From the IMG/VR virus record IMGVR_UViG_3300030450_001823, positions 1-64,000 of that record: a DNA stretch of 64,000 nucleotides. One strand, 5' to 3'. The stretch comes from a virus. A model generated the notes under the pieces. It was not told where the DNA came from. It made no database searches and saw only the letters and a program-made list of their open reading frames with translations. The position numbers and the translations under genes are program-made. The first letter of the stretch is position 1, and the number at the start of each line of letters is the position of its first letter. This document shows, piece by piece, positions 1-64,000 of this stretch.

Positions 1-180
1 TGGACTGTTATTGACATGGAGAAGCCAACCGATGATGAGTACGAGACATTCATGTACGAGGTAGACGAGGCCGAGGATTACCTCAACGAACACACTGTCC
101 GACCCGACAACACATACTGGGGCTGGGCAGACGGAGACTTCGGCCTATGGCAATACGATGAAGAAGGTGAATTAATATGA
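1..180 (+). CDS. Acidic hypothetical protein, 5' end outside window
   Basis: Open frame from base 1 (WTVIDMEKP...YWGWADGDFGLWQYDEEGELI*); stop overlaps ATG at 177. Confidence 0.6.
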   Translation, partial: WTVIDMEKPTDDEYETFMYEVDEAEDYLNEHTVRPDNTYWGWADGDFGLWQYDEEGELI

Positions 181-461
181 TACACGGATTTGAAGAAGAC
201 CAAGTAGAGATGCAGAACTTTGGTGCATCACTTTGGAGAAAGTATGCAGAGATAGCGCACCTATTAGATTACTTACCTAAGAGATTAGAAGAACACATAC
301 GAATACAAGAAGAGTCAGGCGGTTACTCTTCTGCATTCGGTAAGCAGTGCGTCAAAGATTTCCGAGACTGCGCTGGTCAAATAACTATGGGGATATATAA
401 CCTCAAGGTACTCGCCGAGTTACTCAACTGGCGTGTAAAAGATTGGGAGGTCATCGAATGA
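177..461 (+). CDS. Hypothetical protein
   Basis: 94-aa ORF, AGGTGA RBS, ATGA coupling to next gene. Confidence 0.6.
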   Translation: MIHGFEEDQVEMQNFGASLWRKYAEIAHLLDYLPKRLEEHIRIQEESGGYSSAFGKQCVKDFRDCAGQITMGIYNLKVLAELLNWRVKDWEVIE

Positions 462-587
462 ACTTCTTCAAGCGCACAGTCTATAGAATACTAGACCCAA
501 AGCCTGTTGTTACACGGCATGGTATAGCAACGCCTACTCTAGTCAAGGCTAAGGGTAGACAAATTGAGGTGGTCTTTCTAATCGACT

Positions 588-620
588 GACTGAGGACTAC
601 CCCTTATGAATAAACAAGAG
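588..620 (+). promoter_or_regulatory. Conserved early promoter motif, copy 1
   Basis: GACTGAGGACTACCCCTTATGAATAAACAAGAG; matches six other copies, all upstream of + strand gene clusters. Confidence 0.75.
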
Positions 621-640
621 ATAAATGAGAGTGATTGAAA

Positions 641-1144
641 ATGATAACAAAATGGATAAAGAACAAGATGAGAAAGATGATGAGCGAACTGCTTGACGAG
701 GAGCATGACCGTTTGGTACTAGAAGTAGAGGGTAACATTACCATACCTGATGCAGAAGATGTAGCACAGAACATAGACATTGATGAAATCGTAGGTAACT
801 TAGACTACGAAAATATATCAGGTAACATTAGCACATGGGACATAGTCAATGAGTTAGACATCTCCGAGGTAGCATATGAACTAGACGCAGAGAATATAGC
901 GGGCTACTTAGATATAGACACTGCCGACATCGAGGTAGACTACGATGAACTCGCTGCTTATGTAGTAGAAGAACTCGACCTAGATGACATAGCGCAGCGT
1001 GCTGATGTAGACAAGACAATCTTCTCGCACATACACATGCTTGAGACAAAGGTTGACGCACTCATCGAAGTAGTTCGTGACTCGGCCATGAACACACTTG
1101 ACTTGATGACATTCAACAAGGCACTAGAAGGTGAGGAACAATGA
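641..1144 (+). CDS. Very acidic protein with ~9-residue (I/L)D.. repeats
   Basis: NIDIDEIVG/NLDYENISG/ELDISEVAY/ELDAENIAG/ELDLDDIAQ; ATG 641 follows GAGTGA RBS (track start 635). Confidence 0.7.
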   Translation: MITKWIKNKMRKMMSELLDEEHDRLVLEVEGNITIPDAEDVAQNIDIDEIVGNLDYENISGNISTWDIVNELDISEVAYELDAENIAGYLDIDTADIEVDYDELAAYVVEELDLDDIAQRADVDKTIFSHIHMLETKVDALIEVVRDSAMNTLDLMTFNKALEGEEQ

Positions 1145-1410
1145 GACACGGATTTAGAACAATGGATGAGATAAGAGATGGCATGTCACACATGCTTGAT
1201 GGTAAAACAATGATGCACCTTACAGGTTACGGTAGTTGGACTTACACTGTTGCGGTAGCACAGGAGTTAGTCGATACAATAGACGACACTGACTACTGCA
1301 AGGAAACTTTACTTTGGGCATTCGACTATGCCTGTGGTGGAACATGGGAGTTTGTAGTAGCGGCTCTCAACATACTGATAGACGCATGGTTAAATGATGA
1401 GGAGGAATGA
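1141..1410 (+). CDS. Hypothetical protein
   Basis: 89-aa ORF, ATGA-coupled on both sides. Confidence 0.6.
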   Translation: MRHGFRTMDEIRDGMSHMLDGKTMMHLTGYGSWTYTVAVAQELVDTIDDTDYCKETLLWAFDYACGGTWEFVVAALNILIDAWLNDEEE

Positions 1411-1889
1411 ATATGATAAACGAACTAGACCTAATGGAAACACACTGGAATAACTACAAACAAGACTACACAACCGAGGAAATCATACTAGCCTCGCACT
1501 TAGGTGTAGACATAGATGATGCCGAGTCATACATTAACGACGATGACTACTTGGTTCTCACAGACGAAGAGGCTGACGAAGCAGTGCGTGAAGAGATAGA
1601 GCAATTGGTATGGGCATTCAATCCATCCTTCCTATGTGCACACACGAATGTATCAGAAGAGGCAATCAAGAAGATACAGGAATTGCACGAGGATGCAAAC
1701 GATGCACTTGCTGAGATGATAAAGGACTTCGATGAGTTTGTCGAGGATGCTGTAGCATCTGATGGGCGAGGACATTTCCTTGCTGGCTACGACCACGAAG
1801 AGAACGAAGTCCGTTACCTATCAGTGGTGCGTGATGGACTGTGCTACAAGACCAAAGAGACATACTACTACATCTACAGGAGGAACTGA
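1407..1889 (+). CDS. Acidic hypothetical protein
   Basis: 160 aa, D/E rich, GGAGG RBS. Confidence 0.7.
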   Translation: MNMINELDLMETHWNNYKQDYTTEEIILASHLGVDIDDAESYINDDDYLVLTDEEADEAVREEIEQLVWAFNPSFLCAHTNVSEEAIKKIQELHEDANDALAEMIKDFDEFVEDAVASDGRGHFLAGYDHEENEVRYLSVVRDGLCYKTKETYYYIYRRN

Positions 1890-1953
1890 ATATGAACGAA
1901 CCGATTATAATTATAGAGACAGACGAATACATTTACTGGGAGTATGATGAAGC

Positions 1954-2232
1954 ATGAACAGAATAGACTACGAACTAGCCGAAGCACTGAACACACCTCA
2001 ACAGTGGATAGCAGTACAGCAAATGAAAGAAGAAGCCAAGGAAATGCTATGGCGTTACAGAGAAATGATAATTGATTTCATAACCTCAACGAATGCGATG
2101 GACTTACCTCTGTACACACAGGATGAACTCATTGACAAATTGAAGAGCGGTGCGTCATACAATTGGTGGGTAGGCGAGTGCTTACCATCGGACCATGTAA
2201 TCAACACTGGTATTTACGGAGAGGAGGAATGA
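1954..2232 (+). CDS. Hypothetical protein
   Basis: 92-aa ORF ending GEEE* at junction repeat. Confidence 0.6.
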   Translation: MNRIDYELAEALNTPQQWIAVQQMKEEAKEMLWRYREMIIDFITSTNAMDLPLYTQDELIDKLKSGASYNWWVGECLPSDHVINTGIYGEEE

Positions 2233-2234
2233 AC

Positions 2235-2375
2235 ATGAATGAAGAAAAGAAATGTGGTATGTGTGAATGCACAAGTGCAGGGCAGTGGATTAAATCATGG
2301 GATGGATGGACTTGCGGTGCATGTATGCAAGAGATGAAAGATATGGTAGACTTCGATTCGCAGAATTGTTGGTGA
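2235..2375 (+). CDS. Zn-finger microprotein (CxxC...CxxC)
   Basis: MNEEKKCGMC...WTCGAC; start placed after GAGGAGG RBS. Confidence 0.55.
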   Translation: MNEEKKCGMCECTSAGQWIKSWDGWTCGACMQEMKDMVDFDSQNCW

Positions 2376-2540
2376 TAATATGAATGAAGATGAAGAACTA
2401 TACAAATACGCAGTGGATGTCATACAGATGCTAGATGCACACGGTCTAGGTAACACTTTGCTAAGAGAAGTTACTGACTTGATATGCAACTACAACTATG
2501 ACATCAAGGCTGCCTATGAAAGAGCGAGGCTTTATAGTTA

Positions 2541-2573
2541 GACTGAGGACTTATGGTTATAAATAAACAAGAG
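2541..2573 (+). promoter_or_regulatory. Conserved early promoter motif, copy 2
   Basis: GACTGAGGACTTATGGTTATAAATAAACAAGAG, followed by ATAAATGAGAGTGATTGAAAATG identical to copy 1. Confidence 0.8.
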
Positions 2574-2593
2574 ATAAATGAGAGTGATTGAAA

Positions 2594-2794
2594 ATGAGAC
2601 AGAATAAGAAGAGAGCAGCAAGCGGTAGATACAAAGCAAAGTTTACAGAGAGGATGACAGGTAACAAGGCGTTAGTCAGAGAGGTAGTTAGAAGTGGCTA
2701 CACACTTGAAGATGCAAAGGCATTAGTCAAGCGAGCAACGCATGAAGAAGTAAGAGCATTGTTATCAGCACAAGTAACACAAGAGGAGGAATAA
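2594..2794 (+). CDS. Small basic hypothetical protein
   Basis: First gene after promoter copy 2; K/R-rich N-terminus. Confidence 0.6.
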   Translation: MRQNKKRAASGRYKAKFTERMTGNKALVREVVRSGYTLEDAKALVKRATHEEVRALLSAQVTQEEE

Positions 2795-2796
2795 AT

Positions 2797-3423
2797 ATGG
2801 CATTAATAGTAGGAATAAAGAACGGGACAGACAAAGGATTTACAGAAGATGAGGTTAAACTAACCAACTCATTCGGCATGGGTGTACTAGCGATGGTAAC
2901 TGGTGTCGGTAACATTGGTGGCAAAGAGGATGGATGGCGTACTCGCATCTCTGTACAAGAAGTACATGATAGATTTACAGTAGCACTTGAAGCACTTGAA
3001 CTCTTTCAAGACCAAGAACCTGTGAAAGAAGTCATCACACTAGACTTCGTACAGCGTATGGCTGATGCAGACTGGTCTTGTAATGTAAGTAATGAACCAA
3101 AAGAAGAGTTCCTTTACAAGATGGCAGGTCAAGTGATGAGCAAATTACTCAGCGAGACTCGTACAGAAACACTAGGTACGCACTACAACCAAAAGTCTTG
3201 GGATAATTTACACTCACGAAGAGAAAGTGTAAGGATGCTGGTTGGTATGTTACTGTCAGAGGATGAAGACGAGGACTACTACATGACCGATTGCATAGAC
3301 TCAATCGTACACGACTTTGATTTCTACGATGACAAAGAGTTCTATGGTAACAAGTACTTGTACTACAATGAATCAACTAACGCTTACACACTGGTAAACG
3401 AAGTACCAAAGGAGGAGGAATGA
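2797..3423 (+). CDS. Hypothetical protein
   Basis: 208-aa ORF with GGAGG RBS. Confidence 0.7.
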   Translation: MALIVGIKNGTDKGFTEDEVKLTNSFGMGVLAMVTGVGNIGGKEDGWRTRISVQEVHDRFTVALEALELFQDQEPVKEVITLDFVQRMADADWSCNVSNEPKEEFLYKMAGQVMSKLLSETRTETLGTHYNQKSWDNLHSRRESVRMLVGMLLSEDEDEDYYMTDCIDSIVHDFDFYDDKEFYGNKYLYYNESTNAYTLVNEVPKEEE

Positions 3424-3782
3424 ATATGAATAAAGAACAAGCAATAGAGAAACTGAAAGAAGAAATCAAGCCTAACGACATACTGTACACACAACTACAC
3501 CATGTCACGAAGTCAGGTATGACAAGATACATAGGAGTAAGAGTAATCAAAGACGACTACCCTTACGACTACACTTACCTTGTAGCAAAAGCACTGGGCT
3601 GGAAAACCAGTGAGAAGTATAACGGTATCAAAGCCGGAGGCAGTGGAATGGATATGGGATTCCATCTTATCTACAGTCTTGGCATGGCACTGTGGCCTGA
3701 TGGTACACCTGAGCCTCATGGTCAGCGCAACGGTGAACCTGATTCTTGCGGCGGCTACGCACTCACACAGAGGTGGCTTTGA
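3420..3782 (+). CDS. Phage-type hypothetical protein (SGMxR...GMDMGF motif)
   Basis: HHVTKSGMTRYI and GGSGMDMGFHLIYSLG resemble a recurrent uncharacterised phage family (from recall). Confidence 0.65.
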   Translation: MNMNKEQAIEKLKEEIKPNDILYTQLHHVTKSGMTRYIGVRVIKDDYPYDYTYLVAKALGWKTSEKYNGIKAGGSGMDMGFHLIYSLGMALWPDGTPEPHGQRNGEPDSCGGYALTQRWL

Positions 3783-3784
3783 AT

Positions 3785-5128
3785 ATGACAATGAATAATT
3801 TATTACAAAAAGGATTGATGAAGAAGAGAAGCGCAGAGATTGAACAATGTTTCCAAGAATGTATAGGTAAGCATGGTCGCAGTTGGTACAGACAAAAGGA
3901 CCTACCTGTTATGCAGGGTGCTATACTTGACACCCTCTACGATGCGGGCAAAGGTGCGACACTAAGACCGGTCGATATGTTGAACAGTAACACTCGGTTG
4001 GCTTGGTTAGTAGATAATGACATAGTGAAATATCAATCACTACCCAAGAGAGGTAACGAGAGTTGCGGTCACGACGAGTACGATGGTACAAGTTACGCGA
4101 TGTATGAATGTTCTCTGAGAATAGACTGGAGCGGTCGTGCAAGAGTAACTCAAGATGGAGTGAACTCTTACTACAGAGTGGTAGATAGAGAACAGACTGA
4201 GGCAAAGAGAAAGGAATGGGTGGATAGGTCTTGGGAGGAATTGAAATCCAAGTACACACTTGCCAAGATACACGAAGGCGCTGACTTGACGGATGAGCAA
4301 GTGTATGAGAATACCAAGCACCACTTTGTATCAAGAGACAGCAACCCTGTTATTTGGTACGATGTCTTTGCTACATCTAGTTACAAAGGCGAGTGTGCTT
4401 GGAAAGACACCGATAGGTACTGTGACTTTCATCAACAAACTCGACATGAAGCCGTGCTTGTCTATTACACCAAAGGTGAATGTCGGTACATAGATGAACT
4501 AACTGACTTACCACAATGGCTCAGAGACAACACTGATGATGACAAAGTGCTGGCCTTGATTAAGAAGACCATACCTAAGATGAAGACAGAGGCAAGAGAA
4601 TGGTTACAGTCTACCTATGAGAATAGCGAACCTGTCACTGACAGCGAAGGTAACAGGAAATGGGTCACTACCCGTCACGGTAAGCGAGGTCAGTACTCAC
4701 TTACTTGGTGGAATCAAATAGAAAGAAGACTATCTCAAAACGCACAGCGAGCCACTGACAAAGGTAGAGAAGGTACAGAACTAAACGGCTGGTTATTCAC
4801 CTGCGGGCGTAATGGTGATAACGGCGAATGGGAGACTATCGACAGTATTTACAAATACTATGTGGGCGGCACGAGAGGCACGACTTGGACTCAGCCGAAG
4901 GGAGCCTTAGTGTTTAACAGTAAGGAACACGCAGAGCAAGCCGTAGATATAATTTCTAAGATACCGGGTAGAATAATTGCTCATCACGAATCTAGCGACC
5001 TTCTTATAGATAAGAGAAAGGTAAGGATACGGTTGTCAAACAAAGGCGACCCTCTAAAGTATACGCCTAAGCAAGCATGGGATTTGATATGCTCAGGAAA
5101 AATAGTCGATGACATAGGGGGGTATTAA
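3785..5128 (+). CDS. Hypothetical protein (~447 aa)
   Basis: Long ORF; likely ATG 3785 (track start 3746); no recognised motif. Confidence 0.7.
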   Translation: MTMNNLLQKGLMKKRSAEIEQCFQECIGKHGRSWYRQKDLPVMQGAILDTLYDAGKGATLRPVDMLNSNTRLAWLVDNDIVKYQSLPKRGNESCGHDEYDGTSYAMYECSLRIDWSGRARVTQDGVNSYYRVVDREQTEAKRKEWVDRSWEELKSKYTLAKIHEGADLTDEQVYENTKHHFVSRDSNPVIWYDVFATSSYKGECAWKDTDRYCDFHQQTRHEAVLVYYTKGECRYIDELTDLPQWLRDNTDDDKVLALIKKTIPKMKTEAREWLQSTYENSEPVTDSEGNRKWVTTRHGKRGQYSLTWWNQIERRLSQNAQRATDKGREGTELNGWLFTCGRNGDNGEWETIDSIYKYYVGGTRGTTWTQPKGALVFNSKEHAEQAVDIISKIPGRIIAHHESSDLLIDKRKVRIRLSNKGDPLKYTPKQAWDLICSGKIVDDIGGY

Positions 5129-5130
5129 GG

Positions 5131-5634
5131 TTGGTAGAAATATGCAGACGAGCATTCCCTTTGACTCCTTCACCTTGGTTAGCAGAGATGTCTAACCATA
5201 CAGTAGCAGTAAGCAAGATGATGGATGTAGACAGTGCGAAGGCACACTGGCAAATCGTAGAACACAATGGTACTAAGTGGATAGAAGCAAGGAGCCATGA
5301 CAGTAGAGGCGAGGTAACAAAAGCCCATCGTGCCTTAGTTGGTATGGCTACTGCTGTAAGTGAGTACCCTATACTTGATGAGCACGAGTACCTCAGTGAT
5401 GAGTACCGTCTATCAATCGAAGCGATAGCGACTATAGCCAAGCGAACAGGCACTATCATAGATTCATACCATGACTTATTCGTAGAACTCTTTGACACTC
5501 AGATTGAGATAATAGAGGATGAGCCGATGAAATACATTGTGATGATGAGTGATGATGAGTTTGTTGATTTTGTAAAATCGCTGGACTCAGAAGTTCCGGC
5601 TATAAATAAACAAGAGAATATGGAGGTTGATTAA
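5131..5634 (+). CDS. Hypothetical protein; C-terminus overlaps promoter copy 3
   Basis: 167-aa ORF, YPILDE motif. Confidence 0.55.
   Translation: MVEICRRAFPLTPSPWLAEMSNHTVAVSKMMDVDSAKAHWQIVEHNGTKWIEARSHDSRGEVTKAHRALVGMATAVSEYPILDEHEYLSDEYRLSIEAIATIAKRTGTIIDSYHDLFVELFDTQIEIIEDEPMKYIVMMSDDEFVDFVKSLDSEVPAINKQENMEVD
5584..5616 (+). promoter_or_regulatory. Conserved early promoter motif, copy 3
   Basis: GACTCAGAAGTTCCGGCTATAAATAAACAAGAG. Confidence 0.75.
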
Positions 5635-5636
5635 AA

Positions 5637-5927
5637 ATGAGAATGACAAATGAGAACAAAGGATGGATGAGGAGTGCCCTTCAATTAGGCGAAGATAACA
5701 TGATATTGTTCAGTGAGAAATGCTGGCATTGGATTTCCGACTCTTGGATAAACACACCACTACACGAGCAGTGTAACTTCTATCAGAAGTATGTTGAGTT
5801 TGGAGGCGAAGATAACTTGGCATACGATAATGAAGAAGCACTAGAGAAAACGATTGAGTACGCCCATGATAAGATAATGGATTGCTTTAGTGAAATAGAC
5901 AGAAGACTCAACTTAACGGAGGAATAA
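5637..5927 (+). CDS. Acidic hypothetical protein
   Basis: 96-aa ORF with GGAGGT RBS after promoter. Confidence 0.65.
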   Translation: MRMTNENKGWMRSALQLGEDNMILFSEKCWHWISDSWINTPLHEQCNFYQKYVEFGGEDNLAYDNEEALEKTIEYAHDKIMDCFSEIDRRLNLTEE

Positions 5928-6262
5928 ATATGACAAAATATACAATAAAATATGAAGCAGAAGACTACTATGTAGAAGACGAATGGCCGGACTTGGATGG
6001 TACAAAGATATTTACCAACAAGGATGCAGTGATAATGCATTTGCTCTTAGTAATAAAGGCGAATTGTCTCTTTGACCCAATATACAAGGTGATAGAATGA
6101 ATAGAACATGCGTACAGTGTAACCAAAGTGAAGGTACTACCAACTGCGATAAGTGCGGTCAAATGACATGCCGTACTTGCTGTACCTTCATACCTATGCC
6201 TAAAGGCGAATTACAAATCAAACACACTGGTTGTGTGAGAAAAAGGAACGGAGGGAAAAACA

Positions 6263-6526
6263 ATGCTGTTTGAATGCGGGTTCTGCGGAGAGCAAGGTAT
6301 GCAATTAAACGAAGGTAAAATGCTCACACCTTGGCATCCTACACAACGAGATGTCGACATCATTGACATGAAATGTATTCTATGCGGAGTGCATGAGCCT
6401 TGCGAATCTGATGACCTCGCTGGATTTATGATGGAGATTTTAGGCGAGAAAAACTATGGCAAGGCTATGGTAAAGGCACTCAAGATACTATGGAAAAACG
6501 AACACATGAAGGAGATGATTGAATGA
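6263..6526 (+). CDS. Zn-ribbon protein
   Basis: CGFC...CILC. Confidence 0.6.
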   Translation: MLFECGFCGEQGMQLNEGKMLTPWHPTQRDVDIIDMKCILCGVHEPCESDDLAGFMMEILGEKNYGKAMVKALKILWKNEHMKEMIE

Positions 6527-6807
6527 TTGACACAGATAAATACGAAGGACATACAGAAGGCGAATGGAGATGGTACGAAGGAGCGAGACATAAATCGCTC
6601 ACTGGTAGTATGAGGTTACTGATGTTCGCAGAGGATGGAAACAACGAGCATCCAAAGCCAGCAGACGCAGCACTCATAGAAGATGCACCAAAACTTCTAG
6701 CCGAAGTCAAGCGGTTGCGTAAAGGTATCATCGACATTGCTGACAAATGGGAGCGACCATCTATTTTACGGGGCTTTCTCAAGGAGTTAAAGGAGTTGAT
6801 TGAATGA
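6523..6807 (+). CDS. MIDTDKYEGH-family protein 1
   Basis: MIDTDKYEGHTEGEW...DAPKLLAEVKRLR. Confidence 0.85.
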   Translation: MIDTDKYEGHTEGEWRWYEGARHKSLTGSMRLLMFAEDGNNEHPKPADAALIEDAPKLLAEVKRLRKGIIDIADKWERPSILRGFLKELKELIE

Positions 6808-7109
6808 TTGACACAGACAAATACGAAGGACACAACCTTGCTAAAGGTAGGGTCGGTAGTAACTACAACATATACGATAGAAAAGGTAACATCATCTTTG
6901 ATGCCGATAATGTGGGTAGTAACATGGCTACACTAAACTTGTTAGCAGACGCACCACTTCTCCTTGAGTTTATTCAAAAGATAGTCAAGGATTGGTGCAA
7001 GCCTAACCAATGCAACCAAGCATTCGGTAAAGATGTAAGGCAACTAATGTATGAGTATGGGCTTATAACATTCAATGAAGAAACAAGAAGATATGAGGTG
7101 AAAGAATGA
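6804..7109 (+). CDS. MIDTDKYEGH-family protein 2
   Basis: MIDTDKYEGH...LLADAPLLLE. Confidence 0.85.
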   Translation: MIDTDKYEGHNLAKGRVGSNYNIYDRKGNIIFDADNVGSNMATLNLLADAPLLLEFIQKIVKDWCKPNQCNQAFGKDVRQLMYEYGLITFNEETRRYEVKE

Positions 7110-7450
7110 TTAACACAGACAAATACGAAGGACACACACCTGCGCCGTGGACTATAGCCGAGGACATGCAAAGTGTAATGATACCAGCGAACCATCAAAG
7201 CGTGGATGATATGAGTCCTTACATTGGTAGTGGTGCAAACGCACAACTCATAGCAGACACACCACTTCTCCTTGAAGCATACAAGCGGTTGCGTGAGGAT
7301 AACAAGAAATTACACGATGCAATCAACGGCTGTGCCTACGCCAACATGCAGGGTTCAGCACATGACTTGTATTGCGAGAGCATCGTTGAGCGATGCCCTA
7401 CTTGCTATCAAAACATAGACGACATGGAATGTGGATGTGAGGAAGAATGA
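7106..7450 (+). CDS. MIDTDKYEGH-family protein 3 (Cys-rich tail)
   Basis: MINTDKYEGHTPAPW...LIADTPLLLEAYKRLRE...CPTC. Confidence 0.85.
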   Translation: MINTDKYEGHTPAPWTIAEDMQSVMIPANHQSVDDMSPYIGSGANAQLIADTPLLLEAYKRLREDNKKLHDAINGCAYANMQGSAHDLYCESIVERCPTCYQNIDDMECGCEEE

Positions 7451-7893
7451 TTGACACAGACAAATACGAAGGACACAGCACAGGATGGAAGCACAAGATA
7501 AACCACAGCACATACGGTATCATCAATGATGATGGGCATAAGGTTGCGAGTATAGGTGCTTGTGAAGATTGGCAAAAAGATAAGAGTCACATAGACTCAC
7601 AACTCATAGCAGACGCACCACTTCTCCTTCAAGCACTGATAGATGAGCGAGCAGAAGTCAAGCGGTTGCGTGAAGGTATCGAGCAGTTGGAAGAGCAAAC
7701 TTGGCAAGCCAATGAAGAAGTCGAGCGGTTGCGTGAAGCACTCATCACTGTTCAACGCTCACTTATTTGGTCTGTAGATGCTAGGTCTATGGATGGCGAC
7801 CCTATCACACTTGAAGCACTTGTCGCTCAAGTTGAGCAAGTGCAAAGCGACATAACTTATGTTTGGCTTAGAGGTGAAACCTATGAGTTTTGA
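7447..7893 (+). CDS. MIDTDKYEGH-family protein 4 (duplicated EVKRLRE)
   Basis: Constant blocks present; EVKRLRE and EVERLRE in tandem. Confidence 0.85.
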   Translation: MIDTDKYEGHSTGWKHKINHSTYGIINDDGHKVASIGACEDWQKDKSHIDSQLIADAPLLLQALIDERAEVKRLREGIEQLEEQTWQANEEVERLREALITVQRSLIWSVDARSMDGDPITLEALVAQVEQVQSDITYVWLRGETYEF

Positions 7894-8113
7894 CACAGAC
7901 AAAGAAGTAAAAAACATACTGTTTGATTTAGGCGTAGAAGGAAATGAATATGGAGACTTAGTTGAATACATATCTAACTTACTCGCAGAAGTCAAGCGGT
8001 TGCGTGAAAAGAATGACGAACTCTTGGAATACTTTTACACATACGAAGGGCTGGAGGCTTGGTTAGATGAAAACCACTACCAAGTCCTTACTGATTGGAG
8101 AGATGAACAATGA
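7883..8113 (+). CDS. MIDTDKYEGH-family protein 5 (degenerate)
   Basis: MSFDTDK...LLAEVKRLRE; ATG 7883 after GAGGTGA. Confidence 0.75.
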   Translation: MSFDTDKEVKNILFDLGVEGNEYGDLVEYISNLLAEVKRLREKNDELLEYFYTYEGLEAWLDENHYQVLTDWRDEQ

Positions 8114-8442
8114 TTGACATAGACAAATACGAAGGACATACAGAAGGGCCTTGGAAACATGTGTATCAGCCTTGGGGTGGAATTGATTACATTATGAGTC
8201 CACATGAGGACTGCGTTGCTAAAATAGACAATGGCGACAAGAGTTCTGCGGAGAACAGAGCCGATGCACTACTTGTAGCAGACGCACCACTTCTTCTTGA
8301 AGAAGTCAAGCGGTTGCGACCAATGGCTGATGAATTGATTGCGATATGGGAGATACTTGAAGAAGATTACCCCCAAGTTGATAGGGCTATTGTAAAGGAA
8401 TTGATTGAAAGAAAAATAGGAGATTATGAGGTGATTGAATGA
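8110..8442 (+). CDS. MIDTDKYEGH-family protein 6
   Basis: MIDIDKYEGHTEGPW...ADAPLLLEEVKRLR. Confidence 0.85.
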   Translation: MIDIDKYEGHTEGPWKHVYQPWGGIDYIMSPHEDCVAKIDNGDKSSAENRADALLVADAPLLLEEVKRLRPMADELIAIWEILEEDYPQVDRAIVKELIERKIGDYEVIE

Positions 8443-8699
8443 TTGACACAGACAAATACGAAGGACACACACCCGGTCAGTGGTCGGTGACATCAATCCG
8501 TGACGGAAGCATACCTTGGAACACGGCTGACGAGGAACTGTGTGCAGACGCACCACTTCTCCTTGCAGAAGTCAAGCGGTTGTATGAATGGATTGAACGA
8601 GCAGGTTCTATGGTCGCACAAAGCGGTTATTTGCTCAATGCACTTACAGAAAAGCATGAAGCCACCAAGATATTCTTAGAAGAGGTGTTTGAAGAATGA
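8439..8699 (+). CDS. MIDTDKYEGH-family protein 7
   Basis: MIDTDKYEGHTPGQW...ADAPLLLAEVKRL. Confidence 0.85.
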   Translation: MIDTDKYEGHTPGQWSVTSIRDGSIPWNTADEELCADAPLLLAEVKRLYEWIERAGSMVAQSGYLLNALTEKHEATKIFLEEVFEE

Positions 8700-9145
8700 T
8701 TGACACAGACAAATACGAAGGACATACACCTGTGCCTTGGAATGTATCGAGAGGGCAAAGGAACACAGTTCTGATTGAATCAGAAACATTAGGTTGTAGT
8801 GATTGCGAGAGTGCAGACATATACACATACGCAAACACAGGTGGTAAGGAGATACAATTTCCTAATTCCGTTGAACCTGCTCCCTTTACTTTACAAGAAG
8901 AAAAGGATTGGCGAATGGGCTATCAAATGTATTGCCCTTCATGTGACTTGTTAGATTGGGCAACGCCTATTGATGCTACGCAGAACGACACTGACCTTGA
9001 ACTCATAGCAGACGCACCACTTATCCTTGAAGAAGTCAAGCGATTGCGTGAAGCGATTGCTGATATTGCTACCAACATGGAGGCGGCAGACCCGTCATAT
9101 TTGCAGGGATTCATTAAGGATTTACTAGAGGTGATTGAAAGATGA
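8696..9145 (+). CDS. MIDTDKYEGH-family protein 8 (Zn-ribbon insert)
   Basis: Variable region holds CSDC...CPSC. Confidence 0.85.
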   Translation: MIDTDKYEGHTPVPWNVSRGQRNTVLIESETLGCSDCESADIYTYANTGGKEIQFPNSVEPAPFTLQEEKDWRMGYQMYCPSCDLLDWATPIDATQNDTDLELIADAPLILEEVKRLREAIADIATNMEAADPSYLQGFIKDLLEVIER

Positions 9146-9621
9146 TGTACGCTGTGTGCCATGACTGTGGAGTACAGTTTAGAAAGTTTTCAACTAAAGC
9201 GACCGATAGCGTCTGTTACGATTGTAGAAATAGAGGCAAAGGCTCTAGGAGTAACATTTACAATCAGATGGAGAGGGCGCTAGAAAAAGATAAGGAAAGT
9301 GTAATCAACCGTATGGATTTTATAGAAGAGCGTATGGATTCGATAGAAGACTTGTTAAAAGTATTACACGAAGCAATAGGCGCAACTGTAATACCGATTG
9401 TAGAAGAACAGATGGAGAAGGTTGCCAAGGAGACATTTGAGACACTGGCGCATACGATTTCTGAACAGTCAGCAGGTGCTTACTCAAGGTCTAGGTCGGC
9501 TGTTAATTCAGTAGAAGAACTGAGTACGGTTATTAAGAATCTTAAATCACAGGTCACTCGATTTAGAAACCACATAAATAAATCAGTCATACCGATGAAT
9601 AGGAGTTTGGGTAAAAAATGA
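9142..9621 (+). CDS. Zn-finger plus coiled-coil protein
   Basis: CHDC...CYDC followed by heptad-like helical region. Confidence 0.65.
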   Translation: MMYAVCHDCGVQFRKFSTKATDSVCYDCRNRGKGSRSNIYNQMERALEKDKESVINRMDFIEERMDSIEDLLKVLHEAIGATVIPIVEEQMEKVAKETFETLAHTISEQSAGAYSRSRSAVNSVEELSTVIKNLKSQVTRFRNHINKSVIPMNRSLGKK

Positions 9622-9653
9622 ACCGAAGAGTTCCGGTTATAAATAAACAAGAG
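9621..9653 (+). promoter_or_regulatory. Conserved early promoter motif, copy 4
   Basis: AACCGAAGAGTTCCGGTTATAAATAAACAAGAG. Confidence 0.75.
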
Positions 9654-9681
9654 AATGTAGAAAACAGTTAGAGTTGATAAG

Positions 9682-10002
9682 ATGAGATGGATTAACACAA
9701 GAGAAGAGATGAAAGAATTACAAAAAGAATTGGGTGTAAGACATGATTGGCACGAACCCGATGAGTCGGGAGTAGAAATTATATTTGTAGGTAGAGAGTT
9801 CGACAATGCTATGCCGACATTTGCTGTATCTACTTACGAGAATGGTAGTCCGAAAGAAGTAGTTGAGCCGACCCACCCGAATTACCTCGACCATGTATGT
9901 GAAAACTCAATAGTGTTTCTCAAACATTCTAAACCGATAGCCGCTATCAATGTAGCAATATGGTGTTGGATAACTTGTCAAGGCGTGGAGGTGACGGCGT
10001 GA
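9682..10002 (+). CDS. Hypothetical protein ending GVEVTA
   Basis: 106-aa ORF terminating in junction repeat. Confidence 0.65.
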   Translation: MRWINTREEMKELQKELGVRHDWHEPDESGVEIIFVGREFDNAMPTFAVSTYENGSPKEVVEPTHPNYLDHVCENSIVFLKHSKPIAAINVAIWCWITCQGVEVTA

Positions 10003-10175
10003 AGTGCATACCTAAGAAGAACAGCCGAGCGCATTCTAATACAAGCCAAGTTGATTGGTTGCTGGACATTGACTGTGCTATTTGCAAAAGTCGAACATCA
10101 ATGTGCAGAGTCAAGGTGACAATGGATGAGATGGAAGATTGGATTGCTGAACGAGGCGTGGAGGTGAAGGCGTGA
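9999..10175 (+). CDS. Mini-gene (CxxC) ending GVEVKA
   Basis: GTG start inside junction repeat. Confidence 0.6.
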   Translation: MKCIPKKNSRAHSNTSQVDWLLDIDCAICKSRTSMCRVKVTMDEMEDWIAERGVEVKA

Positions 10176-10321
10176 ATATCGGTTTTAATTGGGCTATGCA
10201 CAGGGCGTATTACATTGACCTACTCAAGAAGGGTTGGCCTCTCAAGGCGGCTTACGACGAAGCGGTTAGATATACTAACGAACAAGAAGCGTTGAGCGTT
10301 ACAAGGGAGGTGACGGCATAA
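10172..10321 (+). CDS. 49-aa mini-gene ending REVTA (not in ORF track)
   Basis: MNIGFNWAMHRAYYIDLLKKGWPLKAAYDEAVRYTNEQEALSVTREVTA*, hand-translated between two repeats. Confidence 0.6.
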   Translation: MNIGFNWAMHRAYYIDLLKKGWPLKAAYDEAVRYTNEQEALSVTREVTA

Positions 10322-10587
10322 TGGGTGCATGGATAGATGAAAAGGCTCGCTTTTGGCATTGGTGTGAAGAGTGTGCTGCCCCGTCATGGTTTCATATGTT
10401 CACCAACAAATACGATGAATACGCCTATTACTTCTGTAATACACAAATTGATGATGAGAGAGTCTGTAACAATGAAAAATACACAATGGAGAATGATGAA
10501 TACTCAGAGGGCAACCATGAGAATGCAGTGCCGTTAGAGATTGAAGGGATTTACGATGATGAAGAAGGCGTGGAGGTGACGGCATGA
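10321..10587 (+). CDS. Acidic Cys-containing mini-protein ending GVEVTA
   Basis: CEEC...C...C; TAATG coupling. Confidence 0.65.
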   Translation: MGAWIDEKARFWHWCEECAAPSWFHMFTNKYDEYAYYFCNTQIDDERVCNNEKYTMENDEYSEGNHENAVPLEIEGIYDDEEGVEVTA

Positions 10588-10799
10588 GTGAACAGAGAAC
10601 ATACGATAGAACATGGGTCGAGATAGAGGACATGCTTGACCGAGCAGAGCGCAAGCAGAACATACACTACACCAAAATGCAGAGGGGCAAGAAGGCCGAG
10701 CGCGTCTTTCATATGAGAAATTACAAGGCACTTGAAGGTGTAGTCAAGACACTGAAATGGGCGCTGGGCGAAAAAGGAATTGAACACCCTTTGGAATAA
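10584..10799 (+). CDS. Small helical hypothetical protein
   Basis: 71 aa, starts in junction repeat. Confidence 0.65.
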   Translation: MSEQRTYDRTWVEIEDMLDRAERKQNIHYTKMQRGKKAERVFHMRNYKALEGVVKTLKWALGEKGIEHPLE

Positions 10800-10805
10800 A
10801 GAGTG

Positions 10806-10838
10806 GACTGAAAGGTTCCGTTTATAAATAAACAAGAG
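10806..10838 (+). promoter_or_regulatory. Conserved early promoter motif, copy 5
   Basis: GACTGAAAGGTTCCGTTTATAAATAAACAAGAG then GAGAGTGATTGAAAATG. Confidence 0.8.
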
Positions 10839-10858
10839 AAGATAGAGAGTGATTGAAA

Positions 10859-11299
10859 ATGAGCATACTATACTTAGATAAGATGCCCGACCAAGCGGCA
10901 AAGAAGTACCCTACGCACATGCTTGACTCAGCCATACAGTCGGTACTATCATCATTCGATGAGGGCGACTGTCTCTATGACTGGGTGCATGAAAGTAGAG
11001 GTAACTATGCTTGGATGGCTATACATGCACAGTCACTACTAGACACATGGCACAATGTCAACGGGTCACATCATCCACTAAAGGATAGTATCGAGACTAT
11101 CTATTACAGTATAATTCCAGCGAGCATACCTAGCGGTATGTTCTCAGCCGTTCCTTTGGATTTACCATACGAATATCGTGCGGTGGAGTTCAGTAACGGA
11201 GAGGTGCATGCCTTGGAGTATGTACCAATAGATGATGCAGTAGAGTTATCGACACTGTACATAAATGATATGAAAGAAGTGAAGGAGATGAAAATATGA
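10859..11299 (+). CDS. Degenerate pyrimidine-dimer DNA glycosylase-like protein
   Basis: MSILYLDKMPDQAAK and WVHESRGNYAWMAIHAQSL...GSHH resemble the MNIFxLD.P..AA / W.R.S..NY.WL..H family; central DKHVVKM and HPC motifs absent. Confidence 0.5.
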   Translation: MSILYLDKMPDQAAKKYPTHMLDSAIQSVLSSFDEGDCLYDWVHESRGNYAWMAIHAQSLLDTWHNVNGSHHPLKDSIETIYYSIIPASIPSGMFSAVPLDLPYEYRAVEFSNGEVHALEYVPIDDAVELSTLYINDMKEVKEMKI

Positions 11300-11460
11300 A
11301 ATACGATTTGGAATACTATCTAGCATTTAGGGATGCGACGCAACGCCATGTAAACGATTTACAACAAATGTTTAACCTTGCGAATAGCCAGTTACACATG
11401 GCTAAATTACAACTTAAAGGAATTGAGGACAGAATAATTAAATTGGAGATGAAACTATGA
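11296..11460 (+). CDS. 54-aa coiled-coil microprotein (not in track)
   Basis: Hand-translated, ATGA-coupled on both sides, GGAG RBS. Confidence 0.55.
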   Translation: MKYDLEYYLAFRDATQRHVNDLQQMFNLANSQLHMAKLQLKGIEDRIIKLEMKL

Positions 11461-11867
11461 ATATGAAAGATTATGAAAAGCAAGCAGAAGAATTGACAAA
11501 ACAAGCACAGAGATTAGAAGCGACCATGCTGACATACAGAATACTACAAGACTGCGTGAAGAATGGATTTGACTTTGAATACTGGCTTGAAGAGGAGACT
11601 AAGACCATTCGTGGTATGTGTGGGAAGAGTGGTATATACTTCAAGGCAGAGAACTACACCATGTGGTTCGATGAGAAAAACGAAGAGGGCTTTGGTGACC
11701 TTGCAGGTCTGAACATTGAGGACATAGACTTGGAAGAACCCGAACCCCCTTCACAAAAAATAAGCGAAACGGATGAGAAACCTAAAGTTCCATTGGAAAA
11801 TGAAGTAGATTCCAGCGGGGCATATCGAGTAGATGTGTCCGGTATTATTGGAAAGAAGGAGGAATGA
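11457..11867 (+). CDS. Hypothetical protein
   Basis: 136-aa ORF. Confidence 0.65.
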   Translation: MNMKDYEKQAEELTKQAQRLEATMLTYRILQDCVKNGFDFEYWLEEETKTIRGMCGKSGIYFKAENYTMWFDEKNEEGFGDLAGLNIEDIDLEEPEPPSQKISETDEKPKVPLENEVDSSGAYRVDVSGIIGKKEE

Positions 11868-12036
11868 ATATGAAAATAACAAAAGCAGAACTAAGATGGA
11901 GCCAACTGATGACCAATCTTGAAGAGGTTGTTCACGCAGCACACGATATGAAAAGAGCAGGTGAGATGACAGAGGAACAGTATCAACACTTCAACAACAC
12001 AGTAGGTAATTTAGAAATGAGAGCGAGGGATTTGAA

Positions 12037-12459
12037 ATGAATTATAATATGATAGCATTAAAGACAGACAAAGAAGGAAACCAGCACACCGAATACTATG
12101 TCGAGGTTGCTGAGAAGAACAGTCGTACATACGCAGTGCGTGGAGTCAACTCAATGGCCGAAGCAATTGCTTGGGTCGAAGAGAACGGCTACGACGCTTG
12201 GGACCAAGACGGTGTCCGTTGTGAAGAGATGGATGGGTGGTGGAAACATCACCAAGCGTACAAACCTAAACCAGCAGGTGTCAAGAAGTATTCAGCGTGT
12301 GCATTCAAAGGCAGGGTACTCACTAAGCCTAGGAACGAAATTGGTTTTAAGCAGCGACATTATTGTGACAACTACCTAGAAGGTCACGAGGGAGGAGTAT
12401 GCCCTAAGTGCGAAGAAGTGCTTGAGAACGGTTACTCACTAAGCCCAAAGGAGGAATAA
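12037..12459 (+). CDS. Hypothetical protein with C-terminal Cys cluster
   Basis: 140 aa, CPKC. Confidence 0.65.
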   Translation: MNYNMIALKTDKEGNQHTEYYVEVAEKNSRTYAVRGVNSMAEAIAWVEENGYDAWDQDGVRCEEMDGWWKHHQAYKPKPAGVKKYSACAFKGRVLTKPRNEIGFKQRHYCDNYLEGHEGGVCPKCEEVLENGYSLSPKEE

Positions 12460-12777
12460 ATATGGCAATGGATAATTACTTACTAAAGGCAGCCCTGAAA
12501 GATAAAGTCAGAGAGGCTTGGATAGACCTATGTATCTCTAACGATATAGATTTCACTAAGCATCATATCTACATGAACGACTACGGTACTAGGTTTGATG
12601 TACAAATGCCTGAGATTATACCCGATGAGGAGGAATGAGTATGGGTAAGATGGGCCAACTACATACGATGCTTAGTGAAGGTGCTGGTGTTACTACTGTA
12701 GCAGACCAGTTACAAGAATGGAACCGTTCTATAGATAGGCGCACTGCAATTGATAACGCCTATTACTTTATGAAACA

Positions 12778-13104
12778 ATGGAGGGAAACAGCGTGACACA
12801 CGAAGAGGATAAAGAAGATGAATTAGACAGACAAAATGCTCTAAAATTACCCTTTGTGTGTAGTTCGGTCTGTCCTAACTGTTACGATGAAGACTTGGAA
12901 GAATATGACCAAGAGGGGATGGCGAGGTTTGGTATGAGCGATACGAACCCCTATGTGATGGTGTTTTCATGCGGTTGGTGTGATTTCTCCGCCATTGATG
13001 AATGGCAACCTCATAGGCATGGGTTACCCGATTGGTTCTTTGAAAATACAGTAAGAAAAAAGAGAGGTAGTGATATTTATCGTTGGCGGGAGGTGACAGT
13101 ATGA
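12778..13104 (+). CDS. Zn-ribbon protein ending REVTV
   Basis: CPNC...CGWC. Confidence 0.6.
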   Translation: MEGNSVTHEEDKEDELDRQNALKLPFVCSSVCPNCYDEDLEEYDQEGMARFGMSDTNPYVMVFSCGWCDFSAIDEWQPHRHGLPDWFFENTVRKKRGSDIYRWREVTV

Positions 13105-13262
13105 AGTGTTGTAAAGAAATAGACGACGATTGGATAGACGGTGATATGTGGCATGATAACCATACTACATTTGGGTGTAGTCATGGAAAACTCTTGGTGA
13201 CTTACCAATGCCCTCACTGTGGTAAAAGAATTGAAAGAGACTTTGTGGAGGTGACGGCATGA
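13101..13262 (+). CDS. 53-aa Zn-finger mini-gene ending VEVTA (not in track)
   Basis: MKCCKEIDD...QCPHCGKRIERDFVEVTA*. Confidence 0.65.
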   Translation: MKCCKEIDDDWIDGDMWHDNHTTFGCSHGKLLVTYQCPHCGKRIERDFVEVTA

Positions 13263-13453
13263 TTACTTGCTATGGAATTGCATACGGTAAAGATGACTTT
13301 TTGCATGTTGATGTTTCTAAGACTGAAAGAGGGGCGAAGATATATGCAACTCGTAACGGCTACACCAAGGTCACAATTAGGGTAGGTTATCACGCTGAAA
13401 TAATTGCCGAGAAGGTAGATGGTAAGTGGCAAGGCGTGGAGGTGACGGCGTGA
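13259..13453 (+). CDS. 64-aa mini-gene ending GVEVTA
   Basis: Bounded by junction repeats. Confidence 0.65.
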   Translation: MITCYGIAYGKDDFLHVDVSKTERGAKIYATRNGYTKVTIRVGYHAEIIAEKVDGKWQGVEVTA

Positions 13454-13563
13454 CACTTGAAATAACAGGGTGCGAAAATTGTAAGCGGTTTTGGTTGAAG
13501 GGTGAGGATTTTTGTCACGATTGCGGGCATGAGTTTGAAGAAAGCGTGGAGGTGACGGCATGA
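13450..13563 (+). CDS. 37-aa Zn-ribbon mini-gene (not in track)
   Basis: MTLEITGCENCKRFWLKGEDFCHDCGHEFEESVEVTA*. Confidence 0.6.
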   Translation: MTLEITGCENCKRFWLKGEDFCHDCGHEFEESVEVTA

Positions 13564-13679
13564 TTTACGAATACTCAAGTGGTATATACTATGACTCGTC
13601 AATCAACATTTTCTTTTTCCTAAACGAACAGGGTGAAGAAGTTGAATGCGACGAACAAGGCGTGGAGGTGACGGCATGA
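13560..13679 (+). CDS. 39-aa mini-gene (not in track)
   Basis: MIYEYSSGIYYDSSINIFFFLNEQGEEVECDEQGVEVTA*. Confidence 0.55.
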   Translation: MIYEYSSGIYYDSSINIFFFLNEQGEEVECDEQGVEVTA

Positions 13680-13975
13680 GTGAAGAATTAGAAAGATTCA
13701 AAGAACAGGTTAAGAAGTTGAAAGAGGAAATTGAATACTTGAAAAGGCAACATGATTGGGAGCATGAAGTCTTAATGTATATAGACGAAGGTGAAGATTT
13801 CTCATATGATAATTTCCTGTATTATAGGAGTAATGCAGGTTGGTGTAATGAATGTGATTCCGTGTCAGTAAACGAACAGCATTTACAAGGGGGTAGAACC
13901 CTTGAAAACCCTAATGCTGATGGTGAATATGAATGCTATTATTGTTGGGAAAAAAATGAGGATGAGAAAGTATGA
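13676..13975 (+). CDS. Coiled-coil plus Zn-finger protein
   Basis: MSEELERFK...; CNEC...CYYC. Confidence 0.65.
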   Translation: MSEELERFKEQVKKLKEEIEYLKRQHDWEHEVLMYIDEGEDFSYDNFLYYRSNAGWCNECDSVSVNEQHLQGGRTLENPNADGEYECYYCWEKNEDEKV

Positions 13976-15975
13976 AGCGAATTAGCATAGAGTTGTACAA
14001 TGATGACTACGGCGAGAGGCTCGGCCTCAAGTACAGTTATGACCCTGACACCAATGAACTGCTCAAGTCGACACTGGGTTTCCCTAAGTTCAAGTGGGAT
14101 GCGGATAGAAAATTGTGGAGCATAGAGAACAAGAAGTATGTCATTAACGAGGCATGTCAGGTACTTGAAGAGTTGAACTACGATACAGAGTATATTCACA
14201 AACACAACGGGACCCTCCCCGAAAACCAGCAAAACAAATCAGAGTGTTGGACTGAGGTTAAGCGTACTAGGTTACACTTGCACTGGCCCTACATTGTAGA
14301 CAGCGAACTGCGTGAAACTGTGCGCCTTGCTGTGCGTAGCATAGGCGGTCGTAAGTTTCATGCTGACAAGAAGTGCTGGTCGATACCTGTCGCACAAGCG
14401 CGCACATTACATTCACTTATTGAGGACTCCTACCCACCTTTGGCAAAGGCTATCCTCAGTAACGATGACATCAACACTGATGTCGCAGATAGTATAGAGC
14501 GAGTGGAGATGAGTTCCGCTGCCGAATTAACCGATGAGCGAGTAGAGTCAATATCCTATAGACTGGATGACTGCTTGCCCGAAGACATGGAACTGTACCC
14601 TTTCCAAAAGGTAGCGGTTGCGTTTGCAGAAGCAAGTAATGGTATGTGTTTGATTGGTGATGAGATGGGAATTGGCAAGACAATATCCACCATAGGTTAC
14701 GCTGCGATTAACCCAAAGGACAGGCCGATGCTTGTAGTCAGCCCTGCAAATGTCAAGTTCAACTGGAAAAAAGAAGTAAGTAAGTGGTTACCTACTGAGA
14801 GTGTGACGGTTATTACCAAGGGTAAGGAAACGATAGAAACGGCTGACATTATCATAATCAATTATGACTTGATGGTGAAGAAGCAAGACGAACTAATTGC
14901 ACTAGGTCCTAAGTTGGTTGTACTTGATGAAGTACATTACCTAAAAAACAGTAGAGCAAAACGAACACAGGCGACTCTGTTAGTAGCACAGGATTCACCC
15001 AAGGTGATTGCACTTAGTGGCACTGCTATTAGCAGCCGCCCCTCTGAGTTCTTCAACACTCTGAACTTGATGCGCCCTGAGCAATTCCCTAACTTTTGGA
15101 ACTTCGCACAGCGTTACTGCGACCCTTGGAACAATGGCTTCGGCTGGGATTTCACAGGTGCAAGTCACACTAAGGAACTCAATGAAAGGATTCGTGACTT
15201 ATGTATTCGTAGACTCAAGAGCGAAGTACTACCTGACCTACCACCTAAGACTCGTACCTTCTTACCTATACATTTGTCTAAGTCTGAAAGGGAGCCTTAT
15301 GACATAGCGCAAGAGGAGTGGGACAGAAGAATAGACGACCACTACCTAAACGGAGAGTCGCTACCAAAGGGTATGATGCTGAACATGCTCAATGACCTGA
15401 GACATATATGCGGGAGAATCAAAGTCAAGTATGCCATTGACTGGATAGGGCAGTATCGTGACCAAACAAAAATGCCGCTGGTTGTATTCACTCATCATCG
15501 TGATGTCATGGTAATGATAGGCGAGCAACTGAAAGCACTAGAGCAGTATGGAAATACCAAGCGAATAAATTACATCAATGGTGACACTTCTTCTAAGAGG
15601 AGACAAGAGTTGGTTGATGATTTCCAAGCGGGCCACATAGATGTACTCATCTGCAATACAATTGCAGCCAAGGAGGGCATCACACTTACAGCGGCAGACA
15701 CAGTTCTATTCATCGAGCGCGAATGGGTCCCAACTGATGAAGAACAGGCAGAGGACAGAGTCTATAGAATAGGACAGGAGAGCCAACATGTACACGCTGT
15801 GTACATATCATGCGCCGGTACAATAGACGAACACTTTGACCGTGTGGTTGAACAGAAAAGACAAGTGGTTAAGTCTGTACTAGACGGTGGAGATGTCGAG
15901 GAACGCAAGGGCCTTGTTAAGGAACTGGTTAGAAAACTTAAGCAAGAGCGTGCTTGGAAATACGAGGTGGAATGA
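13972..15975 (+). CDS. SNF2-family ATPase, SMARCAL1/HARP-like annealing helicase
   Basis: LYPFQ, DEMGIGKT, LDEVH, LSGT, EGITLTAA, QAEDRVYRIGQ; two N-terminal HARP-like repeats (FKWDADRKLWSI; RKFHADKKCWSIP). Confidence 0.9.
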   Translation: MKRISIELYNDDYGERLGLKYSYDPDTNELLKSTLGFPKFKWDADRKLWSIENKKYVINEACQVLEELNYDTEYIHKHNGTLPENQQNKSECWTEVKRTRLHLHWPYIVDSELRETVRLAVRSIGGRKFHADKKCWSIPVAQARTLHSLIEDSYPPLAKAILSNDDINTDVADSIERVEMSSAAELTDERVESISYRLDDCLPEDMELYPFQKVAVAFAEASNGMCLIGDEMGIGKTISTIGYAAINPKDRPMLVVSPANVKFNWKKEVSKWLPTESVTVITKGKETIETADIIIINYDLMVKKQDELIALGPKLVVLDEVHYLKNSRAKRTQATLLVAQDSPKVIALSGTAISSRPSEFFNTLNLMRPEQFPNFWNFAQRYCDPWNNGFGWDFTGASHTKELNERIRDLCIRRLKSEVLPDLPPKTRTFLPIHLSKSEREPYDIAQEEWDRRIDDHYLNGESLPKGMMLNMLNDLRHICGRIKVKYAIDWIGQYRDQTKMPLVVFTHHRDVMVMIGEQLKALEQYGNTKRINYINGDTSSKRRQELVDDFQAGHIDVLICNTIAAKEGITLTAADTVLFIEREWVPTDEEQAEDRVYRIGQESQHVHAVYISCAGTIDEHFDRVVEQKRQVVKSVLDGGDVEERKGLVKELVRKLKQERAWKYEVE

Positions 15976-16226
15976 TGGGATTAACTAACAAAGACAGGTT
16001 TAGAAACTATGCAGAGCAAATACTATTGGTGGCTGAATCGCCACTGCCGCACCATGCGATAAAGGACAGGGTGCTTAATTTACTAGAGAGGGAGGGTAAG
16101 AGTATCTACAGCATGGATAACATACCGTCAAGAGCAATCAGCACTTTGTTAAGAACAGATTCGCAGAAGAGATTTTTAAGAGTCAGTCAGAAACCTGACA
16201 AGTGGATATTGAAAGGAGAGGAATAG
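15972..16226 (+). CDS. Winged-helix (HARE-HTH-like) DNA-binding protein
   Basis: AEQILLVAESPLPHHAIKD...ISTLLRTD...RFLRV...KWIL pattern. Confidence 0.5.
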   Translation: MMGLTNKDRFRNYAEQILLVAESPLPHHAIKDRVLNLLEREGKSIYSMDNIPSRAISTLLRTDSQKRFLRVSQKPDKWILKGEE

Positions 16227-16544
16227 ATGGGAATAGAACATTATGAAAACTTTGTAGCACCGGGCACACATAGAGACGCAACTTCGTTGCTAGTTAAATT
16301 AGATGAAATAATTAGGATTCATTCGCTTCGTGAGTGGGACACCTTTGTAAAGAACGAAGAGTCGTTCCGTAAGGCAGTCGGTGACTTCATGATACAAGTA
16401 GTGAAAGAGAACTTAGATGTAGACACCGTTACTAAAGGTAGCGAGTTCAAAGGCAAGGTAGGTAATTTTCCTAAGTGGAAAGGTCAACCCGGAATCACTC
16501 ATATGATTTGGGAAATTAGACCTAGGGAATTGAAAGAAGATTAG
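16227..16544 (+). CDS. Hypothetical protein
   Basis: 105-aa ORF. Confidence 0.6.
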   Translation: MGIEHYENFVAPGTHRDATSLLVKLDEIIRIHSLREWDTFVKNEESFRKAVGDFMIQVVKENLDVDTVTKGSEFKGKVGNFPKWKGQPGITHMIWEIRPRELKED

Positions 16545-17329
16545 ATACCAAGCCTGTCCTTTAGCCTCTGTTGCTCCTTTGCCTCCCTCATCATCATGGT
16601 ATCAAAGGACTCCATTTGACTAGGTGTACCTTGTTCGTATACCATGTCGGACCAAGGGTCAGCGAAGTCTTCTACATCAGGTAACTTTCTACCAAACTCA
16701 GCGAGAGTTCTTGGCTCTACTTGTATTTGATTCATAGGTCTGAAAGCCTGTTGCTCTCCCATGAACATAGGGTCCATCAACTTAGCACGAGGGCTGTCGC
16801 TGACTCCTACTAAAGAAGAAGGAACACGGCCCGCCCCTGTCCCTAGCCAGTTCTCCGGCTTTATGTCCCACATTTGTGCTGCTTCGGTAAGAGGGTATGC
16901 GTCTGCGAGAGCATTTTGCAAGCCTATACCTTTTGATTTATTCCACCCTTCTTGGGTATAACCAGCAGGTCTGACTAACGGCTCTCCTAGTTCTTGGGTG
17001 GATGGTAAAGGCATACTGTCAGGTCCAAGTGAGCCGGGAGAAACCACCTGACCTGTTGGTTTCCTCATCAAATAATCAGGTATACCTGTCTCCGGGTACT
17101 GTAGATAAGCGGGCCTCTCGCCCAAGAATGTTTCAGGGTACATCTGACCCATAGTATCTAGCGTAGCCATATTACTAAGGCCGGGTCCGTAACCAAACTT
17201 AGTAGCGTCAGGGTTGCCTTCTTGCCCGTACACTGTTCTGAACATACCAGCGCCGATTTGTTGGTCAGGGTCAGTGGGTACGAACGCAGCCTTGAGAAGC
17301 AACCATGCTTGTTCAAATGCTCCGCCCAT
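16541..17329 (-). CDS. Protein-kinase-like protein with AFEQAWLLLK leader
   Basis: IGAGMFRTVY (Gly loop), ATKF (beta3 Lys), WDIKPENW (catalytic loop), KLMDP (Mg-binding Asp); likely start ATG 17329 after a G-rich RBS (track start 17353). Confidence 0.75.
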   Translation of the reverse strand: MGGAFEQAWLLLKAAFVPTDPDQQIGAGMFRTVYGQEGNPDATKFGYGPGLSNMATLDTMGQMYPETFLGERPAYLQYPETGIPDYLMRKPTGQVVSPGSLGPDSMPLPSTQELGEPLVRPAGYTQEGWNKSKGIGLQNALADAYPLTEAAQMWDIKPENWLGTGAGRVPSSLVGVSDSPRAKLMDPMFMGEQQAFRPMNQIQVEPRTLAEFGRKLPDVEDFADPWSDMVYEQGTPSQMESFDTMMMREAKEQQRLKDRLGI

Positions 17330-17375
17330 GTTAACCCCATCCCTTTCTGTCATTTAGTGATTGCTTGAAAAAGGC

Positions 17376-17408
17376 CACTGAGAAGTTCCGGTTATAAATA
17401 AACAAGAA
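17376..17408 (+). promoter_or_regulatory. Conserved early promoter motif, copy 6
   Basis: CACTGAGAAGTTCCGGTTATAAATAAACAAGAA. Confidence 0.8.
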
Positions 17409-17446
17409 AAGATAGTAAATACCTTTTTAGGAAACCAGCAAAACGG

Positions 17447-18967
17447 ATGAGACAAGGAGACATATATATGGATGACATAGTAGTAATAGGAAAAGTAACG
17501 AGCAGTAGTGCTAGTACTGTGGAGATGGAGTACCCATCTACACACGGTGTAACTAGCGTAATAGTACCAAGAACTTGCGTAGCACGCCTTGACAAGATAA
17601 GCAACGGGCGAATAGCAGTACTGGTACGGACAGACGAAAGTGAACTTGGTGAAAAACTTAGTAATACACTTATGCACAACGCACCTCTGCACATAACAGA
17701 AGAACAAATAGGAATAGTGAATGCAATGGAAAACAATGAAAAATTACCAATAGACGAGCAAGATGAATTAGATGACGAAGTACCCATGTGGGTTAGTGCA
17801 GATGCACCTTCGATTACAGTAGATGGCGTGACCGTCAATGAAGCCGCAGGTCCATTCGACGGTATGTTGTATGCAGGTGGTCGTAAGGAAAAGGCAAGTA
17901 TAGACTGGGACTTTGACCCAGTGCGTAAGCCAGCCTTCGTGATGCACTCTGACTCAGATGACGGTAGGCAAGCGACTATAGCGAGAGTTAACAATGAAAA
18001 GGGTGAGCCTACTGCTTATCATATATTCAACCCACTTTACAAAAGTGAGAAAAGACCTATGGGCGCACACCTCGGTACCTTTAGTGCTGCTTATTATCCG
18101 ATGCCTTATCGTAAGGGATTCGGACCTGTACTTGACTTAGCCGCAAAGAATGGATGGCCCGCTCAAGTATTAGCATGGAACGAGGGCAAAGCAGCCGCTT
18201 GTTTCTGCGATGTCAGTAATAGTGTAGATTGGGAAGAGGCAGGTAGAAGCCTTGGGGAGAAATGGCAAAGGCGAGGTTTCAGAAACAACGGTGAATACCG
18301 AGTAGGTATCACCATCATGAATAGTTTAGACGGCTCATCTGCATTTAAGGTACAGGCCGTAGCCGAGCGACTAGTGTGTACGAACGGGCAAGTCATGGGA
18401 GACCGTGCTACCTTAGTTAACCTCAAACACACTAATGGCGTACTCGGTCAATATGACTTTGAAGGACTGGGTGATAAGATAAACGAAGTTATGGAAATGG
18501 CTGCAAAGGAAATCATTGTGGCAGAAACCATGAAAGATGTCGGAGTTAACAGAAATACATTTGAGAAACTAATGACGATTTGCGAGCGTGCAGGGTTGAT
18601 TACAAAGCCTACACTTAAGCGCAACGACGCTGGCGAAGTCACTTCAATTACTCGTGGTCACATGTGGAGACTCATGGGACAGGGCTGGACTCAGCCTAGC
18701 GAACCTTGGGTAGCAGTCAACAGAGAAGACGCTGGTTCTCTTTACCATGTCTACAATGTCTTGACCGGTGCAATCACACACAAGCCTGAGTGGACTGACG
18801 GTACTGTATCACCAATCAAAGGTTCCGTACTCAACTTCAACACTTTCACTGACCGCTTGCAAAAGGTGCATAAGATACTCGGAGACATTACAACCAAGTC
18901 GGTCGACGGCGTATCTATCGAAGACCAACTAGAGAAAGTACCTCTGTTTTCAGAGGTGCTTCATTGA
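17447..18967 (+). CDS. DUF932/DUF945-like protein with N-terminal extension
   Basis: MNSLDGSSAFKVQAVAERLVCTNGQ...LKHT signature; probable start 17468. Confidence 0.75.
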   Translation: MRQGDIYMDDIVVIGKVTSSSASTVEMEYPSTHGVTSVIVPRTCVARLDKISNGRIAVLVRTDESELGEKLSNTLMHNAPLHITEEQIGIVNAMENNEKLPIDEQDELDDEVPMWVSADAPSITVDGVTVNEAAGPFDGMLYAGGRKEKASIDWDFDPVRKPAFVMHSDSDDGRQATIARVNNEKGEPTAYHIFNPLYKSEKRPMGAHLGTFSAAYYPMPYRKGFGPVLDLAAKNGWPAQVLAWNEGKAAACFCDVSNSVDWEEAGRSLGEKWQRRGFRNNGEYRVGITIMNSLDGSSAFKVQAVAERLVCTNGQVMGDRATLVNLKHTNGVLGQYDFEGLGDKINEVMEMAAKEIIVAETMKDVGVNRNTFEKLMTICERAGLITKPTLKRNDAGEVTSITRGHMWRLMGQGWTQPSEPWVAVNREDAGSLYHVYNVLTGAITHKPEWTDGTVSPIKGSVLNFNTFTDRLQKVHKILGDITTKSVDGVSIEDQLEKVPLFSEVLH

Positions 18968-19299
18968 GCAGAGATTTTACAGGAGAGTGGATGAAGCCGG
19001 AGGACATTGACAGCGAAGGTAATTGGTTGCGTAAAGGAGAGCGCATACCTTTGCTCGGCTCCACTATACCTGTACCTGAGCATGTGAGGAAAGAGAGCGG
19101 GGGAGATGAGTACCAAGAGGTAATCATGATAACCCCTGCTAACAATCACTTTGATAAGTGCCCCCAATGTCACGAGACATTACCGGAGAGCACTGTCGTG
19201 CTCGTGACTAACTATGCCATGTTGATGGCTACGAAATGTTGCGATTGGATGCTTTGGATGAAAAATGAGAGGGAGAACTATGGAAACGAATACGCCTGA
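18964..19299 (+). CDS. Zn-binding hypothetical protein
   Basis: CPQC...KCC. Confidence 0.55.
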   Translation: MSRDFTGEWMKPEDIDSEGNWLRKGERIPLLGSTIPVPEHVRKESGGDEYQEVIMITPANNHFDKCPQCHETLPESTVVLVTNYAMLMATKCCDWMLWMKNERENYGNEYA

Positions 19300-19981
19300 A
19301 AATGTAGCACAAGATATACTGAACAAACTGAGGATGAATGCCTTATGGGAGCCAGCGGGCTTAGGCTTATCCTACATGAAAGTAGGAGAAAGTCAACTCA
19401 AACTAATAGAGCAACACAACACACCTATTGCTGCACAAGCAAAGGTAAGGATGCAGCACTTACTAGACGGTATAGGCTGGGATATAGACGACAGCGAAGT
19501 GAGTATAATTGATGTACAGAACCTAACACCACAGCAGCAGCATATGAAGGAGATGCAACTACGAGTCGAGGCTGCTCAGAAGTGGCCTTGCCCTGAGTGC
19601 GAAACACCTCTGTCTGCATTTCCCTTGGAAAAGGGACTATGGAACTTTGACGGGCATCAAGATATGATGCTACCTGATGGTGAAGTTGAAAAAGATGTAG
19701 AGCAGTGGAGCGTTATTATACAGTGCCCGGTATGTGATACACAAGTACCGATGGAACCTTACGACTATACCCTACTAGCAGGTGATGACTTACTCATGTC
19801 CTACAGAAGCGGTAATGTCAATTACACGGCACTGAGCCGTTTGCAGATTATAGAAATGGTGGATGCTGGACTCGGCAATGTGTTAGTACTAGGTACATTT
19901 TGCCCTACGACTGGCCTTTTGTTACCACCGCATGTAAGAGGGTCAGTAGTTATCTACGCACCTGTAGGAGAGGAGGAATAA
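19265..19981 (+). CDS. Zn-ribbon-containing hypothetical protein
   Basis: CPEC...CPVC. Confidence 0.7.
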   Translation: MRGRTMETNTPENVAQDILNKLRMNALWEPAGLGLSYMKVGESQLKLIEQHNTPIAAQAKVRMQHLLDGIGWDIDDSEVSIIDVQNLTPQQQHMKEMQLRVEAAQKWPCPECETPLSAFPLEKGLWNFDGHQDMMLPDGEVEKDVEQWSVIIQCPVCDTQVPMEPYDYTLLAGDDLLMSYRSGNVNYTALSRLQIIEMVDAGLGNVLVLGTFCPTTGLLLPPHVRGSVVIYAPVGEEE

Positions 19982-19983
19982 AT

Positions 19984-20325
19984 ATGAGAAAAAGAACAGA
20001 ACAAGAGATATTAAGATTAGTGCTTGAATATGAAGTGGAACGAATGAACGGTGACGGCGGTGACAAAACTATGTCTTTATACGACATCATAGTTAGTTAT
20101 AGCCTTGAAGGTGATGAACAGCCCAAACATGTGTGCCAATATGGAAACCATTGGTATTATGATTACAAGGATGCTAGTATAACAGAAGAAGAGTTTTATG
20201 AAGAACTATACGCACCCGTAGAAAACCTAGTTCGTGAAAGAAATGGAAACCGACAGACAAGGCTTTTCAGAATAACTGACCGACTGATGGAGAAGCGAAA
20301 ACAACTGAGGGAAACAGATGTCTGA
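19984..20325 (+). CDS. Hypothetical protein
   Basis: Start at ATG in GAGGAGGAATAAATATG junction (track start 19900). Confidence 0.6.
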   Translation: MRKRTEQEILRLVLEYEVERMNGDGGDKTMSLYDIIVSYSLEGDEQPKHVCQYGNHWYYDYKDASITEEEFYEELYAPVENLVRERNGNRQTRLFRITDRLMEKRKQLRETDV

Positions 20326-20563
20326 AAAATTAAACGAGATAGTAGAACACTGTGGTTACGGTAGTGCGTTTGCACTATTGCGTGACAACATGACACCCGA
20401 TGATTTGCTCGACTTGCTAGAGAGTTACATACATAATTATCCAACAGAAATTGAAGATGATGTAGAAGAGATTGCCACTGACAAGTACGAGTGGTTCGAC
20501 CACGAAAGAGCCAAAGCAGATGCAGAAGAAGAAGCGTACCAAAGATACAGGGATGGGGATTAA
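20318..20563 (+). CDS. Acidic hypothetical protein
   Basis: 81-aa ORF. Confidence 0.6.
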   Translation: MSEKLNEIVEHCGYGSAFALLRDNMTPDDLLDLLESYIHNYPTEIEDDVEEIATDKYEWFDHERAKADAEEEAYQRYRDGD

Positions 20564-20746
20564 GTTGTCAAATGTAGAGTGGGCTTATGGTGAGAAAAAA
20601 ATTACTCCCAAGGTAATTCACATCAGGAGAGGGGATAAGATACTGTGCGGATACGACAACGAAGGTATCAGTTGGCCTAACACTAAGATGAGCAACGAGT
20701 TTGCTGACACATTACCGACATGCCCTGAGTGTTTGGAGGCTAGGAC

Positions 20747-20944
20747 ATGAGTGAAGAGGTCAAGGCCAAAGAGTGCAAGAGATGCGGCGCTATCGAACTT
20801 TCTATAGAGGATACGGTACGAAAAAATATAGGCAGTATATTCTTTGACGAGGTACAATACCCAGCAGATGAAATATGCAAGGATTGCTCTTCTTATCTAA
20901 TTAAGCAGTTGACTGAAAGGGCTTGGAAAAAAAGGTACGATTAA
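20747..20944 (+). CDS. Zn-finger microprotein
   Basis: CKRC...CKDC. Confidence 0.55.
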   Translation: MSEEVKAKECKRCGAIELSIEDTVRKNIGSIFFDEVQYPADEICKDCSSYLIKQLTERAWKKRYD

Positions 20945-21084
20945 GTACAGAGGGGATTAGTTATGGCTAGATTCACAGTGAGATATTGTATAGTACGCAA
21001 GTGTGATAATTACACATTGGCAGGGTTTAGGAAATGCCCCCAGTGCATGGGAGGCATGACTCCTGACAAGCGTGGTGAAGAAGA

Positions 21085-21354
21085 GTGAGAGGCTTTGAAC
21101 AAACTATCAAGTGGCGTGTCCCTGCTACCTCTGCCAAGTGGCGAGGTAAAGCAGAAGTCGTCATGAGCGTAGCCGACCCGAAGGGAGACTACCCTGCAAC
21201 TATAGACATCAGAATCAGAAGAACAGAAGAGCATCCTAGCGGAGCAGGTTTCACAAGAGAGGGTGTGAGACTAAGTCAAGAGGATGCTTCGTCGCTATGC
21301 AAAGCAATTCAACATGCCCTCTCAGAACTGAGGGAAACGGATGAGTCCAAATGA
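21085..21354 (+). CDS. PC4/YdbC-like ssDNA-binding protein
   Basis: IDIRIR...FTREGVRLSQEDASSL matches PC4-fold pattern. Confidence 0.65.
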   Translation: MRGFEQTIKWRVPATSAKWRGKAEVVMSVADPKGDYPATIDIRIRRTEEHPSGAGFTREGVRLSQEDASSLCKAIQHALSELRETDESK

Positions 21355-21583
21355 ACTCTCACGGATTTTACAAATGGTAGACCACTACGGTATACCTCTT
21401 AGTCGTGCGAAGCGATTCGCCAAGTATAATGATTGGAAAAAGAGAGCAGGTGTGTGGCAAAGAACACATGACCCTGTTAAACCGACCAGTATATACTCGT
21501 CAAAGATGCCTAAGAAAAAATACTCGTCAAAGATGCCTTTGCAGACCTTGGTGCGGTTAATTTGGTTTGGTGAAGAGGAATAA
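21341..21583 (+). CDS. Small basic hypothetical protein
   Basis: 80 aa with internal YSSKMP duplication. Confidence 0.5.
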   Translation: MSPNELSRILQMVDHYGIPLSRAKRFAKYNDWKKRAGVWQRTHDPVKPTSIYSSKMPKKKYSSKMPLQTLVRLIWFGEEE

Positions 21584-21585
21584 TC

Positions 21586-23046
21586 ATGTTACTAGCAGAA
21601 GCGGCTGACATCTCTGAAAATCTCAGGCGGCTGTATCGCAAGATGCTGACCGACCGTGAGAATCGCTCGATGTATTTTTCACAGGCACTCACTGTTATTC
21701 AACAGGCTACAAGGGATGTAGGAGATGAGATGGAGTCGCTGATAGATATTTTCTATCCTAAGTATTCCCGATACCAAAGGCAGTTCACTACTATACATTG
21801 GGTCAGAGGAGACCTATGTAAAAAATTATCAATATCCCCATTGGTGTGGGATGAGTCACTGGCAGGTAAGCCTATCATTCCTCTACTATCGTTAGAGTCA
21901 CCTGAGTATGGGGGTGAAGGGATGACAGTCAAACAAGCCCTTACTCTCATGCCTCGCATACAAGACCTAGGGTTCCTAGCGGTTGCCAACAAAATGAATG
22001 AGAAAGAGGCGTTGTTATTTTGGTCAAGGGCACTTGATGAAAGTCCGATGATGCCTGTTGATAGATTCCTCCAAATGGTATCTTACCTAGGAGACGGACA
22101 CTCTCAGAGTCTAACGGCCATCAGAAGGATGCTTGAGACTATGAGTCCAGCAGAAGTGCTAAACAAACTATTCGCAGAGGAAAAGGTAGACCTCGATATA
22201 AGGACCATGCAACCCGGAATCGCTTTCAAGGGTCCTATCTATAGAGCGTGGAATAAACTGGTGACGCCTACAGAAGTATACGCCGAGGTTGTATCAAAGC
22301 CAAGGAGATACCTGCACATAACTGAGTTTCCAATCGGAGTGTTTAAGGGTGTCTTGTACAATAGAGACCGTCAGGTTGTGGGAAAGTTGTCAGAGTCAGT
22401 ATTACCTTACAAGCAAGAGGCTATCTTTGAAGTAGAGGCAGACATAACTAATGTCAAATGTATAACCGATGTCTTGTCAATAGGTGATGATTGGAATATA
22501 CATAAGTTAGATTATGTCGACCGTATTTCCTACCTAAATAGATTAGAATTAAAGTGCCCTGTTAAAACTGGCAAGCCCTTGTCAGCCTCTACAGATTTGA
22601 GCCATTTGCTTGAGTCCCTTGGAGAGCAAGAGCGATTGAGATTAACCAACAAGGGTGCGTTTAAGATAGGAGGAGAAGGCGGCTGGCTGATACTCAAAGA
22701 CGCATTCCATATCCATTTACTAGTGAGTGCTATTAGAAAGGATGAGGAGTTCAATACGCATGTAAGGCTCGCTGCTATGGATGGCTACGAGATGTATGAA
22801 GTAGGTGAGATGGAGATACCTGTAGGGCCAGCGCAGCAGATGAGGCAGCGGCTCGCTAGAGACGGAGTACTGGCAGGTACTGGCTGGCTACCTGTAGACG
22901 AATACGCTATGGTGGTGCTGTTAGAAATAAGCGCCTTTGACTTAGATTCACTTACGCTCAAGCAAGGTAAATTAGAATACCTAGATGAGAGCATGGGCTA
23001 CAGTGATGTTTCCCAATTGACTGATTTGATAGAAACGATAGACTGA
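21586..23046 (+). CDS. Highly divergent ATP-dependent DNA ligase-like protein, KxDG motif not evident
   Basis: Ligase-like order of elements (helical N-domain; AEVVSKPRRYLH; LYNR; IFEVE; ITDVL...DRISYL; WLILK; OB-like C-terminus). Confidence 0.5.
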   Translation: MLLAEAADISENLRRLYRKMLTDRENRSMYFSQALTVIQQATRDVGDEMESLIDIFYPKYSRYQRQFTTIHWVRGDLCKKLSISPLVWDESLAGKPIIPLLSLESPEYGGEGMTVKQALTLMPRIQDLGFLAVANKMNEKEALLFWSRALDESPMMPVDRFLQMVSYLGDGHSQSLTAIRRMLETMSPAEVLNKLFAEEKVDLDIRTMQPGIAFKGPIYRAWNKLVTPTEVYAEVVSKPRRYLHITEFPIGVFKGVLYNRDRQVVGKLSESVLPYKQEAIFEVEADITNVKCITDVLSIGDDWNIHKLDYVDRISYLNRLELKCPVKTGKPLSASTDLSHLLESLGEQERLRLTNKGAFKIGGEGGWLILKDAFHIHLLVSAIRKDEEFNTHVRLAAMDGYEMYEVGEMEIPVGPAQQMRQRLARDGVLAGTGWLPVDEYAMVVLLEISAFDLDSLTLKQGKLEYLDESMGYSDVSQLTDLIETID

Positions 23047-23073
23047 GAAGTTCCGGTTATAAATAAACAAGAA
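23041..23073 (+). promoter_or_regulatory. Conserved early promoter motif, copy 7
   Basis: GACTGAGAAGTTCCGGTTATAAATAAACAAGAA, heads replication operon. Confidence 0.8.
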
Positions 23074-23084
23074 AGGATAGTGAA

Positions 23085-24017
23085 GTGATGAATTGGAGAG
23101 AGAAGTACCGACCTACTACCCTGAGTGAGTTAGTAGGCCATAGTGACTTTGTAGCATCTGCTACTAACTGGGCACTAGAGTCCTGTCCTCCTAACCTACT
23201 GATTGTGGGTCCACCGGGTGTCGGTAAAAGCAGTGCGGTATATGCATTAGCAAAGGATATACTGGGAGAGTTCTTCGACCCAATGAACTTCATCGTAACC
23301 AATGCAAGTGACGATAGAGGCATTGATTACATTAGGCAACTCAAGCGGATAAGTAAGAAGAAAGGACTTGGCGTTAGTCGCATAATTATATTTTTAGACG
23401 AGGCAGACAACCTCACATCAGCAGCACAGAAGGCTCTTCGCCAAATCATGGAAGAGAGTCACGAGTCTGCTATATTCATACTTACAGCAAATGACATCAG
23501 CCCTATACACGCTGCGATTAGGGATAGGTGCTTGACATACGAGTTCAAGCCTATACACCATGCCGACACAGGTAGACTGGGTACTATCATCAATGCGGAG
23601 GGCAGACCCGCAGAATGGAACAATCATCTATCTATGCTTTTACAGAACTGTAACGGTAGTCTTAGAAAAGCAATTGATGTAATCGAGAGTATACGCAATG
23701 AACCGGATGCACTTGTAAATTACCTCAAGCGAGACACTAACTCACTTAACAAAGCGGCCCTAAATCTAATGGGTTCTGATTTCCCGCAGGTTACCGCCCT
23801 GCTCGTCAATTCGATGGAAAGCGGTTACAGTCGTCTAGGTGTGCTCAAGGGCCTTAGACAGCGTGCCAAGCCTCTCATGGAGAGTGAGAGTGACTGGCAC
23901 ACATTCATGCTCACATATGGCGAGTTCGTCATGCTGGCTACACAGTGGCCGGATGATGACTTGGCGTTTGTTGAGTATTTTGTAGCAAAACTAAAGAGAA
24001 ATATGGAGGAGAAATAG
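23085..24017 (+). CDS. rfcS: Replication factor C small subunit (clamp loader)
   Basis: WREKYRP, GPPGVGKS, NASDDRGID, LDEAD, AQKALR, DRC. Confidence 0.93.
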   Translation: MMNWREKYRPTTLSELVGHSDFVASATNWALESCPPNLLIVGPPGVGKSSAVYALAKDILGEFFDPMNFIVTNASDDRGIDYIRQLKRISKKKGLGVSRIIIFLDEADNLTSAAQKALRQIMEESHESAIFILTANDISPIHAAIRDRCLTYEFKPIHHADTGRLGTIINAEGRPAEWNNHLSMLLQNCNGSLRKAIDVIESIRNEPDALVNYLKRDTNSLNKAALNLMGSDFPQVTALLVNSMESGYSRLGVLKGLRQRAKPLMESESDWHTFMLTYGEFVMLATQWPDDDLAFVEYFVAKLKRNMEEK

Positions 24018-24019
24018 AT

Positions 24020-25312
24020 ATGACAGAAGATAAAAAATGGCCTGACGCTTCGATAGAGCGCTTACAGGCATATGCAGATAGAACAGGAGTAAAGGTAGGA
24101 GAGGCCGTCAATGAGTTCAAGAAGTGGCTCAAGGCGGAGTTTTCTGTAGACAATCCGTTGGATGAAGACGAATACCTATTGGTAGAATGGACTGAAATGT
24201 TCGTAATTGAAACACGAAACTTAGGTGGTAGCGGCGGCAGTAGCCGAGCGACTTCTACTTATGTGGGTCACCTTGTAGGTATAGAAGACACCTCTCGTGA
24301 CATGAGAAAGAGTGCTAGAGAAAATGCACTTAATATGTTCCGTGCTAATAGCGACAGAGCGATTAGTGAGAAATTAATCGGTATAGTTACCGCTAAAGAA
24401 GGCGTATGGCACATCAATGGAGAGGCAACTACAGAGCGAGTCGATGGTAGCAACTTACCTTGGTTCGCTCTTGAAGAAGGGGATACGATTTTATGTCTAC
24501 TCAACACCAATGCTGCGAGTGCAAGTGTAGGTAAGCCTATGGCACCTACTAGTTTCACACGCACTTTGTACTTACTAGGCTCCGAGGAAAAGAGCAACAA
24601 GATTGGCCTTTGGAGAGTTACACTCAATGGTAAGTCAATGGATGCTGAATACAATTACCACGAACCGTGTAAGGTACAAGTCATACCACCTAAAGACATC
24701 ACTAGGGACACGCTGTACACTAACAGGGATTTCCATACAACCATTGAATACACGGATTCATTCGTACCTGACAACCTTCGTCAAGAATTACAGGCACAAA
24801 GATTCTTACTCAACGAGAACATGCACGACGCATCAGTTGACTTGAGCGAACTAGCAGAAGCACACGCTGACCGTAAGATTAAGTTACCTAGCGGGGTTAC
24901 ACTAAACCCTACTATCATTGTGAAAGGGAATGTCAGTCGTTTGAATAAACAAGCGATGGATAGCGAGTATGATGCGACAGGTCGCTCTTACCGTATGAAT
25001 ATCACCAGCCTATCTCTACAATCTCGTAACGGTAGAGACAGCGCTCAATCAGAAGTGACCGTATGGATTCCGGGTCGACTACATGACGAACACCACCCGT
25101 TTGAATACGAACTAGATGGGATAAAGGATAACTGGACTGCTTATGCAGAGAAAACACCGGTGATTGTATTCGGTCGACTTAAGATGCGCCCATACCAAGA
25201 TGATATGTTACCAAGTATCACTGCACTGGGTATCTATGTACCGCCACGCACCGCTCGCCCAGCAGGTGGTAGCGGCAGTACAGACCTCAACCAATTCGGA
25301 GGTGATGAGTGA
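24020..25312 (+). CDS. Probable replication protein, possibly OB-fold RPA-like SSB
   Basis: 430 aa, beta-rich C-half, flexible acidic tail, position between RFC and recombination ATPase; function from context only. Confidence 0.4.
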   Translation: MTEDKKWPDASIERLQAYADRTGVKVGEAVNEFKKWLKAEFSVDNPLDEDEYLLVEWTEMFVIETRNLGGSGGSSRATSTYVGHLVGIEDTSRDMRKSARENALNMFRANSDRAISEKLIGIVTAKEGVWHINGEATTERVDGSNLPWFALEEGDTILCLLNTNAASASVGKPMAPTSFTRTLYLLGSEEKSNKIGLWRVTLNGKSMDAEYNYHEPCKVQVIPPKDITRDTLYTNRDFHTTIEYTDSFVPDNLRQELQAQRFLLNENMHDASVDLSELAEAHADRKIKLPSGVTLNPTIIVKGNVSRLNKQAMDSEYDATGRSYRMNITSLSLQSRNGRDSAQSEVTVWIPGRLHDEHHPFEYELDGIKDNWTAYAEKTPVIVFGRLKMRPYQDDMLPSITALGIYVPPRTARPAGGSGSTDLNQFGGDE

Positions 25313-26319
25313 TGGGAGGCTGGGATGCATTAGCAGCAGCACCTGTTGAAGAGGAGGCTCCGGTAGTTAAAGAGGTGAAAGAAGAGAAGGTGAAAGAAGA
25401 ATCAAAGGCACCAATCACTTCAACTGCCTTTGTCAGCAAGTTTCCTAGCATAGACGAAGAGATGCTTAGTTTGGCAAATCCACCTAAGTTTCCACCGTCT
25501 AACATAATGTGCGGTATAGTAGGTCACGAAGGTGGCGGTAAGACAGGTATAGCGATGGATGGGCACATGCATAGATACACCGATGGCGAACTCATGTATG
25601 TTATCGACTTCGACAACGGAGCAATGGCTTGTCATCAGGCTCACTACAACGGTGACCCTCGTATCCGTATATTCAGACCTTGGGTCATGCAGGTAGAAGA
25701 CCGCACTGCTTACAATTACCTCGCTACATATCAGCGTGTCATGGACTTAGCCAAATACGCTGTAGAATACGCTGAGAAACAACAAGAAGAAGGCTTCGAC
25801 GAACCTATACTCAAGTCATTCTTAGTCACTGGCGTAGACCAATTCGATAGTGTCTGTATCAACAACATGAAGATATACGACTTAGAGATGAATGCAACGG
25901 ATGCTATCGAGGCATCTGCTGCTAAACTTAACTCAGAAATCGGTTGGAACTGGAACATACGCTCTACTAGATTCAAGCAACTGACTGCTATCTGTCAGAA
26001 ACTAAACGCACTTGGTGTAGATGTGTACTGGGAAACCCACCTCAAAGAAGACAAAGAAGGCAAAGTCGGCTTCGATGGTTGGAAGTTCGCATGGGAAAAG
26101 AGTGCTAACAACGATTTGTTTCAGATAATTTGGTGCAAGTCAAAGGTAATTCGTAACAATGACGGCTCTGAAACTGGAGAGGTGCGGCACTACGCTGACT
26201 TCTTCAAACAGAAGACCAATTCTAATCTCAAAGGGCAAGAACGCACTTACTTCGTAACGAAAAAGGGCGAGGATGCTGAATGGTTCGGGCTATCTGAACT
26301 GCGTGATGGGGTACTTTGA
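25309..26319 (+). CDS. P-loop ATPase, RecA/Sak4 (AAA_24)-like
   Basis: GIVGHEGGGKT, YVIDFDNG, VYWETH. Confidence 0.7.
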   Translation: MMGGWDALAAAPVEEEAPVVKEVKEEKVKEESKAPITSTAFVSKFPSIDEEMLSLANPPKFPPSNIMCGIVGHEGGGKTGIAMDGHMHRYTDGELMYVIDFDNGAMACHQAHYNGDPRIRIFRPWVMQVEDRTAYNYLATYQRVMDLAKYAVEYAEKQQEEGFDEPILKSFLVTGVDQFDSVCINNMKIYDLEMNATDAIEASAAKLNSEIGWNWNIRSTRFKQLTAICQKLNALGVDVYWETHLKEDKEGKVGFDGWKFAWEKSANNDLFQIIWCKSKVIRNNDGSETGEVRHYADFFKQKTNSNLKGQERTYFVTKKGEDAEWFGLSELRDGVL

Positions 26320-26390
26320 GATACACATATGGGGTTCTTGATAAGGTAATTGGAGTGCAGCCCTCCCCCGGCCTGTGTATAGGAGATGAT

Positions 26391-27155
26391 ATGATGACTA
26401 ATTTTACTATAAAAACCGATAATTTACAGAACTTTCTAAACAGCCTTGGTAAAGACTTGGCAGATGTTGTTATCAATGTGAATGACAATGGTATATCTGC
26501 GGAGGTTGGCAGGGACACTCATTACATAAAGCGGAGTATGGACTGCGGTGTTACCAAAACCGGCAGTATCAATATCAGCGACCTACCTAAGTGTAAGTCA
26601 TTTCTGAACACATGTAAAAAGGTAGAAGTGTCAGTGACTCAGAACAGTCGCACAGGTACTTTGCACATTAGAACAGATGGGACTTCTTTACAACTCCCGA
26701 CCTCTTCTTACATACAGTCGCAAGATAAGGTCGGCTTAATATCGAAGTTGATAAAGCAGTCTCAGGAAAACATGTGGCAAACATGGCACAGTCAGAAACT
26801 AAACTACCATGCAAAGGTCTCAGGCGATTCCCTCAAACCTGCTACTAACTTTAGTAAGGTACTAGGGGGTAAGTTTGCGTGCAAGACTGAGTTCGACCCA
26901 CAAGGTAAGGAATTGGTGATTAGAGGCGGTACTAAGAGCAAGGGTACTATGTTCGTAAAGGCACCTTTGTTCGACATCGCCTCTCCTTCAATATCTGCTA
27001 AGTCTGCTTTTGATTCTTGGTTACCTGAGTTACTAAACAACCTACCACGAGGCGACTTATACATATACACAGGTGATGAAACAGTATTGGTATTGGAGCA
27101 ACCTGAGACTAATTTCCTAATGGTGGTTATTGACCAAGAATACGAGGAGGACTGA
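26391..27155 (+). CDS. Sliding clamp (PCNA-like), divergent
   Basis: ~254 aa; FTIKTDNLQNFLNSL...DVVINVNDNGISAE resembles PCNA N-terminus; lies between RFC and PolB; ATG 26391 after AGGAGA. Confidence 0.6.
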   Translation: MMTNFTIKTDNLQNFLNSLGKDLADVVINVNDNGISAEVGRDTHYIKRSMDCGVTKTGSINISDLPKCKSFLNTCKKVEVSVTQNSRTGTLHIRTDGTSLQLPTSSYIQSQDKVGLISKLIKQSQENMWQTWHSQKLNYHAKVSGDSLKPATNFSKVLGGKFACKTEFDPQGKELVIRGGTKSKGTMFVKAPLFDIASPSISAKSAFDSWLPELLNNLPRGDLYIYTGDETVLVLEQPETNFLMVVIDQEYEED

Positions 27156-27157
27156 AT

Positions 27158-27667
27158 ATGATAAGACAAGGCACTAAACGGACAGGCGTTGTTTCAATGG
27201 GTAACTGCATTGTCAATGCTATGTATAATCGAATGGTAATTTTAGAAGAGCATTTGCATAGAGTAAAGGATAAAGACCCTGCGAATGTGAAAATATGCGT
27301 AGGCTCAATGGGGTTCAAATCGGATGACGGTTTGATACATTGGGAATATGGTGACCCATCGCGTACTGGTAATGATGGTTGGGACAACTTAGGAGGTATA
27401 GATGCTCACGCATGGCTTACTTACACTGATACCAAAGGCAATGAGATAATCATTGACCCTTGGTTTAGGGGATATGAGCGTATCTGTAACCTATGGAATG
27501 TTCGTGCCAAAGACAGGCGTAATTGCAGAACATATTTTCAGATTGAAAGCGCAGATACGCACGAAGTTATTTACATGACAATGGCTATTATGGCAGAAAT
27601 GAAAAAGAAGGTCCCTAGGGACTTGAGCAAATGGCTCAGGGAAAGAAGGCTCGGTGAGGAGGAATGA
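27158..27667 (+). CDS. Transglutaminase/papain-like Cys-His-Asp protein
   Basis: GNC...AHAWL...IIDP. Confidence 0.5.
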   Translation: MIRQGTKRTGVVSMGNCIVNAMYNRMVILEEHLHRVKDKDPANVKICVGSMGFKSDDGLIHWEYGDPSRTGNDGWDNLGGIDAHAWLTYTDTKGNEIIIDPWFRGYERICNLWNVRAKDRRNCRTYFQIESADTHEVIYMTMAIMAEMKKKVPRDLSKWLRERRLGEEE

Positions 27668-28035
27668 TAATCAATTTAACACCTCATGAAATAAACTTAG
27701 TTTCTCACGGCGAGAATGTAACGATACCAAAAGGAATATCAGTAGCAAGAGTGACTAATGCAAAATCGAGCGTTAAGCACATTAAGTACGATGGTCATTC
27801 AATACCAGTAGTTCAACTCACCGGCTCTAAAATCATAGTAAGAACTGGGCTTAGTGAAGAAGATTGGGATAATTTTGTTAAGTTTGAAGAAAAATTACAT
27901 GGAGATTGTCTCTTCATAGTGAGCCACATTACTAGGATGTACATGTCGACTCATACAGACAAAGTCCTCACAATCAACTCAAACTTAACCGGTCTAATAT
28001 CTCACGAAGGTGCGTACATGGAGATGAAAGAGTGA
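27664..28035 (+). CDS. Hypothetical protein (INLTPH family)
   Basis: MIINLTPHEINL...ARV. Confidence 0.6.
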   Translation: MIINLTPHEINLVSHGENVTIPKGISVARVTNAKSSVKHIKYDGHSIPVVQLTGSKIIVRTGLSEEDWDNFVKFEEKLHGDCLFIVSHITRMYMSTHTDKVLTINSNLTGLISHEGAYMEMKE

Positions 28036-29351
28036 TAATCGACACATACAGACCTGACCCCGAAGGTCCTGACCATATCTACAAGAGATGGCGAGACTCA
28101 GAGGGCGCTCTCATAGAAGAGCACATCTCTGACTTCAAGCCCTATTTTTGGATTAAAGAATCTACTCCACCTCGTGTTGTTAATCGCATACTAGGTCGCT
28201 ACCCCGGTTCAGAAATAGACTGGAATGATACAGCAGTAGCACTGCGTACTGATGAAAAGTTAGTCAAAGTGTATGCGTTTAGAACTAGCGACATTAGGCA
28301 GATGTGCCATGAGTTCAGAGTGACTTGGGAGGGCGACTTTAGCCTAGCAGATAGGTACCTTATAGATGAGATAGAGGAGATGCCTCAATGGAAACCAAGG
28401 GTATGGCACTTCGATTTAGAATGGGACCCCAAGACTGACGAGACTACAGTTATGGCAGTAATCGACAATTACAACAACCGTAACATAGCATTTTGCTGGC
28501 AAGATAATGACCCAAAGGGACTAGCGAATAAGTGGGAGACAACAGAGCGTGAGGTTGAATATGAAGTCAACGAAGTTCCTGTTAAGTTCACTTATGAGCG
28601 GTACGAATATGGCTCAGAGAGGGAAATGCATCAGGCTTTTATGAACTATATGGATGAATGTAATCCTGACATATTCGTGGCACATGCAATAATGTGGGCG
28701 GACCTCCCGCATCTTATCAGGCGTTTGCCTGAGTTTAGGCAACTAAGTCCTCTAAACCGTGTACTGCGACCACCTAACAAATCTGACTCAAAGGGCTATG
28801 ACTATGTGGCCCAACCGATTATAGGTAGGCTATGCTTTGACACAGCCGCCCCTATCAGAAGCGGTAGTGGATTTGAGCGCGTATGGAAAGATAGCGGTCA
28901 GCCTCAGTTGAAGAATAGAAAACTAGACACCATAGCCAAAGCCTGTAACATGGGAGGTAAGTTCGACATGGATGTATTCACTGGATGGGCCGAGCGCTTT
29001 GATGACTATGTCGACTACTGTATGCAAGATACAATTCTACTCAAACGAATAGATGAAGACAACCATGTTCTAAACTTCTTCTTATCCTTACAAAGATTAT
29101 GCGGTGTACGCTTCTCTTCATGTCACAATGTAACGAGGTTCGCTCGTGGCCTACTTAGTAGACGCACTCACTTGAAAGCCCCGACTAAGTCTAATCAGGA
29201 GAAAAGGGAGTACGAAGGTGCATTCATACCTCCGCCCTCACCGGGTCGATACGAGAGTGTAGCCTGTGTAGATTACAAGGGGCTGTACCCCTCACTAATC
29301 CTCTCGCATAACCTCTGCTGGACTACACAAGTAAAAGGTGATGCCCGATGA
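28032..29351 (+). CDS. polB: Family B DNA polymerase, N-terminal part (exonuclease + motif A)
   Basis: FKPYF, FDLE (ExoI), YCMQD (ExoIII), YEGA, DYKGLYPSLILSHN. Confidence 0.92.
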   Translation: MIIDTYRPDPEGPDHIYKRWRDSEGALIEEHISDFKPYFWIKESTPPRVVNRILGRYPGSEIDWNDTAVALRTDEKLVKVYAFRTSDIRQMCHEFRVTWEGDFSLADRYLIDEIEEMPQWKPRVWHFDLEWDPKTDETTVMAVIDNYNNRNIAFCWQDNDPKGLANKWETTEREVEYEVNEVPVKFTYERYEYGSEREMHQAFMNYMDECNPDIFVAHAIMWADLPHLIRRLPEFRQLSPLNRVLRPPNKSDSKGYDYVAQPIIGRLCFDTAAPIRSGSGFERVWKDSGQPQLKNRKLDTIAKACNMGGKFDMDVFTGWAERFDDYVDYCMQDTILLKRIDEDNHVLNFFLSLQRLCGVRFSSCHNVTRFARGLLSRRTHLKAPTKSNQEKREYEGAFIPPPSPGRYESVACVDYKGLYPSLILSHNLCWTTQVKGDAR

Positions 29352-30391
29352 CTATACACACACTACCTGACGGCTCTCGTTGGGACCAATCTAAGAAGGG
29401 ACTTTTGCCTCAGATTGTAGAGGAAATGTTTGAACTTCGTGATGAGTACAAGCAGAAGATGAAAGAAGCAACAGACCCTATAGAAAAGGCCGGTTGGAAT
29501 ACAATGCAACTTGCTACCAAGCGCGTCATGGCGAGTCTATATGGCTGCGTTGCGAGTCCTTATTGGGGATGGTGTGACTTTGACATAGCGAACGCTATTA
29601 CTTCTTGTGGCAGAGAGGCTATCAAGTTTCTAATGGAGGAGTCCCAAGCACAGGGTTACGAAGCCTTGTACGGTCACACTGATTCAGCATTCGTAAGCGT
29701 ACCATTTGATGAGGCACCGGCACTAGCCAAGCACTTGACTGAAAAAGCCCAAAGCACTCTGAACGCCAGTCATTTGGCTGTAGAGTTTGAAGCATACATG
29801 CCCTACTGGATTGTAGGCGGTAAGAACCTGTACTATGGTATATGCTCATGGCCTCCCGAAGACGAGGGTAAAGTCAAGAGCGCACGGTGGGGTAAAATCA
29901 GCACGCTGGCTCCCATTTCTAAAAACTTAGAGAATGATGTACTGTTGGCTATTTGTACAGGTGCAGACGAAGATACTGTGACTGATATAGTTAGACCATT
30001 AGCCAAAAGAATAGACAAGGGTACAGTCGAAATAGAAGAAGTCGCTGGCACCACTCGTATTCAAAAAGCACTCAATGCGTATGCCAAAAACGCAGGTGTG
30101 CCCGGAGTAAAGGGTGCAAGGTATTACAACGCACATATTGCTAAGAGTAGGACTGATTACTTCGGAGAGGGAGATAGTGTAAACTGGGTATATGTCACTA
30201 GTGTGCCCCAAGGCTTACCGCCCGCTGACATAGTCGCCTATAGAAACGAGGCTGATTTAGAAGGGTTTGAATTAGATTATGAAAAGATGGTCGACAAATT
30301 GGTTAAATCTAAAATGAAAAATATATTCAAAGCGATGAATTGGAACCTTGAGTTCGCATCAGGCGCTGCGAGACCTAAGAGGTATTGGTGA
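29348..30391 (+). CDS. polB: Family B DNA polymerase, C-terminal part (motifs B, C, thumb)
   Basis: GLLPQIV, QLATKRVMASLYG, YGHTDS, KNLYYG. Confidence 0.92.
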   Translation: MTIHTLPDGSRWDQSKKGLLPQIVEEMFELRDEYKQKMKEATDPIEKAGWNTMQLATKRVMASLYGCVASPYWGWCDFDIANAITSCGREAIKFLMEESQAQGYEALYGHTDSAFVSVPFDEAPALAKHLTEKAQSTLNASHLAVEFEAYMPYWIVGGKNLYYGICSWPPEDEGKVKSARWGKISTLAPISKNLENDVLLAICTGADEDTVTDIVRPLAKRIDKGTVEIEEVAGTTRIQKALNAYAKNAGVPGVKGARYYNAHIAKSRTDYFGEGDSVNWVYVTSVPQGLPPADIVAYRNEADLEGFELDYEKMVDKLVKSKMKNIFKAMNWNLEFASGAARPKRYW

Positions 30392-30395
30392 TAAA

Positions 30396-30578
30396 ATGAG
30401 TAGAATAGAAGATGATGTTTGTAAGAAGATTAAGGCCCGCTCAGAAGTAGGCAAAGAGAAGTATGGCGTGACTATGGAACAAGAGGTTCTATCTATACGC
30501 GAGTGGCTTGTACACCTACAAGAAGAGTTGATGGATGCAGCAGTGTATGTTGAGAAGTTATTGGGGATGGTAGAATGA
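30396..30578 (+). CDS. Small all-alpha NTP pyrophosphohydrolase (MazG-like) protein
   Basis: R...GKEKYG...WLVHLQEELMDAAVY. Confidence 0.55.
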   Translation: MSRIEDDVCKKIKARSEVGKEKYGVTMEQEVLSIREWLVHLQEELMDAAVYVEKLLGMVE

Positions 30579-30723
30579 ATAAACCGACATCTGAAAGAGA
30601 ATGTACTTGCGGGCGCGTAGTCAAGGCTGATAATTGGTACAGGATGGCAAGTGGTCGCCAAGCGTGGGGCTTTTGCAGCACCTGTGGGACATCTCATGCT
30701 TTTAATGAATGGAGGGATAGGAG

Positions 30724-30939
30724 ATGAGTTTGTTTGGTCAAAAGCCGTTTATTCAAGAAGCAGATATGGATTATCCCAAGTGTTGCTTTGGGTGTGGATT
30801 ACACCGACCATTGTTTACTATTTACGGGCAATGGACTTGGGACCTTTGTTATGATTGTAAAACTGAAATGCGTAATATAGGCATAGAGGAATGGTATATG
30901 TTCCATGGAAAAAACATATTGAAGGAGGAGAGCGAATGA
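30724..30939 (+). CDS. Zn-finger microprotein ending KEESE
   Basis: CFGC...CYDC. Confidence 0.55.
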   Translation: MSLFGQKPFIQEADMDYPKCCFGCGLHRPLFTIYGQWTWDLCYDCKTEMRNIGIEEWYMFHGKNILKEESE

Positions 30940-31073
30940 GTGACCGTTCTCATTGGACTCCTCTTGATTGGGCGAGCCTTAGATACCATCCATCAATCAC
31001 CTGCGCTTGTTGTAATGAGCGATTTGCAAAGAATATACCCAAGCCTGTAAAATTAAAGGAGGAAAGCGAATGA
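30936..31073 (+). CDS. 45-aa mini-gene flanked by 22-bp direct repeats
   Basis: MSDRSHW...CACC...LKEESE*. Confidence 0.55.
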   Translation: MSDRSHWTPLDWASLRYHPSITCACCNERFAKNIPKPVKLKEESE

Positions 31074-32068
31074 GTGATAGAGATTGGAGCGCATACGCCA
31101 AGTCCACATATCAGTGGGAGCCGGGACATAAGTTACACCTGCGTATGACAAAGTCTAGCCTAACCAGTGACTTTGACTACTGCCCTAAGTCGTATGAGTA
31201 CAAGCGTATTCATAGATTACCTGAGCCAAGCACAGATGACATGACAAGAGGTACGAATGTTCACGATGCAATCGAACAGTATTACATCAACTTAGCACCT
31301 CTTATACAAAAAGCAGCAGCAGCCCTCCCTGAAAAACCAGCAAAAGCGATGGCAATTTTACAAGAGGCGTTACCGGTACCTGATGAGCCATACACACTAG
31401 GTGAAGAGCCTATTATTCAGAAAAGACTTGACTGGGACCTTGCTCGTCTACAATCAGATGGGGTGAAGAACTTCTTGCCTATTATCAATGAGTTAGAAGT
31501 ACACGCCTACGCAGAGGAGACTATCGAGTTCAATGGTGAGGAAATTACAATTCCAATTCATTACGCTGGTTCGATTGACCGAGGTTTTAGGACAGATGAA
31601 GATACAATTGCGATTATGGAATTGAAGACCGGTAAGTTTGTACAGAAACTCAAGAAGGATAAATGGGAAACCGACCGCTACAAGGTACAATCTATGAGAA
31701 CTGAGATGGCATTTTACAAGTATTTGCTTGAGAAAGCGAACCACAATTTACAGGATGTTACGCACTGGGGCTGGGTGTATCCAGCGGGTTCTACCAAGGT
31801 GCTAGATAAACTAGACAAATATGGTTATGAACAAAGGTCGATTGACAACATTACATACGAATCTTGCCTAGGTAGAAACGGCAACACCTACAAGAAGAAG
31901 ATAATTAGAATGAGGGATGCACTGTTAACCGCGTATCTAACCAGTAACTTTCCACCAAAGGCGAGTGTAGGTAAATGTGCTTGGTGTAGTTTCAAGAGCA
32001 TATGCCCCGAATGGGGTGGTAGTGATAATCCACAAGAATACTTAGAAAATTATGAGGAGGAGAAATAA
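31070..32068 (+). CDS. Cas4/RecB-like PD-(D/E)XK exonuclease
   Basis: YCP, GTNVH, GSIDR, ELKTG, C-x2-C-x5-C Fe-S staple. Confidence 0.85.
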   Translation: MSDRDWSAYAKSTYQWEPGHKLHLRMTKSSLTSDFDYCPKSYEYKRIHRLPEPSTDDMTRGTNVHDAIEQYYINLAPLIQKAAAALPEKPAKAMAILQEALPVPDEPYTLGEEPIIQKRLDWDLARLQSDGVKNFLPIINELEVHAYAEETIEFNGEEITIPIHYAGSIDRGFRTDEDTIAIMELKTGKFVQKLKKDKWETDRYKVQSMRTEMAFYKYLLEKANHNLQDVTHWGWVYPAGSTKVLDKLDKYGYEQRSIDNITYESCLGRNGNTYKKKIIRMRDALLTAYLTSNFPPKASVGKCAWCSFKSICPEWGGSDNPQEYLENYEEEK

Positions 32069-32329
32069 ATGAATAAAAATATGATGAAGAGAACTATAGA
32101 AACACTGATGACTGAAATTGTGAAAAGACCAGTTGTAGTAGACTTTGGGCACTTGGGCCAAGACAGACCCTACACGGTTGCTATACAGAAGAGCCTGTAT
32201 GAGTTTGACCCCGAAGGTGGGCCTAAAGGACCTATGTACCTTAGTCTAAACAATAACCTGTTACAAGATACGGGTAAACTGACAAAGGTACTTGCTTCGT
32301 TCTGCCCTGACCATTCTCATGGTGAGTGA
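32069..32329 (+). CDS. Hypothetical protein
   Basis: 86-aa ORF with RBS. Confidence 0.6.
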   Translation: MNKNMMKRTIETLMTEIVKRPVVVDFGHLGQDRPYTVAIQKSLYEFDPEGGPKGPMYLSLNNNLLQDTGKLTKVLASFCPDHSHGE

Positions 32330-32333
32330 TTCC

Positions 32334-33428
32334 ATGAAAATAGTATTTGATTTCCCAAGGGAGGTAATGGAACTCAGTACTGAGAAAGGCAAAGGCTTTA
32401 GAAAAATAGTCCGTAACAGTGAAGATTTAGAGACATACTGGGCTGGTAAAAACGGCGTATCCAATGCGTATATGACAGTGTACGGGTATAGAGCGACACA
32501 GCAGCCTTACAACAAAAGAGTAGATTTGACTACACCGATTATACGACACTTCGTATTGGACTTTGATGCTAAGAACTTTAGAGACAGGAGGAGACCCGAT
32601 GTGGAGATAGAAGTAGCGCTATCTCAGACTCTCAAATTACATCACTATCTACTGGATAGAAAGGTATCACATGCAGTTTGGTACAGCGGGGGCGGATTCC
32701 ATGTATGGGTACAGTTAGACAAAGCATATACTCCCGGTAGCGGAGGTCACTTGTCTTCTATCCAAGAAGCAGGTATGCAGTTAGTGAATGACTGGATTAA
32801 AGATTTAGATTTGTTTTGCTCAGACCCCGCAGTGCCTTTCAATACCAGTGGCATGATTCGTATTCCTAACTCCTATAATGCCAAGCGCGGCTATTGGAGT
32901 ATACCCCTCAACACAAATGACATGGAGAGGGGAATAGAACACATTATGGAAATAGCAGAGCAACCGAAGGCGGGGCTTATGTCATATGGAGAATCAGGTA
33001 TAGCACTGGATGTGAAAAAGCCTAGCGAGCGCACTCAGATTTTTGACCCAGCCGCCAAGCCTCTTGACCTAGATACTGTCTCGATGGATGGTATAATCAT
33101 ATTACCCTGCTTGAACTCTGCCGCTTGTCAGGTCGGTAGTAACCCTAGCCATGACGCTCGTGTACAGTTAGTCAAGTACTTATCACAGCGCCTTAGAAAC
33201 TTCAACAAAACGAATCAAATATCTGCCGAAGATATAGAAAAACACAGTGATATGATTGTAGATTACATACGCTCTTTGCAATGGGCTGACTTTGACGAAG
33301 GTACTACTCGTTATCAAGTTGGTACAATTGTAGGTACAGACTACCCTCAGACATGTAAAATGTTATGGAGTAAAGGTCTCTGCCTTGGAAAGTGCCGTTA
33401 CTGGGACAAGACGGGGGCGATAATTTGA
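32334..33428 (+). CDS. Archaeo-eukaryotic primase, PriS fused to PriL-like Fe-S domain
   Basis: LDFD, SGGGFH, RIPNSYN; C-terminal LPC, HDAR, C...C...C. Confidence 0.85.
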   Translation: MKIVFDFPREVMELSTEKGKGFRKIVRNSEDLETYWAGKNGVSNAYMTVYGYRATQQPYNKRVDLTTPIIRHFVLDFDAKNFRDRRRPDVEIEVALSQTLKLHHYLLDRKVSHAVWYSGGGFHVWVQLDKAYTPGSGGHLSSIQEAGMQLVNDWIKDLDLFCSDPAVPFNTSGMIRIPNSYNAKRGYWSIPLNTNDMERGIEHIMEIAEQPKAGLMSYGESGIALDVKKPSERTQIFDPAAKPLDLDTVSMDGIIILPCLNSAACQVGSNPSHDARVQLVKYLSQRLRNFNKTNQISAEDIEKHSDMIVDYIRSLQWADFDEGTTRYQVGTIVGTDYPQTCKMLWSKGLCLGKCRYWDKTGAII

Positions 33429-33652
33429 AGCAACACTCATTTCATGGCGCTGAGTGCGCCATATGCAAAAAGGGCATCAAAGTGAACAATAGGACCAAGC
33501 GCAGCATATGCTTTCAATGTAACAACAAATACCCGCCGCCTCAAGAATACAGGTGTAAAGGGATTAATGCTAAAGGTGAACAGTGCGGCCAATGGGCTAA
33601 AGTTGAACTCGATTGGTGCGGCCTCCATATACCAAAGGAGGGTAATAAATGA
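33425..33652 (+). CDS. Cys-rich Zn-finger protein
   Basis: CAIC, CFQC, C...C...CGLH. Confidence 0.55.
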   Translation: MKQHSFHGAECAICKKGIKVNNRTKRSICFQCNNKYPPPQEYRCKGINAKGEQCGQWAKVELDWCGLHIPKEGNK

Positions 33653-33765
33653 AAGACAATGTGTGGGTACAGACCGCAGAGGCTATACTAATAATAGCCA
33701 TTCTACTACCTATTGTAGTGGTACTATACCCTATTTACTGGTTAAAAGAGAAGGTGTTTGGATGA
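33649..33765 (+). CDS. 38-aa single-pass membrane peptide (not in track)
   Basis: MKDNVWVQTAEAILIIAILLPIVVVLYPIYWLKEKVFG*; GGAGG RBS; ATGA-coupled to next gene. Confidence 0.55.
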   Translation: MKDNVWVQTAEAILIIAILLPIVVVLYPIYWLKEKVFG

Positions 33766-34487
33766 AGATACCTAACCTAATCATAGACTCTAACGAGCGG
33801 GGGCCTCTACGAGACTCTGTCATCCGTTTGTCTGAAAAACAAGGCTTTGCAGTTAGTCAAGAGCATTTACAAGGACTAGGCGATTACAAGGTAGGCGCGG
33901 GTCATGTTGAGTGCAAGAGCCTAAGTGACTTTTTCCAGTCAAGTCACAGTGGTCATCTTATGAGACAAATGGAAAACCTTGACTCTAATTGCGAGCGAGT
34001 TTTCCTAGTGGTACACGGCGACCTCGCTAAGTATGTAGCCATGAGTAAAAAACAAGGTCGCAACATTTCCTATTCCAAAGTAATGAATGAACTACTAGGT
34101 ACATTCGCAAGAATCATGGCAGACTTCGATTGCCATATCTATAGAGCGAAGGACCACTCAGAAGCGGGTATGTTCATCACTAAGTTACATTCCAAACTAC
34201 ACAAGCCCGCAAGTAGGCACGGTGCAAGGGCAGTTACTCGTGTAAGTACAAACGATGTCCGAGCAGACATGCTTTTAACGGTGCCCGGATTCGGACCTGA
34301 GTTAGTCGAGCGGACACTTGAGAAATGCGGGTCGATAGAAGAGATGTTATTCCAAGAATCACTAAAGCAAGTAAAGGGTATGGGGGCTACATTGAGGAAA
34401 AGATTACTAGATGTACTGACATCAGAAGAGCCGGTTAAGATTCAGAGGAAATACAATAAGAGAGGGAATTACAATGATGGAACATAG
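33762..34487 (+). CDS. ERCC4/XPF (Hef-type) structure-specific nuclease with HhH
   Basis: IIDSNE, GDY, VECKSLSDF, Q...L; VPGFG and VKGMG HhH motifs. Confidence 0.85.
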   Translation: MKIPNLIIDSNERGPLRDSVIRLSEKQGFAVSQEHLQGLGDYKVGAGHVECKSLSDFFQSSHSGHLMRQMENLDSNCERVFLVVHGDLAKYVAMSKKQGRNISYSKVMNELLGTFARIMADFDCHIYRAKDHSEAGMFITKLHSKLHKPASRHGARAVTRVSTNDVRADMLLTVPGFGPELVERTLEKCGSIEEMLFQESLKQVKGMGATLRKRLLDVLTSEEPVKIQRKYNKRGNYNDGT

Positions 34488-35898
34488 AGCAGATAACTAC
34501 GAATGCGTGCATAGATACCCAATTCTAAAGGGTTACTTAGAACACTTTAACCAAGTGTCAAAAAATAATGAAATACCGGGGCTACTGTCCTTCTTTTTCA
34601 TACAAGGTCAGGCGGCCATACCTTATGTCCGCATCCCTGTGGGTGGTAGTAACCTTGACCCTCGTGTGAGTATGTTTTGGATTCAAGGTACTCGTACCGG
34701 TAAATCAGCAGCATACCAAGTGATAGAGCAGGTACTGAAAGGCGCTGGCTTACAGTCCACTGACTATGCGTCGGGTAACGATGCTGCACTTGTCGGTACG
34801 CTTGTAGACGACCCCGAATCAGAAGATAGGAGAAACCCTGACCAAATAGTAAGAGCAGGTCTACTGGCAGGTAGAAAGGGACTTAACTTTGACGAAGGGT
34901 CCATTTTGCTGAAAACCGGCCAGCACAATGAGAATACAACACTGTTCCTTCAAACGGCGCTGAACTCATCAGGTACAGGTCGTAACATACTGGTCAAACA
35001 CATGGCTAGAGACACATTTGAAATCAAATCCGAAGTATCTCTTTGGATTACCACATACCCGCCTAACGGTATCAAAGAGCATGTACTTGACAAAGGTATT
35101 TTCCAAAGAGTACTGACCTACTGGCGACATTGGACTCTTGAAATGAAAAGAGAAATCGCCCACGAATTAGCAGACGCTGTGCACAGTAAGCCCGACTTCA
35201 CTATGTCATTTGAAAAGGTCATAGAACATTTCATCAACATTCAGAAGAACCTCAAGCAGAGGGTATTCAAGTTGACTGGATTGAACGATATGGAGTGGAA
35301 TGACATGAATGAAGAAGACCAAGACTCTACGGTTTTGGCAATAATGGATGATTTGTTCACAGTACACCCCTCTTTCCACCCAGCGCTACACTTGGCAATA
35401 GACGACTACTATGATTCAATAGAAGACATGGACCCGCAAAAACAAGGCGTATGTGCTTCTTTCATCATGGGTCTACAGAATTACACAAATGTATTGGCGC
35501 ATCACATGGCTATGATAGAAGGCGTTTGGGTAGTCACTGGTGAACATGTAGACATGGCTAAGGAAATCCTTTACGACCTATATCAGAACTTGATACACTG
35601 GCTAGAATCAGAAGTGAAAGTCGGTATGGTTGGTAAGGAAAAGCAGAAATTAGAAGGTGCTTGGAAAGAGGCATTCAAGCGATGTGAAAAGTTTGACTTT
35701 GACGATAACAGAGGAGTAGGCTGGGTCAGAAAGAGTTCGATGATGAAGCAATTCGGAGTCATTGCTAACTTGAGTTCAGATAGCGCTATCAACAACAAGT
35801 ACAATTCATTCGGTGCCAAGGTGTTTGAAGAGACAAACGAAGGCGTCAGAAAATACGCTAGACTAAGGGCTGATTACAGAGACAATAAGAAAGCGTGA
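34474..35898 (+). CDS. Divergent MCM-like AAA+ ATPase (putative replicative helicase)
   Basis: QGTRTGKS (Walker A), GLLAG..GLNFDE (Walker B), FQR Arg finger. Confidence 0.65.
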   Translation: MMEHRADNYECVHRYPILKGYLEHFNQVSKNNEIPGLLSFFFIQGQAAIPYVRIPVGGSNLDPRVSMFWIQGTRTGKSAAYQVIEQVLKGAGLQSTDYASGNDAALVGTLVDDPESEDRRNPDQIVRAGLLAGRKGLNFDEGSILLKTGQHNENTTLFLQTALNSSGTGRNILVKHMARDTFEIKSEVSLWITTYPPNGIKEHVLDKGIFQRVLTYWRHWTLEMKREIAHELADAVHSKPDFTMSFEKVIEHFINIQKNLKQRVFKLTGLNDMEWNDMNEEDQDSTVLAIMDDLFTVHPSFHPALHLAIDDYYDSIEDMDPQKQGVCASFIMGLQNYTNVLAHHMAMIEGVWVVTGEHVDMAKEILYDLYQNLIHWLESEVKVGMVGKEKQKLEGAWKEAFKRCEKFDFDDNRGVGWVRKSSMMKQFGVIANLSSDSAINNKYNSFGAKVFEETNEGVRKYARLRADYRDNKKA

Positions 35899-35936
35899 TA
35901 GGTGTCTACTTACTGGGAATACAATAGAGGGATGAT

Positions 35937-36545
35937 ATGAATAAGATGCTGGCACTTGATATAGAGACTGCAAATTACTCTCATGAAATAGGAGGCTGGG
36001 GTCAAACTCACTTGTTTGAACCTAGCGTAGTCGCTACATGGGATGGTAACGAGGGTGTAGTTTACGCGAATGAAAATGTAGAAAAATATCTACCCGAAGG
36101 TACTATCATCAAGTCACTCCATCCTAAAACACTCGGAGAGGACCTTGCCAAGCATGTATCTGATGGAGGAATGGTACTCGGTCATAACTTGAAAATGTTT
36201 GACCTACCTATACTCCGAGACGCTTTGGATTGCTGGACTGCAAGAGACATTATGAACAAATCAGCCGAGCAAGTTTTTGACACATCTGCTTTGCTCAAAG
36301 GTATAGTCGGTCACGCTGTCCCATTGTCAGATGCCTGTTACCATACTCTTGGTAAAGGTAAACTCATGACTAGTCACGACGCCCCAATAGAGTGGAGAAA
36401 GGGTAATCACAGCAAAGTTGCTGAGTATTGCCTCAAAGATGCGGAATTAGTTTATGAACTATGGCGTCACGGCGTAGACGAGGGACTCATAAAAGCCCGG
36501 TGCAGGTCATCGGGCGAAGTCAAAGAATACGAAGTAGATTGGTGA
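35937..36545 (+). CDS. DEDD/RNase H-like 3'-5' exonuclease
   Basis: LDIET, GHN..FD, YCLKD. Confidence 0.8.
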
Positions 36546-36573
36546 TTCAAATAACAAAAAGAGAGGGAAATAT

Positions 36574-38070
36574 ATGCAAGATAATGATACGAGCGCAAGT
36601 GCAGTAGTGCACAATATAAGAGCAGCGAAACGAACAGTTGACACCGTGAAAACAACCCTTGGTCCTATGGGAATGGATAAGATGATGGTTGACGGAGGTG
36701 GCAATGTCATTGTAACAAATGACGGGGCTACTATCCTACAGCAATTAGACATCGGCCACCCAGCGGCCAAGATGGTGGTAGAGGCCGCTAACACTCAAGA
36801 GAATATGTGTTATGACGGTACGACAAGTACAGTCGTATTAGCAGGGGAATTGCTAGGAAATAGCGAACTTCTGTTCAACAAGGGTCTACACGCTAATGTG
36901 ATATGCAGAGGTTATAGAAAGGCCAGTAGATGGGCTATTGAGCACCTTGAATCACTAAAAGTGAAGTCCAAGGATAACCTACTACATGTGGCGACCACTT
37001 CAATTACAGGCAAAGCGCTGGAATCTAGTATGCATCATGTAGGTGAACTGTGCGTCGACGCTGTCGAGAATGCCAAGGGTGACTACGAGCGAATCCGTGT
37101 ACTATGTCAGCCGGGAGGAGCGCTGGATGACTCTTCTTGCTTTTCAGGTGTAGTGCTACACAAGGAGTTCATGTTACCCGCAATGCCGCTCAAGCCTAAC
37201 GGCGATACTATCCTAATCAACACCGGTATGAGCGACATTAAGTCCGATGATAATGTACAGTTAAACTTAGGCTCTGCTGCCGAATATCAGCAATATAAGC
37301 GACAATCTTCAAGGGATAACTGGGTCGACAAGGCACAGCAAATCGCCTCACTTTTACCCAAAGGTGGAACTGTACTCGTTAGAGACAGTGTAAATGAGGT
37401 AATTGCTGCTACTCTTGCTAAACAAGGTATTTCTGTAGTACAGCGTATCCCTCAAAGCGACATGACTGCTCTATGTAAACTACTGGGTGCTACTATCGCA
37501 CATACCCCCGATGACTTGATTGAAGCAGTAGATGCAGACATCGAATGTACCACTATTGGTGACATGAAGTACATTGTAGTAAAGGGCGCTGGAGAGGTAA
37601 CCACGCTCATTCTAAGAGGTGCTACTAAGCAGACATTGGATGAAACCGAGCGTGGATTTGAAGACGCATTGGGAGTAGTTTGCCTCGCTTATCAGACCAA
37701 GGGAGTGGTACCCGGCGGAGGCTCTTCATATCAGAACATTGCACTTCATTTGCGCTCTCGTGCAGCAGAAGCGGGCGGTCGTGAACAGATGGCAATTGAT
37801 GCATTTGCCGACTCACTGGAGTCTATACCCGCTACTATCGCAGAGAATGCCGGTCACGATGCATTAGACACTGTATTGATGCTAAGGAATGAACATCAGC
37901 AAGGTAACTCTGATGCAGGTCCTGATATTGAGAATGGCGGCGCTTGCTCTATGTCTAAGGCGAATGTATGGGAGCCGCTGGCTCTTGTTCGTCAGGCTAT
38001 ACAATCTGCTAGTGAAGTTACAATCAGTATCCTACGAATAGATGACATAATCGGCAAGAAGAGTGAATGA
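36574..38070 (+). CDS. ths: Group II chaperonin (thermosome-like)
   Basis: [43 protein letters not shown]. Confidence 0.95.
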
Positions 38071-38325
38071 TTACAACTTCTTAGCCATTTCCCTGAGATA
38101 TTGGGATAATCTACCGTTAGCCCGTTTAGCAACCCTTTTGCTCTTACGCTTGCGTAAACCCAGTAAACCTAATTGGCCGTGAAATCGTAGGTAACCGCAA
38201 TGAGAGCACTCGTGCAGTACAGCGGTTTCTCCTGAAATATATCTCCCTGAAATTGAGCGAGGCAGTGCAACTTTAGTGCAACTTTCACACTTTTGCTTGA
38301 GCATGTCAATGAGTCTACCCATCAA
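38071..38325 (-). CDS. Small basic Zn-ribbon protein
   Basis: CESC...CSHCGY; last gene of the - strand block. Confidence 0.6.
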   Translation of the reverse strand: MMGRLIDMLKQKCESCTKVALPRSISGRYISGETAVLHECSHCGYLRFHGQLGLLGLRKRKSKRVAKRANGRLSQYLREMAKKL

Positions 38326-39521
38326 CTACTCACCGTGTTTAAGTTCACTTTATGCCAATCTGCACCATCGTACACGAACTTGCCGCATTCTCCATTAGCG
38401 ACATCTTGGTTAATCTTAGTGTTAGTACTATGCCCTCCACTCGTAGAATCGAAGTGGAGAGTATGCGCCCCAGCCTTATGGTAAATCTCGACAGTATGAC
38501 CTGCTGGGAATGTACCAGTTGGATTGAGTTTGCGAGCAGCGTCAGTAGTAATAATCCAAATGTTAGGCTCATCGAACTTGAATGTAACATCTGCTCCTGA
38601 CATTGTTAGTACTTTTACTTCATCAGGCCCTAGTCTATGGGTATGCATGGCCTTAGTGCCCCCTAGAGTACGAGAGGCGGCGTAATAGAGCATAGAATGA
38701 GAATCAGGCGTATGGCTCTGCCAAACTGCGCCAAACTCACTATTAGTCAAATCTCCACCTTCATTACTAGCATAAAGTGCATTCAAATCAGTGTGTAACC
38801 TCACTGCATTAGCAGCCGTATGAAAACTAGTACCGGTGGTTATTCCACCCTTTGTCATGTGCTGTATATACATGGGGCTATTTCTGATAAACACACGCCT
38901 GTCATGCAAAACAGGAGTGTCATTGAGTGCGTCTATTAAGTTACCAGCGGTTTGGTCTAAACTGTACCTAAGTATACCCAATACAATAGATTGGTGATTG
39001 CTACGAGTATTGTCTATCGAAGGGTCAGCGAGGAAACTAGACGGGATTAGGGGAGTACCTACAGCGGGCGCTACAGGTGTACCAACTTCGTATCTAATCC
39101 TACCAGTTAGGGTATCGTCGGAGCATATGTAAACTACGACATAGACATCGCTTGCTGCGGTGGGTACCGCCGGTAATTCGCCATTGAAATTAGCAGTACC
39201 AGTGGTACCTACAACTATCGCTTGGCTTGAACCCGGACCACCTGCGAACTTGTACAGAACTCCATCTAATACGCACCATCCACCGTGTATTGTCAGCGCA
39301 CCCGAAGCACCTACTTCGATGTAACCCGGAGTACTTGCGACTAGGCTATTTCTAAGACTAGTCCCAATAGCGGTGTCAGACATACGGATTATACCATTAC
39401 CATGTAGACCTTCGTATAAGTTAGTCAAACTTGGAGAAGACAAGCCATCTCCGTCTCTTAGTCCTTCGGCACTAGTGCCCATTCCGGTTGCGTTTGTATG
39501 CCCTGCTATAGGATTCGTCAT
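38322..39521 (-). CDS. Putative virion structural (tail/baseplate) protein
   Basis: G/T/S-rich, beta-type composition, tail context. Confidence 0.55.
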   Translation of the reverse strand: MTNPIAGHTNATGMGTSAEGLRDGDGLSSPSLTNLYEGLHGNGIIRMSDTAIGTSLRNSLVASTPGYIEVGASGALTIHGGWCVLDGVLYKFAGGPGSSQAIVVGTTGTANFNGELPAVPTAASDVYVVVYICSDDTLTGRIRYEVGTPVAPAVGTPLIPSSFLADPSIDNTRSNHQSIVLGILRYSLDQTAGNLIDALNDTPVLHDRRVFIRNSPMYIQHMTKGGITTGTSFHTAANAVRLHTDLNALYASNEGGDLTNSEFGAVWQSHTPDSHSMLYYAASRTLGGTKAMHTHRLGPDEVKVLTMSGADVTFKFDEPNIWIITTDAARKLNPTGTFPAGHTVEIYHKAGAHTLHFDSTSGGHSTNTKINQDVANGECGKFVYDGADWHKVNLNTVSS

Positions 39522-39874
39522 GCGTTCACCTCAATAATTGCTGAGAAAATAACTTCATTGTCGTTAGTCTTAGTAATTGAGTCGTATGTATACCTAAGTA
39601 AAGCGGTAGTATCGGTGGCATCGCTTGGATTCTTATACTGCACAACTACTTCCCTCAAAGGACTCGTAAAAGAACTATCTAATGACAATTTGGCTTCAAT
39701 TGCCAAACTATGGTCGTCAATTACCTTAACTGTGGGCGTAACAACGATTGCTGGCTGCGATGCGCCCGTATCGTCTTGGCTGGCAAGATTGCCACCGAAT
39801 CCGAATATAACTTCGTTAATTCTACCTTTTAGCGTGTCTATCATGTATCTAGTTCCTTGGTTTAATAATGGCAT
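39518..39874 (-). CDS. Putative tail-fibre anchor/baseplate protein
   Basis: LLNQG...LREV...LLR...ITKT pattern typical of fibre-collar N-domains. Confidence 0.5.
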   Translation of the reverse strand: MPLLNQGTRYMIDTLKGRINEVIFGFGGNLASQDDTGASQPAIVVTPTVKVIDDHSLAIEAKLSLDSSFTSPLREVVVQYKNPSDATDTTALLRYTYDSITKTNDNEVIFSAIIEVNA

Positions 39875-39875
39875 A

Positions 39876-41585
39876 TCAGCCTCTCCTTCTACTTGAGTAT
39901 GTTCCTTTGTTCAGCCCTATAGTTAAGTGGTTATTGTAAGATTCGGGCAAACTATCTATGGATATTTGGAATAACTCTTCATTATCCTTGACTAAATCAG
40001 GTGATTTTTTAGTAATTACGACTTGGTTAGCACTAGCAGAACTGAGTTTACCTAACAAGTTACCATTGGACCTGTAGACAAAGGCATCTGCCTTACCTGC
40101 GCTAATTATACTTGATGTGAATATATCGTCAGCATCCGTACCATCAGTTGCAAATGTAGTAGTATTAACTGCATAACCTCCTCCGTTGTTAATCAAAATA
40201 CCTGTACTTTTCAAATGCCTACCGCCGTGTATGGTAGATTTACTAGGTATACCTATTGCCATACCTTTTGTTGGATTCCTGATACTGCGCTCTTCTACTT
40301 GCCAAGACACCTTGATATTGAAACCAAACGATGTAAAGAAGTCTTCTTTGCCAAATTGTCGGTTACGCTCTTCGTTATCCTTTGTACTAGAACTGATGTC
40401 TACTTCTTGGAATCTTTGTAAAATATCCTCTAAAGAGCCATCTACTGAGTTGATATTGATTTCAGACTTAGCGTTTATCAAGTCGTGTTTAGTAGAAAGT
40501 ACTACTTGTCTTTGTGAATCGGTCAATGTGTCGTATGAAATCACATCTCCGGGCTGAACATTAGAAGCGTGAACTACTCCCATCAATTTTTCACCACCAG
40601 TCGCTCTTTTAGACATAGAAAGCACCCTACGACCGATATTTCTAGCACTTGCTTTGGTAACAGCAGTAGGTGCGTATATACCGCCCGGTATTTCATTGAC
40701 ACCATCTACTTGAGGGCCTAAGTCATCTATTTGTACCGTATTGTCATCGTTATTAGCCCTTGATTTGCCCCTTACTATGACACGATTAGGTGTGTTTTTA
40801 CTGGCATTTTTAACAGAGCCTTCTGTCACCATAGATTGGGTAACATAGTGCTCCCTGTTGTGCTTCTTTTGGTGAGAATAATGCAAGTTTCCAAACTGGT
40901 CGGTAGTAGTGTTATACCCGTCGTGTTTAGACAAGAACCTCATAGCAGTTATGCCATCTACGCCGTAGAAATCCTGTGCTACGAATGTGCCACTTGGGTT
41001 ATTTATGCTCAATCCGTTGAGCGAGTTGGTAGTACCCTTGGCAAGCCTAGCAACGAGGTCAGTTGTACGCAATCCGACATTGACTTTCTGACCTATGTGA
41101 ACCGTTTTGCTAGTAAATCCAACCTGTTTCAATTCTTTACCTTTCATATTACCAATTCGATAACGAGTACCGTCGGTGGCACTCAACACATCGTCTAACT
41201 CGGTTTGAGGTGAAACTAATGCCGAGACAACAAGTGACTGTGAAGGGTCATCTCCGCCGATTAACAAAGGAGGCAAGGTGTAACGATTGAGTGAAACTTC
41301 GTCGCTATCAAAGAATATACTACCCGTATACTTATGACCGTCGCTTACCTTATGAGTCAAACGGATAGTATCTTCTTCTTCTACAAGTGTGTACTTACGG
41401 TCATGCGTCGGTACAAAGTCCGTTGCAGTGGGTGCTTTTACAGAAAACCCACTTTGTACCTTGTTATATTCAGCATGGCGCATACCGTTATCCACAAACT
41501 TAGGCTTACGCACGCGCTTCATGACGGGTGTTTGGCTCGCATTGGAACGACCAGTGATTGTGTTCTTACCTAGTGCCATACTCAC
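39876..41585 (-). CDS. Putative baseplate hub/tail protein
   Basis: DQFGNLHY, NRVIVRG, VQPGDVI hub-like elements. Confidence 0.55.
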   Translation of the reverse strand: MSMALGKNTITGRSNASQTPVMKRVRKPKFVDNGMRHAEYNKVQSGFSVKAPTATDFVPTHDRKYTLVEEEDTIRLTHKVSDGHKYTGSIFFDSDEVSLNRYTLPPLLIGGDDPSQSLVVSALVSPQTELDDVLSATDGTRYRIGNMKGKELKQVGFTSKTVHIGQKVNVGLRTTDLVARLAKGTTNSLNGLSINNPSGTFVAQDFYGVDGITAMRFLSKHDGYNTTTDQFGNLHYSHQKKHNREHYVTQSMVTEGSVKNASKNTPNRVIVRGKSRANNDDNTVQIDDLGPQVDGVNEIPGGIYAPTAVTKASARNIGRRVLSMSKRATGGEKLMGVVHASNVQPGDVISYDTLTDSQRQVVLSTKHDLINAKSEININSVDGSLEDILQRFQEVDISSSTKDNEERNRQFGKEDFFTSFGFNIKVSWQVEERSIRNPTKGMAIGIPSKSTIHGGRHLKSTGILINNGGGYAVNTTTFATDGTDADDIFTSSIISAGKADAFVYRSNGNLLGKLSSASANQVVITKKSPDLVKDNEELFQISIDSLPESYNNHLTIGLNKGTYSSRRRG

Positions 41586-42016
41586 TCTCCCCTTAACATA
41601 CCAATGGCCTTGTTGTATCTCCGAGCGAGACTCTCATGTGGTTGCCTCTTTAGATTAGCATGTAAGTCGGCCAATTTCACTTGCCTTGCTTCGGGGTGTT
41701 CGTTGGCTCGTTGAATGAAATCAAAGTATTGTTCTCCTTCACGACGAGTCAAAGCATCAATTGCTGAGCCTACTTCGGGACCAAAGCGTTCATGGATTTC
41801 GTCTAAACTCACTCCCGTATCTTCTACCACATCATGTAAGTAAGCGATGCGCTGTAGGTACGGGTCAGTGAAACCACTGGCAACATCCTCTACATGCGTC
41901 ATGTAAGGTTGGTCTCCGTATAGTTGGTCACCGTGTGCTTGAGTAGCAAACTCGCGGGCTTCTTGGGGCATTTTCAGAATCCTCCAAGCCTTATCCATTG
42001 GTGTCATGCCACTCAC
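41582..42016 (-). CDS. Stand-alone HD hydrolase of RelA/SpoT/Mesh1 type with PMDKAWRILK leader
   Basis: AHGDQ..G.QPYMTH, LHDVVEDT, VKLAD; probable start ATG 42007. Confidence 0.85.
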   Translation of the reverse strand: MSGMTPMDKAWRILKMPQEAREFATQAHGDQLYGDQPYMTHVEDVASGFTDPYLQRIAYLHDVVEDTGVSLDEIHERFGPEVGSAIDALTRREGEQYFDFIQRANEHPEARQVKLADLHANLKRQPHESLARRYNKAIGMLRGE

Positions 42017-45000
42017 TCCCCGCTATGGTCTCCTGTATTATAAGATGCATCACCGTCACTACCCTTTGGATGCAATGTTTGACTGTACCTTGGCTGTACG
42101 CTGTAATCGCCTTCTTCATCATCAGGTGATTTACGACTTGCATCTGCTCTAAAGTGTTCAAGTGTATTTTCAGTCATAACTACTCTCGCCACAGGTGAGC
42201 GTATGTCAGCCTTGTTATATCCTGTTACATCTACACCCTGAATCTTAGGACCTTGGCTTGTAGGTACAGTTGTACTGGAAGTAGGGGTAATTGAGTAAAC
42301 AGGTGCATACGGCGGGCTACTCGGAGTACCCGTTAACGCACCCGGAGCATCACTTGTGAATAGCCCGTATTTACCTCCGGCTGTCGCTCTGTAAAAGTTA
42401 GAGCCGCCCTGTATAGTGTCATCCCCGTCAGTATCGTCAGCACTTATCACAGGCGCTGGTCTGAATAGTTGTACATGCTTGTTATCCAGCACTTGAGCAG
42501 GGCGATAAAGGAAATCAATTGTAGAATCAGTAGCATTTGTATTTTGGAGAGTAGAGTCGTGGGCGGCGTTTTGATAAGGATTAGATGATGAAGAGGCCCC
42601 TGCTTGCCCCCAGCCCTTGACATCAAGTACACCTGCGTATCTGCTCCATTCCATAGCATATGTACCGCCCAAAGGCCAATAGGCATGCGCGTTGGAAATC
42701 CTAGTTATACCTGCCTTTGGATTAGATGAAAAGTTAAGGGCAGTTAAGTCAAAGTCAGTCAAAGTTCTACTTGCACCATCCATAGCCCCTCTTACGGTAG
42801 TTCTCTGACCTATTTCCCTGTCAGTGTGTAAACTCACAGCCTCAGTTGACATAATTACATACTCTCTACTAACGCCTTCGTTCAGTTCTCCTATTGTATC
42901 TACATCAAGTCCTATTCTAACATCGTCTCTGCCAACAGGCTCGGCCAAACGAGTATCAGCAGTGATAGTTTCAGTACCTTCTGCAACAGAAGCGCTTGGC
43001 TTGAGCAACCCATCTTCGCTAGCGACATCTAATCTAGCACTGATTCCTCTTTCAATCTCACCTGACTGCAAAGCCAAGTTACTTGGCCTCACCAAACCTT
43101 GGCCGAAGGCTGGCTCTGCTGTGCTATGAGACAATACTAGTCCGGTAGCCTCATGTGTTTCGCTGACATCCATTAGCATACTTTCATTGAATACTGTAGG
43201 CCAGCGGACCCCTCTACCATCTCCTCTGTCACCTACTCTGAGAGCGCTGGCTGGGTTGAACCAATCCGCTACTCCCATGTTACTAGCGTCATTATTAGCG
43301 GTGTTAGCATTTCCACTTTGACGGTCGTTACCATCCCCTCCAAACAACGCATTAGCAGCAGGTCGGTGAGCGATATTAGTATCTGTATAAGCGTCTTCGG
43401 GGTCCCAAGCAGGGCGTATACCAAACCCTCTTACAGGGAAGCGCCTGACATCTTCTCCACGAGTATTGCCCCACCAGTCGACCATATAGTAGCGATGAGC
43501 ATTAGCCAATTCGGATATATCTTTACCGGCATTGTCACCCGGATATTCTCTTCTGACAGTAGATGCATTTCTGATAGTTCTAACAGCACAGCCAAACGGT
43601 TGAGTCATTCTGCGACCATCGCTGTACCTTACTTGGCGACCAATTTGGTCTTGGTTGAGTAATGCACTAACTTGTGTTAACCTTTCCAAGATGCCGACAT
43701 AAGAAGCGACAAAACTGACATCGCCCAAAGCAGTATCGCTACCTACATAGTCCCAGCCGTTAGTCTTGTTATCTTGCTGTATAAGCGGGCCGTGATAATA
43801 GCCTAGTAGAGCGTTAGAATTAGCGACTTCTAACCAACCTCGGACATATTGCCCCCATCGTGGTCTATTATACGCCTGTCTAACTCCGAATCTATAACCA
43901 AAGCAATGGTTACGAGCATAAGGTGAAGCCACAGTAGCCTCATTGTATGTGCGGGTTCTGATACCTGTATTGTCATCAAATGTACCACAGTCCATACCGT
44001 ATGTCTCCCCGCCCCAACCAATCAAAGAATCTCCATATGCCTCTAATCGACTGACTGCTCCTCCTCCATGAGAGCCGCCCGGCCAAAAGCCAGCGAAGTT
44101 ATATTTTTCACTAAGATAGAGTGCTTCGTTGTTTGTCAAAACCACTAATGTTCCGCCACCAAATGTGACTCCGTATGGAGCACTGCCGTCAACAGCCGTA
44201 AGTACACCGACTAAGATTCCAGCGGAATTGTATACGCTATCACCTACTTGGAACTTAGTAGTAGGGTCAACTGCGTCTACAGGAATAGCGCTAGTAGTGT
44301 TAACGCTGTAGGTATTACTGGCACCTGACGGGTGATTAATCAAAACACCACTACTTTCTGTACTACTTTCTACTCCACCTTGGTGTTTCAGATTAGTATC
44401 GAGGTCAATGACTGCGGCTGTATGAACTATGCCGTCAGCAGCGTTTGTAGGACTGGTGCCCCCTCCGGGTGGCGCTATCCAACTCATAGCGAATCCAAAT
44501 GGACCTTTGCTCGCTACATAATTGAAATCTTGATAATGAATTGTCTCAAAGTGCTCAGGTAGCATATTGTAAGGCTTCTTATCCAAAGGTGTATCTGCTG
44601 CTCCAGCCTTGGTATAGAAATTACGAGTACCACCGTCAGCAGTGTCACTATACCAAGTGAATGGTCTGCCGAGATTCGGATGCCACATGCATAAATATGC
44701 ATCAGGTACATGTAGGCTGTTTGTATCTCTACTGCCGTTAGATATTTGAGGCAAAGCCCTTGTAATTATACTAGATAACGAATTAGTGAATACTTTGTCA
44801 GAGGAATGGTTGTCATAAGGTCTAGTCAGTTTTATGATAGTGCCTGTTGCAATGTTAGCCCAAAACTCACCACTACCGCTGACAGTTGAGAATGTAACAG
44901 ATGCACCTAATGTTGCATAAGCAAGAGTACCTGTTCTGTTTCCATAAGTAGCAGTGTACCGTACACCATCTTTGGTGTATTCTAACTTTTCACCATAATA

Positions 45001-48000
45001 AGGTACTACTGGGAATAAAGAGTTATCATCGACTGTTATTGTAGAGGAGCCGTTGTTAGATATTACTACACAAGTAGGATTTAGACTTCTGTTGCGCTTA
45101 TGGACTTCGTAAATGTCTAGGAAAGAAGTTGGATAACCACCTAGGGTTAACTGTGCGCCTACGCAACCGTATGATGCTCTGCAAAGTTCGTAGTAATTAT
45201 CAGGCTTATGCCATTCTAGGTGTCTAAACTTGTCAGCACCACTTGCACCTGCTCCATCTTTGTGCAATATACCCCACCAAGGTACAGTAAGTGTATATCC
45301 GGGCGTAGCACTGCTAAACATACCCGGTCTGTAAGGTAGGCTTCTACGAGTAAGCGAAGGTGAACTAGTCTCTTGAACTCCAAGTGGGTTGTAAAGTGCC
45401 AAAGTAGGTAAATTAGTGAAATGGCTACCCGAATCAGGTTCAATGTCAAGTATAACTTCGTTTATTATTACTTCACAACCTCTGACATCTGCCATTATTG
45501 CATCTGCTAAAATCAGACTGTATGCGCCGTTTGTGTCAACATCTTGCTCAATGGCAATTACAGTATTCACTTGCTGCCCTGTTAATTCTACAACTTTAGT
45601 GCCGCTTTCAGAAGGTGCTTTGTTCTCAGTACTATGGTTTAAGTGGAAACCTTTGATTTGCTGAGCAAATACATTCGGCTGTATCACAATCTGATAGGCC
45701 CCGACCTCCATAGGGTCAGGGAAATGGTTGTTGAGAGTATAAGTCCCACCTGCTTCTAATACAAGTTCGTGCCCACCTGCTGCGTTAGTAGTACCAGCAG
45801 CACCTAGAGACGCAGCAACTCCGTAACCTTCGTATTTGATTTTAGTCTCAGTCAATAGAGTGAATGCCCCGCCGTGTATATCAGATGGTGAGAATGCAGC
45901 GGTTGGACCGGAGAAGTAAATGTAAGGGTCACGGCCCGATTCATGAGTGGTGGATGTAGCAGTTGTACTGGTTCTAGTACCTTCGTTGGTACCAATGAGG
46001 CTGTCAATCAAAGGTGCATTGTTAGAAGTTCTACAACTTTGGTTTAACTCGTACAAGCGTTGGTAGGCCGGGTGAGCATAATGTCCGGGCATGAGTGCCA
46101 TTGTCGGGCTAATGTAATGGTGACCCATACGAGGTATAGGCATAGGTGTCATCTTAGGAGTCATTATGTGATTATAAGGTATAGAAGGATTAGTAGTCGC
46201 ACCTGTATTCGCAGGTAAAGCAGCATATAGCGCGTACCAATCAATTATCTTCATATCAGGACTAGCACCGCTGTACTCACTATGGTCCCTTAGTCGTCTT
46301 GCGCCAAAGAACCTAGTGCTACCCGCTGGCATATAGTAAGAAGGTACTATTTTCAGCAATGTACCCTCTGATATTTCCTTTTCTACAAATGTAGTAAAGT
46401 CAGGGCTATACACGACGCCTGTAAACTTACCACTACCTATACCTGTATAAGAAACCAATACTCCTTCGTTAGTGGTATCATTGTACACTCTTAGGAAATA
46501 TCTACCACCGCTTAATTCACTACTGTCAGTCCACACACCTGTTTCAGGTGTAGCACTTACTGTTATTTCTGTACCACTATGACTTTGGTAATTTAACAAC
46601 TGCGATGTCTCACGGTTAGTCATAGATACACCCATACGGGTGACATGGAAATACAAGTTTCTATCATGAGGCTCGTATGCTGTCTTAAGAGGAGAATTAC
46701 TAGTATGGTCTTGCCACCCTTCTACAGTTGAAGCCGGGAACTTCAAGCGATTATCGCTCTTGGCCAAAGATACATCTACTCCGTCTTGACTTAAATGCTC
46801 CCAGCCGTTATTTTCCCAAGTAGGCCATAGTCTAGGACCTGAATACTTGTTATCGAACATGTCAGTAATATGCTGCACAGGCTGTGACGGGTGCTGTAGA
46901 CCTCCTGAGCCTATAGTTTCACTTTGATACGCTTGTATACGGTCGAATCCGGGCCTAACGATAATGTTACCCGGTATTTCATCAGGGTTAGGTAATCTGA
47001 TTTTCATATTAGGTGAAACACCTGTACCAGCAAGTGCAGGTGCCAGCCCCTCTATTTCCCTGTCACTTACATGTCTGAAATCCATGATAACGGTACCTAG
47101 AGGAGAGCCACCCTCAAGTCGGTGCTCTTGACCAGTATCGTCTATCACCATCATGCTTTGGAATTGCTTTTCCTCATTTGGTAACATTAGTGCGTTGCGG
47201 ATTTCCATAGGGTGCTGCTCTGCTAATTGAGGGTGGGATAGTTCTTGGGCCTGTATGATTGGAAACATCGCTGCGTTAGTTGATTCAAAACTAAACCTAA
47301 CATTACCAAGTACTTTTTCACCTTCAAGTAAGTATTGCCCAGTAGAGGCTTTTCTCCTAACCCAAGGTATAGCACCGAGTCCTCTTGCATTAGCGGCTGG
47401 CATAGTTAGACTACCGCCATCCATTCGTTTCCAAACCACATGTTCTGCTGAGAAATTACGAGCAGCAGAGCGAGTATTGTAATAGCCGAATAATCCATTA
47501 TGCGGCATAGCAGTGCTCGACGCACCGGGGTTCAAGTAATCATCACTACCACTTACCCCTATACATTCTTTGCCATAAGTACCAAAGTCTTCATGGAAAT
47601 TAGAGCCTTTAACAACGCTCTCATCCCAAAATAAATCACCAGTAGGATTTAGACAGGCGTTGGCTTGTACCATTTTGCCCGACGCTATTGTATCGTGCCA
47701 CTTATTGGCTGCTACGGCTGCGCTAGTGGCGGGATAATCCCCTGCAACAGTTGGTCTCACAAAGTCCGAATGCACTTGTGCTTCTACACGAGGACCACCA
47801 GTTGCAGGGCCTAAGTAACGAGATTTGTTGTGAACTTTAGAAGTGTCCCATTGTATTGTACCTGCATTGATAATGTTACTAGTCTCCTTCGTCATCAACC
47901 AGTCACCTGCACAAGTTACTCCGTCTCTGTCAGCCTTAGCGATAAGAGGCAATTCACTTTCGTGAGTAATCGCAATCAAGTGTCGAGAAGACAAGCCGTT

Positions 48001-51000
48001 TACGCAATAATCTGAAAATGTAGCAGTAGCAGTATCACCTGTTCCGACTGGAGATGATGCCGCTAAACAAGTTTCAGCAGCACCGTATGGATTGAAACCA
48101 AGGGATGGGTGCCAAGCACCTAATCCAGCAGGGTAAACACCTGAGCCGACTTGTGTACCTGTATAGGAGTTCATGTAAGAGTAGGCTTCTCCAGCCCAGC
48201 CTACTGCTCCTACAGGCTTGGTACGGTCTATTGCATCAATTAACCCATTGTAGTGAACTTGGGTAATATGGTCTCTTGTTGTAACCGTGTTATCATTATT
48301 CAATCGGTGTGTACCGGATTTAGCCCAAACATACGCCTTGAAATCACTGGTGGCGGTAACTTCTCTATCATTGGTAGGATTGATGAAAGAAGTACTTTTT
48401 GCACAGTCTACTAGAAGTATTCTTGCAGCACCGTCACCACCTGCCGGTATCACCAACTCTCCGGGCTGATAACCTGAACCGGCGGTAGCAATACTAATTC
48501 CAGTTATTTCACCGGAGCCTCCGACTGTGAGAGCCAGCGTTAGCCCAGTACCACTACCGCCGCTTGTAGAAACAGTTGCTGCACTATAACCTGCACCGGG
48601 CACTGCGACAGCAGCCACTGACGGTACGGTTGAGTTAACACTTTTTCCTAAAAAGATTGAGCCAGTATTCCCATTAAACCCGGCAATCGTAAGGTTTGCG
48701 ACATCTTCTGTAATCGTAGTATTGCCTGAAATACCAGCAACTGCGTTGGTTAAAGTAAAAATACTCGTACTTGTTTCAGTTACTGTAATTTTACCAGCAT
48801 GCCCGTTAGCGTGCTCTATTGCAGCCTTGATTTGCTCCAAATACTGATGCTGAGTAGCACTTGAAAAGTTGATACCAACCGCTATGCCTCCTGTTAGACT
48901 ATCTCCGGCTGTACCTGCACCTGTGTCTGAATTAGAAACTAATACTGTTCCAGTAGCAACCCCTCCAGCGTTAGTATCTGTCAATACATATACTCTTACC
49001 GTGCCATCTGCTGCGGTAATAGTCACCTTTTGTTTCTCAGTCATACCGTGTGCGCTACCTTGAGCCGCAACCGTAAGTGTAGCAGTAGTAGTTATGTCAG
49101 TATAAGGTGCATATCCAGCGGTATTGCCGTCACTAATGCGAATCCAACCATATTTAGGTAAAGTTTCAAGGGATGCATTGTTAGTGACAACCAGTTTATT
49201 CGCTGGCTCAAAAGAAGCAATATCCAACTGTACCCAGCCGTACCTATCTTGTTTGTGAGCATTCTGCATTGAAGGCAAAAAGGTACCACCTATTGCCTTG
49301 AGTGGGTCTTTACCGGGGAATGTGTTGATAGACGCACTGATGACTGCTCCTAATTCTTCTGCGTTTTGTACACGAGTAGCGTCTATCAATACTACATTGT
49401 CATCATTCGCTTGATTATCAGGTGAACCTCCATACTGAGTTAAATATGCTTTAGCCAAAAGTCCACAAGGTCTGAAAGCAGATACATTATGCTTATTGGT
49501 ACCACCTGTAGCAAGTCTACCACCTTCTACAGCGTGTTTAGGATTTATGTTAACATGGTTATCAAGGAAATGTCCGCCGGGATGATAGCCTCCATCCATG
49601 TGCCAAATTACAGAAGACTTCTTTGTAGCAGGGTGACTACTTGATTCAAGAGCGTTACCACTTGAGTCAGTAAATATATGACTAAATGGATGAGCGCTTG
49701 GTGGTAACGCTACTCCAAATGTAAAGGGAGAGCCTTCGTAATAAAATGCCCTATCGTAAGTTTGTGCAAATGTAGTACTACCACTTACAGCAACGCTTGG
49801 GAATCCTTTAGTAGGCTCCCAGTTCATATCGTAATTAAAGGCTGAAAGTTTATTGATTTGGAAAAATGTAGTTCTAGGTAAATGTCCGATAACGGCACCA
49901 CTAGCATGGTTTATCAAACCGGCAACGGTGCTATCTCCATTAGTCAATGAGTTAGGTAAAAATGTTTCAAGACTGACAGTGCTACCATCAGTATAAATTG
50001 GCACTGCACTGTAACCATTACCGCTCGTAACTATATTGGCACCCTGTGGCTCAAAAGCAGCAGAATTGTGCGGGAATGCTTGGCCGGGACCAAATACCAT
50101 GTAGATAGTTTGGTCAGCAGTATTACCCGTAGCACTATATCTAGCGTGAGGGTGAGCAAATCTAAGTACAATTGGACTAGGTAAATTAGCGTGGACTGCG
50201 TTGCTACCATCTGTATAAGTAAGTCCAGTGAACTTAGTATTAGCACCCTTCGCCATGTCAAATGGTAATAGGCTATCTTGATTAAACAAAGGAGGATTAT
50301 TTTTACCTTTATGGTCGTCTAAGTAAGGTGTACCGGGAAACATAGCCAGCATAGCGTTAGTATCGAGTAACGCGTAGGAGCCAGCGATTTCTCCTACATT
50401 TTGAAGACCAGCAGAACCTGTAGGGCCACCTGCGTATGGGTGCGTGTAAAAATCACCATAGTCGTTTTGAGTACCGTCGTTAATATCCATAACAACGCCA
50501 CTGAAACCACCACCGAAGTAAAGTGGTACCCAATGGTCGGGACTATCTCTACCTCCTCTAAAGTAGAGGAACGGACTAGACATTTTGCTACCAGCCCTAC
50601 GAATACCATCTGTTTTCATGCCATTCTTGACATCACCGTTTCGCATAAGAACTTCATCGTCGCTGTCGTGACAGAAAGAAGCAAAGTTGGCACTAACACC
50701 TGTACCTGCCCCGTAAGTAAGTTTAGTTTCAACTGCTGCTCCGGGCGTACTAGCAACCTCTGCGTATTCTTCTGAACCCCACCAAATTGTAAATCGCTCG
50801 CCCCAAGCCTGTGCATGGTCTGAACCCGGTACACATATCGAATACAAGTAAGTGCTACTTGCGGTTGTTATTAGAGTACCACTATCAGTGGTTTTCAAAA
50901 TCATAGGGCTGTCTACCTTTGGTATAATGTGGTCGCCCGCTACACTTGTGTAATTGTCACCACGAAGGTTCCTCTGCCATGTAGATATGTCAACAGGGTT

Positions 51001-54000
51001 ATTCTGATTATCAACTAGAATAGGAGTAGCGGTGTTAGCATTAGTACCCTTGTAACGGGTAGTAATGTGCAACACTGTTTCAGGAATATAACCTACATCT
51101 AACCTTGTACCTGCGTCTCTTTCAACATCGCTTAACCCACCAGTGTGTTTAGAAGATACAACGGCGTCACTACTTGCACCTTCGACCAACCCCCAATCTT
51201 TGTTCCTTGATACTTGGAATAATTTACTTAGAGGCGTTTTGCTCTTACTACTGGCTTTAACTCGTATTGCAGTAGGGCTAACTCCCCATTCTCCCAATGT
51301 TTTACCATCAGGTGCAAACATACCTGTGCAATCAAAACTAGTCGCTGCTATACTATCGTCTGTCGGGTCAGGCATAGCCATCGCAAACTCAACTGCTGCT
51401 GCAATCACTTCGTCAGTGAGTACGCTTGTGAAGTTGATTCTTGGGCTAATTAGCATACCTTCGTTAGTAGTTAGTGCACGACCACCTGTGCAGCCATAGA
51501 AGTAATGCTTGTTAGATGCACCAGTGTCACCGTCGTGGTCGTAATGAGAACGACTGGTATAATGAATAGTAATCCCTTGGTCACCACTAGTACCTGCATC
51601 ATCTGTCAATTGTAATACTCCCGACTCAGGGAATCCGAGATAACCTAGTACATCAGGGTGGGTTAGCGTGTCTCCTGTACTGTAAGGTGCAGTGAAAGTT
51701 ACATCCATAGTTACTCCGGTATCAGTAGCCTTGTTACCAGTCACATGTATTCCTACAGCAGGTGAAGGGTAATTGTTCCAAAGATTACCTTTGTATGGCT
51801 TAGCAGTACCTCCACTCTTTTCACCGCAGACTTCTCCTGTACCTACCATGTGCTTACCAATTGTGAATCCACCTTGTGCTACATCTCTATCGTCAAAGTG
51901 AATAACAATCTCTTCGTCAATCGTAGGAGGTACTATTGTCAAATCATTTGCAAAAGACTTACCATACTGCTTGTATATCATCCTAACAGTATGATTATCA
52001 CCTCGATGGTCTACTAAACGAATACCATAAATGTTACCGTCACCTATATTACGGGGCTTCATATCATCTTTAGGAATATAACCAACTTTGTTATCGGTAT
52101 CGTATATTGTACTATTTAGCATAGCAGTAGCGGCGTTAGAAGCGTTACCGTATACTGATTGGTAACGAGAGTCTTCTCCGTCTCTGCCCATCCCCCATTT
52201 ACCAGCATCAGGAGACCAGCCGGGTATACCTGCTTGAGTCATACCGCCGAAGTTAATACGAGACTTAGCAGAAGTACCTGTTCTCAACCCATCGACAAGT
52301 GTAGATGATGGACTCTTGGTTTCAAACGATTCATCTATAACTGTATTACTATTCCTACCCGAAGCGTTTTCTCTAAAGGTATCAGCAGACTGTGTTGAAC
52401 CAATCACTATTTCAGGACCTATACTCAGATTATTACTAAAAGAAGCAAGAGTCTCTTCGGGAGGTAAGTATTCTTTCAAAGTTGTAATTGGTGCGAACGG
52501 TCTACCGAATCTATTGATAGGCATAGGTGCAGGGTGCATGTTTTCACCAGTCATTTCATCAGGTTGGCACCAATAATTACGGAATCTACCACCGTGCCCA
52601 ATGAGGTACTGAGGGCGATAAGGTGTTTGAGCACGGCTGTTATCTAACCAAGTACAGAAGTTTCTACCTTCTGCGCCCGGTATTGTAGAATGTATAACGA
52701 TAGAGTAACCCTTGTTACCGTCAGAATCAAGGACTACTCTACCAAGATGAGCACGGACATACCCCATATGCGTACCTCTGTCGTGACTTGAGAATCCTCT
52801 TTTAATGTCCCAAAACGGAGCCGGGTCGTGTGTAGAACCGGTTGCTGCAAAGTCAGCGTTGATGTGAGCAGCACTTGGGTCAAAGCCCATACTGAATCCG
52901 CCAGCCTTTACGCCGGGTGAAGATAAATCAAACTTTTCACTTTCGCCTAAATACTGGTCAGCAGGTCTTCTAGCGTGAGTACGACCATTCTTTGCACCCG
53001 CTTGGTTAACTAAGCGAACAACTTCTCTTGCCGCTGCTTCTATGTCTGTTACACCGTCTCTAAGTGCTACCTCTCCAAAGTCTACTGTTAACCGGCGCAC
53101 GAAGTCCATCTGAGTCCAATGGTCTAGTTCATTCAATCTTGCCTCTTCATGCCCACTTAAGTCAGCAGTACTGCTTCTAATCCCTTTCAGTGCAAGGAAT
53201 GCTGGTATCGCTCTTGTACCATCGGGAGTATCAAAGAATGTCGAGGCTTCTCTTGAGTCTTTGTCAATCTGCTTATGCTTTAGAACAGCGTCGTCAGAAT
53301 TGATAACAGCATCATTAGTCCTTGGCATAGCGCCATTTGTTGCATACTTTGTACCTACATCGGGTGCATGTGGTGAAAGTATAGTACCTGTACTAGCATT
53401 CCATGTACTCTTATGAGAATAAGCAGCCTCCATAAAATCGGAGCCATTAGTTGCTGCTAGATATTTACTTTCGCTTGGGAAACCGGCGGCTACATCTATC
53501 CAAGAACCTGAATTGTCATCATCGTGCACAATTGCACCGGCAGTGTGGGCTGGTGCAGCCCCTATCTTGGTGGCATCAGCGCTACTCTGTACCTGCATCC
53601 ATAGGTCTTGGAAAGCGATAAACTCACGGTCATGGGCCACATCATAAAGTAATACACGAGCGTGCTCTTCTGTAGATTGATAAGGGTCTAGGTAAGCGAC
53701 AGTCGGTGCAGGTGTATTAGATGTAAATGTCAAAGTTTGACTAGACTTAGAGCCGCCAGTGGTAGCCTCAGATAACTCAAAGTGAGTAGCGTCGGTTACT
53801 GTAGCCACAGTAGCGCCGTCAGGTATACCACTACCACTTACTCCCATACCTACCACAATTGCAGTAGAAGAAGTGTGAGTAATTGTCGGGTCGTTATTAT
53901 ACGAAGCGCCACCTACTGTGAACTCGGCGTATAATCCAAGTGCTTCGTAATTTAACTCAATCGTTTTGTTAACATGTTGAACAAAGTTCTGAGCCGTTTC

Positions 54001-57000
54001 TGTACAACTATTGCCTATCAAGAAGTTCTCCATAGGTATACTGTTCCTTGGATTAGCAGCAAACGCTCCCTCCCCTCCATTAAACCCAGTCCATACTTCG
54101 CCTTCGTTGAGTGTGCCTCTGCTCTTAGCAAACAGTCCCTCAATCGCATGAGGGTTGGTGTAATGCATGTTCATCCAAACGGTGTCACCGTCACGCAATC
54201 CACCCGGAGCATACGGATAAGCCCAAGATTTGTTTAAGAATACACCTTCTTTGACTTCGGGATATATCGTAGTAGGACTTGCATGCATATCTACTAGTGT
54301 AACTTCGTCACCGGATGCTGGTTGAAAAGCGTCATCTCGCTGAGTCAAAGTTAGCAAATTGTCAGATTTTATATCATAATGAGCATGAGTTATAACTCCG
54401 TTTGAAGTAATTGTCAAAGTCTTACTACTCAAAGAGCCGCCGGTTGTAGCGACCGATAAATCAAAAGTAGTATTACTGATAACTGCTTCAACTGTTGCTC
54501 CAACAGGTATACCATCTCCACTCACAGCCATACCGACTGCGACCAAGGTAGACGACGAATGTGTTATGAGTTTAGCATTGTTATAGGAACAACCAGTCAA
54601 ACTAAAGTCACTTGGTGCCCAAGCAAGACGGTAGCGATAATTGCTATAGCCATCTACTCCGGCTATGTTATCAGGAAATAAACTGGCATCTTTCATATAC
54701 AAAAGGGTCGGAGCACCACTAGCCCAAGCCTGTACTACCCCTTTGGCTCTACCGCTTTGTATTCTATCGAGATGAGGGTTAACACGAGGCCCTGCTCTAA
54801 ACTCTACTGCACTAACATATTGCCTCATACCATAGTCTACATTACCACCTTGTGTCATTACATTGGAGCGGTCATAGTAGAAAGAGCGCCTACCTTCATA
54901 TCCAGCACTCTTAAGCAGAGGGTTGTCAGCAATAGGAGTGTAATTCATATCTTGGTAGCCCGGAGCCGGAGTAAGTTGTGCACCAACTGCAAACTCCTTG
55001 ACGAAGTTCTTACTCATTGCCCAGTTGCCACCAGCAGTAGACGCAGAGGCCGCTGTAATTGTGTTAGCACTTGTGTCTCTAGCAGTGTAGAGCACCCATT
55101 CTCCGCTCGGCAAGAATGCCCTACGATACCTTGCACTGCCGTCAACACCAGCAACGGTGACAGGGGCAGCATCAGGTATAGGGAATATACTAGCATCTTC
55201 TACAGAGATTGTAGTACCAGTAAAAGGCTTGGTAATCTTAGTTCCTGACCTGTGACTGTCACTAGATATACTGTAGGAAAATGCACCAAAGATTTCAGGG
55301 TCTTGTGTTGCAATTTCGTCATGTCTTCTACCTACTGGGTTTGGTGCCCAGTTACTTGCAGTATGTGTAGCGTCGACATGTATTTTCATACTGTTATCAG
55401 GGCCGGGGAATATACCCTTGTCAGGGTTGTCAAAGAAGAACTCTTCAAACAAAGGTATCTCTACTAAAGCACGAGTACTGGCGTACTGTGTACCCAATTG
55501 GTAATCGTGCTGTACGCTGTCTAATGTTTGGAATAGTCTATCATTGACAGTAGTACCGTCGTTACACATGGATTCCTCAAGGAACTTATCATCAACATGT
55601 AATTTATGACCTGTGCTTATTCCAGTAGCACTGGCCCAAGCAGCAAAGCCTACTGCTTCACTACCGTCGGCCAATACAAACTTACCTGAACCTAAGTGAG
55701 TAGTGCCTGATGCAAAGTTAAACAAAACCCCTGTCTTTGAAGAATACTCTGCCGAAGCAAATCTAATCGGCTCGTTTACATCAGTCCTTGGTAATTCAAG
55801 ATATATTCTACCGACTTTAGGGAAACAGTATGTACCCCAAGATTGTAAATCAGTAGAGCGGTTGTTAAGAGGTAAAGTCGTTACAGTGCGACTACTTGTG
55901 TCGACTGCGCTTACTTCGGTAACACAATCACGCCTTGTATTCCAAGCAAGGCGAGCGGTAGGGCTAGGCTCCCAAGTCTCTTTCGTGTTGATTGCACCTT
56001 GACCCGGACCACCTAGCATCATTGTTACGACAGGTGCACCGGGCATTATTTCCTTAACAATGTGAGAATCAGGAGCGCCGTCACCTTTTGCACTGACACT
56101 AGCACCCGCTATATCGGATATAATACCATAAGCGAGTAGGTTTGAGTTACCGTTATCATCTTCATTGAATGAAAGTACACGGCCCCTTGACATCAAGTAT
56201 TCTACTGACAAATGGTTAGATGAATCTTCATCTATCTTTAGTCTAGCCAGTTGTGTAAATCTTCTACGGTCGCTTGGTTGAACAGTTAAAGTTACTATAT
56301 CTCCACTCATCTGATGCTCAATGATGTCAAATATCTCATGAACAGAAGTAGATTGGTTAGTAGTACCTGTACCTATGTTAATAGACTGGTTGTAGAGTTC
56401 TTCATTGTCTACCAAAGACGCAGTAATTCCAGCAGACACTCCGATGGCTGTTTCTGCAACAGAAGTAATTGTACCTAATACGGTCCCATCAATCTTATAC
56501 AAACTCTGACCTGTTGAGAACTTAGTACGAGCGTCTACTGCATCAACGGTGATACTGGTAGCAGTTGCTGAATAACCACTGCCATTATTTACCAACACAC
56601 CAGTTCTTTGCCGGTCATACTGAGAACTTTGTCTAATTATATCTGCTGTCTCTTCTAAAGTGTCTTCATAAGTAGCGGTTTTAATTATTATTTTACTAAA
56701 CTGTGAACTCTTAGTAGATAAGTTAGAATCAGATACCGCTATACCTTGAGGTGTAGTTTGCGGTGGGTCAGTAGATGCCAAAGGTAAGTAATTATCAGGG
56801 CACAGCGTTGTGTCTAAAGTTGTCTCTGCAACAGTGCCTTCTTCTGTATCTCCTTCTAAGTCTCCGCTTTTGAAAGGAAACATACCGGGTGCTTTGAACT
56901 CTACTATACCACCGGGAGAAAGTATATCCAAGTCTGCACTAGCCATATCAGTGTGTATCAAATCAAGTATAGATGTACTACCAGTCACTATTGTACTGAC

Positions 57001-59184
57001 ATCAGGTAATGTCTTACTAACCATTAGGCAAGGCCCATCCATCGCTAGTTTAACAATCGCTCCTGTAGTATCGACTGCTTGAAAACCGGAGTCTGTATTC
57101 GCACTAAATGTAATCTTATTGTCACTATGGTTTAGAGTAGCAGTAATGTCAGGGTTAGTAGTTGCAACTACTCCTCCTATTGAAATAGAGGTTGCTGGCA
57201 AAACTGCTCCGGTTTTGCCAAAAGACTTGATACTTTGTAATTTAATAATAGTAGCGGTACTGGTAAATGAAGAGTCTATCCTAGATACAGCCGCAGTAGG
57301 GAAATCTACAGAGTTGTGACAAATTGCATTGTAGTGAATCTGTACAAAGGGAGCATAGTCGTAACTAGCCAAAGAAGGTACGCTCAGTATAGCAATCCTA
57401 GACTCGTCAGAAGGCACCAGTTGTGCCTTTGAGTTTTCAGCAACAGTATCGGCACCCAATGCTTTCAATGCAAATGCACTAGGGTCAAATGAAGTCCCAC
57501 CTATCGCAAGTAGACCTCTCTGAGTATCAGAAATGTCACTCATTCCATTTTCTACGATTGTGTTAACTTTGGTCGAATAAAAAGTATTTTCTAACTTGAC
57601 AGGTTCGTGAGAATCAAATGCAGATATTTTAGAGTTTAGAGGCACAGTTCCTCTTATATCAGAATACTGTGATGAAAAAGATGCGGATATTACATCAGCC
57701 GAAGCATCTAACTTCTTATCAACTACTAAGTCAGATGCGGGAGGCAAATAGCCCATGAAAGGATGGCTCTTTACATGATTGAGAATGTGTCTACCGCTAT
57801 GTCCTAAGTAAAAACCAGCACCGGGGTTAGTAGTAAATGCAGCAAACTTGTTGTGAACCGTGTTGTCAACGGCCATGCTCATTGAAAACATAATCCCATG
57901 ATTTTCAAAATTACTTTCATCTATACACACTTGGCCCTGCCTGTGTGAAAATTGAGTACCGCTACCTTGTGGCTGATACACATTACCGTTACCCCCGTCA
58001 ACTAGGCAATCGCCTGTTACTACTACGAAGCGACCAGCATCATGTGCCTGTAATGCACCTCTACGACCAGTAGAAGCATTCGATGCAAAGTCAAGGTGAA
58101 TTGACTCAACCGTGATAGTGCCAGCATCACCGTCAACTGCCATGAGTCTTAGTCGTTCAGGGGCTTTATTGGTAGGCTTACCAGTAGTAGAGACATAGCC
58201 TAGTGGGTTAACGATTATATTGTAAGGGACTTTTGGTATAGTTGCATCACTAGAAGATGTAGCACCGTGCACTTTTATTTTGTAAGAGCCTTGAGAACTC
58301 CAAGGGCTTTGAGTTGCAAAATTGATAGTATTACCGATTACAACTGAGATTCCGTTCTTAAACCGATTAACCAAAGCAGTAGCGGCTGCTACGCCTATAT
58401 TGATACTTGAACTAGCGCTAGTAGAAGCAGATATAGAAGGCGTAGTAGTTATTAGAGAAATAGGCTCAATAGGCTCTTCAAATCTCCAAAGTCCGATTGT
58501 GTCATCGCTTTTGACAGGAGCAAACTCACTCCTACCTGATTTCTTTTCACCTCTTGACAGATGGATAGCCTCAATTGTACCTCTGTACTCTCCACCTTTG
58601 CCTCCTAAGTACATATTTGAAGGAGACAAAACTATCTGCTGATTCTCTTCAAACTCCTTAGTAACGACCAAGTCACCATTGATGTGCATTGATAGATAGC
58701 GGCGATTAAATGTAACAGTTACATTGAGTAACTCTCTATGCCCGTCGTTCAGTGCAGTAGAGTCATTTACAGCAGCGTCTGTCGCAATGTAAGAATTGTG
58801 CATATTGAGCGCAGGTTGTGGGAATAGTATACCATCCCAGTAAGCAAAATCTCCGTTAATCTTGTTAACAGGCTTTGCACTACTGATTGTATGTACGCTT
58901 TTTGTTCCAGCCGCTACATTTTCTAAATTAATCTCAAAAGTAGCAGGGGCGGGACTAGAAGGACTACCTACCGTTAGTCGCATCATATTTTCATACTCAT
59001 AGACAATACCACCACAGTCAGGCATAATCCATGTTTCAAGTGTAAATGAATGCAAGGCGGCAGGTAAAGACTTTCTACCTTCGTCACTTTTACCATGTAT
59101 CACATTTTGATTACTAGGTACCAAGACACCGTCAGTTACCCCATTGAAGGAAAGGGCGTATCCGGGGTCAATTACTATACTCAT
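42013..59184 (-). CDS. Giant (5723 aa) virion/tail protein with N-terminal LamG/ConA-like domain
   Basis: 17-kb uninterrupted ORF; ALSFNG..D, FTLETWI, GTIE, GLWRFEE; internal inserted beta modules. Confidence 0.8.
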   Translation of the reverse strand: MSIVIDPGYALSFNGVTDGVLVPSNQNVIHGKSDEGRKSLPAALHSFTLETWIMPDCGGIVYEYENMMRLTVGSPSSPAPATFEINLENVAAGTKSVHTISSAKPVNKINGDFAYWDGILFPQPALNMHNSYIATDAAVNDSTALNDGHRELLNVTVTFNRRYLSMHINGDLVVTKEFEENQQIVLSPSNMYLGGKGGEYRGTIEAIHLSRGEKKSGRSEFAPVKSDDTIGLWRFEEPIEPISLITTTPSISASTSASSSINIGVAAATALVNRFKNGISVVIGNTINFATQSPWSSQGSYKIKVHGATSSSDATIPKVPYNIIVNPLGYVSTTGKPTNKAPERLRLMAVDGDAGTITVESIHLDFASNASTGRRGALQAHDAGRFVVVTGDCLVDGGNGNVYQPQGSGTQFSHRQGQVCIDESNFENHGIMFSMSMAVDNTVHNKFAAFTTNPGAGFYLGHSGRHILNHVKSHPFMGYLPPASDLVVDKKLDASADVISASFSSQYSDIRGTVPLNSKISAFDSHEPVKLENTFYSTKVNTIVENGMSDISDTQRGLLAIGGTSFDPSAFALKALGADTVAENSKAQLVPSDESRIAILSVPSLASYDYAPFVQIHYNAICHNSVDFPTAAVSRIDSSFTSTATIIKLQSIKSFGKTGAVLPATSISIGGVVATTNPDITATLNHSDNKITFSANTDSGFQAVDTTGAIVKLAMDGPCLMVSKTLPDVSTIVTGSTSILDLIHTDMASADLDILSPGGIVEFKAPGMFPFKSGDLEGDTEEGTVAETTLDTTLCPDNYLPLASTDPPQTTPQGIAVSDSNLSTKSSQFSKIIIKTATYEDTLEETADIIRQSSQYDRQRTGVLVNNGSGYSATATSITVDAVDARTKFSTGQSLYKIDGTVLGTITSVAETAIGVSAGITASLVDNEELYNQSINIGTGTTNQSTSVHEIFDIIEHQMSGDIVTLTVQPSDRRRFTQLARLKIDEDSSNHLSVEYLMSRGRVLSFNEDDNGNSNLLAYGIISDIAGASVSAKGDGAPDSHIVKEIMPGAPVVTMMLGGPGQGAINTKETWEPSPTARLAWNTRRDCVTEVSAVDTSSRTVTTLPLNNRSTDLQSWGTYCFPKVGRIYLELPRTDVNEPIRFASAEYSSKTGVLFNFASGTTHLGSGKFVLADGSEAVGFAAWASATGISTGHKLHVDDKFLEESMCNDGTTVNDRLFQTLDSVQHDYQLGTQYASTRALVEIPLFEEFFFDNPDKGIFPGPDNSMKIHVDATHTASNWAPNPVGRRHDEIATQDPEIFGAFSYSISSDSHRSGTKITKPFTGTTISVEDASIFPIPDAAPVTVAGVDGSARYRRAFLPSGEWVLYTARDTSANTITAASASTAGGNWAMSKNFVKEFAVGAQLTPAPGYQDMNYTPIADNPLLKSAGYEGRRSFYYDRSNVMTQGGNVDYGMRQYVSAVEFRAGPRVNPHLDRIQSGRAKGVVQAWASGAPTLLYMKDASLFPDNIAGVDGYSNYRYRLAWAPSDFSLTGCSYNNAKLITHSSSTLVAVGMAVSGDGIPVGATVEAVISNTTFDLSVATTGGSLSSKTLTITSNGVITHAHYDIKSDNLLTLTQRDDAFQPASGDEVTLVDMHASPTTIYPEVKEGVFLNKSWAYPYAPGGLRDGDTVWMNMHYTNPHAIEGLFAKSRGTLNEGEVWTGFNGGEGAFAANPRNSIPMENFLIGNSCTETAQNFVQHVNKTIELNYEALGLYAEFTVGGASYNNDPTITHTSSTAIVVGMGVSGSGIPDGATVATVTDATHFELSEATTGGSKSSQTLTFTSNTPAPTVAYLDPYQSTEEHARVLLYDVAHDREFIAFQDLWMQVQSSADATKIGAAPAHTAGAIVHDDDNSGSWIDVAAGFPSESKYLAATNGSDFMEAAYSHKSTWNASTGTILSPHAPDVGTKYATNGAMPRTNDAVINSDDAVLKHKQIDKDSREASTFFDTPDGTRAIPAFLALKGIRSSTADLSGHEEARLNELDHWTQMDFVRRLTVDFGEVALRDGVTDIEAAAREVVRLVNQAGAKNGRTHARRPADQYLGESEKFDLSSPGVKAGGFSMGFDPSAAHINADFAATGSTHDPAPFWDIKRGFSSHDRGTHMGYVRAHLGRVVLDSDGNKGYSIVIHSTIPGAEGRNFCTWLDNSRAQTPYRPQYLIGHGGRFRNYWCQPDEMTGENMHPAPMPINRFGRPFAPITTLKEYLPPEETLASFSNNLSIGPEIVIGSTQSADTFRENASGRNSNTVIDESFETKSPSSTLVDGLRTGTSAKSRINFGGMTQAGIPGWSPDAGKWGMGRDGEDSRYQSVYGNASNAATAMLNSTIYDTDNKVGYIPKDDMKPRNIGDGNIYGIRLVDHRGDNHTVRMIYKQYGKSFANDLTIVPPTIDEEIVIHFDDRDVAQGGFTIGKHMVGTGEVCGEKSGGTAKPYKGNLWNNYPSPAVGIHVTGNKATDTGVTMDVTFTAPYSTGDTLTHPDVLGYLGFPESGVLQLTDDAGTSGDQGITIHYTSRSHYDHDGDTGASNKHYFYGCTGGRALTTNEGMLISPRINFTSVLTDEVIAAAVEFAMAMPDPTDDSIAATSFDCTGMFAPDGKTLGEWGVSPTAIRVKASSKSKTPLSKLFQVSRNKDWGLVEGASSDAVVSSKHTGGLSDVERDAGTRLDVGYIPETVLHITTRYKGTNANTATPILVDNQNNPVDISTWQRNLRGDNYTSVAGDHIIPKVDSPMILKTTDSGTLITTASSTYLYSICVPGSDHAQAWGERFTIWWGSEEYAEVASTPGAAVETKLTYGAGTGVSANFASFCHDSDDEVLMRNGDVKNGMKTDGIRRAGSKMSSPFLYFRGGRDSPDHWVPLYFGGGFSGVVMDINDGTQNDYGDFYTHPYAGGPTGSAGLQNVGEIAGSYALLDTNAMLAMFPGTPYLDDHKGKNNPPLFNQDSLLPFDMAKGANTKFTGLTYTDGSNAVHANLPSPIVLRFAHPHARYSATGNTADQTIYMVFGPGQAFPHNSAAFEPQGANIVTSGNGYSAVPIYTDGSTVSLETFLPNSLTNGDSTVAGLINHASGAVIGHLPRTTFFQINKLSAFNYDMNWEPTKGFPSVAVSGSTTFAQTYDRAFYYEGSPFTFGVALPPSAHPFSHIFTDSSGNALESSSHPATKKSSVIWHMDGGYHPGGHFLDNHVNINPKHAVEGGRLATGGTNKHNVSAFRPCGLLAKAYLTQYGGSPDNQANDDNVVLIDATRVQNAEELGAVISASINTFPGKDPLKAIGGTFLPSMQNAHKQDRYGWVQLDIASFEPANKLVVTNNASLETLPKYGWIRISDGNTAGYAPYTDITTTATLTVAAQGSAHGMTEKQKVTITAADGTVRVYVLTDTNAGGVATGTVLVSNSDTGAGTAGDSLTGGIAVGINFSSATQHQYLEQIKAAIEHANGHAGKITVTETSTSIFTLTNAVAGISGNTTITEDVANLTIAGFNGNTGSIFLGKSVNSTVPSVAAVAVPGAGYSAATVSTSGGSGTGLTLALTVGGSGEITGISIATAGSGYQPGELVIPAGGDGAARILLVDCAKSTSFINPTNDREVTATSDFKAYVWAKSGTHRLNNDNTVTTRDHITQVHYNGLIDAIDRTKPVGAVGWAGEAYSYMNSYTGTQVGSGVYPAGLGAWHPSLGFNPYGAAETCLAASSPVGTGDTATATFSDYCVNGLSSRHLIAITHESELPLIAKADRDGVTCAGDWLMTKETSNIINAGTIQWDTSKVHNKSRYLGPATGGPRVEAQVHSDFVRPTVAGDYPATSAAVAANKWHDTIASGKMVQANACLNPTGDLFWDESVVKGSNFHEDFGTYGKECIGVSGSDDYLNPGASSTAMPHNGLFGYYNTRSAARNFSAEHVVWKRMDGGSLTMPAANARGLGAIPWVRRKASTGQYLLEGEKVLGNVRFSFESTNAAMFPIIQAQELSHPQLAEQHPMEIRNALMLPNEEKQFQSMMVIDDTGQEHRLEGGSPLGTVIMDFRHVSDREIEGLAPALAGTGVSPNMKIRLPNPDEIPGNIIVRPGFDRIQAYQSETIGSGGLQHPSQPVQHITDMFDNKYSGPRLWPTWENNGWEHLSQDGVDVSLAKSDNRLKFPASTVEGWQDHTSNSPLKTAYEPHDRNLYFHVTRMGVSMTNRETSQLLNYQSHSGTEITVSATPETGVWTDSSELSGGRYFLRVYNDTTNEGVLVSYTGIGSGKFTGVVYSPDFTTFVEKEISEGTLLKIVPSYYMPAGSTRFFGARRLRDHSEYSGASPDMKIIDWYALYAALPANTGATTNPSIPYNHIMTPKMTPMPIPRMGHHYISPTMALMPGHYAHPAYQRLYELNQSCRTSNNAPLIDSLIGTNEGTRTSTTATSTTHESGRDPYIYFSGPTAAFSPSDIHGGAFTLLTETKIKYEGYGVAASLGAAGTTNAAGGHELVLEAGGTYTLNNHFPDPMEVGAYQIVIQPNVFAQQIKGFHLNHSTENKAPSESGTKVVELTGQQVNTVIAIEQDVDTNGAYSLILADAIMADVRGCEVIINEVILDIEPDSGSHFTNLPTLALYNPLGVQETSSPSLTRRSLPYRPGMFSSATPGYTLTVPWWGILHKDGAGASGADKFRHLEWHKPDNYYELCRASYGCVGAQLTLGGYPTSFLDIYEVHKRNRSLNPTCVVISNNGSSTITVDDNSLFPVVPYYGEKLEYTKDGVRYTATYGNRTGTLAYATLGASVTFSTVSGSGEFWANIATGTIIKLTRPYDNHSSDKVFTNSLSSIITRALPQISNGSRDTNSLHVPDAYLCMWHPNLGRPFTWYSDTADGGTRNFYTKAGAADTPLDKKPYNMLPEHFETIHYQDFNYVASKGPFGFAMSWIAPPGGGTSPTNAADGIVHTAAVIDLDTNLKHQGGVESSTESSGVLINHPSGASNTYSVNTTSAIPVDAVDPTTKFQVGDSVYNSAGILVGVLTAVDGSAPYGVTFGGGTLVVLTNNEALYLSEKYNFAGFWPGGSHGGGAVSRLEAYGDSLIGWGGETYGMDCGTFDDNTGIRTRTYNEATVASPYARNHCFGYRFGVRQAYNRPRWGQYVRGWLEVANSNALLGYYHGPLIQQDNKTNGWDYVGSDTALGDVSFVASYVGILERLTQVSALLNQDQIGRQVRYSDGRRMTQPFGCAVRTIRNASTVRREYPGDNAGKDISELANAHRYYMVDWWGNTRGEDVRRFPVRGFGIRPAWDPEDAYTDTNIAHRPAANALFGGDGNDRQSGNANTANNDASNMGVADWFNPASALRVGDRGDGRGVRWPTVFNESMLMDVSETHEATGLVLSHSTAEPAFGQGLVRPSNLALQSGEIERGISARLDVASEDGLLKPSASVAEGTETITADTRLAEPVGRDDVRIGLDVDTIGELNEGVSREYVIMSTEAVSLHTDREIGQRTTVRGAMDGASRTLTDFDLTALNFSSNPKAGITRISNAHAYWPLGGTYAMEWSRYAGVLDVKGWGQAGASSSSNPYQNAAHDSTLQNTNATDSTIDFLYRPAQVLDNKHVQLFRPAPVISADDTDGDDTIQGGSNFYRATAGGKYGLFTSDAPGALTGTPSSPPYAPVYSITPTSSTTVPTSQGPKIQGVDVTGYNKADIRSPVARVVMTENTLEHFRADASRKSPDDEEGDYSVQPRYSQTLHPKGSDGDASYNTGDHSGE

Positions 59185-59186
59185 AT

Positions 59187-61172
59187 CTATACCCCAATCA
59201 CAAAGTCAGAAGCCATTAATTTAAGATTAAAGGCGTAGTAGTTGTTGCCAGCATCATACCGTACATGTAGTTTTTCAGGTATAATCCTAATACCACCGTC
59301 ATTACCATGACCTACTGTTTGTAAAGTTACTAATGTATCACCGATAAGATTGCCTACAAAGTTAGTCAAAGTGCCAACAGCGCTTGCTAATTCTCCTAAA
59401 AAGAACTTTTCTGACCAATCTTCATCTGTTTCGTCAACAGGGTCACCACCAAGGTCATAGGGTAGCAAAGAAGGAACCATCTTTTTAGATGCGCTGATAG
59501 TATTAGCCAACGAACCTTTGTCGTCAATTGACTGCGCTCCAAATGTAAGGAAAAAGTTTCTCGCAACTCCGGTCACACCTGAACTCTGAATGAGGCTGTC
59601 GTAAGGTATCTGTATACCTCTTATCAAATCTTTATTCTTTTTGGCATTAGAAACAAGCCCTAGTAAGTCTTGTACTTTGTCACCAGCAGATTTACTTTTG
59701 TTACTAATTGACAGGTTTTCAGCATCTGCTCCAAAGTATTCAAACCTAGCCTTGTTTGAACTTAAATTAGAATTAAAAGGATTACAAGGTCGCTTAGTCT
59801 GAGTATAACCATCTAGCGCTTTGTCTTTTTGAGTGACTGAAATCAAAGGTCCACTTACGGTTGTATCAAATGCAGATAAAATACTATTACCGTTTGTAGA
59901 AGTTATGTAATCGTTACTATTTACCATTGCATTATCGGAGATTTCCAAAGCATCCTGTACCATAAGTGCTAATTGTGCAGCAGGGTTACCACCAGCCGCT
60001 TTGGTACTAAGGTCCTTGATGGGTAATTCTACAATTATATCTTGTTTATTAACCGCCATACCTAGGTTAAAGATACCGCTTTGTATAATCCTTGGTTCTT
60101 CTCCATCGGTACTTGCTGTAGTATAGGTATTGTGTGCTACTTCGTTAGCATTAAATCGAAGTATTACATTAAGAGGAGTGCGAGTTATGTTACTAAGATA
60201 ACCGCTTGTATACGCACGGCAAAAGTTAGGAAAAAAGTGCAATTCTTTATCGTGCAATGTTGCTTCAAAGATACTCATACCGAATGCGTCAATGAAGTAT
60301 CTTTCTGAGTCATTTATAGGCACATCTATTGTATCTAAAGTAATAGTCGTAACTTTACTTGAATCGCTATTCAGAGTAATGTCAGTTATGTGACCCACTA
60401 ATTGACCTTGTCTAGTAAAAAGTGCTGCTCTGAAACACAATATATTTTCATCATCTGCAAGTGTAACTCTAGCACTATCTACTGTAATGACATTTGTAGT
60501 TAAGTTAGTTACTGTTCCAATCAACGCACCTGAACTTTTGTGTATCCTATCGCCTATTCTAATTAATGTATCACCGTTGCTGTTTAGTAAATTACCATTA
60601 GATATAGAATGAGAAGATAAACCATCATATGCAATTGCCGTGGCTCCTACCGAGATACCTGAGCCATTGTTAACTTGTGCGCCAATATAAGAGCCTGTTC
60701 CGACCAACGGGGCGGAAAAGGTAACTGCTTGTTCTAAATTACCAACATTCGGAGTATCAAAGTCTATTATATCTACAACTGTGCTAGAACTAGTTGTTCC
60801 AAATTGTGCATTTACTGAACTCCTTAACTTGATGTTATCATAAAAGCCAATAATACCTTGAGTGTTACGAATGACTTCGTCACCAAACTTAGAAACAGTT
60901 GTTGGAAAATTAGAAGCAAAGTTAATCATAACTGAGCCGCCTAAATTAGAAGAAGTAGTAGATTCCGATTCAAAAGAAGGCTCGTCGTCTTGTAAAATAC
61001 CTGCAATTTCAATCTCAATCGAAGGTGTATTTGTATCAATTGCGAATCTTTCCATATTAGGAGTAGGAATAGTACTTGCCTTTCTATCAACTGCAATGTC
61101 AATAGATTGCGCCTCCAATGGTATTTCTATCCCCCCTTTGGGACCTACCAGTAATCTAATTGGTAACGCCAT
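59187..61172 (-). CDS. Putative tail protein, paralog of 61182-63668
   Basis: Shared PIRL...SID...EI.G..DD start and KSAGDKVQD.LG...IRGIQIPY.S...RN.FLT end. Confidence 0.65.
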   Translation of the reverse strand: MALPIRLLVGPKGGIEIPLEAQSIDIAVDRKASTIPTPNMERFAIDTNTPSIEIEIAGILQDDEPSFESESTTSSNLGGSVMINFASNFPTTVSKFGDEVIRNTQGIIGFYDNIKLRSSVNAQFGTTSSSTVVDIIDFDTPNVGNLEQAVTFSAPLVGTGSYIGAQVNNGSGISVGATAIAYDGLSSHSISNGNLLNSNGDTLIRIGDRIHKSSGALIGTVTNLTTNVITVDSARVTLADDENILCFRAALFTRQGQLVGHITDITLNSDSSKVTTITLDTIDVPINDSERYFIDAFGMSIFEATLHDKELHFFPNFCRAYTSGYLSNITRTPLNVILRFNANEVAHNTYTTASTDGEEPRIIQSGIFNLGMAVNKQDIIVELPIKDLSTKAAGGNPAAQLALMVQDALEISDNAMVNSNDYITSTNGNSILSAFDTTVSGPLISVTQKDKALDGYTQTKRPCNPFNSNLSSNKARFEYFGADAENLSISNKSKSAGDKVQDLLGLVSNAKKNKDLIRGIQIPYDSLIQSSGVTGVARNFFLTFGAQSIDDKGSLANTISASKKMVPSLLPYDLGGDPVDETDEDWSEKFFLGELASAVGTLTNFVGNLIGDTLVTLQTVGHGNDGGIRIIPEKLHVRYDAGNNYYAFNLKLMASDFVIGV

Positions 61173-61181
61173 TTTTTCACC

Positions 61182-63668
61182 TCATATTGTTATATCAGCC
61201 GCTACAAACTTTAGAGAAAACTCATACGCTTTCATCTCCGCATCTCTATGCACATTGAAGTCAGTCACTATGCCGCTTATTCCATTCATACGGCTACCTG
61301 TAGCCCAAGGTGCAAATAAATTAGACGCATGGGTATTGTTAGACATTGCTAATTTACTAGCAGTTAAAGTGGTACCTGTTGTCAAAAAGTGGTTACGCTG
61401 CGCTACTTGAGAATCAAGACCACTTTCACCTTTGGTAACTTTGCTATTGTAAGGTATTTGTATGCCACGGATATAATCGCCTGATTCTACTTCACTGTAA
61501 AGGCTCTCTTGTATATAGTCTACAAAGTTTCCAACAAAACTACCCAATCCACTTGTGTTTGCTGTTCTAAAGTTATTACTATTGGCAAGTATACCTAATA
61601 TATCTTGTACCTTGTCACCAGCAGACTTTACCTTTTTACCGGACTTGCCGCCAGTAAAGCCTTGTACTAAGGGCATGTTACCGGGACTCAAAGTATAATT
61701 TATTGTCTCGTTAACACGACCAAGAGAAGTAGCATATAGTTGAGTTATAGTTAGTCTTGTTTGGTGACCGTGGCTAGATTCTCCAATGTCTATGCTGAAA
61801 ACTTTATCTAAAGTAAAACTACCCAACGCATCTACAGGTCTGTCTCCTAATTTGAGCGTAGATGTTAACAAGTTCTTTACTAAAAAAGCAATGTACTCGT
61901 CGCTTCTTTCGTATACAGTTGACCCCGCTCTTGCAGTAGAGCCGTCTTGGTGAGTAGTGAACTCAGGACCACCATAACTAGCACCAGCGTCTGTACCAGC
62001 ACCTATGTTCTTTATCGTAGCCATTAGACATGGACCTGCGTAACTAGAACTTTGAAGGTCGCCTGATAAATTATCACTGGCTGCTATCCAAACCTTATCA
62101 TTAGTAGCAGGTAAAGTCCCACTAAATGTACAAGTTATTGTACTGCTATTAACTGCGATTACTGTTGCTATTGTATTAGTGCCGTTACTGCCAACAAAGC
62201 CGTTGCTATTTCTAAATATAATTTTATATGTAGAAGAACTACTAAGTTCAAAGTAATGTTGTGGATTTGCACCTGAAACTGTTAACACCCCAGTGCTACT
62301 ATTGACATTTGTAATCGTCATGTCTGTTTCTCTGTTTCTATTCACATAGCCATAAGGTTCCTTAATAGACCCTAACTTCGTAGTATCAAATCCTAATCTA
62401 ATTCTATTACTGTCGTCTGTATAACTAAAGTGAGCGTAAGGATGCGCTCCTCCACTTGAACCTGTTACTGGAATGTTATATTTTTTAGAAAGATAGCCTT
62501 CTACTTGCTGTCTTTCTACTTGAGTTAATACTCTGCTATAGAGTAAGATTTCGTAAATACCTCCAATGAACTTTTGAGCATTATTAAAGGCCCCAATTTG
62601 AGATGCACCACTACTAGGTACAGGGGCGTAACCATCTCCAGTATCTGTGTCTTCTAAAACACCTTTATTGTAAGTCTTAGTAGTATAGTCACTGCCAGTG
62701 AAGTCCACTGTATGAGCGTGTAACTGTAATGCATTTGCTGCTAAAGCACTGGTAGTGAAGGAATAATCTTTTGCACTACCGGCTTCGTACAAAGTTAACA
62801 CAATGTCATCATTGGTAGAATGACGGTAGCGTAGGTTCCAACCGTTGTTATAAGGAGAAGGAGAAGTGTTGATTATATATTGAGTGGCATTAGTAGTACT
62901 GGTGCTTGTTGCAACTACAAACAAAGTAAACTCACTAGGATTTAATGCAGCATTAAAGGGAATATCAAACTTAGCAGAGCCGTCAAGGTAGACATAAGGC
63001 TGCCCATTAGCACCTGCTGTTCTATATCGAGGAGAGCCGGACTTTGTGCCTGTTATCCCATTTCCACTAGAGTCGACCCAAGTATTTACAACTGAATTGA
63101 ATGAAAGAGTACTAGTATCGACATTGTCAGCAGTGATAGCATCTGCCTTGAACCAAGTACTAATTCCCGAAGTAACTGGGTTATTATCAGTTGTAGCAGT
63201 TTTTTCAGTCCAATATCCTACTGGTAAGTCAATGTACTTGTCTTTCCAATTTCCATAATTCAATATAGAAGGGGCGACAGAAACCATGCCTCCAAAGTTA
63301 GTACCTGTATTAGTGCCAAAGCCAACTGTGTTGAACAAACCAAAACCGGGTTGAGTTAACCCGTCACCATCAGTAGGTCCACCTTCGTCATCGGGCAAAG
63401 TAAGGTCTTGTGGTTGATAAAAGTCTATTACGGCCTGTGCTTGTGAAGAAGTCTCTTGACCTTCATCGTCAGTGAATACCCCTTGTATTTCAAAAGCAAC
63501 TGCGGCTTGGTTTAGGTCAATCCCCATCTTTTTAGCCTGTAGTAAAGGGATAGCAAAGTTAGATTGTATACGCTCAACAACCATGTCTATGCTAGTCGCA
63601 TCTAAGGAAAGTGTATCTCCGTTCTCTTGTACAAGACGGATTGGTACTCTTTCCCCTGCTTCTGCCAA
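61182..63668 (-). CDS. Putative tail protein with LamG-like insert
   Basis: WFKAD...WVDSSGNG...FTLFVV...GGIYEILLYSRVLT...VEGYLSKKY. Confidence 0.7.
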   Translation of the reverse strand: MAEAGERVPIRLVQENGDTLSLDATSIDMVVERIQSNFAIPLLQAKKMGIDLNQAAVAFEIQGVFTDDEGQETSSQAQAVIDFYQPQDLTLPDDEGGPTDGDGLTQPGFGLFNTVGFGTNTGTNFGGMVSVAPSILNYGNWKDKYIDLPVGYWTEKTATTDNNPVTSGISTWFKADAITADNVDTSTLSFNSVVNTWVDSSGNGITGTKSGSPRYRTAGANGQPYVYLDGSAKFDIPFNAALNPSEFTLFVVATSTSTTNATQYIINTSPSPYNNGWNLRYRHSTNDDIVLTLYEAGSAKDYSFTTSALAANALQLHAHTVDFTGSDYTTKTYNKGVLEDTDTGDGYAPVPSSGASQIGAFNNAQKFIGGIYEILLYSRVLTQVERQQVEGYLSKKYNIPVTGSSGGAHPYAHFSYTDDSNRIRLGFDTTKLGSIKEPYGYVNRNRETDMTITNVNSSTGVLTVSGANPQHYFELSSSSTYKIIFRNSNGFVGSNGTNTIATVIAVNSSTITCTFSGTLPATNDKVWIAASDNLSGDLQSSSYAGPCLMATIKNIGAGTDAGASYGGPEFTTHQDGSTARAGSTVYERSDEYIAFLVKNLLTSTLKLGDRPVDALGSFTLDKVFSIDIGESSHGHQTRLTITQLYATSLGRVNETINYTLSPGNMPLVQGFTGGKSGKKVKSAGDKVQDILGILANSNNFRTANTSGLGSFVGNFVDYIQESLYSEVESGDYIRGIQIPYNSKVTKGESGLDSQVAQRNHFLTTGTTLTASKLAMSNNTHASNLFAPWATGSRMNGISGIVTDFNVHRDAEMKAYEFSLKFVAADITI

Positions 63669-63670
63669 AC

Positions 63671-64000
63671 TTAACCACTCCTACTAAATCCGCTACTACT
63701 AAGCGGTCCACCGATTTTAGAACGAAGTTCTTTAGTTACCATAGCGCTAATTTCCTTGGCTAATGCTCGCTTATCTGTTCTGTCAGTTATTCCGCTGACA
63801 TCTATCTTTAGATTAACTGTAACATTATTTTGCTCTTCTTGTGCGCCCGCCTTAGTTGGTAATCGTCTTTCTGCACTAGGTGCCTGTGGCGCTTGCCGAG
63901 CAGTCATAGTTTTTTCAAGACCTTCTTGGACTCCTTTGATAGATTCCTCCATTTGCTTGAAAGGCTCTATACCACCCATCTGTCTAAGTGATTCTCTAAG
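63671..64000 (-). CDS. C-terminus of probable tape-measure protein (truncated by window)
   Basis: Frame open to base 64000; NVTVNLKIDVSG...LAKEI C-terminal pattern; upstream of tail genes. Confidence 0.55.
   Translation of the reverse strand, partial: LRESLRQMGGIEPFKQMEESIKGVQEGLEKTMTARQAPQAPSAERRLPTKAGAQEEQNNVTVNLKIDVSGITDRTDKRALAKEISAMVTKELRSKIGGPLSSSGFSRSG

Follow-up and report, generated by a model that had tools for sequence, protein, structure and literature searches.

Mini-gene exchange among related marine archaeal viruses looks like recombination at a common expression signal

In T4-type phages, repeated regulatory cassettes recombine and shuffle open reading frames (Arbiol et al. 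2010, PMC2839356; Comeau et al. 2014, PMC4122927), and mini-circles have been demonstrated for these promoter-early stem-loops (PeSLs; PMC2839356, PMC4122927). For mosaic phage genomes, boundary (linker) sequences have been proposed as homologous-recombination sites at gene borders (PMC3029335). The locus described here resembles the linker model in that short conserved boundary sequences are associated with mosaic joints; linkers can mostly not be found at phage mosaic joints, whereas here one explicit 20-mer was present at more than 200 joints. It also resembles ATGA termination–reinitiation pairs (Huber et al. 2019, PMC6728339), with a 4-nt stop/start overlap and a Shine–Dalgarno (SD) sequence in the 3′ end of the upstream gene; flanks and spacer are not common to ordinary coupled pairs, while in our case 20 nt were common to approximately 100 unrelated families. 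The analyzed window of 64 kb is part of a 97,235-bp magrovirus-like genome carrying a split PolB, RFC, a SNF2 helicase, and a thermosome, and the probable host belongs to the Poseidoniales. In this genome, a near-invariant signal of about 20 bases forms the end of one mini-gene and the start of the next, and sequence comparison suggests that the signal marks the points at which mini-genes are swapped, gained, or lost in more than 50 related marine archaeal viruses.

The window contained nine copies of (A)GGCGTGGAGGTGACGGCRTGA, all on one strand and grouped in two clusters. The 22-mer was exact or had one mismatch at positions 9981, 10154, 10566, 13432, 13542, and 13658, while the copies at about 10300, 13083, and 13241 were degenerate at the 5′ end, which confirmed the original prediction as to the number, position, and partial degeneracy of the copies. 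Across all 97,235 bp, the core GGAGGTGA occurred 10 times on the plus strand, nine times as part of a junction copy, and once on the minus strand. Compared with shuffled sequence, the 22-mer at no more than three mismatches was observed 6 times (0 expected), and GGAGGTGAYRG at no more than one mismatch 15 times (3.1 expected). Each of the seven intervals between neighbouring copies consisted of exactly one ORF of 37–88 aa with its start codon, RTG, in one copy and its stop in the following one, again as predicted. The usual cassette ended in VEVTA plus stop, with an RTGA overlap of 4 nt with the next ORF; the exception was the TAATG junction at 10319–10323. The features of both arrays are as follows:

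9612..9664, + strand, promoter-like repeat with TATA-like TTATAAATAAAC, heading the operon with array 1 (aligned copy, A1)
9682..10002, + strand, 106-aa gene (ORF) preceding array 1, ending in CQGVEVTA plus stop inside copy 1; no match in a Pfam search
9981..10002, + strand, junction repeat copy 1, exact
9999..10175, + strand, cassette of 58 aa (ORF)
10154..10175, + strand, junction repeat copy 2, 1 mismatch, spacer AGGC
10172..10321, + strand, cassette of 49 aa (ORF)
10300..10323, + strand, junction repeat copy 3, degenerate 5′ end, TAA stop and ATG overlapping by 1 nt
10321..10587, + strand, Cys-rich cassette of 88 aa (ORF)
10566..10587, + strand, junction repeat copy 4, exact
10584..10799, + strand, terminal cassette of array 1, 71 aa (ORF), 3′ end without repeat
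10791..10853, + strand, promoter-like repeat heading the next operon, with array 2 (aligned copies)
12780..12796, + strand, degenerate junction GGAGGGAAACAGCGTGA (L060 comparison)
12793..13104, + strand, 103-aa CxxC gene (ORF) preceding array 2, family f111; no match in a Pfam search
13083..13104, + strand, junction repeat copy 5, degenerate: GGCGGGAGGTGACAGTATGA
13101..13262, + strand, cassette of 53 aa (ORF), zinc-ribbon-like (sub-threshold matches only)
13241..13262, + strand, junction repeat copy 6, degenerate 5′ end
13259..13453, + strand, cassette of 64 aa (ORF)
13432..13453, + strand, junction repeat copy 7, exact
13450..13563, + strand, cassette of 37 aa (ORF), double CxxC
13542..13563, + strand, junction repeat copy 8, 1 mismatch
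13560..13679, + strand, cassette of 39 aa (ORF)
13658..13679, + strand, junction repeat copy 9, exact
13676..13975, + strand, terminal cassette of array 2, 99 aa (ORF), recurrent family, running into the SNF2 helicase gene (13972–15975)

The conserved block of about 20 nt (NGC GTG GAG GTG ACG GCR TGA) combined the 8-nt SD core GGAGGTGA with the stop codon of the preceding mini-gene and the RTG start of the following one, which overlaps that stop. Since the 3′ end of the Poseidoniales 16S rRNA (..GGATCACCTCCT) pairs with GGAGGTGA only, of the 20 conserved bases, 8 are accounted for by anti-SD pairing and 4 by stop/start, leaving GCGT and CGGC as eight conserved bases beyond these functions. In 160 junctions, GCGT was conserved at 72–83% and CGGC at 89–99%, including four-fold degenerate codon positions. 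Conservation thus extended past the ribosome-binding site on both sides, and the full motif was found neither at core-gene junctions nor in host genomes, where the junction architecture was almost never used and never with CGGC. When compared to other tight junctions, repeat junctions showed more GTG starts (56% vs. 5%), more −4 overlaps (95% vs. 54%), and a longer SD (8 nt vs. a mean of 5.3 nt).

The junction has spread within a clade of magrovirus-like viruses: IMG/VR yielded 53 other contigs with the exact 21-mer, and more than 118 contigs carried it in metagenomes. The copies were confined to one strand, in one or two clusters, in 38 of 45 related records, and no instance of the reversed control pattern was found in the related records. 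Seven SNF2-anchored relatives, including one at 98% completeness, were free of the motif, and those examined carried heterogeneous SD/ATGA junctions in its place. With a pooled dN/dS of 0.15 over 17 families, the mini-ORFs evolve under purifying selection, and the same family occurred twice within an array in only 1 of 122 arrays, in keeping with cargo proteins that are mutually unrelated.

As the original prediction had envisaged, both content and order of the cargo varied among relatives, with breakpoints inside the repeat. The 175 post-junction ORFs from an initial 54 sources represented 97 families in mosaic order. After enlargement of the set, at least two different right neighbours were recorded for 28 of 34 recurrent families, and up to 8 for some; cassette order was almost freely permuted. 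Among pairs of the same cassette, 53 of 72 had different left neighbours and 35 of 46 different right neighbours; per-base identity, about 0.95 up to the block edges, dropped precisely there to about 0.28. The 5′ flank of the block went with the upstream family (P < 0.0005), and the start base (P = 0.004) and the spacer (P = 0.044) went weakly with the downstream family, which locates crossovers within the invariant block. Between the endoV-like anchor gene and RFC, the number of cassettes was 0, 1, 2, or 3 depending on the genome. Identical arrays occurred only with essentially identical anchor genes (three pairs at 100%, plus L052/L056), pairs without any common cassette were found at an anchor identity of 91.5%, and the best partial array overlap was 0.27, at 87.6% anchor identity. 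With a left gene of at least 90% protein identity, the right neighbour was homologous in 22% of cases (20/92) at repeat junctions and in 63% (228/360) at tight SD junctions without the repeat, the pairwise comparisons throughout being based on phylogenetically non-independent pairs and mostly on loci found via the repeat itself. Synteny loss was about three times more frequent at repeat junctions than at other coupled junctions.

The near-isogenic L060, whose backbone was 96% identical to the window, illustrated this turnover. Homology broke at the ATGA just 3′ of the promoter-like repeat at 9612..9664, with the gene at 9682..10002 standing where L060 has the endoV-like anchor gene; array 1 was replaced, and homology resumed at 10568, inside copy 4. 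L060 had one additional cassette at the 12780..12796 junction and lacked four of the window's array 2 cassettes, including those at 13101..13262 and 13259..13453. Indels between both genomes were also situated at ordinary SD/ATGA junctions, where they had only ATGA-type microhomologies of 4–7 nt, and at the promoter-like repeat. The 20-mer is therefore a hot spot of gene turnover and not a requirement for it, and the designation of a gene-capture system was overstated. Selection for intact genes alone would likewise gather surviving breakpoints at gene boundaries.

Cassettes of the window were 87–100% identical at the nucleotide level to copies in contigs whose backbones were only about 67–70% identical, a difference that suggests horizontal transfer between backbones. 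For instance, the cassette at 13450..13563 was 100% identical to its copy in L049 (backbones about 67%), and that at 10321..10587 was 97.9% identical to its copy in L010, a contig that aligned to the window over 1,226 nt only, with a mean of 74%. L010 places this homolog between the anchor gene and RFC, and the degenerate form of copy 3 (GGAGGTGACGGCATAATG) also sits 5′ of it there. The cassette at 9999..10175 was 87.5% identical to the copy in L050, where it adjoins a homolog of 13101..13262 (83–86% identity to the L050 and L058 copies). Likewise, homologs of 10172..10321 were flanked by other neighbours in L027 and L066, the latter also bearing the family of 13259..13453, and the cassette at 10584..10799 was 99% identical to the copy in L018. 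The cassette at 13560..13679 was 80–94% identical to copies in L023, L043, L052, and L056, being in all four the first cassette behind the anchor gene.

Judging from these footprints of exchange, the coupling junction probably doubles as a crossover site for short-homology recombination, because the block is near-identical between unrelated genes and between genomes. With its SD core, upstream stop, and overlapping RTG, the block would couple the translation of neighbouring mini-genes; short-homology recombination or template switching inside it, between co-infecting or sister genomes, would insert, delete, replace, and reorder entire mini-genes, and in-register exchange would keep both neighbours whole and coupled. 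Such exchange would be homology-dependent and could be executed by host or viral nucleases/helicases, with the genes for PD-(D/E)XK (31070), ERCC4 (33567), and SNF2 (13972) as candidates. Recombination intermediates and polymorphism within a population were not seen. A block of about 20 bp is short for homologous recombination of the RecA/RadA type, and an annealing protein was not identified. Tyrosine recombinases, serine recombinases, and RadA/Rad51 (PF00589, PF00239, PF08423) were not found in the 97-kb record. The array originally described as integron-like and integrase-free is thus integrase-free with respect to these families, while integron-like holds as an analogy, there being no intI and no attC-type structure.

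Recombination accounts for the spread of the block and not for the conservation of GCGT and CGGC, which may be kept by a separate RNA-level or DNA-level function. It is conceivable, though unlikely, that the block is mainly a regulatory operator whose full 20-mer is recognised to co-control the mini-genes, recombination being a by-product. The viral or host recogniser could be an RNA-binding protein, a T4 RegA-like repressor, a T4 RegB-like GGAG-cutting endoribonuclease, or a DNA-binding factor, and selection for recognition would preserve both flanks. The eight bases beyond pairing, stop, and start, the restriction of the motif to one small-gene class in one or two arrays per genome, the GC-rich spacer and frequent GTG starts unlike other junctions of the virus, and the near-absence of the architecture from hosts would all agree with an operator, as would the conserved start-associated sequences (SAS), possibly binding sites, of Cluster K mycobacteriophages (PMC3203893). 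However, no protein emerged as a candidate binder, the motif was present only at gene–gene junctions and never at the promoter-proximal first gene, the seven SNF2-anchored relatives do without it, and an operator alone leaves the excess synteny loss unaccounted for. Operator function is compatible with crossover at the junction and does not exclude it.

Less probable still is that the block is merely an optimal coupling signal reached by convergence, with no role in exchange, and that turnover reflects generic illegitimate recombination plus selection. In favour of this, gene pairs that overlap at ATGA and carry an intragenic SD are frequent and coupled (PMC6728339), the microhomology indels at non-repeat junctions lie in the same region, and the entire early region is plastic, other tight junctions keeping only the above-mentioned 63% of neighbours. 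Convergence, however, cannot account for four-fold degenerate sites and a spacer identical across about 100 unrelated gene families, or a residue before VEVTA that varies (Cys, Gly, Ser) while its codon keeps GC. At the same loci, synteny loss was about three-fold higher at repeat junctions, and homology stopped at the block edges without scatter. In L015, two of three copies had the spacer GCGC, a hint of common descent or homogenisation of copies.

We consider it very improbable that an unrecognised enzyme, a site-specific recombinase or a nickase, acts on the block. The candidate would be the endoV-like (Pyr_excise) gene situated directly 5′ of the array in about 45 genomes, an arrangement comparable to intI/attI; in most relatives, the first copy contains the end of this gene (PF03013; score 29.5 bits, cut-off 23), and many large early proteins are without family assignment. 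Yet the window has two arrays and no canonical Pyr_excise gene, its divergent 146-aa paralog had no Pfam match and no adjoining repeat, and the activity known for the family is that of a pyrimidine-dimer glycosylase/AP lyase, not of a recombinase. The motif also lacks inverted symmetry, the predicted hairpin was weak (z = −1.4), and no compensating changes were evident, since the spacer was usually still CGGC where the 5′ flank departed from GCGT (by eye). A start base weakly tied to one side does not fit a single fixed cleavage point.

Finally, although the data are metagenome assemblies throughout and 149 of 154 upstream ORFs end in an EVTA-like tail, it is barely credible that assembly errors simulate the shuffling or that the element is a functional C-terminal peptide tag GVEVTA: a repeat of 20–22 nt is shorter than normal reads and final assembler k-mers, so that reads should span each adjacency, the same arrays recurred under separate IMG/VR sample numbers (L017/L059, L021/L046, L066/L075), third-codon positions were conserved, the tail varied with junction type (KEVTA, KEMKE, or AEVTE), 5 of 154 upstream ORFs used another frame through the block, and terminal cassettes had no tail.

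Compared with integrons, the arrays share same-orientation promoterless cassettes of unrelated genes with a recurring site between them, a variable cassette number at a fixed locus (0–3 between anchor gene and RFC), and a cassette pool common to several genomes. They differ in having neither IntI nor an attC-type imperfect palindrome and in a site of about 20 nt that lies within coding sequence, serves also as the ribosome-binding site, and is carried by an archaeal virus. The SAS of Cluster K mycobacteriophages (Pope et al. 2011, PMC3203893) is likewise an asymmetric motif with an SD-like core just 5′ of starts, in a single orientation, preceding different gene families, and conserved beyond the needs of ribosome binding. 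In contrast to the present repeat, it comprises 13 bp (GGGATAGGAGCCC), is scattered genome-wide, often with 17-bp inverted repeats, and has not been reported as a stop/start overlap or shuffling breakpoint. The haloarchaeal virus HGTV-1 (PMC3950731) is also an archaeal tailed virus with a repeated expression motif suggested to drive genome shuffling; that motif is a TATA-box/inverted-repeat promoter element before ORFs and not a coupling junction, and lacks comparative breakpoint evidence. The modular PeSL shuffling of T4-type phages, functionally similar, is a closer precedent than integrons. In both systems, hyperplastic regions contain small, non-essential ORFans flanked by short repeated expression signals, the repeats delimit insertions, deletions, and replacements among close relatives, and exchange is ascribed to inter-repeat recombination without a dedicated recombinase. 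PeSLs belong to bacteriophages and consist of a sigma70 promoter plus a terminator stem-loop in intergenic position. The promoter-like repeat of this genome, with seven aligned copies, may be their truer analogue; the junction repeat, in an archaeal host, is an SD/stop/start element of about 20 nt within coding sequence, and the cassettes therefore remain one translationally coupled string.

A mismatch search with the 22-mer AGGCGTGGAGGTGACGGCRTGA returned six plus-strand matches at no more than one mismatch (9981, 10154, 10566, 13432, 13542 and 13658) and none in shuffled sequences, and three more copies with a degenerate 5′ end had Shine–Dalgarno (SD) cores at 10306, 13089 and 13247. In the whole 97,235-bp genome (GC 43%), GGAGGTGA occurred ten times on the plus strand, nine of these being repeat copies, and once on the minus strand. 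All seven stretches separating neighbouring copies were single ORFs of 37–88 aa, each running from the RTG of one copy to the stop in the next; the nine copies and the one ORF per interval reported in the original prediction were confirmed by direct reading, the mismatch search and ORF calls. The claim that the repeat supplies ribosome-binding site (RBS), stop and start also held, an SD core, a TGA and an overlapping RTG all being found in the block. Read in the frame of the upstream gene, the block is NGC GTG GAG GTG ACG GCR TGA (..G/C/S-V-E-V-T-A-stop), and the RTG start of the next gene shares 4 nt with the upstream stop.

Across 160 distinct junctions, drawn from the window plus 53 related contigs, the GCGT 5′ of the SD core was conserved at 72–83% and the spacer CGGC at 89–99%, with four-fold degenerate third-codon positions among the conserved bases. 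The residue preceding VEVTA was Gly, Cys or Ser, yet the bases GC were kept in its codon; the tail of one cassette family differed with the type of junction that followed (KEVTA, KEMKE or ..AEVTE); 5 of 154 upstream ORFs used another frame of the block and stopped at the TGA within the SD; and terminal cassettes lacked a VEVTA-like tail. The conserved entity is therefore the nucleic acid and not the peptide, and a C-terminal peptide tag was rejected on the conserved third-codon positions, the changing tails and the five other-frame ORFs. The 3′ ends of two Poseidoniales 16S genes read ..GGATCACCTCCT, and GGAGGTGA was the exact complement of UCACCUCC in this 16S, with the bases on both sides unpaired. 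Anti-SD pairing, the comparison suggested alongside the original prediction, thus accounts for 8 positions rather than the full 22-mer, and the stop/start for 4, while another 8 (GCGT and CGGC) are accounted for by neither; conservation does reach beyond the RBS on both sides, as had been proposed. Within the viral loci, the repeat junctions formed a class apart: GTG starts were used at 56% of them versus 5% of other tight junctions, the −4 overlap (RTGA) was present at 95% versus 54%, and the SD match was 8 nt versus a mean of 5.3 nt. The pattern GGAGGTGA-N4-RTGA occurred nine times in four Poseidoniales genomes (6.6 Mb), never with CGGC. The sole other plus-strand GGAGGTGA of the viral genome (25298–25312) precedes a 335-aa core gene and has different flanks (GGAGGTGATGAGTGATG); this junction is also conserved in the related contigs L034 and L073. 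In another relative (L015), two of the three copies, located at 8044, 8145 and 8515, had the spacer GCGC instead of CGGC and the flanking sequence looked GC-richer, a pattern that hints at within-genome homogenisation of copies (concerted evolution).

The record is rated 93% complete by IMG/VR. Its first 64 kb, the window, contained the following features:

13972, SNF2 helicase
23085, RFC-like clamp loader
28032–29351 and 29348–30391, PolB split in two ORFs that carry its exonuclease and polymerase parts and overlap by 4 nt
31070, PD-(D/E)XK nuclease
32292, primase-large-subunit-like protein
33567, ERCC4 nuclease
35937–36545, exonuclease-like ORF (PHROG 403)
36574, group II chaperonin (thermosome)
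42013–59184 (minus strand), single 5,723-aa ORF in the late, minus-strand half of the genome

SNF2 has been reported in magrovirus group A and the thermosome in groups A and D (Philosof et al., PMC5434244), and the group A combination of PolB, RFC, SNF2, thermosome and a genome of about 100 kb was found here on gene content. The closest cellular thermosomes were those of Thalassarchaeaceae/Poseidoniales (41% identity). On gene content and these nearest cellular thermosomes, we assign the virus as magrovirus-like, with Marine Group II archaea as its predicted host. A 9.6-kb contig labelled Parvibaculum sp. MAG (NZQM01000180.1; L077) encoded a thermosome that shares 79% identity with the viral protein and is probably a magrovirus contig misbinned into a bacterial MAG.

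The exact 21-mer was found in 53 other IMG/VR contigs and in more than 118 marine metagenome contigs. When the whole records of 45 relatives were scanned, 38 carried the motif, each on a single strand and in one or two tight clusters, and a reversed control pattern gave zero matches across the same records. Seven relatives with an SNF2 gene, including one rated 98% complete, lacked the motif and had ordinary heterogeneous SD/ATGA overlaps at their junctions, indicating that it is not imposed by the host translation system. In most relatives, the array begins at the 3′ end of a 168–193-aa gene matching PF03013 (Pyr_excise, 29.5 bits; T4 endonuclease V-like UV-damage glycosylase family) and often leads into the RFC gene. 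This anchor gene precedes the arrays in L060 (1035–1601), a near-isogenic relative of the window, and at about 45 other loci, most loci having been found via the repeat itself. The window has no canonical copy; what it carries is a divergent 146-aa paralog at 10859–11299, which neither matches Pfam nor adjoins a repeat. The number of cassettes separating the anchor gene from RFC in related contigs was zero (L029, L037), one (L010), two (L028) or three (L009), and the largest arrays comprised 9–10 junction-following ORFs, all on one strand.

A first set of 175 junction-following ORFs fell into 97 families in mosaic order. The enlarged set comprised 282 internal cassettes with a median length of 51 aa and gave 102 families, of which 47 were singletons; at least two CxxC motifs were present in about 21% of the enlarged set, and Pfam searches of cassette proteins gave nothing beyond below-threshold zinc-ribbon matches. 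The dN/dS ratio, pooled over 17 cassette families, was 0.15, so the mini-ORFs are real genes. The same family recurred within one array in only 1 of 122 arrays; growth of the arrays was thus not by tandem duplication, the cargo is unrelated as originally described, and a paralogous gene family with a conserved C-terminus was rejected. At least two different right neighbours (maximum eight) were found for 28 of the 34 recurrent families, and in pairs sharing a cassette the left neighbour was unlike in 53/72 and the right neighbour in 35/46, these pair counts being phylogenetically non-independent. Identical arrays were confined to essentially identical contigs, with nothing shared at 91.5% anchor-gene identity. 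All sequences are metagenome assemblies; a repeat of 20–22 nt should be too short to cause misassembly, and identical arrays came from separate IMG/VR sample numbers. Best nucleotide identities of window cassettes to other contigs were 87.5% (cassette at 9999), 97.9% (10321) and 100% (13450), with up to 93.7% for cassette 13560 and its copies elsewhere, while the shared backbone genes of the contigs compared were only about 67–70% identical to the window, a gap that points to horizontal transfer of cassettes.

Footprints suggestive of recombination were present at the junctions. Mean per-base identity stood near 0.95 and fell to about 0.28 precisely at the block edges (−8 and +16 relative to the SD's first G). 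After de-duplication, the 5′ flank co-travelled with the upstream family (P < 0.0005), and linkage to the downstream family was weak for both the start base (P = 0.004) and the spacer (P = 0.044); the start base R, which had looked unlinked to either flank in the first set, showed this weak linkage in the larger one. The opposite linkages of the two flanks place the crossovers within the invariant block. Comparison among relatives, as advised with the original prediction, therefore revealed a content that is not fixed, cargo presence and order varying with breakpoints inside the repeat.

The near-isogenic relative L060/L018 shares 99% identity with the window in the SNF2 protein and 96% in the backbone. 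In this relative, the stretch of array 1 from the start codon after a promoter-like repeat (window 9685) to copy 4 (10568) was replaced, four window cassettes of array 2 (13101–13679) were missing, and one additional cassette was located at a degenerate junction (window 12796). The window and this relative also differed by gene indels at the ordinary junctions 10859, 11299 and 11867, with 4–7 nt of ATGA-type microhomology at their bounds; the early region is plastic throughout, and the 20-mer is not required for gene turnover. For a synteny control, repeat junctions were compared with repeat-less tight SD junctions of the same loci, matched on left-gene protein identity. With a left gene at least 90% identical, the right neighbour was homologous at 22% (20/92) of repeat versus 63% (228/360) of non-repeat junctions, and with a left gene 75–90% identical at 2% versus 42%; the contrast was also present with small genes only. 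The repeat thus marks a hot spot of synteny loss. The promoter-like repeat (about 50 nt, ..GACTGAGAAGTTCCGGTTATAAATAAACAAGAGAA.., 25–35 nt upstream of start codons) was present in seven copies:

575–660, copy 1
2528–2613, copy 2
5560–5645, copy 3
9600–9685, copy 4
10775–10860, copy 5
17350–17435, copy 6
23020–23105, copy 7

At least two homology breaks versus L060 (window 9685 and 10866) lie just downstream of such copies, and this element may be the true analogue, in this virus, of the promoter-early stem-loop (PeSL) of T4-type phages. A second type of junction-repeat array was observed at 6263–9145, where tandem paralogs share a near-identical first block (MIDTDKYEGH..) and the junction GAGGTGATTGA-ATG-ATTGA, which recurs in the related contigs L063, L068 and L074.

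The array was integrase-free, as predicted: the tyrosine recombinase family PF00589, matched in all control genomes, had no match in the 97-kb genome, and serine recombinases (PF00239) and RadA/Rad51 were likewise absent from it. When about 30 early and replicative proteins were compared with Pfam and PHROGs, the families matched were PD-(D/E)XK, ERCC4, SNF2, RFC, PolB and an exonuclease, with no annealing protein, integrase or RadA among them. The best-supported reading of the sequences is a translational-coupling junction that would also provide the crossover site, whether for short-homology recombination or for template switching. By either route, exchange would occur within the block between co-infecting genomes, and an in-register crossover anywhere in the block would leave both genes intact and still coupled. 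At the junctions, a 4-nt overlap is combined with an SD that is complementary to the 3′ end of the host 16S; in archaea, termination–reinitiation has been shown for ATGA overlaps whose SD lies within the upstream gene (PMC6728339). The footprints are seen directly in the sequences; that the exchange depends on homology, which enzymes carry it out and that translation is coupled are our inferences. The finding itself is genuine, has solid statistical backing and makes coherent biological sense, and the proposed exchange mechanism is plausible.

Conservation of GCGT and CGGC fits both homogenisation through repeated exchange and a second function. The main rival explanation is that an RNA-binding or DNA-binding factor uses the block as an operator, which would keep these bases; it is compatible with a coupling junction used for recombination and does not exclude it. 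A bolder reading of the block, which we consider unlikely, is that the 20-mer is an evolved, self-propagating "standard connector" whose GCGT/CGGC actively promote exchange, amounting to true integrase-free cassette capture from an open, ocean-wide mini-gene pool, probably of host-takeover or anti-defence factors. GCGT/CGGC would then be, for example, a hot spot for pausing, nicking or annealing, served by viral replication/repair proteins or the adjacent endoV-like enzyme, and the 102 families with their 47 singletons would be the pool of this sample. A structured RNA element was rejected: the consensus folded into a lone 3–4 bp hairpin with GGAGGUG in the loop (−3.9 to −4.8 kcal/mol, z about −1.4), no better than shuffles, and variant 5′ flanks mostly retained the CGGC spacer by eye, leaving no evident compensating changes. 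CRISPR arrays have regular repeats of about 23–50 nt and non-coding spacers of similar length; the intervals here were irregular (90–270 nt) and protein-coding under purifying selection, with no Rfam family at E ≤ 1 in window 9000–14500 and no tandem repeat found by TRF at the arrays. Iterons or a replication origin are unlikely, all copies being frame-locked to a stop and a start with spacing equal to gene lengths, and a frameshift or readthrough site was rejected on the absence of a slippery context, frame c simply continuing into the downstream gene.

Whether gene-boundary exchange in viruses proceeds by homologous recombination at linkers or by random illegitimate joints followed by selection is an old question. 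The boundary/linker model is itself old, but mosaic joints seldom turn out to contain such linkers (PMC3029335). One explicit 20-base linker at hundreds of joints provides a natural, countable test of this model, with a defined site, a defined pool of about 100 mini-gene families, sites both with and without cassettes, and a built-in control in the other coupled junctions of the same genomes. It also offers a design principle, a connector with RBS, stop and start rendering any inserted gene expression-ready. The viruses bearing it are uncultivated archaeal viruses abundant in the surface ocean and, to our knowledge, almost nothing is known of magrovirus early genes; the fast-turnover mini-proteins, many of them zinc-ribbon-like, are obvious candidates for host takeover or counter-defence in magroviruses. 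Two magrovirus papers (PMC5434244, PMC11706807) do not contain the word "Shine" and use "repeat" solely for terminal repeats and assembly.

Among known systems, integrons carry an adjacent intI tyrosine recombinase and attC sites, imperfect inverted repeats of about 57–141 nt that fold single-stranded. In contrast, intI (PF00589) is absent from the 97-kb genome, and the conserved block is asymmetric and only about 20 nt, unlike attC. The likeness is in outcome only, namely variable, same-orientation, promoterless cassettes at a fixed locus; the integron-like label of the original prediction thus stands for the variable one-strand array and falls for intI and attC. In its way of working, the closest known system is the PeSLs of T4-type phages, repeated promoter/terminator cassettes that bound indels and replacements between relatives and are excisable as mini-circles (PMC2839356, PMC4122927). 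In both cases, a repeated expression signal flanks small accessory ORFs in a plastic region and differences between close relatives are repeat-bounded (here, window versus L060 and the identity profile across junctions), but the motif here is SD, stop and start inside coding sequence, whereas the PeSL is a promoter and terminator stem-loop. A similar shuffling idea has been proposed for a promoter motif of the haloarchaeal virus HGTV-1 (PMC3950731). In anatomy, the closest system is the start-associated sequence of Cluster K mycobacteriophages, a 13-bp, SD-containing GGGATAGGAGCCC found before genes of different families, with or without 17-bp upstream inverted repeats (PMC3203893). The resemblance is in kind only, as the motif sequence differs here, and neither inverted nor tandem repeats turned up next to the junction copies in the repeat searches performed. 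New here are an RBS/stop/start repeat inside coding sequence that strings unrelated mini-genes into one coupled chain, and a junction repeat common to a clade of uncultivated archaeal viruses.

Follow-up and report, generated by a model that had tools for sequence, protein, structure and literature searches.

A short helical tag on unrelated proteins of a group-A-type magrovirus: a possible signal for head loading and release by the prohead protease

The window analysed here, a stretch of 64,000 nucleotides, is the first part of a single viral contig of 97,235 bp. The + strand half of this genome carries an archaeal-type replication set, including a SNF2-type helicase and a thermosome-like chaperonin, and the structural genes lie on the - strand from about 38 kb on (Table 1). 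The combination of a thermosome and a SNF2 helicase is the signature of group A magroviruses, tailed viruses that infect marine group II archaea (PMC5434244), and by its gene content the genome is that of a group-A-type magrovirus. Two genes of the window, encoding an HD hydrolase and a kinase-like protein, had been described in an initial annotation as sharing an AWxxLK leader, and both translations do carry the tag consensus detailed below. None of the thirds of the 5723-aa ORF has a Pfam match; its counterpart in the sister genome G015 has 3702 aa and contains a run of X, so that it may be incomplete. Between portal and protease lies an 1816-aa protein (genome 74281-79731, - strand; L120:11281-16731) that matches an ATP-dependent DNA ligase domain only weakly (E 1.4e-4), under the Pfam cut-off.

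Table 1. Tagged genes and structural-block landmarks; positions are those of the 97,235-bp contig, of which the window is the first part
Feature	Position	Strand	Remarks
Tag of the kinase-like protein, MGGAFEQAWLLLK	17291..17329	-	followed by AAF...
Cargo 2, protein-kinase-like domain	16541..17290	-	270-aa protein; motifs, weak fold matches
569-aa structural-block gene, next after HD	39876..41585	-	4-nt overlap of its start with the HD stop
Cargo 1, small alarmone hydrolase-like HD domain	41582..41971	-	from its own Met16 on (GTG numbering), including the stop codon
Tag of the HD protein, MTPMDKAWRILK	41972..42007	-	followed by MPQEAR...
5723-aa ORF, structural block	42013..59184	-	stop 5 nt before HD start
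147-aa protein, head-tail block	69518-69961 (L120:6518-6961)	-	..FDDAWSILK 13 residues from the end
Major capsid protein, HK97-fold	71683-72861	-	
S78 prohead protease fused to scaffold region	72877-74271	-	Pfam Peptidase_S78 (PF04586)
Portal	80929-82695	-	
Large terminase	84043-85524	-	
535-aa ORF upstream of terminase	88685-90292 (L121:9685-11292)	-	three internal tags

The HD gene (41582-42007 as a whole, - strand) is squeezed in between two genes of the structural block, separated by 5 nt from one and overlapping the other by 4 nt. Its ATG at 42007, five bases past the stop of the 5723-aa gene, is preceded by the SD-like GGGGAGTGA. Pfam HD_4 is recognized from residue 20 on (29.9 bits, cut-off 27.2), the PHROG match is phrog_990 (2.9e-35), and among solved structures the (p)ppApp hydrolase 7smg comes nearest (E 1e-41). 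All homologues share H28, H61-D62 and E65, and at least 90% of them have D66. The residues of RelA/SpoT-type hydrolases are thus kept, and this cargo is predicted to be a (p)ppApp/(p)ppGpp-hydrolase-like enzyme. In the AF2 model (pLDDT 94.7), the tag runs into the first domain helix as one continuous helix (residues 6-28), with its Lys inside. Viral homologues of 57-96% identity retain [MF][DE]xAWxLLK-MPQEAR; more distant, cellular-type homologues lack the tag and begin at the first domain helix, from which the alignment with 7smg also starts, leaving the tag region outside. The possibility that the tag is an integral helix of the enzyme domain, which the initial annotation had raised as an objection to its own proposal, is thereby ruled out, and its view that the domain begins right after the tag is borne out. 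The codons TGG AGG of this tag (window 41969-41990, - strand) form a GGAGG nine bases upstream of Met16, and an internal start there could give an untagged HD isoform.

The kinase-like gene is the only clear - strand gene within the + strand early/replication block. Among 18 homologues the tag residues F5, A8, W9, L12 and K13 are invariant, and so are G28, K44, D155-x4-N160 and D186, the Gly loop being conserved at G26/G28. In the AF2 model (pLDDT 89.4) the tag forms a detached helix of low confidence (residues 3-12), followed by coil. The top Foldseek matches of the model in the PDB are all kinases (AceK, Rio2, MEK1) and they are weak (E about 1e-3, TM about 0.3); neither Pfam nor PHROG gave a match for this protein. 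The earlier wording "kinase-like" thus holds for the motifs and finds less backing in the fold; for this 270-aa protein it appears fair from the sequence, "kinase" being unproven.

The tag consensus reads [T/N/S]-[P/A]-[F/M]-[D/E]-x-A-W-x-[L/I/F]-L-K. Immediately ahead of [PA], T, N, S or G predominate, with D/E three residues on, which from the residue counts reads as a helix N-capping box; F, A-W and L fall on one helix face (i, i+3/4, i+7), and the tag is helical in the models of both the HD and the kinase-like proteins. The tag is thus predicted to be a short capped amphipathic helix of about ten residues ending in h-L-K (h, hydrophobic). Among the tags listed, all positions show synonymous codon variation, but F, A, W, L and K themselves stay constant, which indicates selection at the protein level. 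In a separate observation on codon use, the Ala codon before the tag TGG is GCT, GCA or GCG in all 125 unique tags of loci L001-L119, among the matches listed, and never GCC; GCC-TGG would make CCTGG, and its absence may reflect avoidance of a CCWGG restriction/methylation site.

Only two instances had been seen initially. This is correct for the window, in the six frames of which AW..[LIVM]K occurs twice, each time at most 16 residues from a real ORF start, but not for the whole genome, where a slightly relaxed pattern finds nine tags in seven ORFs, all on the - strand. Shuffling the residues within each ORF 200 times gave a mean of 0.37 and a maximum of 3. This genome and three whole sister genomes hold 9, 12, 19 and 9 tags, whereas the corresponding shuffles averaged 0.3-0.5 and never exceeded 4. 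The structural strand carries 48 of the 49 copies in these four genomes, a count that includes the kinase-like gene and a probably fortuitous match inside the protease gene of two genomes.

The search of related viruses, suggested at the outset, revealed a massive N-terminal enrichment. IMG/VR was scanned with a degenerate DNA pattern for [PAST]F[DE]xAWxLLK, which gave at least 164 matches in at least 119 loci, at least 27 of them with 2-5 copies. Among the matches listed, an ATG stands exactly 2-3 codons upstream in 130 of 164, and GTG or TTG in 13 more. The tagged genes have a G-rich SD at -12 to -8; their upstream regions share no promoter, only this SD-like signal. A reversed-peptide control pattern of equal composition found 68 hits, single and unclustered, and the forward pattern found 121 matches in 185,579 cellular genomes, three of them (2.5%) N-terminal. 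A chance origin of the tag is ruled out by these two controls together with the within-ORF shuffles. The capsid protein of this virus recurs (62-86% identity) in eight of nine near-complete tag-bearing viral records, and the tag is, as far as sequence tells, a hallmark of this clade, the group-A-type magroviruses. In the text of two papers on magroviruses (PMC5434244, PMC11706807), no mention of such a tag was found.

The tag was first described as N-terminal; it mostly is, but not strictly, as C-terminal and internal copies exist. Besides the 147-aa protein of Table 1, its homologues (L128, L139, L152) show how variable the distance to the end can be: two of them finish ..MRDAWSVLKNQ* and ..MRDAWSVLKQS, and the third has 85 residues past the tag. 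The 535-aa ORF carries TGEP[MI][ED]xAWSSL[MI]K at residues 136, 215 and 288, followed by segments unrelated to each other, one acidic, one with a CPTC..CPDC zinc ribbon and one basic. Its layout suggests a polyprotein or, alternatively, multivalent docking. Two further arrangements involve the HD domain: a fused form (P0022) with two tags reads tag, DnaJ-type zinc finger, tag, HD, and in P0010 a tag copy follows the HD domain.

What is joined to the tag is extremely diverse. The 130 complete tagged proteins among the matches listed could be sorted into at least 76 groups with no BLAST link between them. Pfam recognized three of 70 cargo representatives (DUF6321, SNAPC3, LIM) and PHROG returned seven unnamed PHROGs for the same set, so that the "diverse effector enzymes" originally envisaged were an overstatement, with a Pfam family in only 3 of 70. 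A guess that cargo with a recurrent "MPYHGT" or "YHGTT" is ADP-ribosyltransferase-like found no support in these scans.

Exchange of cargo can be followed at the HD locus itself. This genome (G000) and its sister G015 share 86% DNA identity from the giant gene to nt 41973, in the last tag codon; behind the tag G015 has two copies of another cargo (RQTTLGEFHPD...) in place of HD, and homology resumes at the start of the 569-aa gene. The comparison shows that cargo was exchanged behind the tag, by recombination ending at the last tag codon. The idea of a portable tag of about 12 residues on unrelated proteins is well sustained by this swap, by the number of cargo groups and by the N-terminal enrichment in viruses. 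Moreover, Met stands right after the tag Lys in 19 of 125 tags among those listed, as if whole ORFs had been captured. One could imagine from the exact stop of the exchange at the tag, and from this Met enrichment, that the tag has no function as protein, being a recombination handle or a translation-start cassette inherited by captured genes. This seems very improbable to us: synonymous sites are free and F, A, W, L and K invariant, copies at C-termini and within ORFs cannot serve translation start, and the tag has been retained between lineages with capsid proteins of only 62-86% identity.

A clue to the function may come from the head maturation genes. In the alignment of the protease-scaffold protein, N173-P174-E175 and I180-L181-K182 are invariant and conservation collapses after K182; the junction reads ..FRILK182|ED, the bar marking the putative cut. 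The capsid protein has a nearly universal site 32 residues in, ..GSELLK34|ADAPMLSTT, likewise a putative cut. An alignment of 121 capsid proteins, made up of the query with 120 homologues at 33-57% identity, has K or R at P1 in 105, and most of the others have K at the next residue; a hydrophobic residue occupies P3 in 86 of these 105, and A is found at P1' in 61 and D at P2' in 84. In HK97 gp5, the full-length protein (3qpr) has TFNK103|SLGSD and the mature chains (1ohg) start at S104, with SLGSD. The h-L-K end of the tag resembles the capsid site, the protease/scaffold junction and the F-N-K103|S104 of HK97. The pattern [ASTG][WFYM]x[LIVMF][LIVM]K occurs nine times in genome ORFs of at least 80 aa, namely in six tags, one protease/scaffold junction and two other places.

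The halovirus HVTV-1 (L482, NC_020158.1 73933-77235) offers a comparison: its junction reads VVSK|ADGD and its capsid site GGMSK|ADNLL, both h-S-K|A-D. P2 is thus Leu at both magrovirus sites versus Ser at both HVTV-1 sites, which hints at a virus-specific shared specificity, both sites being cut by one protease. The F-x-h-h-K end of the S78 domain is also present in HVTV-1 and in a short contig (L327), the only divergent one from a search with a capsid protein of 38% identity; part of the likeness between tag and junction may therefore be structural rather than a cut site. HK97 is the one system from which S78 specificity is taken, as nothing was found in the literature on T5 pb11/pb8 cleavage, and a PDB sequence search with the protease-scaffold profile gave no match. 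At the scaffold C-terminus a conserved W-D-E-V-H-x-L-A has a pattern similar to the tag; this is a lead only.

These data could be accounted for by processing alone, the viral protease separating modules or removing a propeptide, in a polyprotein or zymogen-like manner and with no targeting involved. The internal TGEP[MI][DE]xAW..L.K copies delimit unrelated segments (535-aa ORF, P0022, P0010) and the tag end matches the putative S78 sites, just as such processing would have it. We consider it improbable, however, since h-x-K would be enough for the protease, yet the upstream F, D/E, A and W are the most conserved, and since some C-terminal copies have two residues after the Lys. In addition, the S78 protease of HK97-type maturation acts only inside proheads. 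The same is expected of the magrovirus enzyme, contrary to a processing signal without targeting, and its substrates would thus have to reach the prohead first.

The reading that we favour, although we put it somewhat short of an even chance, is that the tag serves as a capsid-targeting signal released by the head protease. Loading into the virion for delivery, as it had been proposed initially, is what we infer from the late-strand position, the embedding in the structural operon and the likeness to putative S78 sites. The tag helix would dock the protein to a component inside the assembling head, either the scaffold domain or the inner face of the capsid protein, and the docked protein would become enclosed in the head. 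The S78 prohead protease would then cut after the final Lys of the tag, as it probably does in the capsid protein and at its own junction with the scaffold, and the freed cargo, here the hydrolase-like and kinase-like enzymes, would be carried along in the head and pass into the host together with the DNA. Since F, D/E, A and W are conserved beyond what a protease site needs and the tag works at either protein end, its upstream half would be the docking element; its last three residues fit the putative h-x-K rule of the protease.

Several observations argue against such head loading and release. The h-x-K match is short; the tag Lys, lying within the continuous helix of the HD model, would be a poor protease substrate as modelled; behind the C-terminal copies stand a mere 2-13 residues, so that a cut would set nothing free, as expected for docking and not for a propeptide; up to 19 tags per genome would mean much cargo for one head; and most cargo has no recognizable enzymatic domain. 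A complex prediction with the capsid protein, the protease-scaffold and the HD protein was run without controls and had a score of 0.00, which counts neither way.

It is also conceivable, although rather unlikely in our opinion, that the helix docks to another shared partner with no head packaging at all, be it the viral group II chaperonin, a tail or giant-protein hub (the 5723-aa or the 1816-aa protein), a membrane/egress assembly or a host hub protein. The F-x-x-x-W-x-x-L spacing of a capped amphipathic helix is typical of helix-in-groove motifs, and the N-terminal, internal and C-terminal occurrence of the tag would suit such docking equally well. The HD gene lies directly behind the giant 5723-aa gene, and a chaperonin is encoded in all four genomes checked; the chaperonin gene belongs however to the early block of the opposite strand, and its co-occurrence is therefore not discriminating. 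Cellular genomes lack the N-terminal copies that would point to host mimicry, and the h-L-K end common to the capsid and protease-junction sites would be left unexplained.

Head loading and release, for its part, has a counterpart in T4, where the capsid-targeting sequence (CTS) of IPI-III and Alt uses residues 4 and 7 for targeting and residues 8 and 10 to direct cutting, and can suffice for head loading, as found by experiment (PMC9026906). Like the tag, the T4 CTS has about 10 residues and is common to otherwise unrelated proteins; T4 cargo includes host-takeover enzymes, and the cargo genes vary between related phages (PMC9026906). The two-part logic proposed here, a docking half and a cut end, would parallel the CTS by analogy and not by homology: the consensus (IPIII) is unrelated, and gp21 cuts after Glu in L/I-x-E, versus a putative S78 cut after Lys. 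The magrovirus tag further differs by its archaeal hosts and its C-terminal and internal copies. Encapsulin cargo-loading peptides are also short, found at either cargo end as the tag is, and they dock to the inner face of an HK97-fold shell; they have another consensus, no protease step and no DNA-filled capsid. In giant phages of the phiKZ/SPN3US type, many head-internal proteins undergo trimming by the prohead protease and reach the host by ejection, but their propeptides are long, dissimilar and cut after Glu, with no single short shared tag (PMC7411985, PMC10052503). The HK97 protease gp4 is of the same family as the magrovirus enzyme (PF04586), and its F-N-K103|S104 site has a hydrophobic P3, Lys at P1 and a small P1', like L-L-K|A/S/M here. 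The HK97 scaffold is the delta domain of the capsid protein, versus a scaffold fused to the protease in magroviruses. To our knowledge, HK97 does not load foreign cargo by a shared tag.

Few archaeal viruses are as abundant in the surface ocean as magroviruses. A broader and more tentative proposal is that magroviruses run a general delivery system in which one ten-residue helix is both head ticket and cut mark for an HK97-type protease, its DNA being the joint at which cargo is swapped. About a dozen injected proteins, in a combination specific to each virus and subject to change, would then be carried: an alarmone hydrolase, a kinase-like protein, zinc-finger proteins and many unknowns. Archaeal viruses would thereby gain their first example of such a system, which would also be the first to involve an S78 protease. 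Should the tag indeed direct head loading, the proteins injected by uncultured ocean archaeal viruses could be listed by simply searching sequences for it, including host-takeover and counter-defence factors that would be otherwise unrecognizable, since almost all cargo lacks a family match. The T4 capsid-targeting principle would then hold for archaeal viruses and the HK97-type protease family as well, and a defined cleavage rule, h-x-K, together with a ten-residue handle would become available for loading foreign proteins into HK97-fold particles. Even with another destination, one tag on at least 76 protein groups would represent an undescribed sorting system in ecologically dominant viruses.

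A second shared N-terminus, unrelated to the AW tag, was observed in the early block of the window (6523-9145, + strand), where six tandem small genes have the common start MIDTDKYEGH.. and then diverge.
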